NCBI GenBank assembly: GCA_900128395.1
Contig: LT649243.1
Location: forward strand, 1-64,000
Direction: 5' to 3'
From: Stramenopiles sp. TOSAG23-2
Lineage: Eukaryota
Length of the DNA: 64,000 nucleotides
This document shows positions 1-64,000 of the stretch, piece by piece; position 1 is the stretch's first letter, and the number at the start of each line of letters is the position of its first letter. Made by a program: the position numbers and the translations under genes. The notes beneath the pieces were generated by a model. That model ran no database searches. It had not been told where the DNA came from and was given only the letters and a program-made list of their open reading frames with translations.

Positions 1-196
1 CTCTTGATTTTGAATTTCCGTATCTACTTATACCTATAATAACGGCAATCCTTTTCTTCCCTCTTATTTACATGCTATTCCGATACCACCATCCACATTA
101 ACTTATATTTTTACCTTCAATTGAATAAATGGTTGAATTTTAATAATTAATATTAGTAGTAGTGATGATGTACATGCAAGAGAAACAAACAACTGC

Positions 197-342
197 AATT
201 GAAAATTCAGAAACCACAGAAACCTCTAATATATATATATATATATTGTTAATTTATAATAATAATAGTAATTGAAAATTCAGAAACCACAGAAACCTCT
301 AATATATATATATATATATTGTTAATTTATAATAATAATAGT
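197..342. repeat. Direct tandem duplication, 2 x 73 bp, containing (TA)n
   Basis: aattgaaaattcagaaaccacagaaacctctaatat...aataatagt occurs at 197-269 and again at 270-342, just upstream of the ATG at 421. Confidence 0.9.
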
Positions 343-420
343 ATTTACTACTACTATCCACGGATAACGTATATACGGTATAAAATATCATATAATACAT
401 ATATATATATATACGAAATC

Positions 421-3400
421 ATGGCAGAGGTTGATACCCAATTTGTACGAATTACATTTAATAATGACTTTCGTGTTGTGACTTTTTATGAAAATCAACC
501 AATAGATGAGTTGAAAGATTTATTAACCGCTTTATTCCCGGACGTCAGCAGTGGACGCGTCGTGCCAGTTGGAATTGAAAGACCAGCGGACAACGTAGTC
601 GTACCATTATCTACAGGTGCTAAATTCCCATATATCATGACGGGGGATTGGGAATTATTATGTGTACCAACACATGATATTGCACAAGAAAAATTAGTAT
701 TGTTAAATTTTGTGAAAGAATTATTTTCACAAAATTATATTGGTGAGACACAATTGAAAGATTTAATGATGCTAGTGCAAGAGGAAGATCGTCCAATGCT
801 AGCTACATACCGTTCATATTTAAGGCACAAAGATGTTAGGCGTTTGACAAGTGCATTGATCAAACTTACTACGTTAAGACGTGCACCATTGTTAGGTGGG
901 GAGGAAGCACGTGTAGCGAATAAATTATTAGCGTTATTAAAAATTATGAGTGATGGGAAACAAATAACGAAAACGGAGACAAGAATTTTAGCAGATTTAA
1001 TCATGGCAGGCGATTCAGTTGTCTACTCTGCATATGATGTTGCTAAAATTAGCAAAGATGTAGATGAATTGATGAATTTATTGAAACGTATTGCTGAAGC
1101 AAAAGCTGGTACCGTTTCAACTACAGCAGCTAATAATAATAATAATAATAATAATAATAGTACTAGCAATAATAGCAATGCAAACGTAAAAGCTGCAAGA
1201 CGTGATAAAGTTTTGGAAACATTAAGTGAATATGAATATTTAACAGAAACAGAATTGTTAATATTAGCCAATTTGGAAAGTAACGATTTATTGGATGATG
1301 CATTATATCGTTACGATAATGGTGGAAACATCAAAGATTTACTACGTGATATGCAAGCTATTGCACATGCTGAACTTTTGAGATACGATGAGGAGGATGA
1401 AACTGAAAGTGATAATAGTGATTACGATATGTCTAGAACTGCTCGTACAGTATCTCAAACTAGTAGGAACGACAGCAATAATAATAACAACAATAGGGAT
1501 GATATACCACCACGTCCAAGTTCTCCAACACCGTATGAAGATGGAAAACATGCTGTCGTGGATAAAATGCTTCAAGAAGGTATTGTTGATGAAAATGGTG
1601 CACAAGATTTAAAACGTTTAATACAAGAAAACACCCCGTTGATCCAAACTGCATTTAAATTGTATGAAACGGATGATGATCTTGTTGATTTAAGAATCAC
1701 ATTAATGCGTCTTTTGGAATTGGAAAATTCACGCCAAGCGTTGTTGGAAGAATCAGAAGCATCTAGTGCAAGTGCATTGGATGATACGATTGATTATGGT
1801 TTGGACGATTCTGTAGAAGATGAGGAAACATATCAAAATATTATACGAAAAGCATATGATGTTGTATGTACATTAGCAGATGCAAGTTTATTTTCATCAC
1901 AAGAAAAAGCTACGTTGACTGCATTGTTAAGACAAGATGGTACAAAAGAGCAAGATGTTATCGTATCAGCATATGAAGTATACGAGGTAGATGGGGATGA
2001 GGATGATTTTGTCGATACGTGTACTCGTGTCGTTTCCCACTTGAATTTAAGAGTTGCACAAGATTTTGCATTATTTGATTCAGTGATGGCAAATATTGTT
2101 GGAAACGAGGTTATCGAAGATTCAGAAGCCAATCAATTGTCATTGTTGTTCAGGCAAGGGGATGCAAGATTATCTGCTGCTTGGGATGTATTCAATGAGA
2201 CGGAAGATATCAATGAATTTATTGATACAATTAAACGTATATCTGTACGGTTGCAAATGGATACGGATTTTCAAGATACAGAAAATACGCTTCAAAGGAT
2301 CAATGATGATAAGAAAAACAATATCGGCGAAGTGATTGCTTTTATGGCAGATCAAAGTATGTTGACAGGGAAAGAAATGAAAATGTTAGTTAAATTGCTA
2401 GATGAAAATGATTCCATTGTCACTGCTGCATATGATGCATTTTTAAGCGATCATGAATTTCAAGACTTGGTTGCGGCATTAAAAATGATTGCAGAGCAAG
2501 AAGTAGCAATGCAAAATCCACTTGCAGTGGAACAAAAGTTTGAACAGGCACAGAAAGAAATGAGCGATTTAACGGATGCGTTGAAACAACAAGGCGATTT
2601 GAAAGCAAATGAAGCAGAAATATTGCAAATATTAATTAATGGCGATGATCCTAGGTTAATGGGCGCATATGATGTATATGCAAGTATGCAAGATGTAGAT
2701 GACTTAGTTGATTCTATGAAACGTATTGTAAATCGCGTATCTAGTGATGCGGTAGAAGATAGTGATGAAGAATATTACAATCCGGGTAGAAAAATATATG
2801 AAGGAAATGATGATGACGACGACGATGAAGATGACTTCGAGGATGATGGTGATGATTATTTAGAAGGTGAAGAACAAGATGATGAAGTAGAATTCTCTTC
2901 AAATAGTTCCGCATTTGCTAATGATTCCCATCAAGCGGTCAAAGGATGGTCGCAAAGTGAATCAGACCCTGCACCATCACAAAGTGAATATTCACAAACT
3001 GATTCAATGGATGGTTATTCTGAAGATTTTGAATCTTACAGATCAACTGAGGTTGATGATATAAGTGTAAAAAGTGTCTCAAAAGAAGATGGAATTTTAA
3101 TATGTATATTTCAAATGCAAGCAGAAGGGTTTATATCAAAACAAAGTTATGAACTATTGATGGATTATTACCAAAACGACGATAGAATCATTGCTGCATA
3201 TGACAATTACATCATAAACGGTTCCTTGGAAGAGTTTGCTGATACATGTAAACGTATAATCGAAATCGTTGAAAATGAAAGTAATGAAGCTGCAATATTA
3301 GCAGAAGGTATACAACGACAAATTAGTCAAGAACGCCAAGAAGTGGCTCTTGAGGCAGAGAAAGTACAACGACAAATTAGTCAAGAGCGTGATGAAGCAG

Positions 3401-3963
3401 CGCGTGCAGCTGAAGCTGTTCAACAAGAAATTGCACAGGAAATAGATGAAATAGCAAGTGCTGTGGATAAATATGAAGAAGTGCTGAATGATCATATGGA
3501 TAAATATGCAGATGATATTGAAAAGAAATCAGCATCACAACGTAAAATGGATGCTACGTTGGAATTTCTGTCGATTATTGATGATTTAGAATTAACCATA
3601 CCGGAAGTATCAGCATTGGAATCTGCTGTTATTAATGGTGAACCTAGTGTAAAAGCATGTATGAAATTATATGCACAAAACAAGGATAGAGGTGATTTGC
3701 AAGATACATTAAAACGCATAGCAAGGCAAGCTGTTGATGATGTGGTAGTTGAAGACATTGAGGAACCTTCAGATTTTTCTAGTATCATGGGTAGGTTAGC
3801 AAAAAAAAATGTCATCTCCACTGTTGAACAACGTGCATTTAATGATTTGTGGTTAGATGGAAATCAAATTGCCATGGCAGCACTTGAAGTGTATGAACTG
3901 GATGAAGATGAAAGTGAATTGATAGATACATTGCGGAGAGTAGCACATAGGGCTCATGCGTAG
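421..3963 (+). CDS. Acidic protein with about 11 copies of a ~50-aa helical repeat and a possible N-terminal beta-grasp domain; function unknown
   Basis: Long uninterrupted ORF. First ATG is at 421 (MAEVDTQF); the track start at 319 is a TTG in TA-rich leader. Repeat consensus is roughly L...G.I...E...L..L....D..L.AAYDVY....D..DLVDTL.RI. Confidence 0.85.
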   Translation: MAEVDTQFVRITFNNDFRVVTFYENQPIDELKDLLTALFPDVSSGRVVPVGIERPADNVVVPLSTGAKFPYIMTGDWELLCVPTHDIAQEKLVLLNFVKELFSQNYIGETQLKDLMMLVQEEDRPMLATYRSYLRHKDVRRLTSALIKLTTLRRAPLLGGEEARVANKLLALLKIMSDGKQITKTETRILADLIMAGDSVVYSAYDVAKISKDVDELMNLLKRIAEAKAGTVSTTAANNNNNNNNNSTSNNSNANVKAARRDKVLETLSEYEYLTETELLILANLESNDLLDDALYRYDNGGNIKDLLRDMQAIAHAELLRYDEEDETESDNSDYDMSRTARTVSQTSRNDSNNNNNNRDDIPPRPSSPTPYEDGKHAVVDKMLQEGIVDENGAQDLKRLIQENTPLIQTAFKLYETDDDLVDLRITLMRLLELENSRQALLEESEASSASALDDTIDYGLDDSVEDEETYQNIIRKAYDVVCTLADASLFSSQEKATLTALLRQDGTKEQDVIVSAYEVYEVDGDEDDFVDTCTRVVSHLNLRVAQDFALFDSVMANIVGNEVIEDSEANQLSLLFRQGDARLSAAWDVFNETEDINEFIDTIKRISVRLQMDTDFQDTENTLQRINDDKKNNIGEVIAFMADQSMLTGKEMKMLVKLLDENDSIVTAAYDAFLSDHEFQDLVAALKMIAEQEVAMQNPLAVEQKFEQAQKEMSDLTDALKQQGDLKANEAEILQILINGDDPRLMGAYDVYASMQDVDDLVDSMKRIVNRVSSDAVEDSDEEYYNPGRKIYEGNDDDDDDEDDFEDDGDDYLEGEEQDDEVEFSSNSSAFANDSHQAVKGWSQSESDPAPSQSEYSQTDSMDGYSEDFESYRSTEVDDISVKSVSKEDGILICIFQMQAEGFISKQSYELLMDYYQNDDRIIAAYDNYIINGSLEEFADTCKRIIEIVENESNEAAILAEGIQRQISQERQEVALEAEKVQRQISQERDEAARAAEAVQQEIAQEIDEIASAVDKYEEVLNDHMDKYADDIEKKSASQRKMDATLEFLSIIDDLELTIPEVSALESAVINGEPSVKACMKLYAQNKDRGDLQDTLKRIARQAVDDVVVEDIEEPSDFSSIMGRLAKKNVISTVEQRAFNDLWLDGNQIAMAALEVYELDEDESELIDTLRRVAHRAHA

Positions 3964-4567
3964 GAAAAGGGGAGAAGGAGGTAATGTGCATATTCTGGGG
4001 GGCTTCGAGATTCAATATTTTAATAATAATAATATCCGAAATATATTATGACATAATAGGTATTATTATACAATATATACTCAGTACATAGTATTCTCTA
4101 TACGGTTATCAAAATAATTCCACTATCTCGAGCTAATCGATATAAATAGGAAAATAGGAAAATTTCAATATTTTACACTCCATTTTCCAAGTCACAAGAC
4201 GAGAAAAACGTTATTTTGAAATAATTTGCGAAAAGTGTAATGATATGTACCTGCTAATTATTGTCAAAATACACATATATATATAGTTGAATAGTTGGCA
4301 ATCCGGATTAAAAGAGATGGAACAGATGATTCATACAAGAATGAGAGATATAGAATAACAGAATTGTATTTCAATTGTATCTATTGGTCTTTGGTAATAA
4401 TAATAAGAAAAAAAAAACAAGAAAAATAATAAACAAAAGAATCATTCTTCTTTGATAATATTGTTGTTGTGTTTGACATATATAAAGATATATAGTTCAT
4501 TTTATACATATACGGATTATTATATAGTATCAGCGATATTATATCCATAACCACCACCACATATACA

Positions 4568-7500
4568 ATGATGCAAAAAGGAAATGATATGCAAAACAAA
4601 GAAGCTGATTGGGAAACTACTGGTGGTGATCCAATTCCAACAACATCATTATCAATATCAACTTCCACTAGTAGCAATATGAATAACAATAATAATAACA
4701 ACATGTTAAACACATCTATGTCAAGTATCAGAAATAACTCATCACCATTTCCTAGTGATAATAATAATAATAGTGGTACACAAAAAAAAATACGTTTAAA
4801 GTGTCACCATAATAGTAACATACGTGCTGTAGCTATTGATAAAGGGACGTCCTTTCGTAACTTAAAACAGCGATTGTCTGCCGATTATGGTTTTGAAGTC
4901 AACCTTAGATATGAAGACCCTGAAGGGGATTTAATTGTATTATCCTCACAAAATGATTTAAATGAACTTGTAGATAGTGAAGTGCGTAATTCAGTTACTG
5001 TGCATGTTAATAATACTGAAAGTAGAGGCATTTCACAAGTACTTATGTCTCCCACACCAGTTGCATCTGCTGGACATTTGCATCCATTGCCTTCATTACC
5101 AAGCCTTCACCATCAGGATAACGGTGGTAGTAATAATAATAACCATAATAATAATTTATCACATGCTATGATACGTTCCATCGGTGCCACTGGAAGTAGT
5201 GGTTTACGTCGTAGCAGTACTAGAGATCAACGCACTTATTGGCATTCAAGGCCACGACAAACGGAACCAATTCGATGGCAATGTGGGGAAATATTGGGAC
5301 AAGGTGCGTATGGTACTGTCTTTTTAGGATTGAATTTAGATACTGGTGAATTAATGGCTGTGAAACAATTGGATACAACGGAAGTGAGTGAGAAAGAACT
5401 TGCTGCGTTAGAAAATGAATTGCGAATGTTAATTGCTGGTGATCGTTCCGATAATAATACGGAAAGTGTCTTAAGCCATCCAAATATTGTTAGATATTTA
5501 GGTTTAGAACGTAGTAAAAATACGCTTAGTATTTTTTTAGAATTTGTTCCTGGTGGATCAATACGTAGTTTAATTGATAAATTTGGTGCATTGCAAGAAC
5601 CGTTGGTACGCGTATATGCACGCCAGTTGTTATTAGGATTAGAATATTTACATAGAAATAGTATAGCGCATCGTGATATTAAAGGTGCAAATGTATTAAT
5701 TACAAATGAAGGTGTAGTGAAAATTGCTGATTTTGGCGCATCAAAGCGTATCAATACGAATTCTACTAATACAGGTGGTGTAAAAGGAACTCCATTATGG
5801 ATGGCACCGGAAGTTATTAAAGAGCAACAAACGGATAAAGGTTGGAGACGAGCTGATGTTTGGAGCGTTGGCTGTACAATCATAGAAATGGCAACTGGGC
5901 GTCCACCATGGTCCCAATACAGCAACCCCGTCACTGCGATGTATCATATTGCATGTGTAGAGACTGTTCCACCATTTCCAGATTCTATATCACCACAAGG
6001 GCATGATTTTTTGCGTTTATGCTTCGAGCGTGATCCGTTAAAACGACCTGATGTGACTAGATTGCTGTTGCATCCATTTGTAACTCAATTACCTGCCACT
6101 CAAGTACGTCATTTGTCTAAATCTAGTTTTCCACAACGTCCAACGACGGGAGGTCGAAGGACTGGTCCTGGCCGTCCACGTTCCAGTCAATATTTATCTC
6201 GTCGCGATGGCCTCAGGACACCCATGGATCATGGCACGCCTCAAAACAGAGATAATATGGATAAATTTGATTTAGGGCATACCAGTCCAACAACGCAATT
6301 GTTAGAAAATGAAAAAATGCAACATAGTAGAAACAACCCTGAACTAAGTCGACCATCACCATTAACACCTGCAAGGGAAAAATTAAATAAAAAACCAGTT
6401 TTAGTTATAAATACAGAAGTAAATTTAGAAAGAGATCAACCAGAATCACCACCACATCAAAAAACTGTGGTCAATAATCCATATGCAAAAGATGCAGTAT
6501 TAGTTCCTGGGCTTCAAATTCCAAATGATGAAAGTATTAGTATGAATAATAGTGCTGGCAATTTGGATATTTCATGGTCTCCTAGTTCAAGTGTATCGTC
6601 TGGATTTGAAATGGCTCAACCACCTACTCCCAAAAACTTAGTTGAAGCAGCTATTAATGCAGCGAAAATGGGAGAAGGAATTGATTTAGCAAAACATGGC
6701 TCACCTGAACATACATTAAAGGAAGCTGAGTTAGCAACGGAGGAATTACGAAGAAAAATTCAAAAGCATAATATTAATAATAATGATGGAGAAGTTGAGG
6801 AAGACATAGAAGGGGAAGAAGATGATGATGACCGACAACAACAACAACAAATTCAAGTAAATGCAGAGGAGAAAAGTATTTTGATGGGAGATCCGGATGA
6901 ATTAATTAGGCAACAATTAGAATTGCAGCAGCACAATGCCACTGACATGGTATCTTCATTTAAAGATTTACACAGTCCTTCTTCAACGATGGTGAGTCCA
7001 AGAGCACCATCGTCTCCACGACTTCAGGTACCATTGCAACATCAACAAAAGCAAGAGATGAAGAAATTAATCAAGGCAAAAGAAAAAGTCATAACGCCGC
7101 CTAGAAAACAATCATCTAGGAAAAGTGGTAGTAATAGCTCATCGACGAAAAAGAAGAAGCGAAAAACACCACCAAAGTTACCAGAAGAAACAAATAATAA
7201 GCATGAAGGCAAACAAAATGTAAATAATCAACCAGAACAAGTTGTATATACACATGAAGCACAACCAAAAAGTACGCCTAGAAGACTAAAAACCAAATTA
7301 AGAAAGCGCCGTTCAAAATCACAATCTCCATCCGCAATACATCGTGTAGAAAGACAATCGATTAAGGAAATCGAAGAGCTAAGAAGAAATGCCCTATCAT
7401 CTTTAGGCAAGCATAAAGACGAAGAGGAAACGGTTAGTGAAAGTGGTTCGGAAAAGAAAAAACATATTTCACCAACTCAAGTAAGAGAAGTTAAGGAAAA

Positions 7501-10414
7501 AAGGTCAAATAGATTACCAAAATATTTAGAAAAAAAATTGAGTCATGCTGAGCGTAAATTGAAGAATGATCACTCGCGACGTGCACTGTCAATGGATGAT
7601 GGCATTCGATCATCGCCAGAAGAATTAGCGCAAACTGATAATTCTAAGTTGAAAAAAGTCAAAAATTCTGGTAAAGTGAGACTAGAAGCGATGAAAGATA
7701 CAAGTCATCATCATCATCACGCTAGTAATGTTGTAAGCAATAAACCGCCACATGGTAAAAGACCACCTAACCGCCATAGTAATAAGCGAGTTGCAGATAT
7801 GAACAGTGGCAAACATGATTACCAAGTAGATGGATCAAAGAAGCCACCATTGAGTCCAAGAACGAAAAAATCTGCCAATGAGTTGAAAGAAGAGCGAAAA
7901 CGTTTGGTGAAAAGCGAACCTAGGCGTCGTAGTAGAAGAAATAGTCGTGATCTTGGGCAAAAACAAATCTCTAAAAGGAATCAACGAAAACGTGCACCAA
8001 GATTGGAATTAGACAATTCCATAATAGGTGATTCCGATGAACTGGGTTCAGAATTTTTAACAGTAAGCATGAAACCTGTTCGAATGACAAGTCGCTCTGG
8101 AAGAATGAAAAGCCCGTTGGGTAACATCAAGACACAACGCAGTCGAAAAATGCCATTCAATAAAACTCCGATAAACGCAGATGCCATTAAAAGTACGAGG
8201 AAGAAAAAAAATGCAGCTTTGGTACAAATCAATACGGAAGAAATGGAACGGGAATTAGATGGTATCCATGGAAATATTCATACCAACGATGAAGATAACA
8301 TTGTTGACAGTTCTATGAGAAGTGCAAAAAGTCCTGAGCTTTGGGTTGGTGAACGGCGTAAAAAATCACAACTAGATCGCCGTGGTCTTGCTACTGCTAT
8401 ACCGAAAAGTAATCGTCAAGAATTTTCATCTCCTGCGAATAAACCGAAAACGACGAAGCATTCAAGTAGTTCTGAAAAACGACGTATGCGTTTGAATTCA
8501 CCGGAAGAGGATGGTAGTAATAATGGTAGAGGCAGCCGTAATGCTGGTAATGTACACCATTCAAATAGAGATGAGGATCATCATCAACAACATGAGAAAC
8601 GTAGACCACAAACCATGGCATTACGGTTGCGCTCGACTGGGACTCCATCAAACTCATCGAACAGGCAACACCATTCACGTGCATCGACCAGCATGGCTGG
8701 TAGTAGCAACACCAGTATTAATGGCAACGATATGCTAGGAGAACCGCTTGGTGCACTTCGTGGCATTTCCGTTCATCCAGTTCGCTCCTCTACACCATCC
8801 TTTCGAGAGAAAGATCGTCGTAGAAGACGCAAGAAAAATGACGATTTTACTGAAGATCATAATGAAGCTGTGAAAAAAATACAACGATGGATGAGACGGC
8901 GCCAGCAAATGTTAGAGCCAAGTTTATGGGGAATGCAAAGTAGCGATGATAAACGAAAACGTGGTGCTAAATTGGATTTATCCGATAGTCTTGATGATGT
9001 CGATGAAGCGATGAAGAAGCAGGAGCAGCAAATAAAACAAAAGCGAATGAACAGAAGAAGAAGACGTAGTGGTAGCGGTAGTGATAAGAATACCATAAAT
9101 GGAGCTGAGGAGAAACGTGATGTTGATATGTCTATCAACACGAAGGAAAAAAAGAACATCGTCGATAATAATGATTCGAAATTTCCATCTTATGCTAGGA
9201 ATGATGAACCATTATCCGTTAAGGTAATGTCTGGCCATCGCATGCGAGTAGTAGCTTTACATGCAGCATGTGAAAGTAACAATAGACGAAGTTATGTAAT
9301 TGCTAGTGGTTCTCGAGATGGTACGGTTCGCTTGTGGCATCCACAATCAGGGGAAGAACTAAGAGTCCTGTCTCATGAGCATGATCAACATGTAAACAAT
9401 TCATCTCCAACCCGTCGTCATTCACTTGATTCATCTAGAGGGAAACGTGATTCTTTGAGCTCTTCTGGTGGAGTACGCGTAAGCAGTCGTGGTGGCAATA
9501 CCAGCTACAATAATAATGGTAATGGTGCACCGTCTAAAATTTCATGTTTAAAAGTAAATACACAAACGCGTAATGAATTGTGTTCCGGTGCTGAAGATGG
9601 TTCGATGTGGCTATGGGATATGGAAGCAGGTCAACCGACTAGAATAATAGCAGCGCATGCTGCTGGTATTACATCGTTGATGATCGCTGATATGGATGTT
9701 ACACGTTATGTAACAGCATCATCTGATAAAACATTGAAAGTTTGGGATTTACGATCGAAACGCCCGTTAGTTCATACACTTCGTGGCAATACTGGCCCAG
9801 TAAATTTGTTAGGTATTGAAAATGAATGGGGATTGGCTTTTAGTGGATCAAACGATCAAAGCCTTCGTGTTTGGGATATTCGTACTGGTCGAATGAAACA
9901 TAATTTACAAGATCATTATGGTGCAGTGTACAGTGTTGGTTCGAATCCATCTTTGTTCGATGGCTTTGTATCTGGTGCCAGGGATGGTAGTATCAAAATT
10001 TGGAATAAACAAGCAACATGCAGGCGCACGCTTCGTGCACATCGTGGTGCTGTCACACACGTATCGATTCAACCTGTTTCCAGAATGGATGTATTTGGGA
10101 AGCATGTTAAACCACCATATATCTTGTCTGCAAGTACTGATCAAACGGCAAGATTATGGGATTCGAATAAGTTAACATGCTCGCATATATTAAAAGGGCA
10201 TAAAGGTCCAATTACAGTTGCAAAATGGGCTTCAGAACAATGTGCTATTACTGGTTCCGCAGATGGTACGATTCGGTTGTGGGATGCACGGGATGGTTCT
10301 TGCATAAAATCATTAAATGGCCAATCCAAAGATATAACTGATTTGGAATGTGATTCTGATACAATAGTTAGTACAGGGAAAGATGGTACACTTCGAATGC
10401 ATGGTGTGTTTTAA
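4568..10414 (+). CDS. STE11/MEKK-family MAP kinase kinase kinase with N-terminal PB1, IQ-like motif and C-terminal WD40 propeller
   Basis: PB1 (IRLKC...LRYEDPEGDLIVL). Kinase motifs GQGAYG, AVKQ, HRDIKGAN, DFG, GTPLWMAPE and DVWSVGCTIIEMATGRPPW. IQ-like AVKKIQRWMRRR. About 7 WD repeats (GSRDGTVRLW, SDKTLKVWD, GSADGTIRLWD). Confidence 0.92.
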   Translation: MMQKGNDMQNKEADWETTGGDPIPTTSLSISTSTSSNMNNNNNNNMLNTSMSSIRNNSSPFPSDNNNNSGTQKKIRLKCHHNSNIRAVAIDKGTSFRNLKQRLSADYGFEVNLRYEDPEGDLIVLSSQNDLNELVDSEVRNSVTVHVNNTESRGISQVLMSPTPVASAGHLHPLPSLPSLHHQDNGGSNNNNHNNNLSHAMIRSIGATGSSGLRRSSTRDQRTYWHSRPRQTEPIRWQCGEILGQGAYGTVFLGLNLDTGELMAVKQLDTTEVSEKELAALENELRMLIAGDRSDNNTESVLSHPNIVRYLGLERSKNTLSIFLEFVPGGSIRSLIDKFGALQEPLVRVYARQLLLGLEYLHRNSIAHRDIKGANVLITNEGVVKIADFGASKRINTNSTNTGGVKGTPLWMAPEVIKEQQTDKGWRRADVWSVGCTIIEMATGRPPWSQYSNPVTAMYHIACVETVPPFPDSISPQGHDFLRLCFERDPLKRPDVTRLLLHPFVTQLPATQVRHLSKSSFPQRPTTGGRRTGPGRPRSSQYLSRRDGLRTPMDHGTPQNRDNMDKFDLGHTSPTTQLLENEKMQHSRNNPELSRPSPLTPAREKLNKKPVLVINTEVNLERDQPESPPHQKTVVNNPYAKDAVLVPGLQIPNDESISMNNSAGNLDISWSPSSSVSSGFEMAQPPTPKNLVEAAINAAKMGEGIDLAKHGSPEHTLKEAELATEELRRKIQKHNINNNDGEVEEDIEGEEDDDDRQQQQQIQVNAEEKSILMGDPDELIRQQLELQQHNATDMVSSFKDLHSPSSTMVSPRAPSSPRLQVPLQHQQKQEMKKLIKAKEKVITPPRKQSSRKSGSNSSSTKKKKRKTPPKLPEETNNKHEGKQNVNNQPEQVVYTHEAQPKSTPRRLKTKLRKRRSKSQSPSAIHRVERQSIKEIEELRRNALSSLGKHKDEEETVSESGSEKKKHISPTQVREVKEKRSNRLPKYLEKKLSHAERKLKNDHSRRALSMDDGIRSSPEELAQTDNSKLKKVKNSGKVRLEAMKDTSHHHHHASNVVSNKPPHGKRPPNRHSNKRVADMNSGKHDYQVDGSKKPPLSPRTKKSANELKEERKRLVKSEPRRRSRRNSRDLGQKQISKRNQRKRAPRLELDNSIIGDSDELGSEFLTVSMKPVRMTSRSGRMKSPLGNIKTQRSRKMPFNKTPINADAIKSTRKKKNAALVQINTEEMERELDGIHGNIHTNDEDNIVDSSMRSAKSPELWVGERRKKSQLDRRGLATAIPKSNRQEFSSPANKPKTTKHSSSSEKRRMRLNSPEEDGSNNGRGSRNAGNVHHSNRDEDHHQQHEKRRPQTMALRLRSTGTPSNSSNRQHHSRASTSMAGSSNTSINGNDMLGEPLGALRGISVHPVRSSTPSFREKDRRRRRKKNDDFTEDHNEAVKKIQRWMRRRQQMLEPSLWGMQSSDDKRKRGAKLDLSDSLDDVDEAMKKQEQQIKQKRMNRRRRRSGSGSDKNTINGAEEKRDVDMSINTKEKKNIVDNNDSKFPSYARNDEPLSVKVMSGHRMRVVALHAACESNNRRSYVIASGSRDGTVRLWHPQSGEELRVLSHEHDQHVNNSSPTRRHSLDSSRGKRDSLSSSGGVRVSSRGGNTSYNNNGNGAPSKISCLKVNTQTRNELCSGAEDGSMWLWDMEAGQPTRIIAAHAAGITSLMIADMDVTRYVTASSDKTLKVWDLRSKRPLVHTLRGNTGPVNLLGIENEWGLAFSGSNDQSLRVWDIRTGRMKHNLQDHYGAVYSVGSNPSLFDGFVSGARDGSIKIWNKQATCRRTLRAHRGAVTHVSIQPVSRMDVFGKHVKPPYILSASTDQTARLWDSNKLTCSHILKGHKGPITVAKWASEQCAITGSADGTIRLWDARDGSCIKSLNGQSKDITDLECDSDTIVSTGKDGTLRMHGVF

Positions 10415-10872
10415 ATTTGTTGGAAATAAAGGAGCGAGGGAGGACACGATGTTTGTGCGTGTATGGTGTTGTAAAATATTTGTGAATTTATGCTATATAT
10501 TATGCATTTTATGTCATATTCAAGATATACATTTACACTCTCTGTAAAAACTATCATATTTTTTTTATGATATATATATATTATTATTCGCGTATCATAT
10601 TGAGATAGAAAATATTGTCTAGATTTGTATCATTCTCTTGTTTCATTTTCATCTTCTATCTATTTCTTTGTATTGCTTATTAATGTCAACTAGACTTTAT
10701 CATAATAATAAAGTTCGTTCAAAAATCTAAATATTATGTAACAAAATAATATTAATAATATATATATCAAAATATCTTTCTTCCTCTACTAAAATAAAAA
10801 TCTATGCATAAAACCTTTTATTTTTTGCCTTTATTAATTTCAATATTATTAATTAATAAATATAAAAAATAA

Positions 10873-11136
10873 CTAAGATAAATCTTTTTTTGCATTACTA
10901 AATTTTTGCATTAATGATTTCTTTGAATTAGCTAGCAAATATTGGCATTCTGTGTATCCTGAACCAATGCCAACACCGGCGCCAAGTCCTACCATTGCTT
11001 TTCTAGTGCCACTGCCTTTAAATAAAATTGCGGCAACGCCACCGCCAATCACACCAGCACCAAATTTTATTAATAAATCTTCTGCACAACGATCCCATGC
11101 ATCACCCATCACATCTTCCGCTCTTCCTTCAGGCAT
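10873..11136 (-). CDS. MIC10: MICOS complex subunit Mic10
   Basis: 87 aa with WDRC followed by two Gly-rich TM segments (GAGVIGGG, GLGAGVGIGSGY..C), typical of Mic10. Confidence 0.88.
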   Translation of the reverse strand: MPEGRAEDVMGDAWDRCAEDLLIKFGAGVIGGGVAAILFKGSGTRKAMVGLGAGVGIGSGYTECQYLLANSKKSLMQKFSNAKKDLS

Positions 11137-11734
11137 TTTATTATATATTATATTATTTCCTCAAAATTAATTTTATATTTATGTGTATATATATATATAT
11201 ATATCTGAATATAATAAACTGTATAATTTTTGTTGTTTTATTTCTACATTTACACTTATCTCCTTTCCTTGTTGTATAAAATATTTAATAGAATATATAT
11301 AGATATTTTAAAGATCATTCAAAAGTTAAAGTCATGCAACATGGGGGAGCGGACGACGGACGAACGATCCTGAAAATTTCATTTTAGTATATATTTTTGT
11401 ATCCTTATGTTCCTATTCAATGTTCTATTTTTTATTTTTTATTTTTTTCACTCCAAAATTCACCTATCAACTATATCAATTCTATTGTATGCATGTGGAT
11501 ATAGCAGGCTATTTTACGAACCGATTATTCTTCTTTTGTAGTATACTACCAAGTATCAATTTGATCCAACCCTCCATTTTTAATCTCAACAAAAAAAAAA
11601 AATAAAAACAAAACAAAAATACTAAGTATAAATAGATAAATAGAGGAGAGATCAGGAAAACAGTTCATAACCATGTTCATATAATAATTTTATAAAGTGG
11701 TAAAATTTGTCATTGTTACTCTATTGTTACCATC

Positions 11735-12052
11735 ATGTGTACAGGTGAACGATCCAATGTATGGGGAACTAGAGACTTCAAGAATGTATATGAAGAACCT
11801 GCATGTTTAAGGCGTAGTGTAAGTATTCCAAAAATCAACTAATAATGGATAAATTATTATTTATTATTGTCTTTTCTATTTAAATAAGAAACTACTTTTT
11901 GGACCACTCTAACAAATTAAATTATTTCATAATATTTCTGTATGTACACATAGGATCCATTTGGAGATACGTGTACTCGACGAACAATTATAGGATTTGG
12001 TGTAGCTATTGCTACAACTGTATTTACATTTTATGCCACAATCAATGTATAA
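11735..12052 (+). CDS. Small two-exon protein (about 60 aa) with a C-terminal hydrophobic helix; exons 11735-11818 and 11954-12052; not in the ORF track
   Basis: GTAAGT donor at 11819, CTAAC branch-like motif near 11910, TAG acceptor at 11951-11953. Splicing keeps the frame: MCTGERSNVWGTRDFKNVYEEPACLRRS|DPFGDTCTRRTIIGFGVAIATTVFTFYATINV*. An extra upstream exon is possible. Confidence 0.6.
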
Positions 12053-12371
12053 TTTATATCAATTGATATACAACCGTTTTTGAAGCTTGATTATATATAT
12101 ATAGCATTAGCATAGGCACATAGAGGGCATTTATTTATTATTTTTAACGAAGAAGAAAACGAAATAATAATTTATAAATTATATGAAATGTCACCATGTA
12201 TTACCGAGTGTGTAAAAATATTTTTTTGTGCGTATGTTACAAATATATAAAAATTTATAAAAAAAATATTTTCTAGAGATTATAAATAAATTGTGTACAC
12301 TTCTGAATAAATGAAGAGAAACATTTATTCCTTTTTTAGATCCATCATTTAACATCGTTATCATTATTTTT

Positions 12372-13607
12372 TCAACCTATAAATTTTGTTTGGAAAAAAT
12401 TCGTAATCGAAGCTCTACCAAAATCAGTCATGATGCCATTTGGTTTATACACATTTTTATCTTTTCGTGCTTCTGCCTCCAATCTTTCTGTACGTGCTAT
12501 GGCAGCTAATTTACATTTTTCAGCACAATATTGATATCCTAAAATATGCAATAATTGTTCTCGGGTTTGATCTGCTAATTGTTCTTCAAATACAAATTCT
12601 GGACGATCATCTATTTCATCTTGATCATCAACAATATCGGAGCCAGCAAAACTATTTTTTCTAGAACGATTTGTACGCGATGTGTTTTTCGATGAAGTTC
12701 TTCCACCTTTACTATTATTACTACGACCAGTGTTAAAACTTTCTTTTCTTGATCTAGATGTAGCCCTAGATCGAGATGTCGTCCTTGATGTGTGTCTGGA
12801 GGATGAACGTTGACTTCTTGATGGTATGGGTGCAAATAAATATTTACTACCACGAACCATTTCTCTCATTTCATCATCACTAACTAATTTATCAACTTCT
12901 GTCCTAAAATTACCAATGTGAATCGTTGAAAATGTATGCAATGCACTTTCACTTTGTGAAGAACGCAATTCTTGTGTTGCATTTAATCGTTCAAGTAATT
13001 TTAACTCTTTACTCATTCCGAAAATTGCTCTACGTAACGCATTGCGTTTCAAACGTTGTTGTTTTCTTTCTAACGATGGCAATGTTCCAATCCCATCTTT
13101 ACGTAATAATTGTGCTGAGTTTTTAATTGACATTCCAAAACTAGCACATGATCCTAGGCGCATTCTAAATGTCGTTGGATCACGATCATATACATCTTTA
13201 TGTCTAACAACAAATGATGGTTGCAAATCGTTTTGTGCTTTGGAAAATTTTTTAATTTTTTGACTATTTGATAATTTTGCATAGACACCCCAACTACCCA
13301 TGGATGGATCTGGAATGGTTTCCTCTGGTACATAAAATGTTTTAATATTAGATGTTCTCATATATCGTTTTTTACGTTCAATAGGTTTTAATTTAGATGG
13401 TTCATGTTCTTCCATATTAACGATGGATTCCATCAATGCTGTGTGTCCAACTGGTCCAATTTTCTCCAATCTTCTTGCATCACGTACAGATGGTGATTCC
13501 GGTCGCTTCGCAAGTGGTACAAATTTATTTCGTGTCATCCATGTTGGGCAATTTTGACTAACGGCACTATCATCCAATTCTCCCGGGCCTAATATTATTT
13601 GTGACAT
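12372..13607 (-). CDS. Hypothetical protein (about 411 aa) with a Ser/Arg-rich region
   Basis: Long ORF. Likely start is MSQIILG at 13607, just after an acceptor-like ttttgtag; the ORF-track N-terminus is TA-repeat-derived. No family recognised. Confidence 0.7.
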   Translation of the reverse strand: MSQIILGPGELDDSAVSQNCPTWMTRNKFVPLAKRPESPSVRDARRLEKIGPVGHTALMESIVNMEEHEPSKLKPIERKKRYMRTSNIKTFYVPEETIPDPSMGSWGVYAKLSNSQKIKKFSKAQNDLQPSFVVRHKDVYDRDPTTFRMRLGSCASFGMSIKNSAQLLRKDGIGTLPSLERKQQRLKRNALRRAIFGMSKELKLLERLNATQELRSSQSESALHTFSTIHIGNFRTEVDKLVSDDEMREMVRGSKYLFAPIPSRSQRSSSRHTSRTTSRSRATSRSRKESFNTGRSNNSKGGRTSSKNTSRTNRSRKNSFAGSDIVDDQDEIDDRPEFVFEEQLADQTREQLLHILGYQYCAEKCKLAAIARTERLEAEARKDKNVYKPNGIMTDFGRASITNFFQTKFIG

Positions 13608-13791
13608 GGCTTCCTTTCTACAAAACAACAAAAAAACTAATAACAATATATATATATATATGTATATTTCTATATGTTCAATGATCAATTCTTTATACAA
13701 TTACTAATGCTTTACAATCAAGAACTATTCTATTTCTATGCATGCATACACATACAGAGAGAGAGAGAGACTACTAAAAAGTTTGCATATT

Positions 13792-13981
13792 GCTTTATCC
13801 TGTCTACTTACACACACACACACATCCTACATCAATATTATATATACGTAGTATGTAATATTTGTCCTAAAAAAAGCCAAAAAGCAGCTTTATCCTGTCT
13901 ACTTACACACACACACACATCCTACATCAATATTATATATACGTAGTATGTAATATTTGTCCTAAAAAAAGCCAAAAAGCA
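13792..13981. repeat. Direct tandem duplication, 2 x 95 bp, containing (CA)n
   Basis: gctttatcctgtctacttacacac...cctaaaaaaagccaaaaagca occurs at 13792-13886 and 13887-13981. Confidence 0.9.
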
Positions 13982-14190
13982 AATGGCAAAATTCGCTCGC
14001 AAATTCGCAACATTCTTCCCAAAAACCCACACTAGCATGGGCACACCATTGTCAAAGGTTCCGTTATATCATTTTTTTAGCATTTTTATATATGTATACG
14101 AGGACGTATAATACGAGGACTTATTACTATCAACCTGAAAATTTATATGACAAAAAGGAAAAAGGCAAACGTTGATGAAGCGTATTGTGC

Positions 14191-14374
14191 TATTGTAATT
14201 TCCCTATTTCAAGTATAAATTATGTCGTCATTTTTGCACATTTGTCATTTTCTAATATTGTCAATTTTGTCATTTTATTTGTCATTTGATAGGTAATTTC
14301 TATGAATTCGGGAGTATTTATTTTTCTGATATTCTAATTTCCCTATTTCAAGTATAGATTAGTGTCATTTGATA
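14191..14374. repeat. Imperfect dispersed direct repeat (about 40 bp) with tgtcattt sub-repeats
   Basis: taatttccctatttcaagtata occurs near 14196 and near 14335. Confidence 0.7.
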
Positions 14375-14475
14375 GTGGAAATCCGAAATCCGCCGAGAAC
14401 TATACTAAAATAAACAAGTAACAACAAACTGACACATCTCAATATAAATACATGATGTATATATATATATATTGA

Positions 14476-14691
14476 TACAAATGGATTTCACATGGGAAAA
14501 CATATTGGTTCAATACAATAACAAATGAATCAACTTGGGACAATCCAATTGCGGATAAAGATAGGATTCCAGAAATGAAGCGTATTTACTGCGAAACCAT
14601 GAAATGCCTTGGACACAATACTGGTCGACATTTTTTATTTTTTTTTGCGTCAATCTGTCGTCAGTCATGTAATATACCTTCAACGCAATAA
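14476..14691 (+). pseudogene. WW-domain fragment, either a relic or an unlinked exon
   Basis: Frame reads YKWISHGKTYWFNTITNESTWDNP, matching the WW consensus G..YY.N..T..S.W..P. It has an upstream in-frame TGA and no ATG before the motif. Confidence 0.5.
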
Positions 14692-14938
14692 TATGAATGT
14701 ATATCCACTCAACACGTATTTATATTAAATTTATGGATATATATATACCTACTATACATTAATGTATATATGTTCATGTTTTATGATGAGATGCATGCAT
14801 ATATTGATATATTTATTTGTACTGAAACAACAACGAATAATATCTTTTTTTTCTCATAAAAGTTAGTATAGCAAACGTATACCAAAAATCGTGCTATATA
14901 TTCCTATATATAATTGACCTGCTTTTTTTTTTGAGAAC

Positions 14939-15136
14939 AACCCTGAGAAAACTGTACACTTAACAAATAACACTATTCACTATGGGAAATATTTATGTAT
15001 ATATCGTTTTCTAAAATGCCAATTTTATTTTTCATATAATTTTTGTAAAAAATAGCAAATATCCGAAAATATAGAAAAAATGATTGAATATTTCCCCCAT
15101 AGTGAATAGTGTTAAGTGCACAGTTTTCTCACGGTT
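14939..15136. mobile_element. MITE-like element: about 200 bp with ~50-bp imperfect terminal inverted repeats
   Basis: Left arm is tgagaaaactgtacacttaaca(aataaca)ctattcactatgggaaatatt. Reverse complement of the right arm is tgagaaaactgtgcacttaacactattcactatgggggaaatatt. Interior is AT-rich and non-coding. No clear target-site duplication. Confidence 0.6.
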
Positions 15137-15561
15137 TGTGGTAAGCACGTAAGCTCGATCCATATTAATATTATTATTGATGGATAAAAGTATTATATGG
15201 GCTCTAGGTATAGGTAGCAGGCCCAGCAGGGAAGAACCAGAGAAAGAACGAAGGGAATCGAGAGATAAAAATAATGATGTGAAGGTGTTGTATAAATAAT
15301 CTAATAAAATAGGTTGTTGTTGTTGAAGATTTTTTAGATGATTACATCAGGTATTGAATATATACATTACATTTTAATATATAGTATAAGAATTTCTTTC
15401 TAAATATATCATATCATTTGTGATTCTGTTCTGGGTATGCGTGTATGAATTATTACATTCTTCATTATTCTTTTTTTGTTTTGGTTTGATAATATTAATA
15501 TTATTATACGTTAGTTCTTCTTCATTTTTGAATATATATATAAATATATAAATATATAAAT

Positions 15562-18500
15562 ATGACAAATAGATGCCCAGAATGTGAAATGCACCTATAT
15601 CCACGACCAAAAAAGGAAGTGACACATGAAAGATTTGATAGTAGTAAATTGATTCAATATGAGTTTCAAGATACAAATGTGAAACATGCTTCAAGTATGG
15701 AAAATATGTTTGATACCTCATTTATAGCAATTGGATTGCCACCTGGTTGGTCTGATAGTACCATACAAAATTTTTATAAACATTTAATAATGAAATCTGT
15801 TAAACATTTATATATGAATAATAAAAACAAAAGTAATCATAACAATAATATATCAATACCTACTACAATTAAGAGCACAAAAAATATACATGTGAAGATA
15901 TTACATCATACTAATGATGTAAAGCTGATTTCTATTAGCATTTTTACGAAAAAAAGTGTACAACCACAACAACTAGGCAACGTGAAAAATCAAAAGTTTA
16001 TAAATAATGTGATTGATATGTTTTTTCATTTGCAGATTGATAAAGGATCAATTGAGTTTTTAGAAAAAGTACAAAGTTTTGTAATACAAGTTCATTCTTG
16101 CCCTTTTTGTGAATTATTTAACTTAACGAAAGAATTATCGTGGAGCAGTAACCATATCAACAACAATAACGGCTCTTCTCCTACTGTTAACTCTGCGGAT
16201 GATAAAATTCATTACAGAGCTTTTGAAGCGCTTTATAGTTTGCAACATTTTGATTTACCACCAAATGCAATGAAGAAAAAAGAAATGGCAAAAGCAATAA
16301 TGTTTACGGAAAAAAAAATAAATGATTTTACAAATGATTTAAATGCTGTTTTGAAAATTAGAGCCGGGTCGCGTCCTTCCATCTTCGATATCAACCAGAG
16401 CCAGCCAACAACAAATTCAAGCTTATATTTAAATCGTAAACAATTTGCTGATCTGTATGTAAGCTTACACTTTCATTTAGGAGGTCCACGTTGTGACGTA
16501 ACAAATGTACAGCAATTTTTTAGTTCCAGTACGCCTTGCAAATATACACCTCCACCAATATTAAAAAACCGTGATAATAATACTACGTCATCTCGAAATC
16601 GATTAGCAAATTCAGTATTACAGCCAAGTACAGAAGATAAACGAATGTGGCAAGCTGCATCTGTACAAGCAATGCGTTTGAAAAACAATTCGTTTTTCAA
16701 TATATGCCCCGTCCAATTTTTAAATAGTTTGCACAGAAAAATGAAACCGTTTATGATGTTTTTTAAACAGAGTATAATGTTAAGTGAGAAAAGGCAACAA
16801 TTTGCTACTATAAGTGATAGTGAAATTTATGAAACAATATCAATGATTCCAAAATTACAACATTTACGTACTTACATTATTTTGATGTTAAAACATTTTA
16901 TACAAATAAAGCAACTAGAGGATGGAGTTTTCACGGAATTGCAATTTGTAGCATTTTTTTTAGCATGTTCATATTCAACAAAGTATGAAAATCTAGAGGT
17001 TGTGTCTGATGGATTTCATTTAGGTAATTTACGATTAAAAGCAACAAAAATAAATAAAATTGAAGATCCTAAAGTCTTCTTGGCTGGTGAATGTCGCATG
17101 TTTATGTACTGGTTAAGCCTTGGCTTTAACACTTCTACGCAAAATATTAGTACTACAAGTTTTCTATATGAATTGTTCAAACAATGGACGCTTGTTCACG
17201 ATATTGGTTTAATATGTAAGCATTCATACCGCGTATTTTTCCCACCACAATATTTTATGAATACAAGAATGCAGAGTCATAATTATGTTAGAGTTAGTGG
17301 TCTTGAACAAGCAAATGCAAAAAGGGAAGAAAAATATTCCAATAATACTATGTATCGCTTGAAGCGTATTTTGTATTATAGCATAAATTTTTTCTTGATG
17401 TTCATGCAAGGACTTTTATATTCAGATTATTGGATATCAAGTGTTGATACTATGCTATCTAAAGGTGATATGACACCTATGAAAGTGTTTGCAGACGAGT
17501 ATATATCATTTTGCTTTGAAGTTGATATAGTTCGTGCGTTTAATCTAGCTGTGTTTGTTACAATATTTAGTATTCTTCGAGCAATAGAAATTGTATATTC
17601 AAGATTTTTAGTAAAACCAGGTGATGTCGACCAGCATCGACTATATAGAGCATTAAAGTATTCTAGATTAGAATTTCTATTGTACGGAAGTGGTAAATCA
17701 AAACTGGTAAAAGTTGATTATGCCTTGAATGAATATATTCTTGACAAGAAATTGAATCGACAGCTTAAGGAATCCCAATCTACGAACTATTATAAAGAAT
17801 ATGCGACATTGATTGCTTTTAGAAAAACTGCTAGCGTTTCTACCTTGATGTTGTTCTTTTTACGAATAAGCATGTTCACTACGTTGTTTTTCTTAACTGG
17901 TTTTAGTGTAGATTGGTGGAGATTTCGAACAAAGCAAACTTGCAACCAGGCTTGGACATGGGCTTATAGCATTAGTATATTTATTGCATATTTTATGATG
18001 GGATCCATTGCATTGAATATTTACATTGAAACCTGTAGTATAAAACTGGGTATAATTCGATTTACAGCAATGACAGATCCTTTTCAAGCGTTGAAAAAAA
18101 CCAGAAGCGGTGGAAATTTACGAGAAAATCGTAAATTTATTAGATTCCCTGGTTATGTCGATTTATCAAATTTGAGGAATGTTATTGCATGGAATAAAAT
18201 GAGAAGTTTTTTATTGCTCAACACAAACCAACGATTTAAAAACATACAAAGACGAGCTTTATTTCTATTCTTTATAATTTTGTGTTCTGGAATACTACGC
18301 ATATGGCGATTCGATCTGGAGCAAAATGGGGAATTGGTGACTACTGATGTAGTAGAAAAAGAAGATTTTATATTAACATTGATTGCCGCATTCTTGTCAA
18401 TTCCAACTTTCTTTTTTATACTAGAATGTGCGAATATAAATGATTTATTGGAATCACACGATACATTAATTGCCAGAAATATATATCGTTGCGAAAACAT

Positions 18501-18834
18501 ATACAGAGACTCAAAGAAACATTACTCTCAAATGAATAAAAAATCGATTAACAAAGAATTGTCCCATAGAAAGCGCATTGATGGCAAGTATTTAATAAAC
18601 GAAAATAGCACGGGGAATAAGTCTAATGTATATAATAAAACCTCATCATCGGAAATGTCACTAATGGTTGAAAATATCAAATTACTAAAAGCATCATTAG
18701 AATTATTGAGTTATCGCCGAGATCATGTGAAATTATTTGGCGTTGCGGTAACTCGAAATTTACTAATAGGTGCACTTGGTGTATTTGTTTCAATTATGCC
18801 AAATGTAGTCAAGAGCGTTACAAATGTTAATTAG
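15562..18834 (+). CDS. Multi-pass membrane protein, PHTF-like (7TM ion channel superfamily)
   Basis: C-terminal TM helices. PGYVDLSNLRNVIAWNKMRSFL resembles the PHTF NIKMWLSLRSYL motif. LLKASLELLSYRRDHVKLFGVAVTRNLL resembles the PHTF/GR-like terminal motif. Confidence 0.65.
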   Translation: MTNRCPECEMHLYPRPKKEVTHERFDSSKLIQYEFQDTNVKHASSMENMFDTSFIAIGLPPGWSDSTIQNFYKHLIMKSVKHLYMNNKNKSNHNNNISIPTTIKSTKNIHVKILHHTNDVKLISISIFTKKSVQPQQLGNVKNQKFINNVIDMFFHLQIDKGSIEFLEKVQSFVIQVHSCPFCELFNLTKELSWSSNHINNNNGSSPTVNSADDKIHYRAFEALYSLQHFDLPPNAMKKKEMAKAIMFTEKKINDFTNDLNAVLKIRAGSRPSIFDINQSQPTTNSSLYLNRKQFADLYVSLHFHLGGPRCDVTNVQQFFSSSTPCKYTPPPILKNRDNNTTSSRNRLANSVLQPSTEDKRMWQAASVQAMRLKNNSFFNICPVQFLNSLHRKMKPFMMFFKQSIMLSEKRQQFATISDSEIYETISMIPKLQHLRTYIILMLKHFIQIKQLEDGVFTELQFVAFFLACSYSTKYENLEVVSDGFHLGNLRLKATKINKIEDPKVFLAGECRMFMYWLSLGFNTSTQNISTTSFLYELFKQWTLVHDIGLICKHSYRVFFPPQYFMNTRMQSHNYVRVSGLEQANAKREEKYSNNTMYRLKRILYYSINFFLMFMQGLLYSDYWISSVDTMLSKGDMTPMKVFADEYISFCFEVDIVRAFNLAVFVTIFSILRAIEIVYSRFLVKPGDVDQHRLYRALKYSRLEFLLYGSGKSKLVKVDYALNEYILDKKLNRQLKESQSTNYYKEYATLIAFRKTASVSTLMLFFLRISMFTTLFFLTGFSVDWWRFRTKQTCNQAWTWAYSISIFIAYFMMGSIALNIYIETCSIKLGIIRFTAMTDPFQALKKTRSGGNLRENRKFIRFPGYVDLSNLRNVIAWNKMRSFLLLNTNQRFKNIQRRALFLFFIILCSGILRIWRFDLEQNGELVTTDVVEKEDFILTLIAAFLSIPTFFFILECANINDLLESHDTLIARNIYRCENIYRDSKKHYSQMNKKSINKELSHRKRIDGKYLINENSTGNKSNVYNKTSSSEMSLMVENIKLLKASLELLSYRRDHVKLFGVAVTRNLLIGALGVFVSIMPNVVKSVTNVN

Positions 18835-19416
18835 CAACAATATGTTGTGTAAACACTATCATACGAACTACGTACGACGTATTTATTGAATTCCATATAT
18901 ATATATATATACGACGTAGAGATGTTTATAACACATACTTTTTGGAGAGATCCCAGGGAGATCTTTTAATAATAGATATAATATACAAGTTTTTTAAAAG
19001 CTATCTAATACCAGTATACTGATATACCAATTAAATATATATACCTGATAAAGCCATGTTAAAAGAGGCCAGTATAAGTAACAGGAAAAATTAAAGAAAG
19101 ATTAAAATAAAAACTTATTCCTATATCTTTTAATATACTCTAAGCACACTAAGTACAGCGTGATAATAAATTGACAGAGACCAACAATCTTCTCTTCTTA
19201 TTATTATTATTTATCAAAAATATATTGAATATTGAATTAATTCTTTTTATTCACACTTATGCTTACGTCTAGGTATATTTATACAGATAGATAGAAAACC
19301 AATCAATAACCATCCATCCATTTATATATACGTCCTTTATATATTTGTGTGTGTGTGTGATTATTACCATATTCAAAATCCAATTGTACGTGAAAAAAAC
19401 AAACAAAAACGGAAAA

Positions 19417-20967
19417 ATGGCACCAGCAATCAAAGTAAAGATGCGCTATGCAGAAGGTGGAGAGGAATTGCATTACGTTATTAAATTTAAAGTACCGAAA
19501 AAATGGAAACCACAGACGACGGTAAAGTTAAAAGACCAATTTGTTGAAAGTTACAATGCAAAACATGGTGAGAAAAATATTTTGAAAGTTGAGGAAATAC
19601 ATTTAGTAACTAGCTCTGGAAAAATGTTATACGATGAGGATATTATTGAAAACACATTGTCCAAACGTGAAGATTTACAAGTAAAGCCTGGTGCTCCACC
19701 GAAAAAGAAAATAACACACTGGAGTCATCCGTCTGTAGCTGGTGCAAATAGAGCAAGTGGAGACAACAATTTAGGTGGCAGCACCTTAACATTCAACTAT
19801 TCTAAATGGGATAATTTGGATGTAAGCGATGAGGAGGAAGATGGTAAAGATTGTCATCCAAACATTGATAAGAAAAGTTGGGTACGTTTAAAAAAGCAAA
19901 AAAGAGAGGAGGAGAGAAGATTACAACGTGAAAAATTGGAAAAATTAACAAAAGATCGCGATGAGAAAAAGGAACGTTTGGAACGTATGAAGAAAAGCTT
20001 GCCGGAGAAAGAGCCAGAGGATGCTAGCGAAAAGGAATCGTATTATGAATTGCGACAAGAAATTCAAGATTTACAATTCAATTTGGACGATGCGGAAAAT
20101 GCTCTAGCAGATGCATTACGTAAGAAGAAATGGACGGCAGATGAATTGTGTGAAGTAAATGAAGATGTTACGACTAGTAATCCAAATAAAAATTCTACCA
20201 CGATGTTAACAACGACTGGTGGGACGAATAATAACAATAACGATTCCAATACATCCATGCCTGGCCCTGCGCCAATGCCATATGCTGATTACGATGACTA
20301 TGTCACTGCAAATGCTGGAATTATCCGTGGCTATGCTAAATTTACAGGGAAATATGATAAATATCGTGATTTTTTAATGTCCAACTTGGCCCTTTTGCAT
20401 GAGCATACTTGTGGTTATTTGCTACTCCTATGCTTAGATCATGAAATGAGTGGTAAACGCGAGGAAGCACGTTTAGTAGCACATAATTATCAAATCGTTC
20501 AGTTTATATTGGAACTAGCCACTGCAAATCTTTGGGATCCTCGTGATGCATTGCATGGGTTTTTTAAACGCATATATGATGATGTAAATCATGAGACATA
20601 TTTAAAAGGATTTAATATGGCAGTTGACGACTTTTTCAAAAAATTAATTGCAAGAGCAATTGAAAAGAAAGAAAAAGGGGAACCAAGTCCACTTGCTGAA
20701 GAGGTAAAAGCAAAGGAGTTACGACAGCAACAATTAGAAGAATTAGAAAATGAAGAACCTAGCAAAGTTGTAGTCGCTGAAGATGCGCCACTTGGACCTG
20801 GTGGTCTCTCTCCTCAAGAGGTTTTTGATAGTTTACCAGAGAAAATGCAAGAATGTTTTGCATCGCAAGATATACCACTGTTGCAAAAAGTGGTTGAGGA
20901 GATGCCTCAAGAGGAAGCTGCATATCATATGAAACGTTGTATTGATAGTGGCTTATGGGTACCATAA
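19417..20967 (+). CDS. CDC37: Hsp90 co-chaperone Cdc37 with a 125-aa N-terminal extension
   Basis: NYSKWDNLDVSDEE...HPNIDKKSW is the Cdc37 N-terminal motif. C-terminus GPGGLSPQEVFDSLP...HMKRCIDSGLWVP is also characteristic. First ATG at 19417. Confidence 0.92.
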   Translation: MAPAIKVKMRYAEGGEELHYVIKFKVPKKWKPQTTVKLKDQFVESYNAKHGEKNILKVEEIHLVTSSGKMLYDEDIIENTLSKREDLQVKPGAPPKKKITHWSHPSVAGANRASGDNNLGGSTLTFNYSKWDNLDVSDEEEDGKDCHPNIDKKSWVRLKKQKREEERRLQREKLEKLTKDRDEKKERLERMKKSLPEKEPEDASEKESYYELRQEIQDLQFNLDDAENALADALRKKKWTADELCEVNEDVTTSNPNKNSTTMLTTTGGTNNNNNDSNTSMPGPAPMPYADYDDYVTANAGIIRGYAKFTGKYDKYRDFLMSNLALLHEHTCGYLLLLCLDHEMSGKREEARLVAHNYQIVQFILELATANLWDPRDALHGFFKRIYDDVNHETYLKGFNMAVDDFFKKLIARAIEKKEKGEPSPLAEEVKAKELRQQQLEELENEEPSKVVVAEDAPLGPGGLSPQEVFDSLPEKMQECFASQDIPLLQKVVEEMPQEEAAYHMKRCIDSGLWVP

Positions 20968-21439
20968 AACAGCAGAGTGCAAGTGGAAAGGATGTGTGTT
21001 TGCGTGTGTGTGTAATGTGTAATACTCTCTCTCTAACTATACGCGCGTGTGGAAATTTTTTATACTAAATGAGATACGTAATATATTCACATTTTCTTTT
21101 GTATGTGTACCGCGTAACCAGAGATATTATTATCTACACACACATTTTATTTTTCTATTCTCCTATATATTGCACCTTCATTCAGTGGTGCCATCAACCG
21201 GCGTATAATCAATCTAACTCATCTCATATTCAGGCCCATATTAATATACTGTAACACATATCCTCTGTATATATTATATATATATATAATAATATCTTGT
21301 ATATATATAACAAGAATCTTACAATATATATATACAACAACAACCAACTGTGGTAACTCGTAAATAAACATATGACGTAATAGATAAAGTATCTTTTACA
21401 TTTAATTCTAACAAAAAAAATTTTAAATATAATACAATA

Positions 21440-22441
21440 ATGTCATCAGCTTTATTATTACTTGGTTCATTTTCCACCATTATATTATTAAACAAACGTC
21501 GTAAGCAGCATTTACACAAAAAAAAGAAACAAATCAATAATAATGTAAAAAAGAAGAAAAACCAACCAGAAGAATATCCTGTTTATTCTATTGGAACGGT
21601 GCGGTCGTGTTTTCGGGAATGTCGTGGCACGCCACGTCAAGGCTTATATGCACCATCTACACGTGGTAAAATTATATTGAAAAAACAAATCCCATCTAGC
21701 TCATTGGATGGATTAGAAAATTTTTCTCATGCTTGGATATTATTTATATTTCATATGAATACCAACTTTCATTTAACGAAACGTGCACATACGGATAAAA
21801 GTTATAACTTCAGACCAAAAATCAAACCACCAAAATTAAAAGGGAAGTCAATTGGTTTATTTGCAACACGAACTCCTCATCGACCAAATGCAGTTGGGAT
21901 TACATTAGCAAAAATTGAATCTATATCATTGAAAGAACGTGCTGTGTATATTTCCGCATTGGATTTGGCAGATGGAACTCCTGTTGTAGATATTAAACCA
22001 TATGTAACACCATATGACAGTGTTCCATCGGCTATTACACCATCATGGTGTGGAGAGGACATTAATTTACAACGTGCAAATGTTAAAATAGCGGAGGAAC
22101 AAAAGAAAATTATATACCAAGCAGCCTCGGAAGGCAAATTGAGGCATTATAATAATGGAGATGATATTTGTAAAACAATAATTGAATTATTGTCTACAGA
22201 TATACGGCCATTAACTTCATATACTACAAATAGAAAGAAAACGAAGAAAAAAACATGCCGATTTAGATTCGACATGTTGCGAGTTGGTTTTATGGTTGTG
22301 ACAGAAGAGAGTAACGATGAAAGTAATAACCCATCTACTACAAATTGTATTATTGTAAATGAAATTATTGTTGAAACAGAAAGAGATGAACGTGATATGT
22401 TGAAAGGAAAGAAACAAAGGTATCCGACAACAAACAAGTAA
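21440..22441 (+). CDS. TRMO: tRNA (t6A37) N6-methyltransferase TrmO/TsaA
   Basis: IGTVRSCF, GTPRQG, LDGLENFSHAWILFIFH, GLFATRTPHRPNAVG, LDLADGTPVVDIKPY. Confidence 0.92.
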   Translation: MSSALLLLGSFSTIILLNKRRKQHLHKKKKQINNNVKKKKNQPEEYPVYSIGTVRSCFRECRGTPRQGLYAPSTRGKIILKKQIPSSSLDGLENFSHAWILFIFHMNTNFHLTKRAHTDKSYNFRPKIKPPKLKGKSIGLFATRTPHRPNAVGITLAKIESISLKERAVYISALDLADGTPVVDIKPYVTPYDSVPSAITPSWCGEDINLQRANVKIAEEQKKIIYQAASEGKLRHYNNGDDICKTIIELLSTDIRPLTSYTTNRKKTKKKTCRFRFDMLRVGFMVVTEESNDESNNPSTTNCIIVNEIIVETERDERDMLKGKKQRYPTTNK

Positions 22442-22754
22442 ACAGACGAGAATCACATTAAAATTGTCTAGAAAACAAATATGCATACTCACGGTACAAA
22501 ATTTATCTACAGGGGGGTATACACATTAAAATAATTACATTAAAGTAAAAACAAAATAATATATTACTCTTCGTATATATTTCTATAAAATGTACGAGTA
22601 ATACGCACACTTTTGTGCACTTTATTTACGATTTCTCAAATAAAAAAAGCGAGAGACACTCGCGAGAAAAAGAAAAAATTGTACGTACCCACCACGATGG
22701 TGTGAAGATACATTCGTACATAATGCTATACATAATGCTATTGCATAAAATGCC

Positions 22755-25320
22755 TTATAACTTTGCATTAATAATTTGATTCTTATCATTGTTATCCGCG
22801 TCAAAATCTATTTGTTGATTTACACGCAACAAAAACTTAAGATCATTTATTTCATCAGTTGTTAAACCTACTTCCTCTGATAAATAAGTTTCTACATTTC
22901 CATATCTCTTCAAAAATTTTACTATTGTTGCTTCCATGATCTCAGGCACAGACAAAAACAATGACTTAATAGTTTCTATTTTGAAATCATTTACTTTTGC
23001 ACGTCCTTCTGGCGGAGCATGGCGTTTGAACTCTTCAATAAATTCTTCATCTGTATCCCATTGTGTAACACGTAAGCTGGTAAATTCATTGGATTCGCCA
23101 TAATCATCGATAATTTCAAAATCTTTGCTACCAGCTATCATACCAAATAACATAGCAATGAAACCAGTTCGGTCTTTCCCAGTTGCACAATGATAAACAA
23201 TTGGCCATTTACTTTCATCTAGGACGTACTCTTTAAAAAATCGTTTTATATATTTGCTGCCGATTCGTAACATTTCCATGTAAACGTAAGATTGTCCATC
23301 AATAGGACCCATGTTATCAACAGATGGCATAAATAAATTTGGCATTAAAGACTCAGGCGTCAAGCCATCCATTACTGGGATCAATACTTTTTCAACATGA
23401 TCAGGCAGATGTTCAGGGCGTTCAACATCATCATTTGCTGAACGTAGATCAATAATTGTTTTAACTTTATACTTATTCACTAAAGTTTCAATCCCTTTTT
23501 TCGTAGCCCAGTTGACACTCTCGCTGCGAAATATAATACCAGGTCGAAAATTACTTAAGTTTTTTGCCATGTCTCTAAAATTATGTAAACCATCAATTTC
23601 TTCTCGATTGAAATTCCGGACAGATAAGATTTGTCTTAATTGTCCAACTTCTGTGGTTGTAAAGCCAAGAAGATCGATTAAATAATTATCAACTGTCTTA
23701 AATGTCTCTTTGAACAATCGTATTGTTGCAGCCATCGATTCACGATTTGCCAAAAAAGAATATCGTATAGTAGATACACTAAAAGATTTCATTCCACTCT
23801 TTGATCCTGCCGGTGCATGCTTTGTTACCCTAGCCATGATGTCTTCGTCAGACATAGTTGGTGGAAACTCTTTTTCTGTAAATGCTTTTGATTCATGAAA
23901 ATCAGCAACAATATCTTCCTCATATGAGTTTGTTAATAACCCCGCTAACATAGATATAATACCAGTTCTGTCTTTTCCAGTTGCCTGTGAGCGTATCGTA
24001 TCAATGAGTGATGATGTGTTAGAAAGGATGTTGTCCTTTTTATTTTTAGTTTTATAGGCGAATATAGAATTTACTTACACAATGGAAAACAATAGGTAAA
24101 TTTTCAGGTTTTAAAATCACTTTGAAAAAATCACGTATTGCCTCTTTTCCTACCTTTAAAATATGCAGATACATTCTACCAGTACCTTCATATTCACCAT
24201 ATTGTTCTACTAACGGTAAAAAATTATTAGGCATTTTTGTTTCTGGAGTTTTTTGATCAAGCATTGGCATTACCATACGTTTCACAGCTGATGATGGAAG
24301 TGGATCTCTAGGATCTGTCTCTGCTCTTAAATCAATAACAGTTTTAATATTATATTCTTCAATCAATTGTTGCTTTCCTAAATCACTTGCCCAATCAAAA
24401 TTTTCACTTCGATATAATAAATCAGGTTTAATGTTTGAAAAATAAAATGATAAGTCGCGAAAATTTTCTAATCCATCTATCCTATGAATTCGCCTATTAG
24501 GTCTGATACATAAGATATGGCGTAATTGCTGTACTTCCATTCCGGTTAAACCAACATGGTTGATTAAATAATTATCAATGTTACCATATTCTTCTCGAAA
24601 AAGTCGAATCGTTTCTGCCATAATTTCATAGGTTGCTTCAAATGAACTTTTAATTACAGGCATAAGTTCTAATGGTGGTTTTCTACCAGCTGGTGCATGT
24701 TTGAAAAATTCTTTTTGAAACTCTTCCAATGTCATATCTACAGGAAAGTCTTTTTCCATATATTTTTGTGTTTCAAAATAATCATTACATATTTCTTCAT
24801 CGCGAGCACTTGTCAATAACCCAAATATCATTGCAACCATACCGGTTCTGTCCTTTCCTGTGGCGCAGTGAAATGCCAATGGAAACATTGTTCTAACACT
24901 ATTATCAAGGATTGCTTTGAAGAAAGTCTTCATTCCATTTATACCTTGTTTACATAGCCATATATACATTTTCCCTTGACCTAACGTAGGCCCAAAATCT
25001 CGAAGAAATGCTGGAAAATTTGTATTCATTTGGGATGCAGGAGTTAACTCATCCATGATTATAGCCATTATTTTTCGCACTCCTGTAGGTGCATCGTACA
25101 TTTCATCACTCAAAGCACGTAAATCTACTATCGTGCGCATGTTGTAATTTTCAACAAACTCCTTTCTTCCTTTGTCACTTGCAAATAGATAATTTTCACT
25201 CCTATACATTAATCCAGGCTTAATGTTCGAAAAGAACAAGCTTAAATCCCTGAAATTATACATACCATCTGGTTGTACTGGGGTATTATTATTATTATTA
25301 GTTGGGAGGGTCGTCGTCAT
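22755..25320 (-). CDS. Two-exon protein (823 aa) with three tandem IphP/MptpB-like (Y_phosphatase3-type) phosphatase domains; exons 25320-24079 and 23984-22755
   Basis: Three NFRD...YRSE/FRSE...DLR...HCATGKDRTG units. A GTAAGT...CAG intron at 24078-23985 joins the two ORF-track ORFs in frame and restores FHC|ATGKDRTG. Confidence 0.88.
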
Positions 25321-25612
25321 TTGAATATATATATATATATATATATGGTATATATTGTGAGTTGATTATATTGTATTTAATGGCAGAATTTATCGTATTT
25401 TGATTTTTCTACTTTTTTCATATTCTTTTCCAATATATATATATATTGTTCCCTATAGGTATCGATAGTATCGCATCATTAGACTGAAAAGAAATCAAGA
25501 AAAAAGTAGTTGGAAAGAAGTTAATATTATATCACACAGTGTAAACATAACACTTTTATATATATAATAAATGCATGTGGTGTGAATAAGATATAAAAAT
25601 ATATAACACAAA

Positions 25613-26980
25613 TTACTTTTTATTTTTACTCCTACTATATGTACGTCTCATAGTACTTTTCACGATTTTTAATTCTGCTTCAACAAGATCAACAGCATCT
25701 AATAACATATCAATGGCATCATCGCTTATTTTATCCCGTTCATCTAATTCAATAATATCTAATGTTTTTGTTAAATTAGCTTCATTTATTTCTATTGCTT
25801 TGGTTATTAATTTAATACCAGTCATTGTCAAGTTACAACGTGCTAAACTTAATGTGTTTAATTTAGTAACATTTTCCAACCATATAGCAATTTGTTCTGC
25901 TGCTTCATTTCCAATTGTATTTCCATCAAAACGTAATGTTTTCAAACATATTGTTTTATTATCACGGATTGCTTTCATTAAACCTGCACAATCACTGTCA
26001 TTGAAATAACAATCACGGAATTCCAATCTTCGTAAACCAGCTTTGTTTTCCGATAATGCATCTGCAATTTCCCCTGAACCCTCTGAACTATATTTATCGG
26101 ATTTAAATATATCATAAACTTCAATACGCGTTGGATTTGCCATGTTTGGAAATCCACGAGAATATCGACAACAAGTAATAATTGTATCAAAACGCGCAGT
26201 TGAAAAATGCTCCAAGTCATTAACTGTCATTAAATCTGTCATTGAATCGGATACTTCTCTTTTAATATCTTTTTTTGATGATAATATTTTATCTCTCATT
26301 TTTTTCTTCTCTTTCATTTTAACACGTTCCATTAAATTACCTGTATATCCATCTTCATAACTGCGACCTCTACCTCTTGAATTGCCATAATATCCATTAC
26401 TCCTATTCCCATCTCGCAATATTCCAGGTATTCTACCAAGCGTTTTACGTATTTGTTCCTCTTCATCAACTTCCCGAGCACTATCCATCATACGTTTGGA
26501 TTCAATAAGATAACTAGGTCGGCGCCTTCCATTTGAACCTCGGTTATGGCTAACTACTTTTTTTCTTGAAGAAGAACTACTTTTTGTAGAAGAATATTGT
26601 TGTATACTTGAACGTCGCCGTTTTGGTTTTGGTTTTTCTTGTTTCCAAGATGGTGGTGAAGCATTGTTTCGATCACGATATATAGATTTTTTGTAATAAT
26701 CTATATCATCTGAGTCTTCAGAAAATTTTCTACTTCTTCTTCTATTATTATTATTCATTCTCTTATTATTTTTATATGATTGTGAATAAGTAGTTGTTGA
26801 CGATACAAAATTATTAGCTTGTATAGAAGAACGTCTACGTGTTTTTTTATACATTTCCTTTCTCCAATTATTGCTGTCTCGCCGTCTGTTTATATCTTCA
26901 AATTCATCGAATTCATCATCGTCTTCGCCGGAATCACAATCGTTTTGTACGTATGAAATGGAACTTCGCCATGAAGCCAT
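25613..26980 (-). CDS. Protein with a disordered basic N-terminus and C-terminal RI-type leucine-rich repeats
   Basis: LRRLEFRDCYF, LKTLRFDGNTIGNEAA, LNTLSLARCNLTMTGI. Confidence 0.8.
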   Translation of the reverse strand: MASWRSSISYVQNDCDSGEDDDEFDEFEDINRRRDSNNWRKEMYKKTRRRSSIQANNFVSSTTTYSQSYKNNKRMNNNNRRRSRKFSEDSDDIDYYKKSIYRDRNNASPPSWKQEKPKPKRRRSSIQQYSSTKSSSSSRKKVVSHNRGSNGRRRPSYLIESKRMMDSAREVDEEEQIRKTLGRIPGILRDGNRSNGYYGNSRGRGRSYEDGYTGNLMERVKMKEKKKMRDKILSSKKDIKREVSDSMTDLMTVNDLEHFSTARFDTIITCCRYSRGFPNMANPTRIEVYDIFKSDKYSSEGSGEIADALSENKAGLRRLEFRDCYFNDSDCAGLMKAIRDNKTICLKTLRFDGNTIGNEAAEQIAIWLENVTKLNTLSLARCNLTMTGIKLITKAIEINEANLTKTLDIIELDERDKISDDAIDMLLDAVDLVEAELKIVKSTMRRTYSRSKNKK

Positions 26981-27335
26981 ATTATTTATTGTTTTGGATT
27001 GTTTTGTTTGTTATTACTATTAGTATAAATAACTTAATAAATTATATTTAAAAAAAATATCTTTTTTTTTTTTATGATTATATATATTTAACAACAATTA
27101 ACAATGAATTCAAACAAAACGCGTACTAAACTTATGTTGCTGGTGTTGTTGTTGTTGCTGTTGTTGAATATAAGTTTGCTAATACTTGATATATGTTTCA
27201 TATATATATCACACATGTCGTCTCTGTCTTTGTTGGTCTATTTTTGACCTATGCGTCTATGCGGCACACATTTTTTTGTATTGGATGTGAGTTGTTGCAG
27301 TTGTGTTTGTTGTATAAATTACTACACAACCCAGG

Positions 27336-27598
27336 ATTTACTAGGTACATACCATTGGCTACTGTCATTAATTTTATCTTAAATCTTAAAAGCTGCAAAC
27401 CGTCTACTACGTCGTTTTGTATTCTATAATTCCCCTTCCTATTATATTTATTTACTAGGTACATACCATTGGCTACATATCATTGGCTATCTTAAACGCT
27501 GCAAACCGTCTACTACGTCGTTTTGTATTCTATAATTCCCCTTCCTATTATATTTATTTACTAGGTACATACCATTGGCTACTGTCATTAATTTTATC
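27336..27598. repeat. Imperfect tandem repeat, about 2.4 copies of a ~110-bp unit
   Basis: tttactaggtacataccattggctac occurs three times; gctgcaaaccgtctactacgtcgttttgtattctataattccccttcc occurs twice. Confidence 0.88.
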
Positions 27599-28220
27599 AG
27601 TCCATTTTCGCAATTTGATGCTTATATACATAAATTATTAGATATTGATATATGGTTTTTGGCTATAATACAAAAGTTGCGAAAATCTCCTGCATTCCAA
27701 TTCTTGGTTCTTGCCGTGAATCACTTCGTACTTATGGCTATACTAAATACCTGTAATATATCTATCAAATATATACAATGGTATGTCTATCTTGTATTTT
27801 TTGTAAACTTTATTTCAAAAAGTTTTGGTTATTTTTAGAATTTAGAAGTTCAAAATTGCTGTAAAAAAAATAATAATATGTAACAGCACAACACTATTGC
27901 ACTATTATTAATAGTAGAAAATATATATATTATAAATACAAATACAAATATATTTCTACACATTGACAGCAAGAAAAAGTAAAACAAATCATCCAAACAA
28001 TATATATATAATAACTTCGTGTATGATATACATTTCATCATTGTGAATTTAATATTGAATATTTTCGTTCGTTTTTTTCCTTCCAGTCTTCTTACCATTG
28101 TTTGTTTGTTGTTCTATACTTTTATTTTTATTCAATAACATTTATTAATAATTTAATAATTATTAATACGTGTATGTATATATAACATTTTTGTCTTATT
28201 TTGTCTATAAAAAAAAAAAT

Positions 28221-31200
28221 ATGGATGTAACTAAATCTACTGTTGGTCGTGCACCATTACCGAAACGTACGGAAAGGGATATGCATTCAGATACATATGA
28301 AGCCAACTTAAAAAGTGGGACATTTGCATTGCCAAAAGGAGTAACATCGTTATCTCAATCATTTCAACGTTTTGAACTGGATAAACAGGCTGAAAAAGAA
28401 CTTGAAAAGATGCAACAGCGTTTGGAAGATGATAGACGCAAATATGAAATGTTAAAAGATATTAGAAAGAAGAAGCAACAAGCAGCAATGCATGCGCGTG
28501 CTACGGAACTCAGTGCTAGATTACAAGAGCTAGAAACACAAGAAAGTGATGAACGTTTTAAACGTGTGCAATTACGTGGACGTTTACAAAAATTAAGAGA
28601 AGAGGAAAAAAGTAAAGAAGATAGGGAAAGAGAGCTTAGTAAACAATTATGGGTTTTAGAGCGTGATCATGCAGTGGAAGAAATAGCAGAATTGAAAATG
28701 AAAGCAGCAGCTATTCGTGCAAAACGAGAAGCGGTTACTTTGCAATTAGATATAGCAGATACACATGTAACGACGATTGAGGAGGAACGTGTACAACGTG
28801 GTCGAAGCAATTACGATAAATTAAAAGACATGTTGAGCCATGCAGATACATTACAACAACAATTAGAAGCTGGTGGGTTTGATGAAGTGCAAAAAGCATC
28901 TGCTGCAACAAAATTATTAGATCAAGTAGAAACAGGAAAGAACCAAGGGGACGGTGGCCAATTATTTAAATTAAGCGACGAAGTAGAAAATATGCGTAAA
29001 ATGCAGCGTGAGCGTGAGGCTAGTCTACGTGCAAATCATTTAAAGCAATTAAATGCGAAGAGGAAAGAATTGCATGATAGACAAATGCAAATAACAATAG
29101 AAAGGAGAAATTTACGTCTTTTACAACGTAAAGGGGCAGATGCACTTGCGGATATTGAATTCGGTCATGGGCCTCCATTAGAATATATAATAGCAAATGA
29201 AAGAGCAAAACGGGAAGATGGGGAAGATGGGGATGTGTCTGAAGATACAGATTCAGAAGAAGAGCCACTAGATGAATTTGTTGAAAATGTTACAAAAAAT
29301 ATTAGAAATATAAAATTAAAAATGCAAGAATTAAAAGATGAATTGCCAAAAATTCCATTATTAAAAGTCAAAGGTAGATGGGAAAATACGCCTATGGGCC
29401 AGCCATATAATGGGTATATGGGGAAAAAGTCATATTTAAAATCACAAATGCCTACGTATAAAATTTGTAGAGAGTTTGCCTTTAATATTGTTGAAAAGAC
29501 TTTTTATAAATTATTTGTGCTTCGACCGACACGGAAAAATGCAGAAAAAGCTATTAGGCAATTAAATGATAGAAAGAAAATGGATTCTAGATTATTAGAA
29601 AAAGAGCAAGAAAACAAAGCAATGCGTTGGATATTGCAAGATATAGTAAATAGTGAAGTTCAAGACATTTGTTACAGCATTGCATATGAACGTAATTTAG
29701 TAGTAAAAAAATCAGAAACAATGGGTCTCAATTTAATTTTAAAATCATTTCCGGAAGATCAACTTCAAGGAAATATGTCAATTATGAAAAATGCATTTGA
29801 GGAAATGATTAAGCGAAGGGAGAAACGTAACGAGTCCTCCACATCAAGACGTGCCCATCAAAAATCGACATTGAATTTGACACATGATAAACGTCATGTT
29901 TCTCATAAACGTGCAAAAGATGTTGGTGTTAAAACTGCAGATGACAAAGAAGAAGAAAAAGAGGAGCTTGATCCAGACGTTGTATTTGTACCAACCGTAT
30001 CGCGTACATTAAATAGACCACAATTGCCGTTGTATTACGTCAAAACAGAGAAAGAGTATTGGAAACGTATCGATATCAAATGGTCCGAACTTACTCTTCC
30101 GTCTAATGTATTGAAGCGTGCAGGTTTAATTACATGCATCGCTCTTAGTCCGGATGGTCGATTTTTATATACTGGGCACGATAAAGGTTCCGGTTTGCTT
30201 TGGGATTGCTTTTGGCATCCACCATTATTGATTCGTGCGTCGTATCGTGATAAAATGCCAAAAGAAAAATTCTCCCCAGTCGTTCAAGCTATATTTGGTA
30301 TAGGTGGTAGTGGTCATCGTATTGCAACGATTGATAAGAAAAACATCGTACGTATTTGGTCCACTGAAACGATTGTTAAACAAAAAATACATTCTAAACT
30401 ATCAGAATTTTTCCCAGCAAAAATGCGAGATGTAGTAAAGAAACCACCACCAACATCATTAATTGCGATGATTAATCCAGCTGATCATGCGCAAACTATG
30501 AATAAGAGTGATAAAGAAGAGGCATTGTTTCCAACTGCACTTCGTTTTCACCCTTCGATCACGGTAACTGGACAACAACCATCATTAATGATTGGTTTAG
30601 GAAAAGGTTTAATAGTTAAGCATAATTTAGCATCTGACAGTCCTGTTTTATTTAAACGACCATATGCAACGGAAGACATAACAAACCCATTGATTAAAGG
30701 TAATACAAGAGATCCTGAGAAAATTGATGCAAATAATAAATTAAATGATTGTGGTTGTCGCACGAAACCAAAAGTGAAACGTGAATTTTTCCAAGCACAT
30801 ACGAATCGCATTATTTATGTAGATTTTGTTGGCACGGCATCATCGGAGGATGATCCAACTACGATGGCTGTATCTGTAGATGAAACTGGCCATGTTTTCT
30901 TTTGGCCATATACAAAAGAAGGTTTCAGTGGTTTTGGATGGTTTACTCCATCTCATAAATATAAGATTAGAAATCATACTACTGGAAAAACGGAAACTAC
31001 GAAATTAAAAGTAAAAGCGGCAACTTGCAACTTAGCACGTACACAATTAATTTTATTAGTCCATGCTAAAACATTTAAATTAGGTACAAAAAGCACGAAA
31101 AAAACTGGTGATTTACGCATATTATTTTTTGATTTGCAATCAAAAGAAGTTTTAAAATGGATGATACCTGTTAGTACAAAGCCTATTCACGAAGACGAAG

Positions 31201-31736
31201 ATGTTGGAATGTGTATTTCACCATTACTAGATGCTATCAGTAGCGATGTTGCTTACATTACGGTTGGCAGAGATATGGAAGCATATTCCTTAGCAACTGG
31301 CCAGCCATTATTAAAGGAACCATTGAGTGGTTTAAAATCACCACTTAAATTTAAAGGAACAAATCCGACGTTAATGCAAATCAATCCTGGTCATACAGCG
31401 TTATATGTGAGTGCCCCTAATGCTTCAAAAGTTTACATTGGTACAATCAAAGACATTAATACAAGTGTAGGTAGACGAGAGAAGAATAAAGATGTGAAAC
31501 ATATGATTATGAATGAAGCTGGTCGAAAAGATCGTGTACGTTTATTTACTACCGGACCAGAACATCGCGTTCGTTCCATTTATTGGGATATATCAGAACA
31601 TAATGTGGATCGTGAAGTTGAAGGTATTGTATATGAAATTGCACGTGATGCTGCTACTAAAGCAATACACAAAGCAATTGCAAAAAGAAAGAGAGAGCTG
31701 GAAGAGGAAAGGATGAAGCATCAAGTTGCTTTGTGA
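28221..31736 (+). CDS. Coiled-coil protein with a divergent C-terminal WD40-like propeller
   Basis: First ATG at 28221. E/K/R/Q-rich heptad region, then ITCIALSPDGRFLYTGHDKGSGLLWD, IVRIWS and FQAHTNRI...SVDETGHVFFW. Confidence 0.8.
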   Translation: MDVTKSTVGRAPLPKRTERDMHSDTYEANLKSGTFALPKGVTSLSQSFQRFELDKQAEKELEKMQQRLEDDRRKYEMLKDIRKKKQQAAMHARATELSARLQELETQESDERFKRVQLRGRLQKLREEEKSKEDRERELSKQLWVLERDHAVEEIAELKMKAAAIRAKREAVTLQLDIADTHVTTIEEERVQRGRSNYDKLKDMLSHADTLQQQLEAGGFDEVQKASAATKLLDQVETGKNQGDGGQLFKLSDEVENMRKMQREREASLRANHLKQLNAKRKELHDRQMQITIERRNLRLLQRKGADALADIEFGHGPPLEYIIANERAKREDGEDGDVSEDTDSEEEPLDEFVENVTKNIRNIKLKMQELKDELPKIPLLKVKGRWENTPMGQPYNGYMGKKSYLKSQMPTYKICREFAFNIVEKTFYKLFVLRPTRKNAEKAIRQLNDRKKMDSRLLEKEQENKAMRWILQDIVNSEVQDICYSIAYERNLVVKKSETMGLNLILKSFPEDQLQGNMSIMKNAFEEMIKRREKRNESSTSRRAHQKSTLNLTHDKRHVSHKRAKDVGVKTADDKEEEKEELDPDVVFVPTVSRTLNRPQLPLYYVKTEKEYWKRIDIKWSELTLPSNVLKRAGLITCIALSPDGRFLYTGHDKGSGLLWDCFWHPPLLIRASYRDKMPKEKFSPVVQAIFGIGGSGHRIATIDKKNIVRIWSTETIVKQKIHSKLSEFFPAKMRDVVKKPPPTSLIAMINPADHAQTMNKSDKEEALFPTALRFHPSITVTGQQPSLMIGLGKGLIVKHNLASDSPVLFKRPYATEDITNPLIKGNTRDPEKIDANNKLNDCGCRTKPKVKREFFQAHTNRIIYVDFVGTASSEDDPTTMAVSVDETGHVFFWPYTKEGFSGFGWFTPSHKYKIRNHTTGKTETTKLKVKAATCNLARTQLILLVHAKTFKLGTKSTKKTGDLRILFFDLQSKEVLKWMIPVSTKPIHEDEDVGMCISPLLDAISSDVAYITVGRDMEAYSLATGQPLLKEPLSGLKSPLKFKGTNPTLMQINPGHTALYVSAPNASKVYIGTIKDINTSVGRREKNKDVKHMIMNEAGRKDRVRLFTTGPEHRVRSIYWDISEHNVDREVEGIVYEIARDAATKAIHKAIAKRKRELEEERMKHQVAL

Positions 31737-32357
31737 AAAAATGTGTGTGTTATTAATGCGAAGAAGTGTGTTATTTTTAATTTATCATTTTTACGAGTAT
31801 GATACATTAGTTGTACGAAATTTATATTAGTATGATACACACGAAATTTATAAAGCTTGTACTTCGTACGAATATCATAATATTATCTTTAAAATTTTAT
31901 TTCTAGAGACATACTCTCCAAAAAGAATAAATCCGGCGGCAAAATAAATTTTTAATGTCCCACACACTCTAGCGTGTGTCAAATCCTCTCCTCATTACAA
32001 GAGAATACAAATATATGGCCAATGGAGGTTATTCCTTATTACTTTCTTATTAACATACCAGGTACCACATATCATACACACAAAACCCAATTTTTACATT
32101 TTACTACCACTAATATATTTTTCCCATTGTGAATAGTGTTAAAATGGGCTAGCAGCTAGCTCTAGCTGGCCCAGCTGGCGGCTTGAAGTACCTCGTAAAA
32201 AAATAAAAAGAATCCCAGTTCGTTATAGCATCGACAGAGCACTGTGAATTTTGTGCCCATGTGCCTAAATACATCAATAATGTTAAATGTGGTGCCAATA
32301 ATCGATTGGTGGTTATAAATTAATTCAATAATAGTCTTCTAATTATTTATTTGTGAA

Positions 32358-32486
32358 GTTGATCTCTCACGCAGGGAAAAGTTATTTATGTTGATCTCTC
32401 ACGCAGGGAAAAGTTATTTATAAGTTGATCTCTCACGCAGGGAAAAGTTATTTATAAGTTGATCTCTCACGCAGGAAAAAGTTATT
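32358..32486. repeat. Minisatellite, 4 x 32-34 bp, ending about 56 bp upstream of the TSC2-like ATG
   Basis: gttgatctctcacgcagggaaaagttatttat(aa) repeated four times head to tail with no spacers. Confidence 0.92.
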
Positions 32487-32542
32487 ACATACAATAAGAA
32501 TTGCGATATATATATATAGAGAGAGAGATATTATTATAAAAT

Positions 32543-35500
32543 ATGACGTCTCGTACCTCTTTACCATCTTTATTAAATAGTTTAAAAACAAATAAAAAAA
32601 CTAGAGATGATGTTTTTCAAATGTTTAAAGAAATATGTAGAATATTAAAAAGCAGAGATTTACATGAGCGAAATCGTGCTTTTAAAGTCCTTGCCGCCTG
32701 CATTAAACATCAGCAAGATAGTATTGCTGGTATACGATTAGAAATATTAGAAGTATTATGTAAACACCCTAAAGATTGGGGTTTAAAACAAGAAATTGTA
32801 CGAACTATGTTGGAATATACACGTGGGGATGTAGATGCAAAATATATTGTGGGTTCCGAGGAATTTCAATATATATTGAAAACATGGACCGTTGAGTCTG
32901 AAGATTTTGAACATTTATCATCTATCATAATACGTGCTATGAAATTAGGATTTGATAAAATACCAAAAAATTATATTATTGAGTTAATAACAGAAAAAAT
33001 ATGTAAAGATGCTGATGAAGCAGTGACAAATAAAAACATAGCAGTTATAAAGCGTTGTATGCATTTAGCTGATACCGTTGTTAGATATGGATACGTCGAT
33101 GCGAAATGCATTGATAATTTTATTAAAATATTATGTCGTACCGTCAATGTCCGTAGTGCTGAATCGTGGAGAATTATGCAATGTTTATTACGTAGTGAAC
33201 GTGGGTTAATTTTTCAATACGGTTTATTAAAATTATTAGATAATTCTGATAAAGTTTTGCCAATCGCTTTACGACCAGGAATTTTACGTGGTACTGTTTT
33301 TTTTGTCGGTATGTCAACTTGGGGATCGCAAAAAGTTATGACATTAAAGTCTCCATTCCCAGCAATTTTACCCTCGTTTCGCAATGTATTAAAATGTGAA
33401 GATGTCACTGTAATTTCTGAAGTATTATTATCATTTCAACGCTTAATAAAGAAATATGGCTCAACGTTACGAGTAGAATGGGATATTATATTTGATATAT
33501 TAAAAATAGTGTTTACTCAATTTGATAATCAAAATAAACATAATAAAAAGAAATCAAAATCGTCTTCACAAGGGATAACAAGTGAAATTACCTCTACTAC
33601 GAAAATATCTTCTTCCTCCATGTCCAAGCCAGATAATTATGATAATAAGAATAATACCAACAGCAGGAATAATAACAATGAGAAAAAAACTATAAGTAAA
33701 GTCAATAAACGCAATTCTCCATTTCCGGAAATTATATCATCCTATTTTACTGCCCCAACAAAGGATAATACTGCTAGTAGTAGTAATCAAAAGCGTAAAA
33801 TAGAATTACAAACGTCATCGTCGTCGTCAGCTAAAAGAAATGGTGATAGTATCAATAGTAATGACTTGAGAGGCAGCAATAACAACAATCACAAATCGTC
33901 TTTAAAATTACCTAAACAAATTCATGATGAAATATGTAAAATGATCAATTCAATTGATCGTTTAATACAAACAAATTCATATTTTGGCTCGCAAGCAAAT
34001 TTTTATGTTATTGTTGAATTATTTCAAGGAATATTACCTTTACCAATTTTAAAAAGGTTATTATTTCATAAATTAGAAAATGCACATCCAGCGAAAGATG
34101 GTTGGATTATGCATTTAAAAGATTTAATCCAAAAATTCTTTTACGAGCAGAAACGTTACGTTGAATTACGTTTAGAGGCATTAAGCGCAATTCAAGAAAT
34201 TTTAGTTTTAAGTGCACATATAGGTGATGATGAAATTACGAACGAAATTATATTGCCATATATGAATAATATCTTTAATGATAAATCTGCTGAAGTGCGA
34301 AAAAAAGGTTTGCATTTTTTAATAGAAACGGCACGGCAAAAATATTATAAAGGATTTGATACGGTGCTAAAAATATTAGAAAATTGTTTGTTGAATTCCA
34401 TGTATGAAGATGCACAATTGATGGCAATCAATGGGTTGAAATCGTTGCTATCTTCCACGTTAGATCACGTACCATGTGAGCGTCCAATGGCTATATTGGA
34501 TTTGATTTATTATTTCTTAGACGATAGTAAAAACCCAAAAGTTCGAGAAACTTGTTTAGAATGTTTATTGCATTTAAGAGGAGATGATAAAAATCGATGT
34601 CAATGGGTAGATACAAGAGTTCGGACTAGCAATTTCTTGTTGTGTTCTGGCGCGCCACCTGCTGATTTTATTGGCGTATTACCAATGTCACGCTACTTTG
34701 ATGTTTTGATAAATCGTTTAACAATTGAAAAAGATGCATATGTACTGCATTTAACGATGAGGGTCATATTGACTATGATACAAAATAGGTTTATCATCCA
34801 ATCCGTTCCATTAGGACCTTTGGCAACAAAGTTATGTACATTAATTACATCTATATTTGAAGGTAAAATACAATTGAATGCAGAGCGATTAGATGGTTTG
34901 TTCAAAAATGAGCCGTTCCATTTAGTACAAAGAAGTTTAAGTCGCCAACAATCGTCAAATGGTAGCATGATGGAAGAAAATGAAGAAAATTTTAATGCTC
35001 CATCATCAGTTTTGTATGGAAAAGGATCAACATTTTCTTCCTCCTCAAGCCGGCCAAATTCACGCGACAGTAATAATTTCTCTCCTTTCTCAAGTGATGG
35101 AAGTGTAACTAGTGGTAGTGGGGAAAATGTACAAGTACCATTTCAAGATACTGGTATTTCTACTTTATATAGAATGTTATCAACGCCTTTATCAAGTCCA
35201 ATTACGTCACCAGAAACAACTCCAATGGCATCACCACGTAAACAACAACGACGGGGCAATCATAATTCTATCATGGTTAAAACACCAGATAGTGATACTG
35301 CAAGTACTGAATCGTATTATTCTGATAATATATACATTGCTGCAGATGGAAAAGTGATCAATCAACAAGGACCATTTTCAATAGCAAAAATAGCAGAAAG
35401 AGCGTTGAATATATTATGTATTCTCGCTGGTTGTCATGGATCTCTGCCTTTCCATGTTGAAGATGATATTTTTCGATGTTTTGTTGGTGTCTTAGAATGT

Positions 35501-38365
35501 TTCACGTTACCACGGCAAAGCGGGTCAAAAGATTCAGAAGTTTATGATATGATTTCAAATTTTACTTCAATTGTACTTCGTGGTCTATCTTTACATGTTG
35601 TCATCGCACCAACCGTAGCCATGAACTATTTGCAAGATGTGATTAATACGTTAAATCATTTTGTATTAAGTGTTAATCATAGTGGAAATAAAAAAATCAA
35701 CTTTGTTTCAATTTTGAATTTTTGTAGAACCTTACTTGGTAGCACGAATGCAAGTGTAAGAAACGTTATTGTGGAGAAATATTTTTTAATTGTTATTGAT
35801 ATCGTATTGGCACATTTAACGTATGCTATTTATAGAAAATCGACAATAAAACAATTCAATAGACGTATATATCCCGGGGAAGAGAATTATTTATTAGCGT
35901 TGACATATCAAACGTTTGCAGTATGCTATACTTCATGCCCGCAACACTTACGTTCAAAATATGCTCCAGCTATTATGAAAAAATTGAATTTACTTAGGCA
36001 TCATCGTAAACGAAAAGATGCATTTGATTATGATAATGAAAACGAAGTGATTATCAACAATGCAACGGATACTGGTAATAATATTCCACTTGGATTGAGC
36101 GAGGATAAGGATGATACATTCACCCTTGTTGATTTATTATGTGATTTAGTCTCACGTTACACGTATATGCAAATTAATTTTTTGCCTTTATCATCTAGAC
36201 GTGGTGGAAATAATTTCATGTTTCCAAAACATTCAACATCAGAAAAGACATTTATTTGTTCCTCGTCCTTGTTAACGGTACGTATGGGTATACGAGGGAT
36301 GAGTGAAATTACTGTTCGAGGAGCAACGGGTGCAAAGCAGTGGTTAATACAATCACAACAAGAAAATATGTCTGCTTCGCTTCATCCGCTATTACGACTG
36401 ATGCCAGCAACTGTGGTAAATAGTATGCTGGCATTTAGAAATCGTGCTGCATCTCTTGATTCCAGACGTCGTAGTCCATATATGAGTTCGCCCGTTACAA
36501 ACAGTAATAGTCGTAAATCGTCTCCAAAAACATTAGCATCACCAAAAACGTTGATGATTGGGGAATCTAATTCTGATAATATTAATAACAGTAATATAAA
36601 TAGTAATAATGGTGGCGGTGGAAATGCTGACGATCGAGTTGAAGCTTCTAGTCCAAAACTTGTTATGGTAAATTCAACTTCACATGTAAAAATTTCTAGT
36701 CCAAAAGCTCGGAAAAAGAAATCATTTGAAAATGAAACTAGCGAAGGGATAATAGAGACTGGCTCCCCGTTTTCCCTTAGTACCTCACAGGATGATGGTA
36801 GTTTTGAGCCATCTTTATCTGCTTTTTCACCAATCATGAAGCGTCCTAGAAGTTCTACAGATACAATGTTGGAAATTGGCGTTAACAAGTTAAGTCAAAC
36901 GAGGCAGCTTTTACCAAACAATATTTTACGTTTAACACCTCGCAAAGAAGAAGAAGATGAAGAAGCAGAAGAAGGGGAAACAGAAGAAGAAAATAGTAGG
37001 GATAAAATTGTCAAGGATTCAGAGTGTAAAACATTGTTGATGCAAATGGCAATTGGACCACCAAAATCTAGATTACGAAATCGTGCTCGGTCGGAAGGTC
37101 AAATTGTTTATGCTGAGGTTAGTAATATGGCAATGAATACAAAATCTATTTTGAAACAGATGGAAAATAATTTACAACAGAAACAAAAAGAAGAATCCAC
37201 TAGTATTTCTGAGAAAATTATGGCAAATAATATGAAGGAGGAAACGAAATTAAAAAGCGAGGAAGACAATCGTTTGATTATGGAAGAAAGTAATTTAACA
37301 GAAGATAACGCAAAAGATGATAAAAACGATGGTGGTATGCGTAAACAAGCAACTGATCCACCACGTAATAATGATAAGACGGTCGAGGCTGTTGTTGTTG
37401 CTGATAATGAAAATGAGCATACAATTGAATATGAACAAACCCTAAACCCTCCACCAAATTCACCTGTAGATCGTAATTCAAGGAATAGTAATGGTAGCGC
37501 GTCAATATTTGATGATTTAAGAGCATCTGCTCCAAATGTTGTCGATCCATTCTTCCTCGTCTCGCAATTACATATAGCTAGTAATGAAACGTTGCGGCTA
37601 ATACCATCTGAATCAAACACATTACGACGTGCGTTAGCTGTTTTGGACCGGACACCATGTGCTGACACGCATAAAATCGGTTTAATTTACGTTCCGCCAG
37701 GAGCAGTGGATGAATCGGATATATTGTCTTCCAGCACTGCATCGTATGGATTTTTAGAATTAATGTCACGTTTAGGAGAATATGTTAAATTAGAAGATTG
37801 TGAAAGCCAAGGTGTTTATAATGGCGGGCTTGATTGTTCTCGTGGTGGTAGTGATGGTGAATATAGCTTGGCATGGAGGAATGAATGTTGTCAAATAATG
37901 TTTCATTGTACATTGTTAATGGTAAATCCTGCAGATAGTAATGATGAAATGAAGAAACGAAGTAAGAGCCGAACTTCTCCATATTTATCAACAGTAAATA
38001 AGAAACGCCATGTTGGAAATGATTTTGTTCACATCATATATACAGATAATCCAAGTGTAGAGGAATATCCATATGATCAAGAAACCATGCCGGGTCAATT
38101 TAACTGTGTTCATATAGTCATAAGGCCATTAGATACTGGATTTTTCCGTGTAGATGTCAAAGCAAAACCAAATGTTCCACGTTTTGGACCTTTAGAACGT
38201 GGATGCCATGTATTGGCAAAAGATAGTTTAGCTAATATTGTTCGTGAAACAGCTGTACAAGCTGATATTGCATGTAGATTTTTAACTGAAATGAATGGCG
38301 GAACATATATAAGCCATACAATGGAACGTTTAAAACAAATTAGGAGAATGGAAGAAAGGTTGTAG
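32543..38365 (+). CDS. TSC2: Tuberin (TSC2)-like Rheb/Rap GTPase-activating protein
   Basis: N-terminal helical region with ILRGTVFFVGMSTWG and RLIKKYG..L.VEWDII. C-terminal Rap-GAP domain with RALAVLD, THKIGLIYV, IMFHCTLLM, KKRHVGNDFVHIIY and GQFNCVHIVIRP. Confidence 0.85.
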   Translation: MTSRTSLPSLLNSLKTNKKTRDDVFQMFKEICRILKSRDLHERNRAFKVLAACIKHQQDSIAGIRLEILEVLCKHPKDWGLKQEIVRTMLEYTRGDVDAKYIVGSEEFQYILKTWTVESEDFEHLSSIIIRAMKLGFDKIPKNYIIELITEKICKDADEAVTNKNIAVIKRCMHLADTVVRYGYVDAKCIDNFIKILCRTVNVRSAESWRIMQCLLRSERGLIFQYGLLKLLDNSDKVLPIALRPGILRGTVFFVGMSTWGSQKVMTLKSPFPAILPSFRNVLKCEDVTVISEVLLSFQRLIKKYGSTLRVEWDIIFDILKIVFTQFDNQNKHNKKKSKSSSQGITSEITSTTKISSSSMSKPDNYDNKNNTNSRNNNNEKKTISKVNKRNSPFPEIISSYFTAPTKDNTASSSNQKRKIELQTSSSSSAKRNGDSINSNDLRGSNNNNHKSSLKLPKQIHDEICKMINSIDRLIQTNSYFGSQANFYVIVELFQGILPLPILKRLLFHKLENAHPAKDGWIMHLKDLIQKFFYEQKRYVELRLEALSAIQEILVLSAHIGDDEITNEIILPYMNNIFNDKSAEVRKKGLHFLIETARQKYYKGFDTVLKILENCLLNSMYEDAQLMAINGLKSLLSSTLDHVPCERPMAILDLIYYFLDDSKNPKVRETCLECLLHLRGDDKNRCQWVDTRVRTSNFLLCSGAPPADFIGVLPMSRYFDVLINRLTIEKDAYVLHLTMRVILTMIQNRFIIQSVPLGPLATKLCTLITSIFEGKIQLNAERLDGLFKNEPFHLVQRSLSRQQSSNGSMMEENEENFNAPSSVLYGKGSTFSSSSSRPNSRDSNNFSPFSSDGSVTSGSGENVQVPFQDTGISTLYRMLSTPLSSPITSPETTPMASPRKQQRRGNHNSIMVKTPDSDTASTESYYSDNIYIAADGKVINQQGPFSIAKIAERALNILCILAGCHGSLPFHVEDDIFRCFVGVLECFTLPRQSGSKDSEVYDMISNFTSIVLRGLSLHVVIAPTVAMNYLQDVINTLNHFVLSVNHSGNKKINFVSILNFCRTLLGSTNASVRNVIVEKYFLIVIDIVLAHLTYAIYRKSTIKQFNRRIYPGEENYLLALTYQTFAVCYTSCPQHLRSKYAPAIMKKLNLLRHHRKRKDAFDYDNENEVIINNATDTGNNIPLGLSEDKDDTFTLVDLLCDLVSRYTYMQINFLPLSSRRGGNNFMFPKHSTSEKTFICSSSLLTVRMGIRGMSEITVRGATGAKQWLIQSQQENMSASLHPLLRLMPATVVNSMLAFRNRAASLDSRRRSPYMSSPVTNSNSRKSSPKTLASPKTLMIGESNSDNINNSNINSNNGGGGNADDRVEASSPKLVMVNSTSHVKISSPKARKKKSFENETSEGIIETGSPFSLSTSQDDGSFEPSLSAFSPIMKRPRSSTDTMLEIGVNKLSQTRQLLPNNILRLTPRKEEEDEEAEEGETEEENSRDKIVKDSECKTLLMQMAIGPPKSRLRNRARSEGQIVYAEVSNMAMNTKSILKQMENNLQQKQKEESTSISEKIMANNMKEETKLKSEEDNRLIMEESNLTEDNAKDDKNDGGMRKQATDPPRNNDKTVEAVVVADNENEHTIEYEQTLNPPPNSPVDRNSRNSNGSASIFDDLRASAPNVVDPFFLVSQLHIASNETLRLIPSESNTLRRALAVLDRTPCADTHKIGLIYVPPGAVDESDILSSSTASYGFLELMSRLGEYVKLEDCESQGVYNGGLDCSRGGSDGEYSLAWRNECCQIMFHCTLLMVNPADSNDEMKKRSKSRTSPYLSTVNKKRHVGNDFVHIIYTDNPSVEEYPYDQETMPGQFNCVHIVIRPLDTGFFRVDVKAKPNVPRFGPLERGCHVLAKDSLANIVRETAVQADIACRFLTEMNGGTYISHTMERLKQIRRMEERL

Positions 38366-38807
38366 ATGTAAATAATGCACGGTGCGTATGTATAGTATGT
38401 GTTTTTGTTCTGTCATTTAAGTAAAAATATATTTTGAAACTTTTTTGTGCATGTGTATACCAGTATACATATTTACATCTACAGTAGAGAGGAGGGAAAG
38501 GAGAAGAGGGGAGGAAGGAAGAGGGAAGAAATTTTCCTTTAAATCTTGTTGAGCTTAAATATTTTATATCTAAAGATTTTATATATATTGTGTGTGAAAA
38601 AATTTATGGTTTTTAAAAATCTAGAGCGATACAGAGTATATACGATTCTCGTACTTCGTATCATATAATATAATACGAATACAGTACATATCCCCTTTCC
38701 CCCTTCCATGTATGTGTTACGTCGTACATATTTCTCATTATATACTATTGTTCACACCCCTTTTGTTTTGATATTAATCCCCGTGTATGATGTATACTTC
38801 GTATAAT

Positions 38808-40091
38808 TCAATCTCTCCAACCATAGCTATTTGATCTTTTCGTCCTCTTTGTACTTGACGTGTTTCTAGTCATGTCATTATTCACACTTAATTTTGGAAT
38901 GTTTTTCTTATTTTCAACACCTTTACCTGGTACAAAACCAGTCGGTAAAACAATATTAGGTAATATTTTAGAATCATTGAAATCTTTTACTGTATCATTT
39001 AATGCAAAATTATCGCTTAATAAATTTCTAGTCATTGTATTATCATCATCATTTGCAGAAGATGCATTATTGTTATTATTATTTTCCCCAACAAATTCTT
39101 CATATGGAAATGCCCATTTATGTGCATATGCAATCATTAACATTTCAACACATAGACATAAATTATTTAAACCAGTTTTAACATCTTCGGTAGTAAATTT
39201 ACCTAAATCATGAATTAAATGAAAACGTGATAAAATTGCTAATAAAACACTTTGCCAAAAACTTAGAAAAAGTACTGCTTTTATACATAAAAATTTTGGC
39301 ACTGGAGAATACGGTTTTAAAGATTTTTTAAATGCTACATAAAATAATACAAGAATATATGCAGCATATGTAATAGACAAATTTTCCATAAATGTAACAT
39401 ATAGATATCCTTTATCATATGCAAATGTACCTTGATCATATACATCATTAAATTCACAAATAGCTGCAATTACAGTGAGGGTTGGTTTTAAAATTACAAA
39501 CTGGATGGTACCTCTTTTACATTTTTTAATGAAGGTCCGGTCAAGTTTCCAATCTTGCATACAATATTTAAATGGAAACATATGATGTACAATTTTTTTA
39601 TCATGGTGATTATCTTCAGCATCATCTTCTTCTCTTTCTTCAGTTAATCCTTCTTCTGTAGATGATACAATATTATTAAAATTATTATCCAAATGATCTA
39701 AAAATAAATGTTCACCACCATATTCTTTTGATAAATAATTTATCATTAACGATAAAAATAAATGTATAACATATGCTTCATAACAATCACGAAACATATC
39801 TAAATATACAGACGCTTTGATGAATCGAAGTGATAACCACGAATCTATCGCAAATATTGGTACAATCCATAATATTCCAACAATTTTACGTTGTATTTTC
39901 GGCGTAGTAAAATTGGCAAGGTGAGAATTAATTAAACGTAACGAAACGACACAAGCTAAAAAAGAACATATACCTGCAAAAATCCACGATAATAATTGTA
40001 AAATATGTATTAATTCCTCTTCACTATTTACATATGGTATGATGGTAGACGATGGTTTGGTGGTAGCGTTGTTGTTGGTGGTAATGGTCAT
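38808..40091 (-). CDS. TMEM184/OST-alpha family transporter
   Basis: ILWIVPIFAIDSWLSL, RDCYEAYVI, QFVILKP, PKFLCIKAVLFLSFWQ and CVEM...AHKWAFPY. Likely ATG at 40091. Confidence 0.92.
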   Translation of the reverse strand: MTITTNNNATTKPSSTIIPYVNSEEELIHILQLLSWIFAGICSFLACVVSLRLINSHLANFTTPKIQRKIVGILWIVPIFAIDSWLSLRFIKASVYLDMFRDCYEAYVIHLFLSLMINYLSKEYGGEHLFLDHLDNNFNNIVSSTEEGLTEEREEDDAEDNHHDKKIVHHMFPFKYCMQDWKLDRTFIKKCKRGTIQFVILKPTLTVIAAICEFNDVYDQGTFAYDKGYLYVTFMENLSITYAAYILVLFYVAFKKSLKPYSPVPKFLCIKAVLFLSFWQSVLLAILSRFHLIHDLGKFTTEDVKTGLNNLCLCVEMLMIAYAHKWAFPYEEFVGENNNNNNASSANDDDNTMTRNLLSDNFALNDTVKDFNDSKILPNIVLPTGFVPGKGVENKKNIPKLSVNNDMTRNTSSTKRTKRSNSYGWRD

Positions 40092-40604
40092 GGTGTTATA
40101 TTTTATTGTTGTATATATATATATATATAGCTTGCTCTTCAAATATATTGTATATTCTTCAATCAATCATTTGTTATATAGTCGTCTAGTTTTTTAGTTT
40201 TTTATTATTGATTTGTGTTTGTGTGTATATGTATAAATTCAACGTTTTTGAAATATTCTTCTTCATCTCATTCACTGCAACCACTCTCTGTTTTTTTTCT
40301 TCCGAAAAAAACTTTTATTATAATAATATTAATAACCTTAAACTATAATAATAAAAACAACCCCCTTACCCCCTTCTTCTTGTGATTTCAGGATTTAGAT
40401 TTGTGCATTTCTCAGTTTGAATTAATAATTTAGAAATTGTATACGAGAGTACGGATGTATTATATGTATATCCACAACAAATAAATTGTCTGTGTGTATG
40501 TGATAACACAATCAATTAGTTATAGATTATTTATTAAACGACATATTATTGGTTTTATTATATATTTTAAACAGTGAATATTAAAAAAAAACAAAAATTT
40601 TAAA

Positions 40605-41846
40605 ATGGAAGATGTGAAATCTATTTTTATCACATTTTTTCAATCATTTTTTAATTTATGGTTTATTGGTTTAATAGCGTTAATTTATATATTATTATAT
40701 TCTTTACAAGATGCATTGATATACCATCCACGTAATTATCATGGAAGATATCAAAATTATTATCATAAAGCAGAAAATGTTGCAAAATCTTCGTTAAAGA
40801 TGCCAAATGGAGGTATGATAAAAAATATCCAATATGTAACAACAGATAAAATAAAACATACAGCATATTGGATTCCTCCATTTAAACGTGATTATTTTAA
40901 AAGATGTAATGATGAATATTTACAAAAAATAAAAGAGGATCAGTCTGAAAATGTATTACCACATTTTGAATTATGGATAACTGGTAATGGTAATGCAGGA
41001 TTAGCAAAAGATTGGTTAGCATTTTCAGCTGAATATGTCAAGAAACAATATGATCGTAAAGCATCCTCTTTGAAAAAAAAATATGTCCCGATATCATTTT
41101 TGTTAATAGATTATCCAGGATATGGTGCAAATGTTGGTGGAATGCCATCACCATCTAGTATTTTAGAATCATACCAATTAGCTGTAAATATTGTACAAAT
41201 TGAAATGAGAAAATATTTTAGTGCAACAAATATTAAAAAATGTAATGAAAAAATTTATGGTAATAATAATAATGATCAAAATGATAAAAATCGTCATCTT
41301 CATCATCATCATTATTATCATGGATTAAATTTTAAATTAAATGCTATAGCACATTCAATTGGAAGTAGTGCTGTTCTTCAATATGGTGCTACAACACTTG
41401 GTGATCGAAAATTACATATTCATAAATATATATTAATTTCACCATTTAGTAGTATGTTTGAAATGACAAAAGTTGTTATAGGCCCATTACCATTTGTGAA
41501 ATACATGTTACAACATGATTGGGATAATTTAAGATATGTGAAACAAATTAGTGAATGTCATAATTGTAATGAAAAGGAACGTGTAAGATATAATAAAAAT
41601 GGTGTTACAATTAATATCTTTCATGGAACAAAAGATGAAGTTGTTCCATTTCGTATGGGTCAAGAAGTATATGAATTTGTGATGGAGAAGTTAGTGAATG
41701 GTAAGATGATGATTGATTCTCGTGGTGAAAATGATGTAGAGATGATGTTTCATACAAAATTTACATCGATTAATGGTGCAAATCATAATAATATTGTGAG
41801 TGTAGGAAAAAATGAAATTATGAATCAGATGTTGAAGGAGTTTTGA
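40605..41846 (+). CDS. ABHD13/ABHD17-like alpha/beta hydrolase with an N-terminal TM anchor
   Basis: LQDALIYHP, GNGNAG, IDYPGYG, nucleophile AHSIG, ISPFSS, HGTKDEVVP and GANHNN give a Ser-Asp-His triad. Confidence 0.88.
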   Translation: MEDVKSIFITFFQSFFNLWFIGLIALIYILLYSLQDALIYHPRNYHGRYQNYYHKAENVAKSSLKMPNGGMIKNIQYVTTDKIKHTAYWIPPFKRDYFKRCNDEYLQKIKEDQSENVLPHFELWITGNGNAGLAKDWLAFSAEYVKKQYDRKASSLKKKYVPISFLLIDYPGYGANVGGMPSPSSILESYQLAVNIVQIEMRKYFSATNIKKCNEKIYGNNNNDQNDKNRHLHHHHYYHGLNFKLNAIAHSIGSSAVLQYGATTLGDRKLHIHKYILISPFSSMFEMTKVVIGPLPFVKYMLQHDWDNLRYVKQISECHNCNEKERVRYNKNGVTINIFHGTKDEVVPFRMGQEVYEFVMEKLVNGKMMIDSRGENDVEMMFHTKFTSINGANHNNIVSVGKNEIMNQMLKEF

Positions 41847-41906
41847 AGGGTGAGGGTTATATAGGGATATATTGTAGTTGGTAGTATATAAATATATATA
41901 TATTAA

Positions 41907-44900
41907 TTAGAATGTGTATATCACCATCCCTCCTTCCACTTGTTGATACCCGTTTGATCCATCTAGTTTATATTGTATTATAGCATTTAATTGTGATTTC
42001 ATATTATCACTAAGTTGATTATTATATAGGTACAATGTCCTTAATGTATTGTTTGTTTTTAATCCATCAATAATACTTTGTATTCCACCATCATCAGTAA
42101 TATTATTATTATCTAGGTCCAATCTCGTTAATGTATTGTTTGATTTTAACAATTCACCAATAGCTAATGCATCCTCATCCATGAGTTTCTTTCCACTCAA
42201 ATCCAAATTTGTTTTCCCATCAAATTCTTTTTCCCATTTAATATATGCAGCACTTTTGTTTATGTCTACTGCGTTGGTGTTATCATCTTCTTGGTCATTT
42301 GTATCATTTAACTCAACATTAATATCTTCTAAAACATTAAATAGTGATTGCTTCGGTTGACCTAACTTTTGCTCTATGTTTTCTGGGATATTATTTACAT
42401 TAATAAAAGCTTGTTTTACCTTCTTGACTTTGGCGGGTGCTTTCGCTTCCATTGGCTTCTCTACGTTTGAAGGCATTTTATCATCTACTATCGTCTCTTC
42501 ACTAGGTTTGCTTTGCACTTTGAGCTGCTTTGTGGATGTATTGTTGGTATCTAAATTCTTACGATCATTCTTCTTATTTTCAATTTTCGTCATCAATTTA
42601 CTTTGCTTATCATACACTACTTTATTACTTTTTTTTGAATCTTCCATTTGGCTTTTATCCAGTTCTGTATCTGTCCATATACTATGATAAAGTCCATATT
42701 GTACAGGCTTATCAACTATACCAACAAATAATTTTGCTCGTGTAATAGCACGATATACAGATGCTTTTTTCTTATCTAGTATCGACTCTTCGTCATCATC
42801 TTTTATTGTTTCATCAAAACCAACAACAATTGCAGCATCGTATTCTAAACCATCTTGATTTGAAATAGTATCAACAACTATTTGTACTGATTTATGTCTT
42901 AATTGTGGAAATGTACCAAACATTGTTTCTGCATTGAAAAATTCAAAATCCATTTCAAGACCTTTCTCGTCAATTTTATCTCGCAATTTCATCGTAAACT
43001 CATCTACGGTTAATGAGGGATTATCATCTGGTAATATGATCACAACACGACCACGGCTTAATAGGAACCATCCAAGATCTTTCTCGTCTTTCATTGCAAA
43101 AACAGGTTTAACATGCTCTAAAGCATTAATAGTTCTCATAATATATTGTGTTATTGTATCATTATTATTATCATCATCCTTGTTGGAATCGACAATTAAA
43201 AATGGTTCAATGGGACTTCCAAATTCCTTATTTTTACATGATGGTGTTTCTACATATTTTCTATATAAATGAGAGAACAAGGTAATTGCCTGTGTTGAAC
43301 GTACAACATCACGAAGTTCAATATTGTAAACTTCTGCTTGGCGTTTGTGTATTCTTTTATCACGATTCATTGCCTCGTTTATTCTATCATTAATATCTTC
43401 ATTTGCATTGGCACCTTGATTATTGTCTGAAAGCACTACACGATGAGTCGCTTTCTTAAAATATTCATATATATTTTCCCATATATGCATATCATCATTT
43501 TCATGAATAATATGATGCGCTTCATCAATTACGGCTAAATCATAATTTTGAACTGTCTCATCCTTATCAATTTCAACAAATTTCAAATACGCATTACCTT
43601 GCTCATTTAGTTGAAGTATAGCTTTGTGTGGCTTTTCATTAGTCTTTCTTGTACAAAAATGGATACGATTTAAAATCGATTCTGGATCATGCCGTACTGC
43701 GTCATTATTATTATCATTCTCTTCTCCCTTGGTCTCGTCATCACCACGTTTAACTTTCCTACTTAACATACGTATTAATATCCATCTTGCAAAAAAATAA
43801 GCAAATCCATTTTGTGTGCATGCAAAAAGTATGTTTGCATTTGGATTTTCTATTAACATTTTACATATAAAATATAAACCTAAAAATGTTTTACCCGTAC
43901 CAGCAAATCCTTTTATGTGAACACATCCAATGTTATGTTTTTCGTTTGCATTGTATTTCTCGTATTCATTGTATTTCTCTTCTTGTTCAATGGTTAATTC
44001 ATCTTGTGCTAATAATTTGTTTTTGCAAATTTCCTGAAGCATACTTAGCATTTTAAATGATACGTTTTCAACTGATATGTTCTCAACCAATACTTCTTTC
44101 AATTTCATTTCTTGTTTAATGCGATCTATCTCCTTTCCATCATTTTTGTTTAAAGCAGCAACAACTTTTGCAAAGTTTTCTGGTTTTTCAATAAAGTTGA
44201 AAAACAATTTTAAAAAAGGTGTATGATTATTTGATGCTTGCAGAAGGAGCAATTCTTTTATATGTTCAGTGTATATTTTTTTAATTTTAACATCGTTTTC
44301 TTTAAAAATGGGATCTCCACCTTGACCATCTTCCGATAAATTAAATATTGGATCAGAAACGTTGATATTCTTAAATTCTGTCGTTATATTTTTTACCTTC
44401 AATGCTACAGCAGTTTTTCCACATTCAAAAGCATCTTTGGGCAATTTACCGCCTTTAAAAAGCTCATAATAAAAATCTTCGCTTATAATAGGGGCAGCAC
44501 CAGAACAAACTTTTTTCTCAAAACCGTATGAATATAAGCCACCTTTTTCAATAAAATGTTGCACAACATTACTATCGTCACTGGCTGTTTCACACGCACT
44601 CATCGTAAATAATGTAACACCATGTTGAATTAATGTTTCGATAAACTTATCATATTCAATTCGCTCTATAGTATATGGTTTGGTTGTTATATCAAGAAAG
44701 AAAAGGCCTAAAATTTTATTTAGGATTTCAGCGTTTCCATGACCAATAAAGTGACAATATTGATATTTTTTTGATCGTATTTGTTTGTAGAACTTAAGCA
44801 CAGAACCTTTAAATATATCTGCACCTGTAATTTTTTGAATTTCCTCTGCTTCCTTTTTACTTTCTTCAAAATCAACAGCTAAATAAATTATACCTTTTGC

Positions 44901-46277
44901 ATTGCGATACAAAGTTGTTAGAATATGATTACCATGCTGATTTTGCTCTAACATTTCTATTTTTTCAAGTATTTCTTTAAATTTTAGATTCATAAAATTA
45001 TTAAGTTTTGAATCTTTCGATTTAACATAGTTGATGAACATCTTTAATCTTAATACCGCGTTTGTTACACGTTCAGATATTTTTGTTTGTTCCTTAGAAT
45101 TTTTCTTTAGACTTGCATCCATACAGTCCACATACTGTTGTATCCCTTTTGTATCTTTCGTAATTTTAATTTGCTTTTGCAATAATTCTTGGATACAAGC
45201 AAATATCAGTGCATCTTTAGCATTAGTATCGACAAGTAATCGTTTTCCTTCTTTTACATCGCCCTTTTCATCATATAGAGAGTAATTTTTTTCATCCACT
45301 TTGTCTTTATAACATATAGTTCCATCATCTTCTTCATCATTACTTTTTACCAATGTTATTTCAGATCCATCTTCCAATCTCACTAATTGAATCTTTTCGT
45401 TCTCTGGTAAATCCGGGTGTTGAAATATTTTCCATAATTCTTCTGCTATAAAACCAGCAGTCAAAATACCTGAATTTTTCCATTTGTAAATATATAGTCT
45501 TAAACGATCAAGTTTATATAATATAGATTTTTTTTCTAATTCACCCTTTATTATTTTAAATGCGGAATGGGATAGTACAGTTAATTGATCAGTAATTACT
45601 GTAATAAATTTCGCATGATTTGCATGGACAAAATTTGCTTCAATTTTGTGTTTTGATGAATTATTAGTTACTTCATTATTATTATCATCGTAAAGAGGTT
45701 GGACTATATTCGGTGGCCTTGCTCTACCATTTTGTAAACCTACTTGTAAATTACTATTTTCTAACAATTTATTTCGTACATCTTTACGTTTCCCATCTGC
45801 TTGTCTTTTGGGAATATACACTCGTTTTGTATATATTACAGAAAAAACTAACAGACTAGGGTCAATACGTTGTTGGTGGGAAAGTTGCTGTTTGTTATTA
45901 TTATTGTTGTTATCATTATCGCTACTTGCTGTTAAAGGTTTGACGATTGTAAAATCAACTTTTTTTGTATTGCCAGCATTATCTTTGCACATAATAAAAT
46001 GTGGCTCGAACATTCTTTTTTGACTTGAATTATGAGGTATTTTATTACCTTTTTTGGGATCAAGTGGATCTCCCTCCAATGTAATCCCATCTTTACTCCA
46101 GAAGTATTCTTTATTTCCAAGAGGATTCAACAAATGAACCTCATGTTGAAGCGCTAAAACTTGAAATGCACGACGATTTTTATCAATTAAATATGAGGTA
46201 TATGGTACATCTTCTTTCCCCTTTTTAACTCGTATTTTAATTTGGTGGTTTCCTTGTTGATTTGTTCTAGTTGCCAT
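41907..46277 (-). CDS. CHAT (caspase-like) protease - Schlafen-type SF1 helicase/NTPase - LRR fusion protein
   Basis: CHAT dyad HFIGHG (His near 44740) and MSACET (Cys near 44593), plus SEDFYYELF. Helicase motifs GFAGTGKT, VIDEAHH, LSDNNQ, LRDVVRST, DTISNQDGLEY and YRAITRAK. C-terminal LRRs LTRLDLDNNNITDDG and LRTLYLYNNQLSD. Confidence 0.82.
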   Translation of the reverse strand: MATRTNQQGNHQIKIRVKKGKEDVPYTSYLIDKNRRAFQVLALQHEVHLLNPLGNKEYFWSKDGITLEGDPLDPKKGNKIPHNSSQKRMFEPHFIMCKDNAGNTKKVDFTIVKPLTASSDNDNNNNNNKQQLSHQQRIDPSLLVFSVIYTKRVYIPKRQADGKRKDVRNKLLENSNLQVGLQNGRARPPNIVQPLYDDNNNEVTNNSSKHKIEANFVHANHAKFITVITDQLTVLSHSAFKIIKGELEKKSILYKLDRLRLYIYKWKNSGILTAGFIAEELWKIFQHPDLPENEKIQLVRLEDGSEITLVKSNDEEDDGTICYKDKVDEKNYSLYDEKGDVKEGKRLLVDTNAKDALIFACIQELLQKQIKITKDTKGIQQYVDCMDASLKKNSKEQTKISERVTNAVLRLKMFINYVKSKDSKLNNFMNLKFKEILEKIEMLEQNQHGNHILTTLYRNAKGIIYLAVDFEESKKEAEEIQKITGADIFKGSVLKFYKQIRSKKYQYCHFIGHGNAEILNKILGLFFLDITTKPYTIERIEYDKFIETLIQHGVTLFTMSACETASDDSNVVQHFIEKGGLYSYGFEKKVCSGAAPIISEDFYYELFKGGKLPKDAFECGKTAVALKVKNITTEFKNINVSDPIFNLSEDGQGGDPIFKENDVKIKKIYTEHIKELLLLQASNNHTPFLKLFFNFIEKPENFAKVVAALNKNDGKEIDRIKQEMKLKEVLVENISVENVSFKMLSMLQEICKNKLLAQDELTIEQEEKYNEYEKYNANEKHNIGCVHIKGFAGTGKTFLGLYFICKMLIENPNANILFACTQNGFAYFFARWILIRMLSRKVKRGDDETKGEENDNNNDAVRHDPESILNRIHFCTRKTNEKPHKAILQLNEQGNAYLKFVEIDKDETVQNYDLAVIDEAHHIIHENDDMHIWENIYEYFKKATHRVVLSDNNQGANANEDINDRINEAMNRDKRIHKRQAEVYNIELRDVVRSTQAITLFSHLYRKYVETPSCKNKEFGSPIEPFLIVDSNKDDDNNNDTITQYIMRTINALEHVKPVFAMKDEKDLGWFLLSRGRVVIILPDDNPSLTVDEFTMKLRDKIDEKGLEMDFEFFNAETMFGTFPQLRHKSVQIVVDTISNQDGLEYDAAIVVGFDETIKDDDEESILDKKKASVYRAITRAKLFVGIVDKPVQYGLYHSIWTDTELDKSQMEDSKKSNKVVYDKQSKLMTKIENKKNDRKNLDTNNTSTKQLKVQSKPSEETIVDDKMPSNVEKPMEAKAPAKVKKVKQAFINVNNIPENIEQKLGQPKQSLFNVLEDINVELNDTNDQEDDNTNAVDINKSAAYIKWEKEFDGKTNLDLSGKKLMDEDALAIGELLKSNNTLTRLDLDNNNITDDGGIQSIIDGLKTNNTLRTLYLYNNQLSDNMKSQLNAIIQYKLDGSNGYQQVEGGMVIYTF

Positions 46278-47435
46278 TACGTATGATTTTTTTTCCCGTT
46301 TTATTGTTTTTCCTAGATTTCTACGTGTGTGAGTGTGTATATATATATATACTGCTTGTTTCTAAGTAAAATAAATTATGATTTTGTTTATACTGTTTAT
46401 AATATACTGATGTGTGTAATACTATAACTACAACTATAGTCGTCGTATATCGATACAAAGATATATTTACTTTTTAGTCAAACGAAATCAATATCTCCAC
46501 GCGTATATAAATATACTAATAATACTACATGCATCATCATGAAAACCACTTTAAAGCTTTATATTAATGATACACAATTACATTTTTATAGCTATAATTA
46601 AACCGCACCGTGACTTTTTATTCAGGTTCTGTTACGTATGGATAGAAAGACCTCACTATCCTTCATCCTTCACGCTCTATAATATACCATGGTGGTATAC
46701 TGTAGTAAGCAATGCTATTTTGTTCTTACAGTACGTACGTACTCTGGTATCTCGTAACTCGAAACCAGCTTCGCCTATCCCCTATCCCCCCCCTCTACAC
46801 CACTACTTTTTACTTCAGAATTTTCTTCCTCAAAATATCCGATAAAATGACCTCGCTAACAAATGAAAATGGGTATAAATTACCAAATAAATGACAGGAA
46901 AATAGCAGGTATATAAATTATATAGGATATTTTACAATCATTTCGTACTTTAGGTATAGGAAGTATGTAATTTTAAACCCTGTTTGCTAACCGGATCGGT
47001 GGGTACAATTTAAAGAATTAGTGTTAATTTCCACGAGCTACCTCGTTGTTTTGATTACCCTATTTTCTATCACGATTGATGGGTATCATTTAAGGAACAT
47101 GCATATAATATATTAATTTTAACAAAGGTTGATGTCATTAAATACAATTATAATATTACAACGATGAAAATACTATATAAAAACAATGCACTTAAACAAA
47201 TGCACATACTAAAATACAGAAATGGCAAATATATATACACAAACAGATATATAAAGTTAACAGAAGATATTAAAAGAAATAAATATATTAATTAAAAGCG
47301 GATATCCTAAACTAGATCATCCAAAACTAAGAAAACAAAGAAGGAAGAACAACAAAGTTGTTGTTTGTTATATTATTATAAGAAGACGAGAAAACAAAAA
47401 GCAAAAAAAAGCAAAAATTAAAAAACAAAAACAAA

Positions 47436-49901
47436 ATGAACAAAACAATAACCAAAAGCAAAAACAATAACCAAAAGCAAAATGATGTGAATCGTGCATC
47501 AGCTCCATATAGACTACGTGAAGATGTTGATATAGTGGCACAATCCAGGAAATTCTGGGGAAAATTCTTATGTGATAAGTATGAACTCGTTCGGTTTGTA
47601 ACAATTGGTGCAATTGCAAAATCAAAATTACAAACCGTACTTGGTGGTAGTTTCCAATGCGAGGGCGTTGAGTCAAAAAAATTTGATATCAATGTATCAA
47701 AAAAAGGGTACTCCCCTCAAAAAAAAAAGCACGAACAAAAGGCTGTTATGCCAGAGCTTTCGTGCAAACGTTGGGGCGCAGATGTACTCCAAGAAGTGGA
47801 AAAATATATAAAAGAAAATGCAGGAGCTGAAAAAGCTAAAGCGGAAGCAGAAAAAGCTAAAGCGGATAAGAAAAAAGAAGCAGACGAATCAAATGCAAAG
47901 AAAGCTTCACGGGAGGTGTATGATGAAAAAATGACAGAGTATAGGTGGAATCGCAAGAGTTTAAGAATTTTCGTGAATGTATTTAAAAATTTAGGTAGAG
48001 AAAAATCTTCAAAGTCCATACGCAAGCGTATCAGACATACATTCATTTCGCTGATGGAAGCATCAGGTTTAGATGAACTATTTACACATTATTTTGAAGA
48101 GATTACACCTGTAAAGTCAAAAGAAAAGAAGGTGCTAAAGTCTTTTCAAAAAAAGAAGGTGATAAAGATGGTAAAAAAAGAAATAAATATATATATAAAG
48201 CAAATTACCCTTCAAAAATTGTTCCCAAAAAAGGCACTTTGGGTCAATATGCAAAAGCAAGTAGTAACTACTACAACACATGCCCACTTGCAAACAGCAT
48301 TGTACGGGCCAGTATCTGCTGGTTTTCGTGTATTACGTCTTCGCGGTGGCATGCAAATCTTCGTCAAAACGTTAAATGGGACAACCATTACGGTTGATGT
48401 AGACCCATCTGATACGGTGGAAGCCTTAAAAGCTGCCATCCAAGATAGGCAAGGTGTACCGCCAAATAAACAACGTTTGATTTTTGGAGGTAAACAATTA
48501 GACAATGATCGCCCATTGTCTTATTACAACGTCCAGAAAGAATCGACGTTGCATTTAGTATTACGTCTTCGAGGTGGTGTGAAAAGATGTTGTGTCTGCA
48601 CTGATACCTTTGATGACGAAAGCATCATTGTAGAATGTAGTAACGGGCACGCATTTTGTGGCGGTTGTCGAAGCCAATGGTGGGGAGTAACGGGGATACT
48701 CAATCCTCACGATGAAATTGACATAACTTCGATGTCTACAAAATGTTTACATCACAGCTGCAACAGTGGGCGTATTGCCTTAGTCGCTGATATAGAAGCG
48801 ACTGTAAAGCACACGGATGGGCAAGCCATTGCTAAAGTTCTTCGTCATTTGTATGAAACGTTTGTTAACGCAAGTGAAGCTTCTTCAGGCAAGCTAGACG
48901 ACGACAACAATGCCGCCTATGACACAATTCTATTAGCCTTGGATCATTTCAAGTGCCCAAATCCGAAATGTGACATGAGGCATGAATCAAATCCAGCGGC
49001 GTGTCGTGCAGAGGAATGTCTGAAATGCAAATGTAAGTTTTGCCATTTATGCGGTCACATTCAGCGAGAAGGAGAAGACATTCACAGGCATGTGCTATTG
49101 TGTTCTGATGGTGACATGCGTATTTCAGCTCAACACCCTAAATTCAAATTGAAACGTAGGAAGTGGGCTTTGGTAGAAATATATAATGACCTGCTTGGTT
49201 TCACACCCAGTGCTAGGGTGCATGCAGTTCGCAGGTTTCTAAACGATGACACGTTGTGGGTTTCACCGCCATGGAATTTAATGGATGTTGGTAAAGATAC
49301 ATACATTAAAATGTGTCGTGATGGCAAGTATAAGATGCATAATTTACAAACGTTTCAACGGGGGCCATTGGCGGAAACATCGATGCTGAATTCACTTGTA
49401 CAATCCTGCTCAAAGACAGTCGTTGAAGAAGTAGGCAAAGAATCCATTAAAAAAATGGCGACAGAGACTGTCAGAAAGACAGTGCAAGAAAACGTTTTAA
49501 AGTACGTGAAACGTCATGGCATTAGCAAATTGTTCCACAGTTCCCGAAAGGCAATTTGGGTCAATGTGCAAAAACACTTTGTAACCAGTACAACAAATGC
49601 TGGCTTGCAAGCAGGATTGCATGGGTTAGCTTCCGCTGGGGTTGGTGTAATTTTAGAAATCCCCAGAGGCATATACCAGTCTTATGATGACCACAAACGG
49701 CTGGCAAATGGTGAAATAGATGAGGAGAAACTTCAGGAGCTAAAGAGCATTAACTTTAAAGAAAGTGTAACCAATGTTGTTGGAACCAGTGTGGTAGCTG
49801 CTGCGGCCGTCACTTGTGGGGCTGGTGCTGTTGGCTTTTTTGTGGCCAACTTCACATATGGCGCAGTTTCCTCAATCTATTATGGTACACGTCGCCGTTA
49901 A
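47436..49901 (+). CDS. Ubiquitin-fusion polyprotein: N-terminal region ending in LRLRGG, divergent ubiquitin (48351-48578), RING plus Rcat-type zinc fingers, and Gly/Ala-rich hydrophobic tail
   Basis: [15 protein letters not shown]...[17 protein letters not shown]...[11 protein letters not shown]...CLHHSC, then CPNPKC...[19 protein letters not shown]...HRHVLLC. C-terminal [23 protein letters not shown]. True start codon is uncertain. Confidence 0.8.
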
Positions 49902-50081
49902 AACCGGGGGGAATTCAAAACCATCAAATTTTGGAAAACCTATGGACTGTTCGCAACACTCTCATCGAGTGTGTCGTGTGCTTCATACGCAATCGGTAGG
50001 CGTGTTTATTCATTCAATATATATATATATATATATAAATAATTTCCTATGTTTATACGTACCAGTATAATAAATGAGTAT

Positions 50082-50316
50082 TTAAATCATTTTTGATTTG
50101 AGATGTTAATTTCCGGGAGTAAAAGAAATTTATATATTATAATACATGAGTAAGAGAAAATTTTTATACGAAGTATATATTAAATCATTTTTGATTTGAG
50201 ATGTTAATTTCCGGGAGTAAAAGAAATTTATATATTATAATACATGAGTAAGAGAAAATTTTTATACGAAGTATATATTTTATAATAATACATTTGAGTA
50301 AGAGAAAATTTTTACG
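50082..50316. repeat. Tandem duplication, about 2.4 copies of a ~98-bp unit
   Basis: ttaaatcatttttgatttgagatgttaatttccgggagtaaaagaaattt...gagtaagagaaaattttt repeated, with a partial third copy. Confidence 0.88.
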
Positions 50317-50650
50317 ACTCGTATATATATAATACGTATATAATGATAATAGTAGAGAGGATTAAATCCATTTCTTAGAGATTGAGTATTGAGCAGTATC
50401 ATATTAATATATATTAGTATTCGTCGGAGATACGACGTACGTACGAAGTATAACGTAAAAAATTATTGCGTGTATAGTAATTTTAAGATTTAACCATATC
50501 ATTATTACCGTATTACGTAATATTAGACAATCTTTTTTTATTATTCGTACGGGTATGATAAATATCATACAAAATTTGTATATGTATCATACGAATTCGT
50601 ACTTAGTTCGTACAAAAAAACATTTTTTTTACGAGCCGTTTCGTTAAATT

Positions 50651-53600
50651 TTATTCCCGCAACCCCAAAAAACTAGACCAACTTGGTGGTAAAATTTCAC
50701 TCAATTTCATCGCATTTCTTCCTTTACCTTCTCCCTTGTTATCCTTTGCACCAACAGCACCATTATCATCACTCTCCTTCCTTTGCTTTACAACCGTCGG
50801 ATCTACTATTTCTTTTTCCTCTACAAAATTAAAACCCATTTTCTTACTCATATCATCACTTGCAATAGTAGTAGATGAAGGTGTAAATGCTTCGGAACGT
50901 ATTACGGAAGAAGAATTCATTGATTTCATTTCTCCATTGTTGTTATTATTATTCTCAATTTGCATTTCATCACTTTTTGTCTCCATCATCGTCTTCATCT
51001 TCGTTGTAGTAGTAGAAGAAGTAGATGATACATTTGGTGACACAAATTTCAACGGTTGATTCATATCTCGCTTCAAATCCATCATTGGCGATCTCATAGA
51101 ATTATTCATCATATCTGTACTTGCATTCATACTACTTTCAAACGTACTTGTTGTATCATCCATTGTTGAAGATGTTTCTAAAGATACATTACCATCCTCA
51201 TCTGCTACTGAAGAAATCGTTGGATCAATCGATATTTTAATTTCTTCTGTTTCTATTTCAGTAGTGGTGGTGGTTGTTGTTGTAGGTGAAACTACATTCA
51301 TACTAGTAGTAGTAGTAGTAGCAGTATTGCTAATTTCTACCTTCTTCTCATCCTTCTCTTCATCAACATCCATTTTACTATTACTATCCTCCCCATTCGT
51401 ATTTACTACCATCTCGCTATCTTTTTCATTATTACTATTATTATCATTCTCTTTCATTTCCTCTTTTTCTTCTTCTTCCTCCTCCTCCTCCTCCTCCTCC
51501 TCTTCCTCTTCCAAAGATGAAGTGAAAAAATTATCCGTCATAATCTTGCAAAAATCTTCTCTTAAAACATCCAATCGTTTTAACGCAACATCTTCTTGAG
51601 AACAATTAATAATTGTAATTGCTTCCCTATGAAAAATATTAACAATCGCTTCCTTTGTTGCACAAATGTTACATATTTTTTTCGCCAATACCGATAATCG
51701 CTTTGATGATTTTTCAATATTATCACCTTGATCTTCTTCTTTTGTAGCAGTAGTACTATCCGTAAAAGTTGTTGCTGTTTCTTCCGTTGCCACACTCGTC
51801 GTAGTTGTAGTATTTGCCGCATTCATTTCGTCGTTTCCTCCCACTACCACATCAACTTTCACATTATCCGTACTTGTCTTCCCGCTACTACTACTACCAT
51901 CATCATCACTCGTCGCAAATAAATCCTTTTGAACATTTAATGCTTTTTCCTTCATCGACGATATAAAATCATCAATTTGTACTTTCAAACCATCCTTTGA
52001 TATAGTTATTTTTTCTTTTTTTACACGATTACGATTACCTCTACGGCTTCTACCACTATTTTCATTTGTTTCCTCTTTATGTTTTTTAACATGTTCAAAA
52101 TCAATACCTTTTACCCTACGATTATCTAATATATATTTCACATCATAGGTTTCATTTTCTTCATCAACATTTACAATTTTAGCTAATCCACCATCATCGT
52201 TTAAACCAGGCCATTTACGTCTCATGCAATCTACTAAATCACCAACCTTAGGCATTCCTTCACCAGTAGCAGCAGCTTCTTCTGCTTCTTTTAAAAATTG
52301 TGCTTCTTCCGTAATACCACGTGGATCTACCATTTTTCGTTGATGTCTTAAATCATTCAATGTATCTAAAATATCATTTCGTGCATTTTGATGACATTTA
52401 GAAAATTTATCACGCCATAAATTTACCATGTCTAATGTAGTAAACATAGTAGTTTCTTCCATATAATAATTCATGTAATTCGTTGTTGTTGTAATAGTAC
52501 TTGTTGAATTGTCTTCTCTCTCTTCTTGCAAATTTTTCATTGTTGGATGTTTCTTCTTTTTGGTCATATCAAAAATACCTGGTATAATGAAAAATTTAGG
52601 TTCAATTACGGTCCATCCTTCATCACACATATCTAAATCCAATAAATCTTTCAAATAGAATTTTGGCATGACATATTTCTTCGGTGAATCTTCATCCTCA
52701 TCTTCATATTCACTTTCATATTCTTCTGATTCAGAACTACTTTCCTCTTCACTACTATCACTACTACTGCTACTGCCATCACTATCGTCGCCAACAACAC
52801 TACTACTAATACTACCACCACCAACAACAACATTACTATCCTGTGTACTACTATTTGTAATACTAGATTGACTAAAACCATTCGTAATACCAGCTGCTAA
52901 TAACGCTGCTTGTTCTTCTTTTGCTTTTAATTTTTCAAGTTTTCTTAATCTACGTCTTTCCCTATCTCTACGTCTTCTTTCTTCCAATTTTCTTGCTTGT
53001 AAACGTAATTTTTCCATTTGCTCTTTGTAATTTGTCTCTTCATTATTTAATGTTTCTAATAAATAATCAAAAATACTTTTACGTACTGGTATATCACATG
53101 CTCTTCGTTTTAAACTACGTAAGAAAAAAATACGTTCTTTTAAATCGGTTTTACTTAAATATTCTTTTCGTTCAATTGCACCACACCATTGTTTACATTC
53201 AGCTTGTTTTTCTTTCAACCAACGTAAACTTTGTTCAATTCGTGGATTAATGGATATGTTAAAATAAAATGGTTGATCTAAAATATTTTTTTCCAACGCT
53301 ATCATATTCGTTACATTAATTTTTCCAGCCTCACCCATTGATAATTGACGTTGTAAATCTGCTACTTTACATTGCCAATCCCATGCCCATTTTTGTTGAA
53401 TTTTTTTCTTTTCCTTATGTTGTTGCAAACGTTGTTGTACTAATCGTGCACGTTCCTCTTGTTGTTTTAAATATGCTTGATTTCTAGCTTCCATTTCTTT
53501 AATTTTTGCAGGTGTTTTACCATTGTTTCCATTTTTACCATTGTTGTTGTTGTTGTTATTAAAGGTATTGTTGCTGTTGCCATTGCTGCTGCTGTTATTA

Positions 53601-54253
53601 TTACTGCTGCTGCTGCTGCTGCTACCACCATTCATCGATGCATTGTTTTTCTTCCATTGATTCATCATATCACGTGCTGATAAACGTTTTTTACCTTGTG
53701 CTGCACCACGTCTTGAACGAGAACGGTTTAAAGCAGCTGCACCAGCTTTTGATTCAGCTACAGATGGTCGATTAAAACGCATTTTCTTCGCCTTTGATTT
53801 ATTTTGAAAGAATGGATCATCCTTTCTTTTCCTATTATGGCGATGATTGAAAAAATTACTACTATTTTTGGATGGTCCAAATGGATTCTTTTTTTTATAT
53901 TGTTGATGGTTGTTATTGTTGTTGTTGTTGTTGTTACCATAAGATGATGAAGACGACGAGGAGGAAGATGATGTCGAAAAATTATTATTATTATTATTAT
54001 AACCATTCGTATTTGTATTGAATGCTTTTAATGTACGTTTCTCTGCTAAACGTAATAATAAATCTTTGGCATTGTTTAAATCTTGCGTTCGACATTTACG
54101 ATATTCTTTCTCTTCAATTGGACCTTTATCTGGATGACATTGTTTTACTAATATAAAATATGCTTTACGTATTTCGTCTACACTAGGTTCTGGTGGTAAT
54201 TTTAATAATGATAATGCTTGTAATATTCCAGCTGCATCTTCACGAAATGCCAT
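50651..54253 (-). CDS. J-domain (DnaJ) protein with a central Tudor-like domain and long low-complexity regions
   Basis: N-terminal EIRKAYFILVKQCHPDKG...LNNAKDLL with HPD. Tudor/SH3-like VGDLVDCMRRKWPGLNDDGGLAKIVNVDEENETYDVKYILD. Confidence 0.82.
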   Translation of the reverse strand: MAFREDAAGILQALSLLKLPPEPSVDEIRKAYFILVKQCHPDKGPIEEKEYRKCRTQDLNNAKDLLLRLAEKRTLKAFNTNTNGYNNNNNNFSTSSSSSSSSSSYGNNNNNNNNNHQQYKKKNPFGPSKNSSNFFNHRHNRKRKDDPFFQNKSKAKKMRFNRPSVAESKAGAAALNRSRSRRGAAQGKKRLSARDMMNQWKKNNASMNGGSSSSSSSNNNSSSNGNSNNTFNNNNNNNGKNGNNGKTPAKIKEMEARNQAYLKQQEERARLVQQRLQQHKEKKKIQQKWAWDWQCKVADLQRQLSMGEAGKINVTNMIALEKNILDQPFYFNISINPRIEQSLRWLKEKQAECKQWCGAIERKEYLSKTDLKERIFFLRSLKRRACDIPVRKSIFDYLLETLNNEETNYKEQMEKLRLQARKLEERRRRDRERRRLRKLEKLKAKEEQAALLAAGITNGFSQSSITNSSTQDSNVVVGGGSISSSVVGDDSDGSSSSSDSSEEESSSESEEYESEYEDEDEDSPKKYVMPKFYLKDLLDLDMCDEGWTVIEPKFFIIPGIFDMTKKKKHPTMKNLQEEREDNSTSTITTTTNYMNYYMEETTMFTTLDMVNLWRDKFSKCHQNARNDILDTLNDLRHQRKMVDPRGITEEAQFLKEAEEAAATGEGMPKVGDLVDCMRRKWPGLNDDGGLAKIVNVDEENETYDVKYILDNRRVKGIDFEHVKKHKEETNENSGRSRRGNRNRVKKEKITISKDGLKVQIDDFISSMKEKALNVQKDLFATSDDDGSSSSGKTSTDNVKVDVVVGGNDEMNAANTTTTTSVATEETATTFTDSTTATKEEDQGDNIEKSSKRLSVLAKKICNICATKEAIVNIFHREAITIINCSQEDVALKRLDVLREDFCKIMTDNFFTSSLEEEEEEEEEEEEEEEKEEMKENDNNSNNEKDSEMVVNTNGEDSNSKMDVDEEKDEKKVEISNTATTTTTSMNVVSPTTTTTTTTEIETEEIKISIDPTISSVADEDGNVSLETSSTMDDTTSTFESSMNASTDMMNNSMRSPMMDLKRDMNQPLKFVSPNVSSTSSTTTTKMKTMMETKSDEMQIENNNNNNGEMKSMNSSSVIRSEAFTPSSTTIASDDMSKKMGFNFVEEKEIVDPTVVKQRKESDDNGAVGAKDNKGEGKGRNAMKLSEILPPSWSSFLGLRE

Positions 54254-55585
54254 TATTTTTCGGGAGTGATGCTATTATTATTCGATTATTATAATTGATG
54301 TGTGGTGATATATTAGAAAAAAATAGAAATAATCGATATGTAAAATGAAATATATATATATATATACGTACATGCATATTTATCACTTCTTTTTCATCTC
54401 TTTGACAGTTTGGTATCTAAATCTATGTTTTTTGAAATATTTGTGTGTCGATTGATTTTCTATATTATTATTGAATTTATTAATCGGATATTTATATAAC
54501 ATGAAATATTATTTATAGTATTGGTATTTTATTAAATTATTTTTGATGTATTCATAATTTACTCGTTGTATGAAATTATTGGTATAATTTTATTTATAAT
54601 TTATGGAATTATTGGTATAAATTTTTCTTCCCCTTGTGTGTGGCAGTTAAAAAAGATGGACGATTAGTAGAATTAGAGATCGATTGGTTTGATTTCGTTG
54701 GCGGGATCCTTTGTAATATTTGCACTGCCTGGACTGCTATTTTGCTGTGATGTGCCTACAACTTGTACAGTATATTTTTCTGTTGTATTCTCTCTGCTGT
54801 CTGGTTGTTATCCGCTGCTGTTTGTTTTCCTCATCAAAAAAAAAACCCTACCTATAACTAGAATAACTGTCATGCACATTAGCATGGAGATAGGCAAGGA
54901 TAAATGGGTGCTGAAATGGTGAAGAGGTTTCACACGCAATTCAATAGGTAAGATATTTTATACCAGGTGCTGTTTCGGAAATATTATACAATATCCATAA
55001 TATATTTAGTTTTTGTATTTTAAGTAGTTTATTATTATTTAATATTATAATATAATTATATAAATATCTGTGTTAAAATATCCTTTCTCATGTTTTACAA
55101 AATGGATTTCTGGATAATATAAATTATTATACTTTGTAGGGTCGATGGAGCAAAAAACACCACGTTTTTACAATAGTATGTCAGTATAGATATAGATTTA
55201 TATATATCCAACAAAGGTTGATCATGTGTGTCGTCCGTTGATAGGTACTAACAGAACCTTTCATATTCAATACTTTGCGTGTCTTTCTCTCTGTGTGTCG
55301 GTGTTTGTTTATATTTTTTAATAAAAAAAATAACAACACAACTTTTCTCTTTTTTTTTTCTTTTTGTTACATATATACGTGTTTGCATATTTGATATAAT
55401 ACATTTTTATAAAGTATTTGTTTATAAAATCAAGTTTTTAAAGGGTCTATCTATTTTATAGTGTATATATATTGCCCTTTTTCTTGTGGTGTAAAAATTA
55501 TATACTTTCCCAAATTTTGGTTTTCTGGTAAAACAATAAGCATTGGAAGTCAGAAAGAAGAATTTATTTTTGAAATTTAATAACA

Positions 55586-58500
55586 ATGGATATAAAGAGT
55601 ACCGATATATATATCGATGAAGAAGTACGTCCTTTAAATAAGAAGACGAAGAAAACAACAAATCTACCATTATCTTCTATACCAAAGAATATAGTAGCAC
55701 GTGATAGTATTCAGAATGATAATAATAATATTGTGGTAATAAAACGTAATAATCATAATAACAACAACGACAAGAGTAATGCCATAAACTCTTCATCAAG
55801 TAGTAACTTTCACAATCGTCGATCATATGTAAATAATAATAATGCAAATGATAGAGACAATAGTATCAACAACAACAATCAATTTAACAACTTAACAAGG
55901 CAACAAAAAATATATGGACCTACGTTAAAAATTGATACTCAACATGTTCAAAACGTAATGGCAGCAACAGCTAATTATTTAAGAAAATCCGTGGAAACAT
56001 GTTCACCTGCTTCAACAATATCAAACATCACACCACTTAATAACAATGACATGGATGCATATGAAAATAAAAGCAATGTTGACATTGTCAACAGACGTAC
56101 TACTAGTAGTAGCACTGTTAGTATTGAAAGTGAAGAAGATAGCAGCAATGAGGGTGTTTATAATATGCTATATAACCACCGTCAATATCCACTTTCTTCT
56201 ATTATTACCACTGGTAGTGGTGGTGGTAGTAGTAATGTAGAAACGGAGCATACGATGAATGTTGAAAGACAAACTACTTTAATAAATGGACCTCATATTA
56301 TAAGCGAACCATTATACGATGGTAACGATGACACTACAACAAACATGATGAATACAAACATTCAACCGCTAAGTGCCGTTACCCGTTCAAGCGCTGCAAA
56401 TAGCATTGATTTTAACAATACCACATCATCATCAAGAGGATTAGCATCACCATTAGGTAGAATGATATTAAGGAGTCCAAGTCCATCCATTGTATATCGT
56501 AAACAAGTACATCGCAAGGATGATGATGATCGCAACAAGAAGAACAGGAACAACAACAATGTAATCAATGTTTTAGAAAGTAAAGATGGCAAACATTATG
56601 CTAATAGTATTCATTTTGAAAATGCCAAGCCAAAATCACCAACATGGTCTGTAAAGTTGCATCAATTTAAACATAATGTTAATAATACAACTGGTATACA
56701 TAGACGTACAACACCCAACTCATCTAGCTCTTTAGTACGAGAGTCTTTTTCTTCCTCATCGGATGATGTAAGTTTAGAAATGGAAACCTCAAGCTTTGAA
56801 GATAGAAGTGTTAATCGTATGAATAAACCAGATTTTCAACGTTCAAGATCTGTTGATTTTGTAAATCAACAAATATTATCAAATAATGCAAGAAATGCTG
56901 GAAAAGGTAATAAATATAGAATACGTAACAGAGAAAAAAGTTTATCATCTGATATTGCATTTGATGGTGAAATACGTAATATATCAATCAGAAGGAAATT
57001 AAGTAAAGTATCTGATGTAGGAGAAGGAGATGATGAGGAGGAGGATATAATTTTCTCATCAATACTTGATGATTCTTCCATGGCGATTGATAAAAATAGG
57101 AATAAAGATATAAATAGTTTTCGTTCCATTTCAAATAGCAGAAAAAGGCAACAAGATGGTAGTCCATGTGAATTTGAGGCACCACCTAAAATAACTGCAA
57201 AATCCAATTTATGTTATAATTTTACAGAAGCTGTTAGCGATAAGAATATGAATAATGACGATGGGGATTTTGATGTACCATCACCACCTCAACAAATACG
57301 TCATAATAATAATAAACCCCTATATGTAGATAATGGATTAGATTTACCACCATTACGTAGAACATTAAGTCCGAATTTTATGAATGCAAGAGGGAGGAGC
57401 AGAGTCGTTATACCACGTGGTAGACGTAGTGGTGGTGGTGTTGGTGATAGTAGTTTTAACAATATTCGTCCAGACGATAATGAGATGATGCAAGAAAAAT
57501 TTCTAAGTGTGAAACATTTACCATCACCATCACCACCAGCAAAAATAATTGATCCGGCTGAAACAGTGACGAATACTGCTATGGATGCAAATAATGTAGA
57601 TATTTGTGGATTGTCTTCAATGGATGATGAAGATGGTCGCTTGTCAATGCCACCACCGATGCCTATCACAGCTCAAAAGACCATTGAACAAGCGCCTATT
57701 GTACCAATGCCAATGGAAGAGCCAGAATTTTTATTACCAACGATAGATAGTAATAATGGTTGTGTATTGAAAACCGTATCATGTGAAACAGTAAATCGTT
57801 TAGTGAATGGTGAATTCAATGATACGGTGAAGAAATATATTATAGTTGATTGTAGATTTGAATATGAATATAAAGGTGGTCATATTAAACATGCAATTAA
57901 TATTGTGAAACCAGAACATGCTATTGAAAAATTCTTCAAAGAAAAGATTCATGATATGAATACGTGTATATTGTTTCATTGTGAATTTAGCTCCCATCGA
58001 GCTCCGAAAATGATGAGAGAGGTACGCAATTTAGATCGTAAATTGCATGAAGAATCGTATCCACAATTGTATTATCCACAATTGTATTTAATAAAAGGTG
58101 GATATAAAGAATTTTTCAAAACCTTTGTGGAAAATTGCGAACCGCAAGCATATGTTGAAATGTTACATGGTGACTTTAAAGATGTTTGCAAATCAACTGC
58201 ATCATTGGTGCGTAAAAGTTGGAAGAGGCATAAAAGTTTTGATATGGATATCTTGCGACATAGTTCACCAGCATTGTTATCAACAATAAACCAATTATCT
58301 GGTGGGAATGATGGTAGTAGTAGCAAAAGGAATAATAATAATAATAGAAGTAGTAGTAGTAGTAGTATGCGTAGTAGTCGTGATAATAAAAGGAATAGAC
58401 GTAATCGCAGTACGAATCGTAGTATTGGCAATTTTCCACGACATAGAAGAAGTGTTAATTTATTTGCAGATGATGATGATGAGGAGGATGATAGTAGTAG

Positions 58501-58651
58501 TAGCAGTAATGAACGACCTGTTCTTAATAGACGCACGTCTTATAGCGAAGGATTTTCTGATTTTGTCATGCCAACAACATTTACCAATAATACTAGTAGC
58601 TTTAATGCAAGAGAAAGGGATCATAATGGACGAGAGGCTAACACGTTTTAA
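55586..58651 (+). CDS. CDC25: Cdc25 M-phase inducer phosphatase
   Basis: IIVDCRFEYEYKGGHIKHAINI, active site FHCEFSSHRAP, RNLDR and YPQLYYPQLYLIKGGYKEFF...CEPQAYVEM. Long S/TP-rich disordered N-terminus. Confidence 0.92.
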   Translation: MDIKSTDIYIDEEVRPLNKKTKKTTNLPLSSIPKNIVARDSIQNDNNNIVVIKRNNHNNNNDKSNAINSSSSSNFHNRRSYVNNNNANDRDNSINNNNQFNNLTRQQKIYGPTLKIDTQHVQNVMAATANYLRKSVETCSPASTISNITPLNNNDMDAYENKSNVDIVNRRTTSSSTVSIESEEDSSNEGVYNMLYNHRQYPLSSIITTGSGGGSSNVETEHTMNVERQTTLINGPHIISEPLYDGNDDTTTNMMNTNIQPLSAVTRSSAANSIDFNNTTSSSRGLASPLGRMILRSPSPSIVYRKQVHRKDDDDRNKKNRNNNNVINVLESKDGKHYANSIHFENAKPKSPTWSVKLHQFKHNVNNTTGIHRRTTPNSSSSLVRESFSSSSDDVSLEMETSSFEDRSVNRMNKPDFQRSRSVDFVNQQILSNNARNAGKGNKYRIRNREKSLSSDIAFDGEIRNISIRRKLSKVSDVGEGDDEEEDIIFSSILDDSSMAIDKNRNKDINSFRSISNSRKRQQDGSPCEFEAPPKITAKSNLCYNFTEAVSDKNMNNDDGDFDVPSPPQQIRHNNNKPLYVDNGLDLPPLRRTLSPNFMNARGRSRVVIPRGRRSGGGVGDSSFNNIRPDDNEMMQEKFLSVKHLPSPSPPAKIIDPAETVTNTAMDANNVDICGLSSMDDEDGRLSMPPPMPITAQKTIEQAPIVPMPMEEPEFLLPTIDSNNGCVLKTVSCETVNRLVNGEFNDTVKKYIIVDCRFEYEYKGGHIKHAINIVKPEHAIEKFFKEKIHDMNTCILFHCEFSSHRAPKMMREVRNLDRKLHEESYPQLYYPQLYLIKGGYKEFFKTFVENCEPQAYVEMLHGDFKDVCKSTASLVRKSWKRHKSFDMDILRHSSPALLSTINQLSGGNDGSSSKRNNNNNRSSSSSSMRSSRDNKRNRRNRSTNRSIGNFPRHRRSVNLFADDDDEEDDSSSSSNERPVLNRRTSYSEGFSDFVMPTTFTNNTSSFNARERDHNGREANTF

Positions 58652-58733
58652 ATATGTGGTGAGAGAGCGACAAAATACGAGAAGTTCGCGTGTAAAATTA
58701 TGATGTGATGTAATAATGCTTTTTACTTTTCTT

Positions 58734-61406
58734 TTATACCGCACCACCAAAATTCCTATTCGTATTTCCATTTCTCTTCTTACTCTTCTCCTCATTTGAA
58801 TTCGCTTTCCATGCTTCACCTTTACTGAAATTTACCACCCAACCACCACCCGTTCTTTTCTCTTTTTTTTCTTTACGTTTTTTCTGTTGTTTTAATTTTT
58901 CTTCTCGATCACGTTTTGCTATTTCTTCTAGTTTTTGACGTCTTTCCATTTCCTCTGCATATAATTTTTCCATAATTTGTTTCCTTTTCGCCATATCTTC
59001 TTTTTGTTTTTGTTTTAATAACTCGTTTTCTTTTTCTTTTAACTCTTTCAATCGCTTTTTATGTGCAGCTTCTGCTTCTTTCATTTTTTTTTCTTTTTCT
59101 AAACGTTTTTGCTCCGCTTCTAATTCTGCTTTTTTACGTATTTCCTCTCGTCGTCTTTGTTCCTCTTCAAATTTTTTTCGTTCTTCTTCTTTTCGTTGTT
59201 GAGCTTCCTCTTCCCATATTCTAAAACGTTCTTCTTTCTCCGCTTTTCGTTTTGCCACAATTTCTCTTTCTCTTGCCTCTTGCTCATCTAAACGTTTTAA
59301 TTCTTCCTCTAATAATCGTGCTTCTTCTGCTATTTTTTTCCGTTCCGCTTCTATCTGTTTTTGTCTTTCTTCTTTTTCCTTCAATGCTTTTGCTTTATCT
59401 TGCTCTTTTTGTAATAATGCTTCCTTCGCTTTATCTATTTCATCTTGCTCTTTTCTACCAATTTCACATTCAATTTGAAACGGACTTTTTTGTATATGTT
59501 CACCAAAGCAAGTAATGAAAATCGTCCATTTTCCACTTCGTGGTATTTTAAAGACTCCATCATATGAACCGTCAAGATTATCATCAATATATGCATCTTC
59601 AAAATAATACTCGCCTTCATTTTCATTGAATAAAGATAGTAAAAACGAATCTCCACCCATATTTCTTTCATTTCCATGTGTATCTACTGCTTGTATTTTA
59701 AATTTAACACGTTTGCCACTTTCAATATAATCAAATTTCGTTTCCGCATTTGGTACATAACACAAGTTTGGTTTGGTACCAACAATTGTGGCAACAAAAT
59801 GTTTTCTACCACATTGCAATGATAAGACTTGTTTTTTTTTTAACATTGTAACTTGTTTTGGAGACCATTCAGCATTTATATTATCATTTTTTGCACTGGT
59901 AACACCTGCTCGTGACATTAGACTATTTTCCATTTGTTTTTCTTCACTAAGACCCCATGTATATAATTCACCAAATTCATTCATAGCAAATACTTGACTT
60001 TGACTACATATCAAATCAGTTGTTTTCTTTCCATCCATTTCCTCAATATGTTTCGGTATATTTAAACTTTCCACTAAACTTGGATGTGCTTGCCCCGCAT
60101 TATTAAAACCACAACCATAAATGGTATTGTCTTTTGTTAAAAATATGGTATATTCTTCCCCACACGCTGTCAATGCAATTGGTATGTTGGATATGACAAA
60201 TTCGATTTTCGTAAATTCGCATACATCATCAAGATGACCAAGACCTAATTGACCAACCGAGTTTGATCCAGTAGAATAGCAAGATCCATCAATTAATGTT
60301 AATAGACTATGTGCACCACCAGCACTAACATGTGTGATTTCATTATTAAAATGTTTTGTAAGTTCCGTTGGCACTAAAATTTTCTCATTATTATTATCAG
60401 TAGTAGTAGTAGTAGTAGTATCTATTCCTAATTGACCATGTTGATTCCAACCAAAACAAAATAATCTTTTTTCATCATTTTCTAAAATAAATGTATGTGC
60501 AATTCCACATTTAACAGCAATTATATTGTAATTATTCATTGTTTCAATTTGTACAGGAAATGCTTTGTTTTTCATATCTCCATGTCCCAATTGACCTTGC
60601 ATGCCGATACCCCATGAAAATGTTCCATCATTCAAAGTAGTTACGACGGAATGACCAGCGCCACAAGAAACATGCATTACTTTTCTACCAATTAAAACAG
60701 GAATAATTACCGGTGTATCTACAGGCTCATCCGATGATACTCCTGTGCCTAATTGACCTTGAGCATTTCGACCCCAACTATATGCTTCTCCAACTTCTGA
60801 TACAGCAACATTATGACTCATACCACATGCAACATCTGTAATATAATAACTTTTCAATCCAGTTACCATTTTTGGATACATACCACCCGTATTACCTCTT
60901 CCACCTCTTCTACTTTTATCATGCCCTAAAACACTTGCATCTTTGCCATTTGTCCAAGATATGACATTATTTACAGTGCCTCTAGGTGTTTTATCTGCGA
61001 TTTTCTTAATTTCATTTGCCGCTTCTATAATGGCAGGTGCACTTGGATTAAGTGCAACAGCACGTTGGAAAAAATCATTTGCTAAATGCATTTTATTTAA
61101 ACTTTTTGATGATTTTCCAGCAAAAAAGTAGCCAAAAAAAGATGTTGGTGCAAGGGCAATGCACGTTAGACTATCATTCAGTGATTGTCCGTAATATTTT
61201 AATTCATGCCTAACCGCAGAACGCAAGCCCCATAACAATGCAGAATATGGCTCAAGTTCAAGAGCTTTTGAATAATTAATTTCTGCTTCTTCATAATTAT
61301 TATTTTTTACATTAATATCTGCGTTATTTTTCAAACTTATTGCATCTGGATTTTTTAATGGATTCTTATCCAAACCAAATTCTCCTGTCGATGCACCAGC
61401 GCCCAT
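58734..61406 (-). CDS. TPR - RCC1 repeat - filamin/Ig - coiled-coil protein with a putative N-myristoylation site
   Basis: MGAGAST N-terminus. TPRs (YEEAEINYSKALELEP). RCC1 repeats (VACGMSH...WGRNAQGQLG). Filamin-like AVDTHGNERNMGGD...DNLDGSY...GEHIQKSPF. E/K-rich tail. Confidence 0.88.
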   Translation of the reverse strand: MGAGASTGEFGLDKNPLKNPDAISLKNNADINVKNNNYEEAEINYSKALELEPYSALLWGLRSAVRHELKYYGQSLNDSLTCIALAPTSFFGYFFAGKSSKSLNKMHLANDFFQRAVALNPSAPAIIEAANEIKKIADKTPRGTVNNVISWTNGKDASVLGHDKSRRGGRGNTGGMYPKMVTGLKSYYITDVACGMSHNVAVSEVGEAYSWGRNAQGQLGTGVSSDEPVDTPVIIPVLIGRKVMHVSCGAGHSVVTTLNDGTFSWGIGMQGQLGHGDMKNKAFPVQIETMNNYNIIAVKCGIAHTFILENDEKRLFCFGWNQHGQLGIDTTTTTTTDNNNEKILVPTELTKHFNNEITHVSAGGAHSLLTLIDGSCYSTGSNSVGQLGLGHLDDVCEFTKIEFVISNIPIALTACGEEYTIFLTKDNTIYGCGFNNAGQAHPSLVESLNIPKHIEEMDGKKTTDLICSQSQVFAMNEFGELYTWGLSEEKQMENSLMSRAGVTSAKNDNINAEWSPKQVTMLKKKQVLSLQCGRKHFVATIVGTKPNLCYVPNAETKFDYIESGKRVKFKIQAVDTHGNERNMGGDSFLLSLFNENEGEYYFEDAYIDDNLDGSYDGVFKIPRSGKWTIFITCFGEHIQKSPFQIECEIGRKEQDEIDKAKEALLQKEQDKAKALKEKEERQKQIEAERKKIAEEARLLEEELKRLDEQEAREREIVAKRKAEKEERFRIWEEEAQQRKEEERKKFEEEQRRREEIRKKAELEAEQKRLEKEKKMKEAEAAHKKRLKELKEKENELLKQKQKEDMAKRKQIMEKLYAEEMERRQKLEEIAKRDREEKLKQQKKRKEKKEKRTGGGWVVNFSKGEAWKANSNEEKSKKRNGNTNRNFGGAV

Positions 61407-61906
61407 ATGTGTGTGTGTGTGTTATCCAATAAAATAGAATAATCACACAGAGAAAGAAATGGATAGATTGATATTTGTGTGTGTGTGTGTTTTATTGCTT
61501 GTTATCATATGTATATTCCTTTTCTTCTATGATTTAGAATGATATATATTTAGGATTTAGTACTATAGAAGAAGTAAAAGTTTGTTCGATAGCATTATAT
61601 AATAACACTACTCACTATTGAAAAAATAAATTTTTTCGCGCATTATAATACAGGTTGGTGTCAAACAAAATAAAAGATACAAAAAAACTGGAGTAAATAT
61701 ATGATAGCAATACACACACACACATATGTTCGGTATGTTTTTTAGTGCGTGTTCTTTTTAAAAAAAATTTCACGTGAACATATACGTATCTCTCACACAA
61801 AACACTACCATGGTCCATTTCTTCCATCATGACATATATATATGCCGATCTACATATCCAAAGATATATATATATATATAATATTCTCTTCATTTTGTAC
61901 ATGTTT

Positions 61907-62764
61907 TTAAGATCTCCATATCATCTCTTGTGTATATCCTAATTTTGCAAGGATAGAATCGGACTCCAAGGGATCCATACGAGAACCAGCCATTGAATTA
62001 TAAAAACCAGGTGTACCGCATATCCACATTTGAGAATCGCTTGATGGTGGGAAAGCAAGGCGTTTCAATTTTTCAGCATCAATCCATCCATGCTCACCAC
62101 CTTGTCCACTTGTATCATTCGCAGTTTTTCCAACAACATAAGTAACTTTTAAACGTCCACCACTTGAAGCGGCCATTGCATCAATTTCTTTTTTCAACAT
62201 AATATCTTGTGTTGTATTATTTCCATAAATTAAACGAACTTCCGTTTGATCTCCAGATGTTTTTAATAATGGATATAAAGCTTGGTACATTGGTGTGATA
62301 CCTGTACCAACTGCAACCATTGTGATTTTTTTTTTGTTAAATGGGTAACGCCATGGTTTTACATTTCCTCCAAATTGACAAAAACCGACTTGATCGCCAG
62401 CTTTAATATTGCCAGCAAACTTTGAGATAGTTCCTTCCTCATATTGTTTTACAAGCAAGGAGAAGGAACCAAGTTGACTATTAGGTGTGATCGGATTATA
62501 TGGTTTTGCTGCTTCTTCGCCATTTTCATCTACACCTTGCATCATTATACATGCAGATACTGGAAGATTTAATGATACACCATCCGGCAAGCCAAACGTC
62601 AATACTTTTGAATTATGTGTTTCCTGTTTCACAGATAGGCAAGGAACTTTAATGTAAGACGAGGAAGGGAAATAACATGGCGGATCACTTGCAAATTCCG
62701 CATCGTTCGGTATTGCTTGAAATTTTCCCGCTGTTGGGTTATGTTGTAGTTGTACTCTTGACAT
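61907..62764 (-). CDS. NADH-cytochrome b5 reductase family flavoprotein
   Basis: KPYNPI, LLVKQYEEGTIS, MVAVGTGITPMYQ, LIYGN and ICGTPGF. Confidence 0.92.
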   Translation of the reverse strand: MSRVQLQHNPTAGKFQAIPNDAEFASDPPCYFPSSSYIKVPCLSVKQETHNSKVLTFGLPDGVSLNLPVSACIMMQGVDENGEEAAKPYNPITPNSQLGSFSLLVKQYEEGTISKFAGNIKAGDQVGFCQFGGNVKPWRYPFNKKKITMVAVGTGITPMYQALYPLLKTSGDQTEVRLIYGNNTTQDIMLKKEIDAMAASSGGRLKVTYVVGKTANDTSGQGGEHGWIDAEKLKRLAFPPSSDSQMWICGTPGFYNSMAGSRMDPLESDSILAKLGYTQEMIWRS

Positions 62765-63190
62765 TTTTATTTATTTAAAGAGGTATTTACTATTCACGGT
62801 ATAAAATTATTGTACTTTTTGGAAATTTGTTTACATTTATCATCTTATCTTTCTATTTTATATATCTTTTTGTAAAAAGTTGCAACATTTTTGTAAAAAT
62901 TTGATTAGACACAGAAAAAATAATAAGCCTTCACCTCACCACACTAACACTATACCACACTGGCAGTCGTCTGATTATAAATAATCCTTAATAAGGCGGT
63001 TCTTCTTTAATATAATTTTAATACTGTAATGTCAATCATATTGGAATACAGTTAAGGAAAATATATTATTTTTAGAAGTACCTCGTAAGTAGCATAGTAT
63101 ACGAGAAATAGTATCTTGTATGGGAAAATAGTTTGATCCAGAGGCTGATTGGCACATGATTTTTCGTCGTCTACAATCTAAATCCCCCTT

Positions 63191-63257
63191 GCTGGCTTGC
63201 AACGTTGCCAGCTGGGCCAGGTTGCAACTATAGAGCGGATCCTCTCTATAGTTGCAA
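63191..63257. repeat. GC-rich palindromes: a 36-bp near-perfect palindrome and an adjacent short hairpin
   Basis: ttgcaactatagag-c-ggatcc-t-ctctatagttgcaa at 63222-63257; gctggc...gccagc at 63191-63212. Confidence 0.85.
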
Positions 63258-63349
63258 ACGCCCTTCACTTCCTTTTTTTATATCATTTTTAATTAATATT
63301 TTATTGAAATTATTATTTTAAATATTTAAAATTAAAGTGCTGATAATTT

Positions 63350-64000
63350 TTAATACACACCAAAACGTCGTGCAACTACCAACGCGACAAGACTCATAAC
63401 AGAGGTAAAACCAGCCACGATTTTACTTGCCAACGTTTCATCGACTGGATGGCCGTATATTTTTAAAGACAACCTGCTCGCTTGTCGCCATGCGTTGAAC
63501 ATCTCGTAGGAACCGTTGAATTTTTTATGTACAATAATATTTAGAATTTCAGGATTATTAAAATGCCTTTCAATTTCATTTTGATAGATTTTAAAAATTA
63601 ACGATGCATCACCGACCATTACTTTAGACACTATAACTGACATCAATATTTGCGAGGCACCCATTAAATATTTCATAACCTTTCCTCCTAAATTTAAATG
63701 TGCAGCCCTTTCTGTATCTAACGGTTCGAGTAAATACATTCCGATTCCAGCTAACATCAAAGGCACAGTGAATAAAAAATTTGTAGAAATTAATCGTGAT
63801 CTCATTTTAATTTCTTCATCCAAAAATTTTTTTTCGCCTCGATGAAACTTGCCTAATTTTTCCATTGTCTCATTGCTGTCACATTTTTCATCGATTAAAA
63901 TTGAAAACAGTTTTTTTGCATACATCGTTGTTCTAATTTTTAGACATTTATAATGCAGTTCATTTAATATAAACATAGGCCCGATAATTACATTAAATGG
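63350..64000 (-). CDS. 3' part of a multi-pass membrane protein with a GR-like/DUF3537-type 7TM C-terminal motif; 5' end lies beyond the window
   Basis: Frame is open to the window edge. Several TM helices, ending LSLKIYGHPVDETLASKIVAGFTSVMSLVALVV. Confidence 0.6.
   Translation of the reverse strand, partial: PFNVIIGPMFILNELHYKCLKIRTTMYAKKLFSILIDEKCDSNETMEKLGKFHRGEKKFLDEEIKMRSRLISTNFLFTVPLMLAGIGMYLLEPLDTERAAHLNLGGKVMKYLMGASQILMSVIVSKVMVGDASLIFKIYQNEIERHFNNPEILNIIVHKKFNGSYEMFNAWRQASRLSLKIYGHPVDETLASKIVAGFTSVMSLVALVVARRFGVY

Follow-up and report, generated by a model that had tools for sequence, protein, structure and literature searches.

The window analyzed here is a 64,000-nt stretch of DNA from the marine protist Stramenopiles sp. 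TOSAG23-2 (LT649243.1:1-64000; GCA_900128395.1). It contains two intact ORFs, here referred to as gene A (positions 41907 to 46277, minus strand, 1,456 amino acids), which encodes a receptor-like protein of a helicase-LRR family, and gene B (47436 to 49901, plus strand, 821 amino acids), which encodes a chimeric ubiquitin-fusion precursor. An earlier note on this DNA had described the two genes as divergently transcribed about 1.16 kb apart, and the exact ORFs bear this out, with a gap of 1,158 bp (46278 to 47435). This intergenic region is a candidate shared promoter; an Rfam search with it gave no match. The housekeeping surroundings that the note described were also found. The flanking genes are ordinary eukaryotic genes, encoding an Ost-alpha transporter, a DnaJ-domain protein, tuberin, and Cdc37, and another flanking gene has a weak alpha/beta-hydrolase match.

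Gene B stands out by its base composition. The GC content is 0.34 to 0.36 before position 48330 and rises to 0.42 to 0.45 after it, close to the position of about 48300 given in the earlier note. The GC3 value of gene B (0.356) is the highest of the 20 window ORFs tested, the remaining 19 having values of 0.14 to 0.30, and from amino acid 382 on it reaches 0.39 to 0.40. The GC3 of gene A (0.21) is typical for the window. The tandem duplication previously noticed 3' of gene B consists of 2.0 copies of a 98-bp repeat with 100% identity (50082 to 50279, plus strand) and a third, degenerate and partial copy; no further copies were found within the window, and any link between the repeat and the two genes would be conjectural.

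Domain content of gene A

The N-terminal domain of the gene A protein (amino acids 1 to 235; 45573 to 46277, minus strand, as are all gene A features) is poorly conserved, with approximately 25% identity across four family members, and matched no family in a Pfam search. It is followed by an S74/ICA-type intramolecular chaperone module (amino acids 236 to 300; 45378 to 45572) with an S236-x4-K241 dyad that is invariant in the 4/4 family members aligned. The Pfam Peptidase_S74 family (PF13884) matched above its cut-off of 22 bits in gene A (24.3 bits), in the relative P0004 (24.8 bits), and in the protein of a related locus, L004 (23.9 bits), while the relative P0003 gave no match at an E value of ≤0.01. 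The clusters nearest to this module in the protein atlas were S74 clusters, but at only 0.81, and a profile search of the PDB recovered no S74 chain. The S74/ICA modules of MYRF and of phage tailspikes trimerize and self-cleave at a Ser-Lys dyad (S587/K592 in MYRF and S911/K916 in endoNF; PMC8326128); the S-x4-K spacing of gene A is the same, and here, too, a coiled coil is predicted after the module, ahead of the next domain. The gene A module could therefore do likewise, and amino acids 1 to 235 would then be a self-cleavage product. Unlike MYRF, gene A lacks an Ndt80-type DNA-binding domain and a transmembrane (TM) segment, and its self-cleavage is a prediction.

A CHAT-like His/Cys module follows at amino acids 456 to 690 (44208 to 44912). 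The match to Pfam CHAT (PF12770; clan CD peptidases) has an E value of 0.0027 and, at 17.6 bits, lies below the curated cut-off of 24, as does that of P0003 (18.2 bits). CHAT proteases have a catalytic His followed by a catalytic Cys, each preceded by a hydrophobic strand. The corresponding candidate dyad of gene A, formed by HFIGHG (residues 509 to 514) and LFTMSACETA (C562, with MSACETA at 559 to 565), shows this arrangement and is identical in P0003. In the protein atlas, the feature neighbors of the module are CHAT clusters at 0.90 to 0.91, which we regard as a lead only. A PDB profile search with the module gave 0 matches, and its AF2 model (pLDDT, 39.7) is too low in confidence for use. 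The CHAT assignment is thus weak. Of the domain labels in the earlier note, helicase, LRR, ubiquitin, RING/Rcat, and hydrophobic tail all stand, but CHAT does so only below threshold.

Amino acids 740 to 1210 (42648 to 44060) form a helicase-type P-loop NTPase (Pfam ResIII; E value, 8.6e-8). Its Walker A motif (GFAGTGKT, 790 to 797), DEAH-type Walker B motif (918 to 921, within VIDEAHH), and C-terminal TRAK/R motif (YRAITRAK, 1175 to 1182) are invariant in 5/5 sequences, and relatives of gene A also match the Pfam DEAD and SLFN group 3 helicase families. Since a PDB search yielded only weak matches to SLFN5, Dda, and MDA5 (E values of at least 0.015), we leave the assignment to superfamily SF1 or SF2 open. 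A pattern scan of prokaryote genome contigs for the helicase core revealed no relative. The protein ends in ribonuclease-inhibitor-type LRRs (amino acids 1341 to 1456; 41910 to 42257), which match LRR proteins in the PDB with an E value of 5.8e-15, including the NLRP1 LRR (E value, 7e-4), with Pfam LRR_6 remaining below threshold.

Seven relatives of gene A were found at an E value of ≤1e-3, the best with 58% identity. Within the family, a single scaffold carries different modules: gene A and P0003 have the CHAT-like one, whereas P0004 and the proteins of L003 and L004 have a TIR domain; the distant relative P0009 has a Peptidase_C14 domain at the CHAT-like position. Given the TIR or caspase domains of its relatives at this position, gene A looks like an NLR-like receptor, sharing with animal NLRs and plant TIR-NLRs the order of effector (TIR or caspase-fold protease), NTPase, and ribonuclease-inhibitor-type LRRs. 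In contrast to NLR/STAND receptors, the effector comes after an S74/ICA module with a coiled coil, and the NTPase is of the helicase type (ResIII, DEAD, and SLFN group 3 helicase). As Pfam found neither NACHT nor NB-ARC in gene A, we rejected its classification as a STAND protein or true NLR. PADLOC matched no family to either the gene A or the gene B protein. A polyA metatranscriptome contig matches gene A at 45042 to 45248 without differences, a hint of expression only; contigs of this kind are not informative about coregulation.

Chimeric build of gene B

All features of gene B lie on the plus strand. The first 264 amino acids (47436 to 48227) form a basic, lineage-specific N-module with one relative, P0024, which has 69% identity across 44% of the query and then continues into a different Ubl ending in LRLSGG. 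Next comes one copy of an internal duplication (amino acids 265 to 298; 48228 to 48329), the other copy being located at amino acids 661 to 739 (49416 to 49652) in a Gly/Ala-rich, amphipathic segment. The copies are 77% identical at the nucleotide level (48230 to 48332 versus 49547 to 49649), and therefore the duplication is not very recent; at the protein level, amino acids 224 to 300 and 661 to 739 are 41% identical (E value, 3e-13). The first copy is followed directly by an orphan ubiquitin tail, VLRLRGG (amino acids 299 to 305; 48330 to 48350), which corresponds to a 21-nt repeat (48330 versus 48558), and by a ubiquitin domain ending in LRLRGG (amino acids 306 to 381; 48351 to 48578; Pfam PF00240, 99 bits, E value of 1.3e-28). 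Polyubiquitin chains align across amino acids 299 to 382. In a hand count from the alignment, 55/76 residues of this domain are identical to human ubiquitin; K6, K27, K48, and K63 are retained, and K11, K29, and K33 are lost.

The part following the ubiquitin resembles RBR ligases. An RBR-type RING1 (amino acids 385 to 442; 48588 to 48761), aligned by the family profile to ARIH2 RING1 residues 126 to 188, has the ligand pattern C-x2-C...C-x3-H-x2-C-x2-C...C-x4-C and an AF2 pLDDT of 72 to 84. At the position of the IBR lies a linker (amino acids 443 to 506; 48762 to 48953) that is helical in the AF2 model and lacks a zinc module, its 64 residues, flanked by C442 and C507, including three His but not a single Cys; the same gap is present in the family alignment, and the Pfam IBR match in gene B is below threshold. 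An Rcat-like module (amino acids 507 to 556; 48954 to 49103) follows, in which C507, C512, C523, C528, C531, C536, C539, H550, and H552 are invariant in 10/10 family sequences. In the family profile it aligns with ARIH2 residues 290 to 336, placing the candidate catalytic C523 opposite the Cys of GGCNHM. The profile aligned both modules with ARIH2 (E value, 8.3e-6) and also matched CUL9, parkin RING2, and HHARI RING2. With the gene B model (pLDDT, 56), the top Foldseek matches were all RBR ligases, albeit weak ones (E values of at least 8.4e-4; TM scores, 0.14 to 0.25). The RING1-Rcat family is rare, with nine matches at an E value of ≤1e-3 among 1.84 billion representatives, and all matches with a stated source come from marine metagenomes or protist transcriptomes. 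These alignments suggest that gene B encodes an RBR-like E3 ligase that may act through C523.

Near the C terminus, amino acids 777 to 807 (49764 to 49856) form a hydrophobic, Gly/Ala-rich putative anchor with a maximum Kyte-Doolittle value of 2.09 over 19 residues and 14 residues beyond it. The relatives P0012 and P0015 have comparable tails, and P0014 and P0016 carry ordinary multi-TM regions in place of a single C-terminal tail. Pfam found no NTPase or LRR in gene B, and neither Pfam nor PADLOC gave a match to a gasdermin, a Csx30-like protein, or another pore-former.

Parkin has a ubiquitin-like domain N-terminal to its RBR part, and RNF144A/B are RBR ligases with a C-terminal membrane anchor. 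Gene B combines both arrangements and, like ARIH1/HHARI, ARIH2, and parkin, has a RING1 with a C-x4-C last pair and a Cys aligned to the catalytic one, for which a thioester role is predicted. It differs from these ligases in having the Cys-free helical linker instead of an IBR, in the cleavable LRLRGG that its ubiquitin retains, and in the rarity of its family. Sibbald et al. (2019) described protist ubiquitin fusions in which the ubiquitin, internal or N-terminal, is joined to a variety of proteins, zinc RING-finger proteins among them (PMC6332867). Gene B likewise joins ubiquitin to a RING-type partner. It differs in that this partner resembles RBR ligases and carries a membrane anchor, and in the orphan ubiquitin tail found at a recombination joint; furthermore, the genes with ubiquitin occur here in linkage with receptor-like genes of one family.

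This build raises the question of whether gene B is a recent, possibly nonfunctional chimera that arose by recombination at ubiquitin repeats and has no role with gene A. The orphan VLRLRGG lies exactly at the junction of the duplicated segment, GC3 steps up at the same junction, and P0024 diverges after the N-module. However, the 821-codon frame is intact, all of the invariant zinc ligands of the family and the candidate catalytic Cys are retained, and a polyA metatranscriptome contig matches the diverged ubiquitin (48366 to 48577, two differences), although this is a hint of expression only. We therefore consider a nonfunctional chimera improbable.

Recurrence of the gene pair

Four loci, namely, the window, L002, L003, and L004, contained a gene A relative together with readable upstream DNA and were thus informative. 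At three of the four (the window, L002, and L004), the head-to-head neighbor carries one or more internal ubiquitins with LRLRGG, the gene A paralogues at L002 and L004, on related metagenome contigs, being of the TIR type. The L002 partner has five ubiquitin domains ending in VLRLRGG plus M, and the L004 partner has one; L003 has no ubiquitin-bearing neighbor. The intergenic regions of L002 and L004 show no similarity to that of the window. Ubiquitin was found in 0 of approximately 30 other ORFs of the same DNA, so that the three ubiquitin-bearing ORFs among 40 all fall within the four upstream-neighbor slots. The hypergeometric P value, which is rough, is 6e-4, or 5e-3 with L002 and L004 counted as one event. 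The interpretation in the earlier note is thus supported in one respect, in that the adjacency looks nonrandom. The linkage is probably real and goes with the scaffold of helicase and LRRs rather than with the CHAT module.

It is quite possible, nevertheless, that gene A is an independent receptor-like gene and gene B an ordinary tail-anchored, RBR-like ligase with a ubiquitin fusion. In that case, the recurrence would stem from an ancestral pair that was duplicated as a block, or from the clustering of fast-evolving gene families, and not from a shared function. Adjacency is weak evidence in eukaryotes, and L002, L003, and L004 are paralogues from a single assembly, one of them without a partner, so that at most two independent events are represented. 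The sole feature common to the three partners is a ubiquitin whose LRLRGG is intact and has more protein after it. Outside the ubiquitin, gene B has nothing detectable in common with the other two, which have neither an RBR-like part nor a hydrophobic tail. The gene B ubiquitin is closer to the canonical one (72%) than to those of the partners (44 to 53%), which leaves a shared ancestry of the pairs unproven. No close relative of gene B was found in the assemblies that hold gene A relatives; together with a composition unlike that of gene A, this suggests that gene B may be a recent arrival. Moreover, ubiquitin fusions are a common feature of some protists, those with internal ubiquitin and those with RING partners included (PMC6332867). 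Against unrelated neighbors stand the frequency of the pairing at the informative loci and its survival through deep divergence, with the L002 and L004 paralogues being 64% identical to each other and each approximately 40% identical to gene A. In addition, no flanking genes are common to the loci, so that only the pair itself has been kept or copied. With regard to an insertion of the pair between the ABHD and DnaJ genes, which the earlier note had raised as a point to check, no orthologous flanks were found.

In bacteria, caspase-like or CHAT proteases are encoded beside their substrates, as in gasdermin systems and Craspase. With a bacterial precedent of this kind in view, the earlier note had suggested, as a speculation, that gene B might be cleaved or activated through the CHAT protease encoded by gene A, with the hydrophobic Gly/Ala-rich tail serving as a death effector; such an effector would damage the membrane. 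A candidate CHAT-like protease gene with a His/Cys motif does adjoin, head to head, a gene for a membrane-targeted protein with a hydrophobic tail and an amphipathic Gly/Ala segment upstream of it. However, the pairing is not protease specific, as TIR-type paralogues without a protease are paired equally, and their partners, with only ubiquitin in common, have neither the tail nor the RBR part. At the very C terminus, the tail consists of one hydrophobic stretch of 31 residues, as in tail-anchored proteins, and is replaced by ordinary multi-TM regions in two relatives; gene B resembles neither gasdermin nor Csx30, and the CHAT match is weak. The proposed mechanism is not supported, and we consider it very unlikely.

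The common feature of the partners suggests yet another reading, in which their LRLRGG junctions are bait for viral deubiquitinases or proteases and gene A monitors the integrity or the products of the partner. In agreement with this, gene B and the partner gene at L002 contain orphan LRLRGG remnants, and that at L004 contains a degenerate one, LSGG. However, constitutive cutting at ubiquitin LRLRGG junctions by host deubiquitinases is normal (textbook knowledge), and the idea is purely inferential; we give it little credence.

A possible two-gene module

We tentatively favor the view, with a probability of about 0.42, that genes A and B form a divergent, immune-type module consisting of a receptor and a coregulated ubiquitin/E3 protein. 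Gene A would be a self-contained receptor-effector, in which the LRRs sense a ligand, the helicase-type NTPase acts as the switch, and the CHAT-like caspase-fold module is the effector, while the S74/ICA module could assemble the protein and free its N-terminal 235 residues. Cleavage of the gene B product after G381, as expected from host deubiquitinases, would give rise to the N-module plus a diverged ubiquitin whose GG end is free, as well as to a membrane-anchored, RBR-like ligase with RING1 and Rcat (C523) but no IBR. Both genes may be coregulated from the common 1.16-kb region, and gene B would provide ubiquitin-based signaling or control at membranes in a response triggered by gene A. 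The immune role, the two cleavages, the ligase activity, and a physical link between the two proteins are likewise put forward as predictions.

Plants have head-to-head, divergent pairs of NLR genes. Here, a receptor-like gene is similarly divergent from its partner, but the partner is a ubiquitin-fusion gene and not a receptor paralogue. Prokaryotic NTP-dependent conflict systems associate with Ubl conjugation and use TIR/caspase-type effectors, as stated by Kaur et al. (2020) (PMC7159879); both features have candidate counterparts at our locus, which, however, is eukaryotic and has a helicase core without a prokaryote relative in the pattern scan. What is new here is the recurrence, in related metagenome contigs, of a pairing between receptor-like and ubiquitin-bearing genes, and this recurrent pairing hints at a hitherto undescribed defense module in protists.

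The gene pair and its setting

The window is AT-rich (GC about 0.3), and its long, intronless ORFs code for typical eukaryotic proteins, including tuberin with a Rap-GAP domain, Cdc37, a kinase-WD40 protein, an RCC1-filamin protein and an Ost-alpha transporter. No tRNA genes were found in it, and an Rfam search of 41000-51000 gave no match. The region's sampled words were present at a fraction of 0.93-0.95 in two small DNA runs and of 0.21-0.35 in seawater/marine metagenomes. Near-identical long seawater-metagenome contigs lie on the window, for example one of 1536 nt at 38603-40100 with 0 differing letters, and the organism is thus a marine protist; a dictyostelid origin, considered at first, was dropped on these grounds. 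Elsewhere in the window, a tandem pair of paralogues of the Y_phosphatase3 tyrosine-phosphatase family is located at 22755-23951 and 24052-25320 (minus strand), and three ORFs of about 1100-1200 amino acids (319-3963, 15562-18834 and 28170-31736) match no Pfam family at E<=0.001.

The two ORFs described in an earlier note were found at exactly the positions claimed, namely, gene A at 41907-46277 on the minus strand, coding for a receptor-like helicase-LRR protein, and gene B at 47436-49901 on the plus strand, coding for a ubiquitin fusion. They are divergently oriented, with 1158 bp between them, and neither has a paralogue in the window. The GC-richer downstream part reported for gene B is real, with a GC content of 0.34-0.36 before nt 48330 and of 0.42-0.45 after it, and the rise starts at the ubiquitin. 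The GC3 of gene B (0.356) is the highest of 20 ORFs, the remaining 19 spanning 0.14-0.30, while gene A is compositionally ordinary (GC3 of 0.21). The tandem duplication 3' of gene B is likewise present, at 50082-50279 (2.0 x 98 bp, 100% identity), with no further copies of the 98-bp repeat in the window. We noticed that a 16-nt motif, TGTTAATTTCCNSGAG, occurs on both sides of gene B, once 414 nt upstream of its ATG (47022-47037) and once in each 98-bp unit (50104-50119 and 50202-50217); these 3 matches compare with 0.02 expected, but the finding is post hoc and the duplication accounts for two copies. RNA-library contigs cover parts of gene A and the diverged ubiquitin of gene B and are silent on strand, expression level and co-regulation. 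We set aside contig joints with short sides, such as one from 41909 to 52367, as unreliable.

Gene A: a helicase-LRR scaffold with exchangeable modules

Among 5.8 billion protein clusters searched, gene A has 7 relatives. Alignment and Pfam annotation show that the family has a single scaffold, with a conserved NTPase core and C-terminal RI-type LRRs. In gene A itself, Pfam recognized ResIII (E 8.6e-8) and Peptidase_S74 (24.3 bits; cut-off, 22), with LRR_6 below threshold, and matches in a PDB sequence search were confined to the LRRs (E 5.8e-15), the LRR of NLRP1 included. The family's NTPase motifs are a Walker A GFAGTGKT, VIDEAHH, VVDTISNQDGLEYD and YRAITRAK, with FARWILIR as a further conserved motif of the core, and the NTPase is of the helicase type and not a STAND NTPase. 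In the PDB it resembles SLFN5, Dda and MDA5, but faintly (E>=0.015 for each). Scans of viral and prokaryote genome contigs with narrow peptide patterns detected no relative of the helicase core, an absence that is weak evidence, and PADLOC matched neither the gene A nor the gene B protein. The summed depth of marine metagenome and metatranscriptome contigs is very high over the part of gene A that codes for the LRRs (41704-42237) and over 49714-50247, which probably reflects repeated LRR or low-complexity sequence of many organisms. The LRR repeat type of gene A (NNITD...LKTNNTL) seems to be widespread among marine organisms.

Directly upstream of the NTPase is a putative effector position, at which the module varies by family member. 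The window protein and its relative P0003 (58% identical) have a CHAT-like module, P0004 and the proteins of two metagenome loci, L003 and L004, have a TIR_2 module, and the distant relative P0009 has a Peptidase_C14 module. The CHAT label given to gene A in the earlier note stands in part: the His...Cys pair (HFIGHG and MSACETA) is present, but the Pfam scores, 17.6 bits for the window protein and 18.2 bits for P0003, are under the cut-off of 24. The clusters nearest to this region in a protein atlas are CHAT, at 0.90-0.91, which serves as a lead only. A PDB profile search with the region gave no match, and its AF2 model, with a pLDDT of 39.7, was too low for a fold search. We therefore regard the CHAT assignment as weak.

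The earlier note overlooked an S74/ICA module in gene A, which scores over the Pfam cut-off in 3 family members and in which S236 and K241 are invariant in 4/4 aligned members. A published study describes Ser-Lys dyads in MYRF (S587/K592) and an endosialidase (S911/K916), where cleavage requires trimerisation (PMC8326128), and the Ser-Lys spacing in gene A is equal to that in these two proteins. A PDB profile search with the module found no S74 chain, the sole match being a spurious one to fumarate reductase (E 0.003).

Gene B: a ubiquitin fusion with a putative RBR-like ligase

Gene B codes, in order, for a basic N-module, a duplicated stretch, an orphan VLRLRGG, a ubiquitin, a Cys-rich region, a helical region and a hydrophobic C-terminus. 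The internal duplication pairs aa 224-300 with aa 661-739 (41% identity, E 3e-13; 77% over a 103-nt core), and the orphan VLRLRGG sits exactly where the copy at aa 224-300 ends. The single ubiquitin (99 bits) shares 55/76 residues with human ubiquitin, as counted by hand from the alignment, retains K48 and K63, and ends in LRLRGG; in an NCBIfam search, the sole match was to the Rad23 ubiquitin domain, far under the cut-off. In other protists, ubiquitin is known to occur in internal fusions and in fusions with RING (PMC6332867). The N-module has 1 relative, P0024, with 69% identity over 44% of the query. Since P0024 shares the N-module and then continues differently, gene B is a chimera with the joint marked by ubiquitin, and the recurrence suggests a pattern of N-module, ubiquitin or ubiquitin-like domain, and variable cargo. 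In P0024 (360 aa), the N-module is followed by a different, more diverged ubiquitin-like domain ending in LRLSGG and then by an acidic tail. One seawater-metagenome contig joins position 48557 back to 48330, adding one 228-nt ubiquitin unit of the diverged type (48330-48557), which points either to a variable copy number or to a related polyubiquitin-like gene.

A word-based search with aa 380-821 found no relatives, and 9 emerged when 1.84 billion representatives were searched exhaustively (best E 3.7e-19, 32% identity); where the source is stated, they come from marine metagenomes and protist transcriptomes. None were found in viral contigs for the RING-Rcat part, again with narrow peptide patterns that make absence weak evidence. 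C507, P508, C512, C523, A525, C528, C531, C536, C539, H550 and H552 are invariant in 10/10 aligned sequences. The family profile matches ARIH2 (E 8.3e-6), CUL9, parkin RING2 and HHARI RING2; the first Cys module aligns to RING1, and the best alignment of the second is to RING2/Rcat and places C523 across from the Cys of the catalytic site. The stretch between C442 and C507 is devoid of cysteine, so gene B is without an IBR. The AF2 model has a pLDDT of 56 overall and of 72-84 in RING1, and its top Foldseek matches are all RBR ligases, though weak ones (E>=8.4e-4, TM 0.14-0.25). The Gly/Ala-rich hydrophobic C-terminus (aa 777-807) belongs to a tail whose organisation is common to two relatives, P0012 and P0015, and tail matches were sub-threshold or insignificant (Nexin_C, 20.3 versus 22.3 bits; Gly-zipper_YMGG, E 0.18 for P0012). 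Contigs from four runs give almost no cover of 48646-49713, the stretch from RING-Rcat to the tail, and are not informative there.

Pairing with ubiquitin genes at related loci

Scanning metagenome contigs with the gene A alignment gave 4 loci, of which L001, the contig of P0003, has just 600 nt of upstream DNA and is uninformative on neighbours. At L002, the head-to-head neighbour of a TIR-type paralogue (9410-13792, plus strand) is an ORF (1-7530, minus strand; at least 2510 aa, 3' end open) that contains 5 ubiquitin domains ending in VVLRLRGG followed by M. At L004, the paralogue lies at 5726-10261 (plus strand), and its head-to-head neighbour is a 1124-aa ORF bearing one ubiquitin of the VVLRLRGG+M type. 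At L003, the TIR-helicase-LRR paralogue (9374-12874, plus strand) is without the N-terminal/S74 part; no ubiquitin gene adjoins it, and the upstream gene facing it is lumazine-synthase-like. This L003 gene has an in-frame stop within the LRRs (12191-12193) and may be a pseudogene or contain a sequencing error. In the L002 partner, blocks with no relation to one another (C2H2 fingers, a repeat region, an ankyrin-containing region and MORN repeats) are set apart by the ubiquitin units, so that it resembles a polyprotein with ubiquitin spacers, and an orphan WLRLRGGM is found near its end. L002 also holds, near the TIR-type paralogue, an unrelated repeat-protein ORF (19366-20229, minus strand) of SSFNGDLSSWDVSKVT units with a Cys-rich end.

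Sequence identity is 64% between the receptors of L002 and L004, and about 40% between either of these and the window protein. The partner genes of these two loci resemble each other in the N-terminus (51%) and over a stretch of zinc finger plus ubiquitin (44%), and 355 bp of the intergenic DNA are also shared (82%), whereas gene B has only the ubiquitin in common with them (44-53%). The window intergenic region has no motif in common with those of L002 and L004, and the genes flanking L002-L004 differ from those of the window. Counting every non-nested ORF with 150 aa or more across the DNA examined, 3/40 bear ubiquitin, and these fill 3/4 of the upstream-neighbour slots (hypergeometric p of 6e-4, or 5e-3 with L002 and L004 merged; both values are rough, with few loci, three of them from one assembly). 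The linkage of a receptor-like gene with a ubiquitin gene is probably real. It goes with the helicase-LRR scaffold and not with the CHAT module, ubiquitin being the sole constant of the partners, and this argues against the earlier proposal that a CHAT protease cleaves the hydrophobic tail of its neighbour. A co-regulated receptor and ubiquitin module fits better.

In such a module, the partner gene product would be a precursor cut at LRLRGG; in the case of gene B, the cut would free a diverged ubiquitin still joined to the N-module as well as a membrane-anchored RBR-like ligase. Orphan ubiquitin tails, present in gene B and the L002 partner and in degenerate form in the L004 partner, suggest that recombination at ubiquitin repeats shuffles the cargo. 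At a probability that we put at only about 0.22, marine protists would have an undescribed innate-immunity cassette, in which an NLR-analogous helicase-NTPase receptor, whose effectors (CHAT, TIR or caspase) can be exchanged and which has a self-cleaving trimerisation module of the phage-tailspike kind, is kept head-to-head with a "ubiquitin-delimited polyprotein" gene, whose LRLRGG junctions are cut to free variable cargo (here a diverged ubiquitin and its own membrane-anchored, IBR-less RBR ligase) and whose ubiquitin repeats are recombination sites for cargo shuffling.

One paper reports that prokaryotic NTP-dependent conflict systems associate with Ubl conjugation systems (PMC7159879). A literature search of partial coverage returned no description of the S74-CHAT/TIR-helicase-LRR architecture or of its pairing with a ubiquitin gene. 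To our knowledge, the innate immunity of the ocean's dominant protists, heterotrophic and algal, is little known. Like NLRs, the gene A family swaps putative effectors (TIR and caspase-fold), but its NTPase is of the helicase type, where NLRs have a STAND NTPase. If the proposed reading is true, helicase-NTPase receptors would represent a parallel route to sensing inside the cell, and the S74 module of gene A would be a second eukaryotic use of the phage tailspike self-cleavage device, after MYRF. The IBR-less RING1-Rcat family would widen the range of RBR-type ligases, and, if the linkage to ubiquitin-fusion genes is conserved, receptors of this kind would be connected to ubiquitin-type signalling beyond animals and plants.

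Follow-up and report, generated by a model that had tools for sequence, protein, structure and literature searches.

ORF 47436-49901 encodes one long protein with an internal divergent ubiquitin followed by a ubiquitin-ligase-like part. It lies in the window, i.e., the whole 64,000-nucleotide stretch analysed, from contig LT649243.1 of Stramenopiles sp. TOSAG23-2. An ORF scan of the 64-kb window finds the frame open over 821 codons on the forward strand. From the N- to the C-terminus, the protein comprises an N part ending in VLRLRGG (residues 299-305), and a 76-aa ubiquitin (residues 306-381) with the same VLRLRGG ending; a RING-like and an Rcat-like finger come next, and the tail is hydrophobic. 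Its features are as follows:

47436..49901, forward strand: whole ORF, 821 codons plus stop
47799..48185, forward strand: conserved N module outside known families, aa 122-250, delimited by near-identity to the homologue P0061
48228..48332, forward strand: aa 265-299, truncated copy of an element from the C-terminal domain of the same gene; its last codon is GTA (Val)
48330..48350, forward strand: first VLRLRGG, seven codons, identical in 20 of 21 bases to 48558-48578
48351..48578, forward strand: divergent ubiquitin, 76 aa, ending in LRLRGG (PF00240)
48588..48761, forward strand: RING1-like finger, aa 385-442, from a Cys/His cluster
48954..49103, forward strand: Rcat-like finger (RBR RING2-like, IBR/Rcat-like), aa 507-556, with candidate catalytic Cys523
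49416..49775, forward strand: helical C-terminal domain, including the source copy (49547-49649) of the internal repeat, from the repeat and the structure model
49776..49877, forward strand: hydrophobic tail rich in Gly and Ala, aa 781-814, with 19-residue Kyte-Doolittle means reaching 2.09

The ORF translation and PF00240 bear out the sequence-only reading in its account of an N part that ends in LRLRGG right before a 76-aa ubiquitin with the same ending, and the downstream parts that it described are seen as a RING-like finger with Pfam matches under the cutoffs, an Rcat-like finger matched by a family profile, and a tail that is hydrophobic on hydropathy. The 20-base pattern encoding VLRLRGG occurs twice in the 64-kb window (0.01 occurrences expected from shuffles), and the chance of a 298-codon open frame upstream of the ubiquitin is approximately 3e-11, given the base composition of the stretch. 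An A-rich stretch precedes the ATG at 47436. The GC3 of the ORF (0.356) is the highest among 20 long ORFs of the window, the others ranging from 0.138 to 0.301; within the ORF, it is 0.29-0.33 in the N part versus 0.35-0.40 downstream.

The neighbouring genes are ordinary cellular genes. A transposon or viral insertion was considered and dropped, as the gene is not flanked by terminal repeats, either direct or inverted. Between 46200 and 50700, Rfam and tRNA scans gave no match, and tblastn of four protein parts against the 64-kb window returned the known internal repeat only. Pfam detects no protease family in the 821-aa protein, and neither a protease domain of its own nor a viral context, as in self-processing polyproteins, was found with Pfam, viral contigs, and the neighbouring genes. 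An exact look-up in the protein collection retrieved neither the 821-aa protein nor a form starting at the ubiquitin Met; five of the six neighbours are likewise missing from it, while a TrmO-like neighbour is present. In the whole-protein homology search, 35 of 7999 scored candidates matched, each covering 9-15% of the query, i.e., the ubiquitin only, which swamped the search.

The ubiquitin matches PF00240 over profile positions 1-72 of 72 with an E value of 1.3e-28 (99 bits, cutoff 25.4). Canonical ubiquitin is near-invariant across eukaryotes. The unit at 48351..48578 is identical to a canonical polyubiquitin unit at 55 of 76 positions (72%) and is a divergent, not a housekeeping, ubiquitin, as judged from its sequence. 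It retains K6, K27, K48, and K63, while K11, K29, and K33 are replaced; the C-terminal LRLRGG and the residues I44, L8, H68, and V70 of the hydrophobic patch and tail are also retained. As in ubiquitin-fusion precursors, its GG runs directly and in frame into the partner, whose first residue is not Pro (G381-V382).

In the Rcat-like finger of the ligase-like part, ten sequences share the invariant positions C507, P508, C512, C523, A525, C528, C531, C536, C539, H550, and H552. The family profile matches ARIH2 with an E value of 5.7e-6, the best stretch being RING2 (ARIH2 292-337), and the invariant C523 falls in the column of the cysteine of the ARIH2 G-C-N-H-M motif, which we take to be the catalytic cysteine of that enzyme. 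At the level of sequence, aa 507-556 can be assigned as an Rcat (RING2) finger with Cys523 as the candidate catalytic residue; the pLDDT over the finger is 73-86. For the RING1-like finger, Pfam matches all fall under the cutoffs (Sina_RING 1.6e-3, zf-C3HC4 0.014), and the family profile gives 1.8e-4 against TRIM RING fingers and an i-E value of 0.092 against the ARIH2 RING1 stretch. A middle IBR (BRcat) finger was not found: aa 443-506 contain no Cys, the protein has a single IBR-like stretch, and the Pfam IBR match is under the cutoff. The C-terminal domain has a weak Nexin_C match under the Pfam cutoff. The tail (aa ~781-814) is a probable membrane anchor on hydropathy, and Gly-rich hydrophobic C-termini are likewise present in the homologues P0053 and P0055.

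Nine relatives of the ligase part were found at E ≤ 1e-3 among 1.84 billion representatives. None of the nine carries a ubiquitin, and Pfam, run on seven of them, matched the ubiquitin family in none. In the RING-bearing relatives, the RING begins ~10-120 residues from the N-terminus. A comparison of aa 382-821 with proteins of 451-1437 aa gave no match among 8000 candidates, and viral and metagenome contigs yielded pattern matches to the ligase part only, with no relative. The structure model of this part has a mean pLDDT of 55.4. Foldseek returned no PDB match at E ≤ 0.001, its top rows all being RBR ligases, none of them significant. A wide VIA-align search aligned the C-terminal helices only; the partners were helical bundles, BAR-like and others, with Z ≤ 8.7, which is below the informative level for helical models. 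ESM Atlas values of 0.76-0.80, mainly for IBR/RBR clusters, are leads only.

The N part is composite. Its N module (aa 122-250) has no Pfam match and is near-identical to P0061, the only N-part homologue found, except for a 16-aa insertion in the latter; the similarity ends sharply after aa 250. Contigs of the DNA sample X3 that match the N module diverge into unlike sequence at 48174, 48189, and 48207. P0061 carries, at the matching place, a different ubiquitin-like domain ending in GG, and its extension also differs from that of ORF 47436-49901; the N module and this domain lie in one ORF. The sequence-only reading had looked to homologues to conserve the first LRLRGG, and P0061 lacks the motif (0/1). 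Against metagenome contigs, the N part gave 341 pattern matches, none of them a relative, and the ESM Atlas gave no usable match. The model of the N part with the ubiquitin (mean pLDDT 42.5) is unusable for judging linker exposure.

Between the N module and the first VLRLRGG lies a copy of the gene's own downstream sequence: 103 nt are 77% identical to 49547-49649, and at the protein level, BLASTP pairs aa 224-300 and aa 661-739 (41% identity, E 3e-13). The identity by codon position is 0.69/0.83/0.74 and drops to 0.15 just past 48332. The first VLRLRGG begins at the very GTA codon where this truncated copy stops, the GTA being common to both. Upstream of the first site there is a seven-residue tail only, without a ubiquitin fold, preceded by the truncated copy of the helical C-terminal domain.

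Contigs of 258 nt (228 + 30 nt) in both X3 (DNA) and X10 (RNA) link 48557 straight to 48330, forming a ubiquitin-ubiquitin junction. The bases shared at the joint (14) are fewer than the 30-base overlap of the contig ends; therefore, some reads must contain a genuine junction between two ubiquitins. Polyubiquitin is defined by at least two complete head-to-tail units in one ORF, and the window holds one unit plus seven codons. On the basis of the 20/21-base identity, the shared GTA breakpoint, and the tandem junctions in two other samples, the first LRLRGG is most likely the leftover of an adjacent tandem ubiquitin unit rather than a designed cleavage site. The tandem contigs could also stem from another gene, a polyubiquitin with units of this variant, or they could be copy-number alleles that arose later when the two 21-base stretches crossed over unequally; with such alleles, the relic would have given rise to the tandem array and would not be left over from it. 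P0061, in which the N module also occurs with a GG-ended ubiquitin-like domain, hints that the linkage of N part and ubiquitin-like domain may be older and selected rather than a recent accident, which counts against the relic.

Both junctions of the gene exist outside the source assembly. Contigs of X4, a marine DNA metagenome from a study other than that of the probable source runs X1 and X2, cover 48232-48382 (151 nt, one difference) and 48486-48755 (270 nt, three differences), as well as 48354-48504; since they span both junctions, misassembly is not the explanation. The misassembly at ~48325 that had been named as a possible refutation is not seen, because the first of these contigs runs across the site. 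At the RNA level, an X10 contig (48542-48824) bridges the ubiquitin-RING junction, and polyA RNA contigs of X16 cover the ligase part (48740-48980 and 49508-49741). The X10 and X16 metatranscriptomes contain no contig over 47436-48329 or the junction between N part and ubiquitin, and translation of the N part together with the rest is therefore putative, although absence from contigs is no evidence of absence. In X10, another ubiquitin tail, not the N part, precedes the ubiquitin start. The 14 differences seen in other samples (six synonymous, eight non-synonymous) do not indicate strong purifying selection.

From this anatomy and its independent DNA support, we infer that this AT-rich marine protist has a mosaic ubiquitin-fusion gene, in which the first LRLRGG is a recombination relic and effective cleavage occurs only at the second GG, a reading held at somewhat better than even odds (probability about 0.55). 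The gene would consist of four joined pieces: the N module; the truncated copy of the C-terminal helical domain; the final seven codons of one ubiquitin unit plus a complete, divergent ubiquitin; and a ligase-like protein with a hydrophobic tail, this protein being probably an RBR derivative that combines RING1 and an Rcat-like finger without an IBR. An in-frame illegitimate join at the shared GTA may have connected the upstream coding sequence to Val70 in the penultimate unit of a tandem (ubiquitin)n-ligase gene.

The processing steps that we infer differ from those originally proposed. Deubiquitinases require the ubiquitin body plus the LRGG tail and hydrolyse LRGG peptides poorly, according to the available text of PMC7477763. 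There is no ubiquitin fold before the first site; therefore, deubiquitinases should cut it poorly. Of the claimed processing at both LRLRGG sites, one half stands, as the GG-Val junction should be cut, while the equivalence of the first site is not supported. Efficient cutting by cellular deubiquitinases would be confined to the second GG (Gly381/Val382), and the first site would be cleaved slowly or not at all. Two products, not three, are expected: an N-part-ubiquitin of 381 aa whose GG end is free and a 440-aa ligase-like protein whose N-terminus would lie just before the RING, as in the stand-alone homologues. Some proteases, such as viral papain-like proteases, do not need a ubiquitin body to cut LRGG-type peptides, so site 1 may still be cleaved.

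The use of both sites, which would yield a conjugatable GG-tailed non-ubiquitin protein, a free variant ubiquitin, and a Val-start ligase, is quite unlikely. Each site is a full VLRLRGG followed by a non-Pro residue, and, given the inefficient hydrolysis of LRGG peptides described in the available text of PMC7477763, slow cutting at site 1 would still free some ubiquitin. However, the region before site 1 lacks a ubiquitin fold and is predicted to be helical at low confidence, the site is missing in the sole N-part homologue, and its DNA resembles a relic. The conjugatable first product finds no support either: a truncated C-domain copy precedes the site, and E1 also recognises the ubiquitin body, making the charging of a non-ubiquitin body unlikely. 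Somewhat less improbable is an expressed gene limited to the ubiquitin-ligase or tandem form, starting from ATG 48351 or an upstream unit, with the N part separate or decaying and in frame by chance. Such a gene would fit the RNA contigs, which represent the ubiquitin, its junction with the RING, and the ligase part but not the N part; the ubiquitin tail in X10 and the step in GC3 between N part and downstream sequence would fit it as well. Contig gaps weigh little, however, and 298 codons are open with no stop ahead of the ubiquitin, an A-rich sequence lies ahead of ATG 47436, and P0061 independently has the N module and a ubiquitin-like domain within a single ORF.

The locus might instead be a chimera of recent origin and without function, left by a rearrangement and drifting while its frame is still open, as its sharp mosaic breakpoints, atypical composition for the window, differences without a strongly purifying pattern, and sparse ligase family (nine relatives) would allow. 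This is unlikely in view of 821 open codons, a finger that keeps all 12 invariant family positions, the intact ubiquitin patch and tail, the recurrence of the same structure in a second data set, and the polyA RNA of the ligase part. As a long shot, the 381-aa N-module-ubiquitin freed after Gly381 may be a giant conjugatable modifier, perhaps attached by the Rcat-like ligase from the same mRNA. If so, one gene would supply a cargo domain, a ubiquitin handle, and a dedicated membrane-anchored ligase at a fixed 1:1 ratio, and the paralogue P0061, with the same N module, another GG-ended ubiquitin-like domain, and another extension, would point to a family of cassette-swapping "cargo-UBL" precursors.

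Under the mosaic ubiquitin-fusion reading, an LRLRGG that adjoins a ubiquitin should sooner be taken for what is left of a repeat than for an additional engineered cleavage site, and the gene preserves the breakpoints of ubiquitin capture in a cellular genome, i.e., microhomology, an incomplete unit, and duplication of a flank. Such a capture pattern is otherwise best known from pestivirus recombinants. If expressed as read, the gene couples a divergent ubiquitin lacking K11, K29, and K33 to an unusual IBR-less RING1-Rcat ligase with a membrane tail, and this pairing would make it convenient to ask, in a natural setting, whether a variant ubiquitin has a ligase of its own.

In cytopathogenic pestivirus (BVDV), an internal ubiquitin acquired by non-homologous recombination, often with flank duplication, acts like a built-in cleavage site for host enzymes, as described in the available text of PMC13517609. 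The internal ubiquitin in a long polypeptide is common to both. However, BVDV inserts a canonical host ubiquitin into an RNA virus polyprotein, whereas the ubiquitin here is divergent and lies in a cellular DNA gene, for which a viral-contig scan found no viral features. With polyubiquitin and the UBA52 and RPS27A-type precursors, the gene shares an LRLRGG end that abuts the next polypeptide without a linker, where deubiquitinase processing after GG is expected; it differs in a ubiquitin that is not N-terminal, in having one complete unit, and in its ligase-like partner. Relative to RBR E3 ligases (ARIH2, ARIH1, parkin), the profile matches ARIH2 best on RING2/Rcat, with a further, weak stretch on RING1, but the middle IBR finger is lacking, the finger ends in His-x-His, and a hydrophobic C-terminal tail is present.

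The closest parallels come from protists. For Bigelowiella natans as well as Guillardia theta, the available text of Sibbald et al. 2019 (PMC6332867) lists ubiquitin fused in frame to unrelated partners, including "zinc ring finger" partners with one or two units, at N-terminal, C-terminal, and internal positions and with partial units of 1.5 and 1.75. An E3 fused to its own ubiquitin, put forward as a self-contained module in the sequence-only reading, is an architecture already listed there, and ubiquitin-RING fusions, internal ubiquitins, and partial units are, in that text, already described in protists. The in-frame RING-type partner, the internal position, and the partial unit are shared with these fusions, as far as their descriptions allow comparison. 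In contrast, the ubiquitin here is 72% identical to the canonical unit, its partner is a tail-anchored RING1 plus Rcat-like protein, and the partial unit amounts to seven codons, which abut a truncated duplicate of the C-terminal domain of the partner.

The focal gene is a single reading frame of 821 codons in an AT-rich window of long, intronless ORFs. The layout described in a sequence-only reading, in which an N-terminal part, an LRLRGG, a ubiquitin ending in a second LRLRGG, zinc fingers, and a hydrophobic tail follow one another, is directly present in this ORF; the interpretation, that both LRLRGG sites are cut to give three products, is supported in part only.

Features of the focal gene
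47436-49901, + strand: whole ORF, 821 open codons
48330-48350 (aa 299-305), + strand: first VLRLRGG, read from the sequence
aa 306-381, + strand: 76-aa ubiquitin ending in VLRLRGG (Pfam PF00240, E 1.3e-28, 99 bits versus a cutoff of 25.4)
aa 385-442, + strand: RING-like cluster, 3′ of the ubiquitin
aa 507-556, + strand: IBR/Rcat-like finger, 3′ of the RING-like cluster
between the IBR/Rcat-like finger and the tail, + strand: helical region
aa ~781-814, + strand: Gly/Ala-rich hydrophobic tail

The ubiquitin is identical to a canonical polyubiquitin unit at 55 of 76 positions, retaining K6, K27, K48, and K63, while K11, K29, and K33 are substituted. The frame is open for 298 codons upstream of the first VLRLRGG, which its own composition would produce by chance with a probability of ~3e-11. 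Both the GC3 (0.356; others, 0.138-0.301) and the overall GC (0.406) of the gene are the highest among the 20 long ORFs of the window, and the GC3 fits recent assembly or acquisition. A search of viral contigs found no viral relative.

The coding stretches of the two VLRLRGG motifs (48330-48350 and 48558-48578) are identical at 20 of 21 bases, and the 20-base pattern occurs exactly twice in 64 kb versus 0.01 times expected. The 103 nt at 48230-48332 are a copy of 49547-49649 in the gene's own C-terminal domain (77% identity; 0.69/0.83/0.74 in register by codon position over 35 codons), and in protein alignment aa 224-300 and aa 661-739 are 41% identical (E 3e-13). The breakpoint is directly visible: identity to the C-domain copy drops to 0.15 immediately past the Val codon GTA at 48330-48332, with which this copy ends and the match to the ubiquitin tail begins. 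Thus, a truncated C-domain copy is joined to the tail of a ubiquitin unit at a 3-base microhomology.

Contigs of 258 nt from a DNA metagenome (X3) and a metatranscriptome (X10) read 48366-48557 and then return to 48330, their length being made up of one unit of 228 nt and 30 nt over which the two contig ends overlap. The X10 contig begins with 16 bases identical to 48542-48557, immediately before 48330. Because the joint shares only 14 bases, it cannot have arisen from the window's own structure as a graph artefact, and units of this ubiquitin variant stand head to tail somewhere in the X3 and X10 populations. Their inter-unit junction contains exactly the codons of the first LRLRGG. The near-identical tails, the C-domain breakpoint, and the tandem contigs point the same way, and the simplest reading is that the VLRLRGG plus ubiquitin derive from a tandem array, of which they make up 1.09 units. 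The upstream coding sequence would have been fused into Val70 of the preceding unit, with loss of the remainder of that unit. The order could also be the reverse, with the relic arising first and the tandem copies later, when the two 21-base stretches recombined by unequal crossing-over.

The DNA runs X1 and X2 contain 98-99% of the window's words and may be its source; contigs of the DNA runs X3 and X4 (X4 marine and from another study than X1 and X2) and of the RNA runs X10 and X16 were compared with the window at 90% likeness. One X4 contig (48232-48382, 1 difference) bridges the N part, the VLRLRGG, and the start of the ubiquitin; others lie at 48354-48504 and at 48486-48755, and the second of these runs from the ubiquitin through its GG into the RING. 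Independent DNA thus contains both junctions, and a misassembly at ~48325, raised in the sequence-only reading, is not borne out. RNA directly covers the ubiquitin-ligase part, with an X10 contig (48542-48824) across the ubiquitin-to-RING junction and polyA contigs from X16 at 48740-48980 and 49508-49741. Differences in other samples number 14 (6 synonymous, 8 non-synonymous), too few to decide. That the gene is a recent chimera without function is quite unlikely.

The runs in which parts of this stretch occur carry marine or seawater metagenome labels. In an exact look-up of 8 sequences (the focal ORF in two forms and 6 neighbouring ORFs), the sole match in the public collection was a TrmO-like protein (21440-22441, +) belonging to a cluster of 60 unnamed metagenome proteins, so environmental samples that have been sequenced commonly contain the organism or close relatives of it. 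Just past the stop codon, 49908-49978 is matched at 90-95% by short contigs from X3, X4, X10, and X16. Summed depth there (X3, ~413 in bin 49848-49938; X4, 12-22) is far above that of the gene (3-6). It has no repeat elsewhere in the 64-kb window and no match in Rfam and tRNA scans; a dispersed repeat and a conserved 3′ element are both possible readings. Farther 3′, in intergenic sequence, 98 nt are perfectly duplicated in tandem at 50082-50277, and a degenerate, incomplete third copy extends to ~50333. Also in the window are adjacent paralogous tyrosine-phosphatase-family genes (22755-23951 and 24052-25320, both −; Y_phosphatase3, E 6e-51 and 2.5e-58) and a neighbouring 1456-aa ORF (41907-46277, −) with a helicase-type hit to ResIII (E 8.6e-8), long runs of Asn, a C-terminus resembling leucine-rich repeats, and a weak endosialidase-chaperone match.

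The N part has one relative, P0061, a 360-aa protein on a 1423-nt metagenome contig. Residues 122-250 are nearly identical in P0061 except for a 16-aa insertion there, and the likeness ends abruptly past that; aa 76-91 of P0061 form a 16-aa tandem duplication (KSIRKRNR-type repeat). Some 60 residues past the end of likeness lies another, very divergent ubiquitin-like domain (Pfam E 4e-4, under the cutoff) ending in LRLSGG and followed by an acidic, Asn-rich extension. Thus, two ORFs each place the N module ahead of a ubiquitin-like domain with a GG end, which argues that the module is translated along with the ubiquitin. The pair points to a possible family with a conserved 5′ module and exchangeable 3′ cassettes, which fits the X3 contigs that match 48119-48209 and diverge from the window at 48174, 48189, and 48207. 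Expression of the ubiquitin-ligase alone, with the N part a separate or decaying frame, is consistent with its lower GC3 (0.29-0.33 versus 0.35-0.40 downstream) and with the lack of RNA contigs over 47436-48329 in X10 and X16, whose contigs are sparse; set beside the recurrence in P0061, it is unlikely.

The ligase part (440 aa) has 9 relatives at E ≤ 1e-3 among 1.84 billion representatives (best, 3.9e-19), which have in common a RING-like finger and a second finger with the invariant pattern C-P-x3-C-x10-C-x-A-x2-C-x2-C-x4-C-x2-C-x10-H-x-H. Two (P0053 and P0055) also share the helical region and the Gly-rich hydrophobic end. None of the 9 carries ubiquitin, and in several the RING begins within the first ~10 residues; a ligase part cut at G381/V382 would therefore start much like its stand-alone relatives. 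A profile of 10 family sequences matches ARIH2 (E 5.7e-6), with one stretch on RING1 and the best on RING2/Rcat, where invariant C523 aligns with the Cys of the G-C-N-H-M motif. With no Cys in aa 443-506, the protein lacks the IBR finger that sits between RING1 and RING2 in true RBR ligases. Foldseek gave no significant match, the top rows nevertheless all being RBR ligases.

Deubiquitinases would be expected to cut after G381, since the bond follows a folded ubiquitin and is itself followed by Val. Cleavage after GG is allowed with any following residue but Pro, and N-terminal Val is stabilising. E1 recognises the ubiquitin body, and ubiquitin tagged at its N-terminus is still conjugated. The first site would be cut poorly because the heptapeptide alone is present, without a ubiquitin body. 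On this cleavage pattern and E1 background, the proposed 305-aa product with a ubiquitin-like tail is unlikely to be produced efficiently or charged by E1, while the 381-aa N-part-ubiquitin, whose GG would be free, could be charged. The other predicted product is a 440-aa RING1-Rcat-like protein anchored via its hydrophobic tail. Release of three products is the least likely alternative; the homologue check suggested in the sequence-only reading finds the first LRLRGG in 0 of 1 N-part relatives, P0061 having none before its ubiquitin-like domain. In the passages of PMC7477763 drawn on here, LRGG tetrapeptide substrates are hydrolyzed very poorly, and effective hydrolysis requires both an exosite binding the ubiquitin surface and an active site binding LRGG.

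Among the fusions that Sibbald et al. 2019 (PMC6332867) list for B. natans and G. theta, ubiquitin sits at either end of the protein or inside it, some units are incomplete, and "zinc ring finger" partners carry 1 or 2 ubiquitin units; on that list, the architecture class is therefore already known. New in the focal gene are the divergence of its ubiquitin, the tail-anchored RING1-Rcat partner lacking an IBR, the seven-codon relic adjoining a duplicated piece of the partner, and the recurrence of the N module with another ubiquitin-like domain in P0061. In its partial ubiquitin and duplicated flank, the gene resembles the ubiquitin insertions of cytopathogenic pestiviruses described in PMC13517609, an analogy of mechanism and not of membership.
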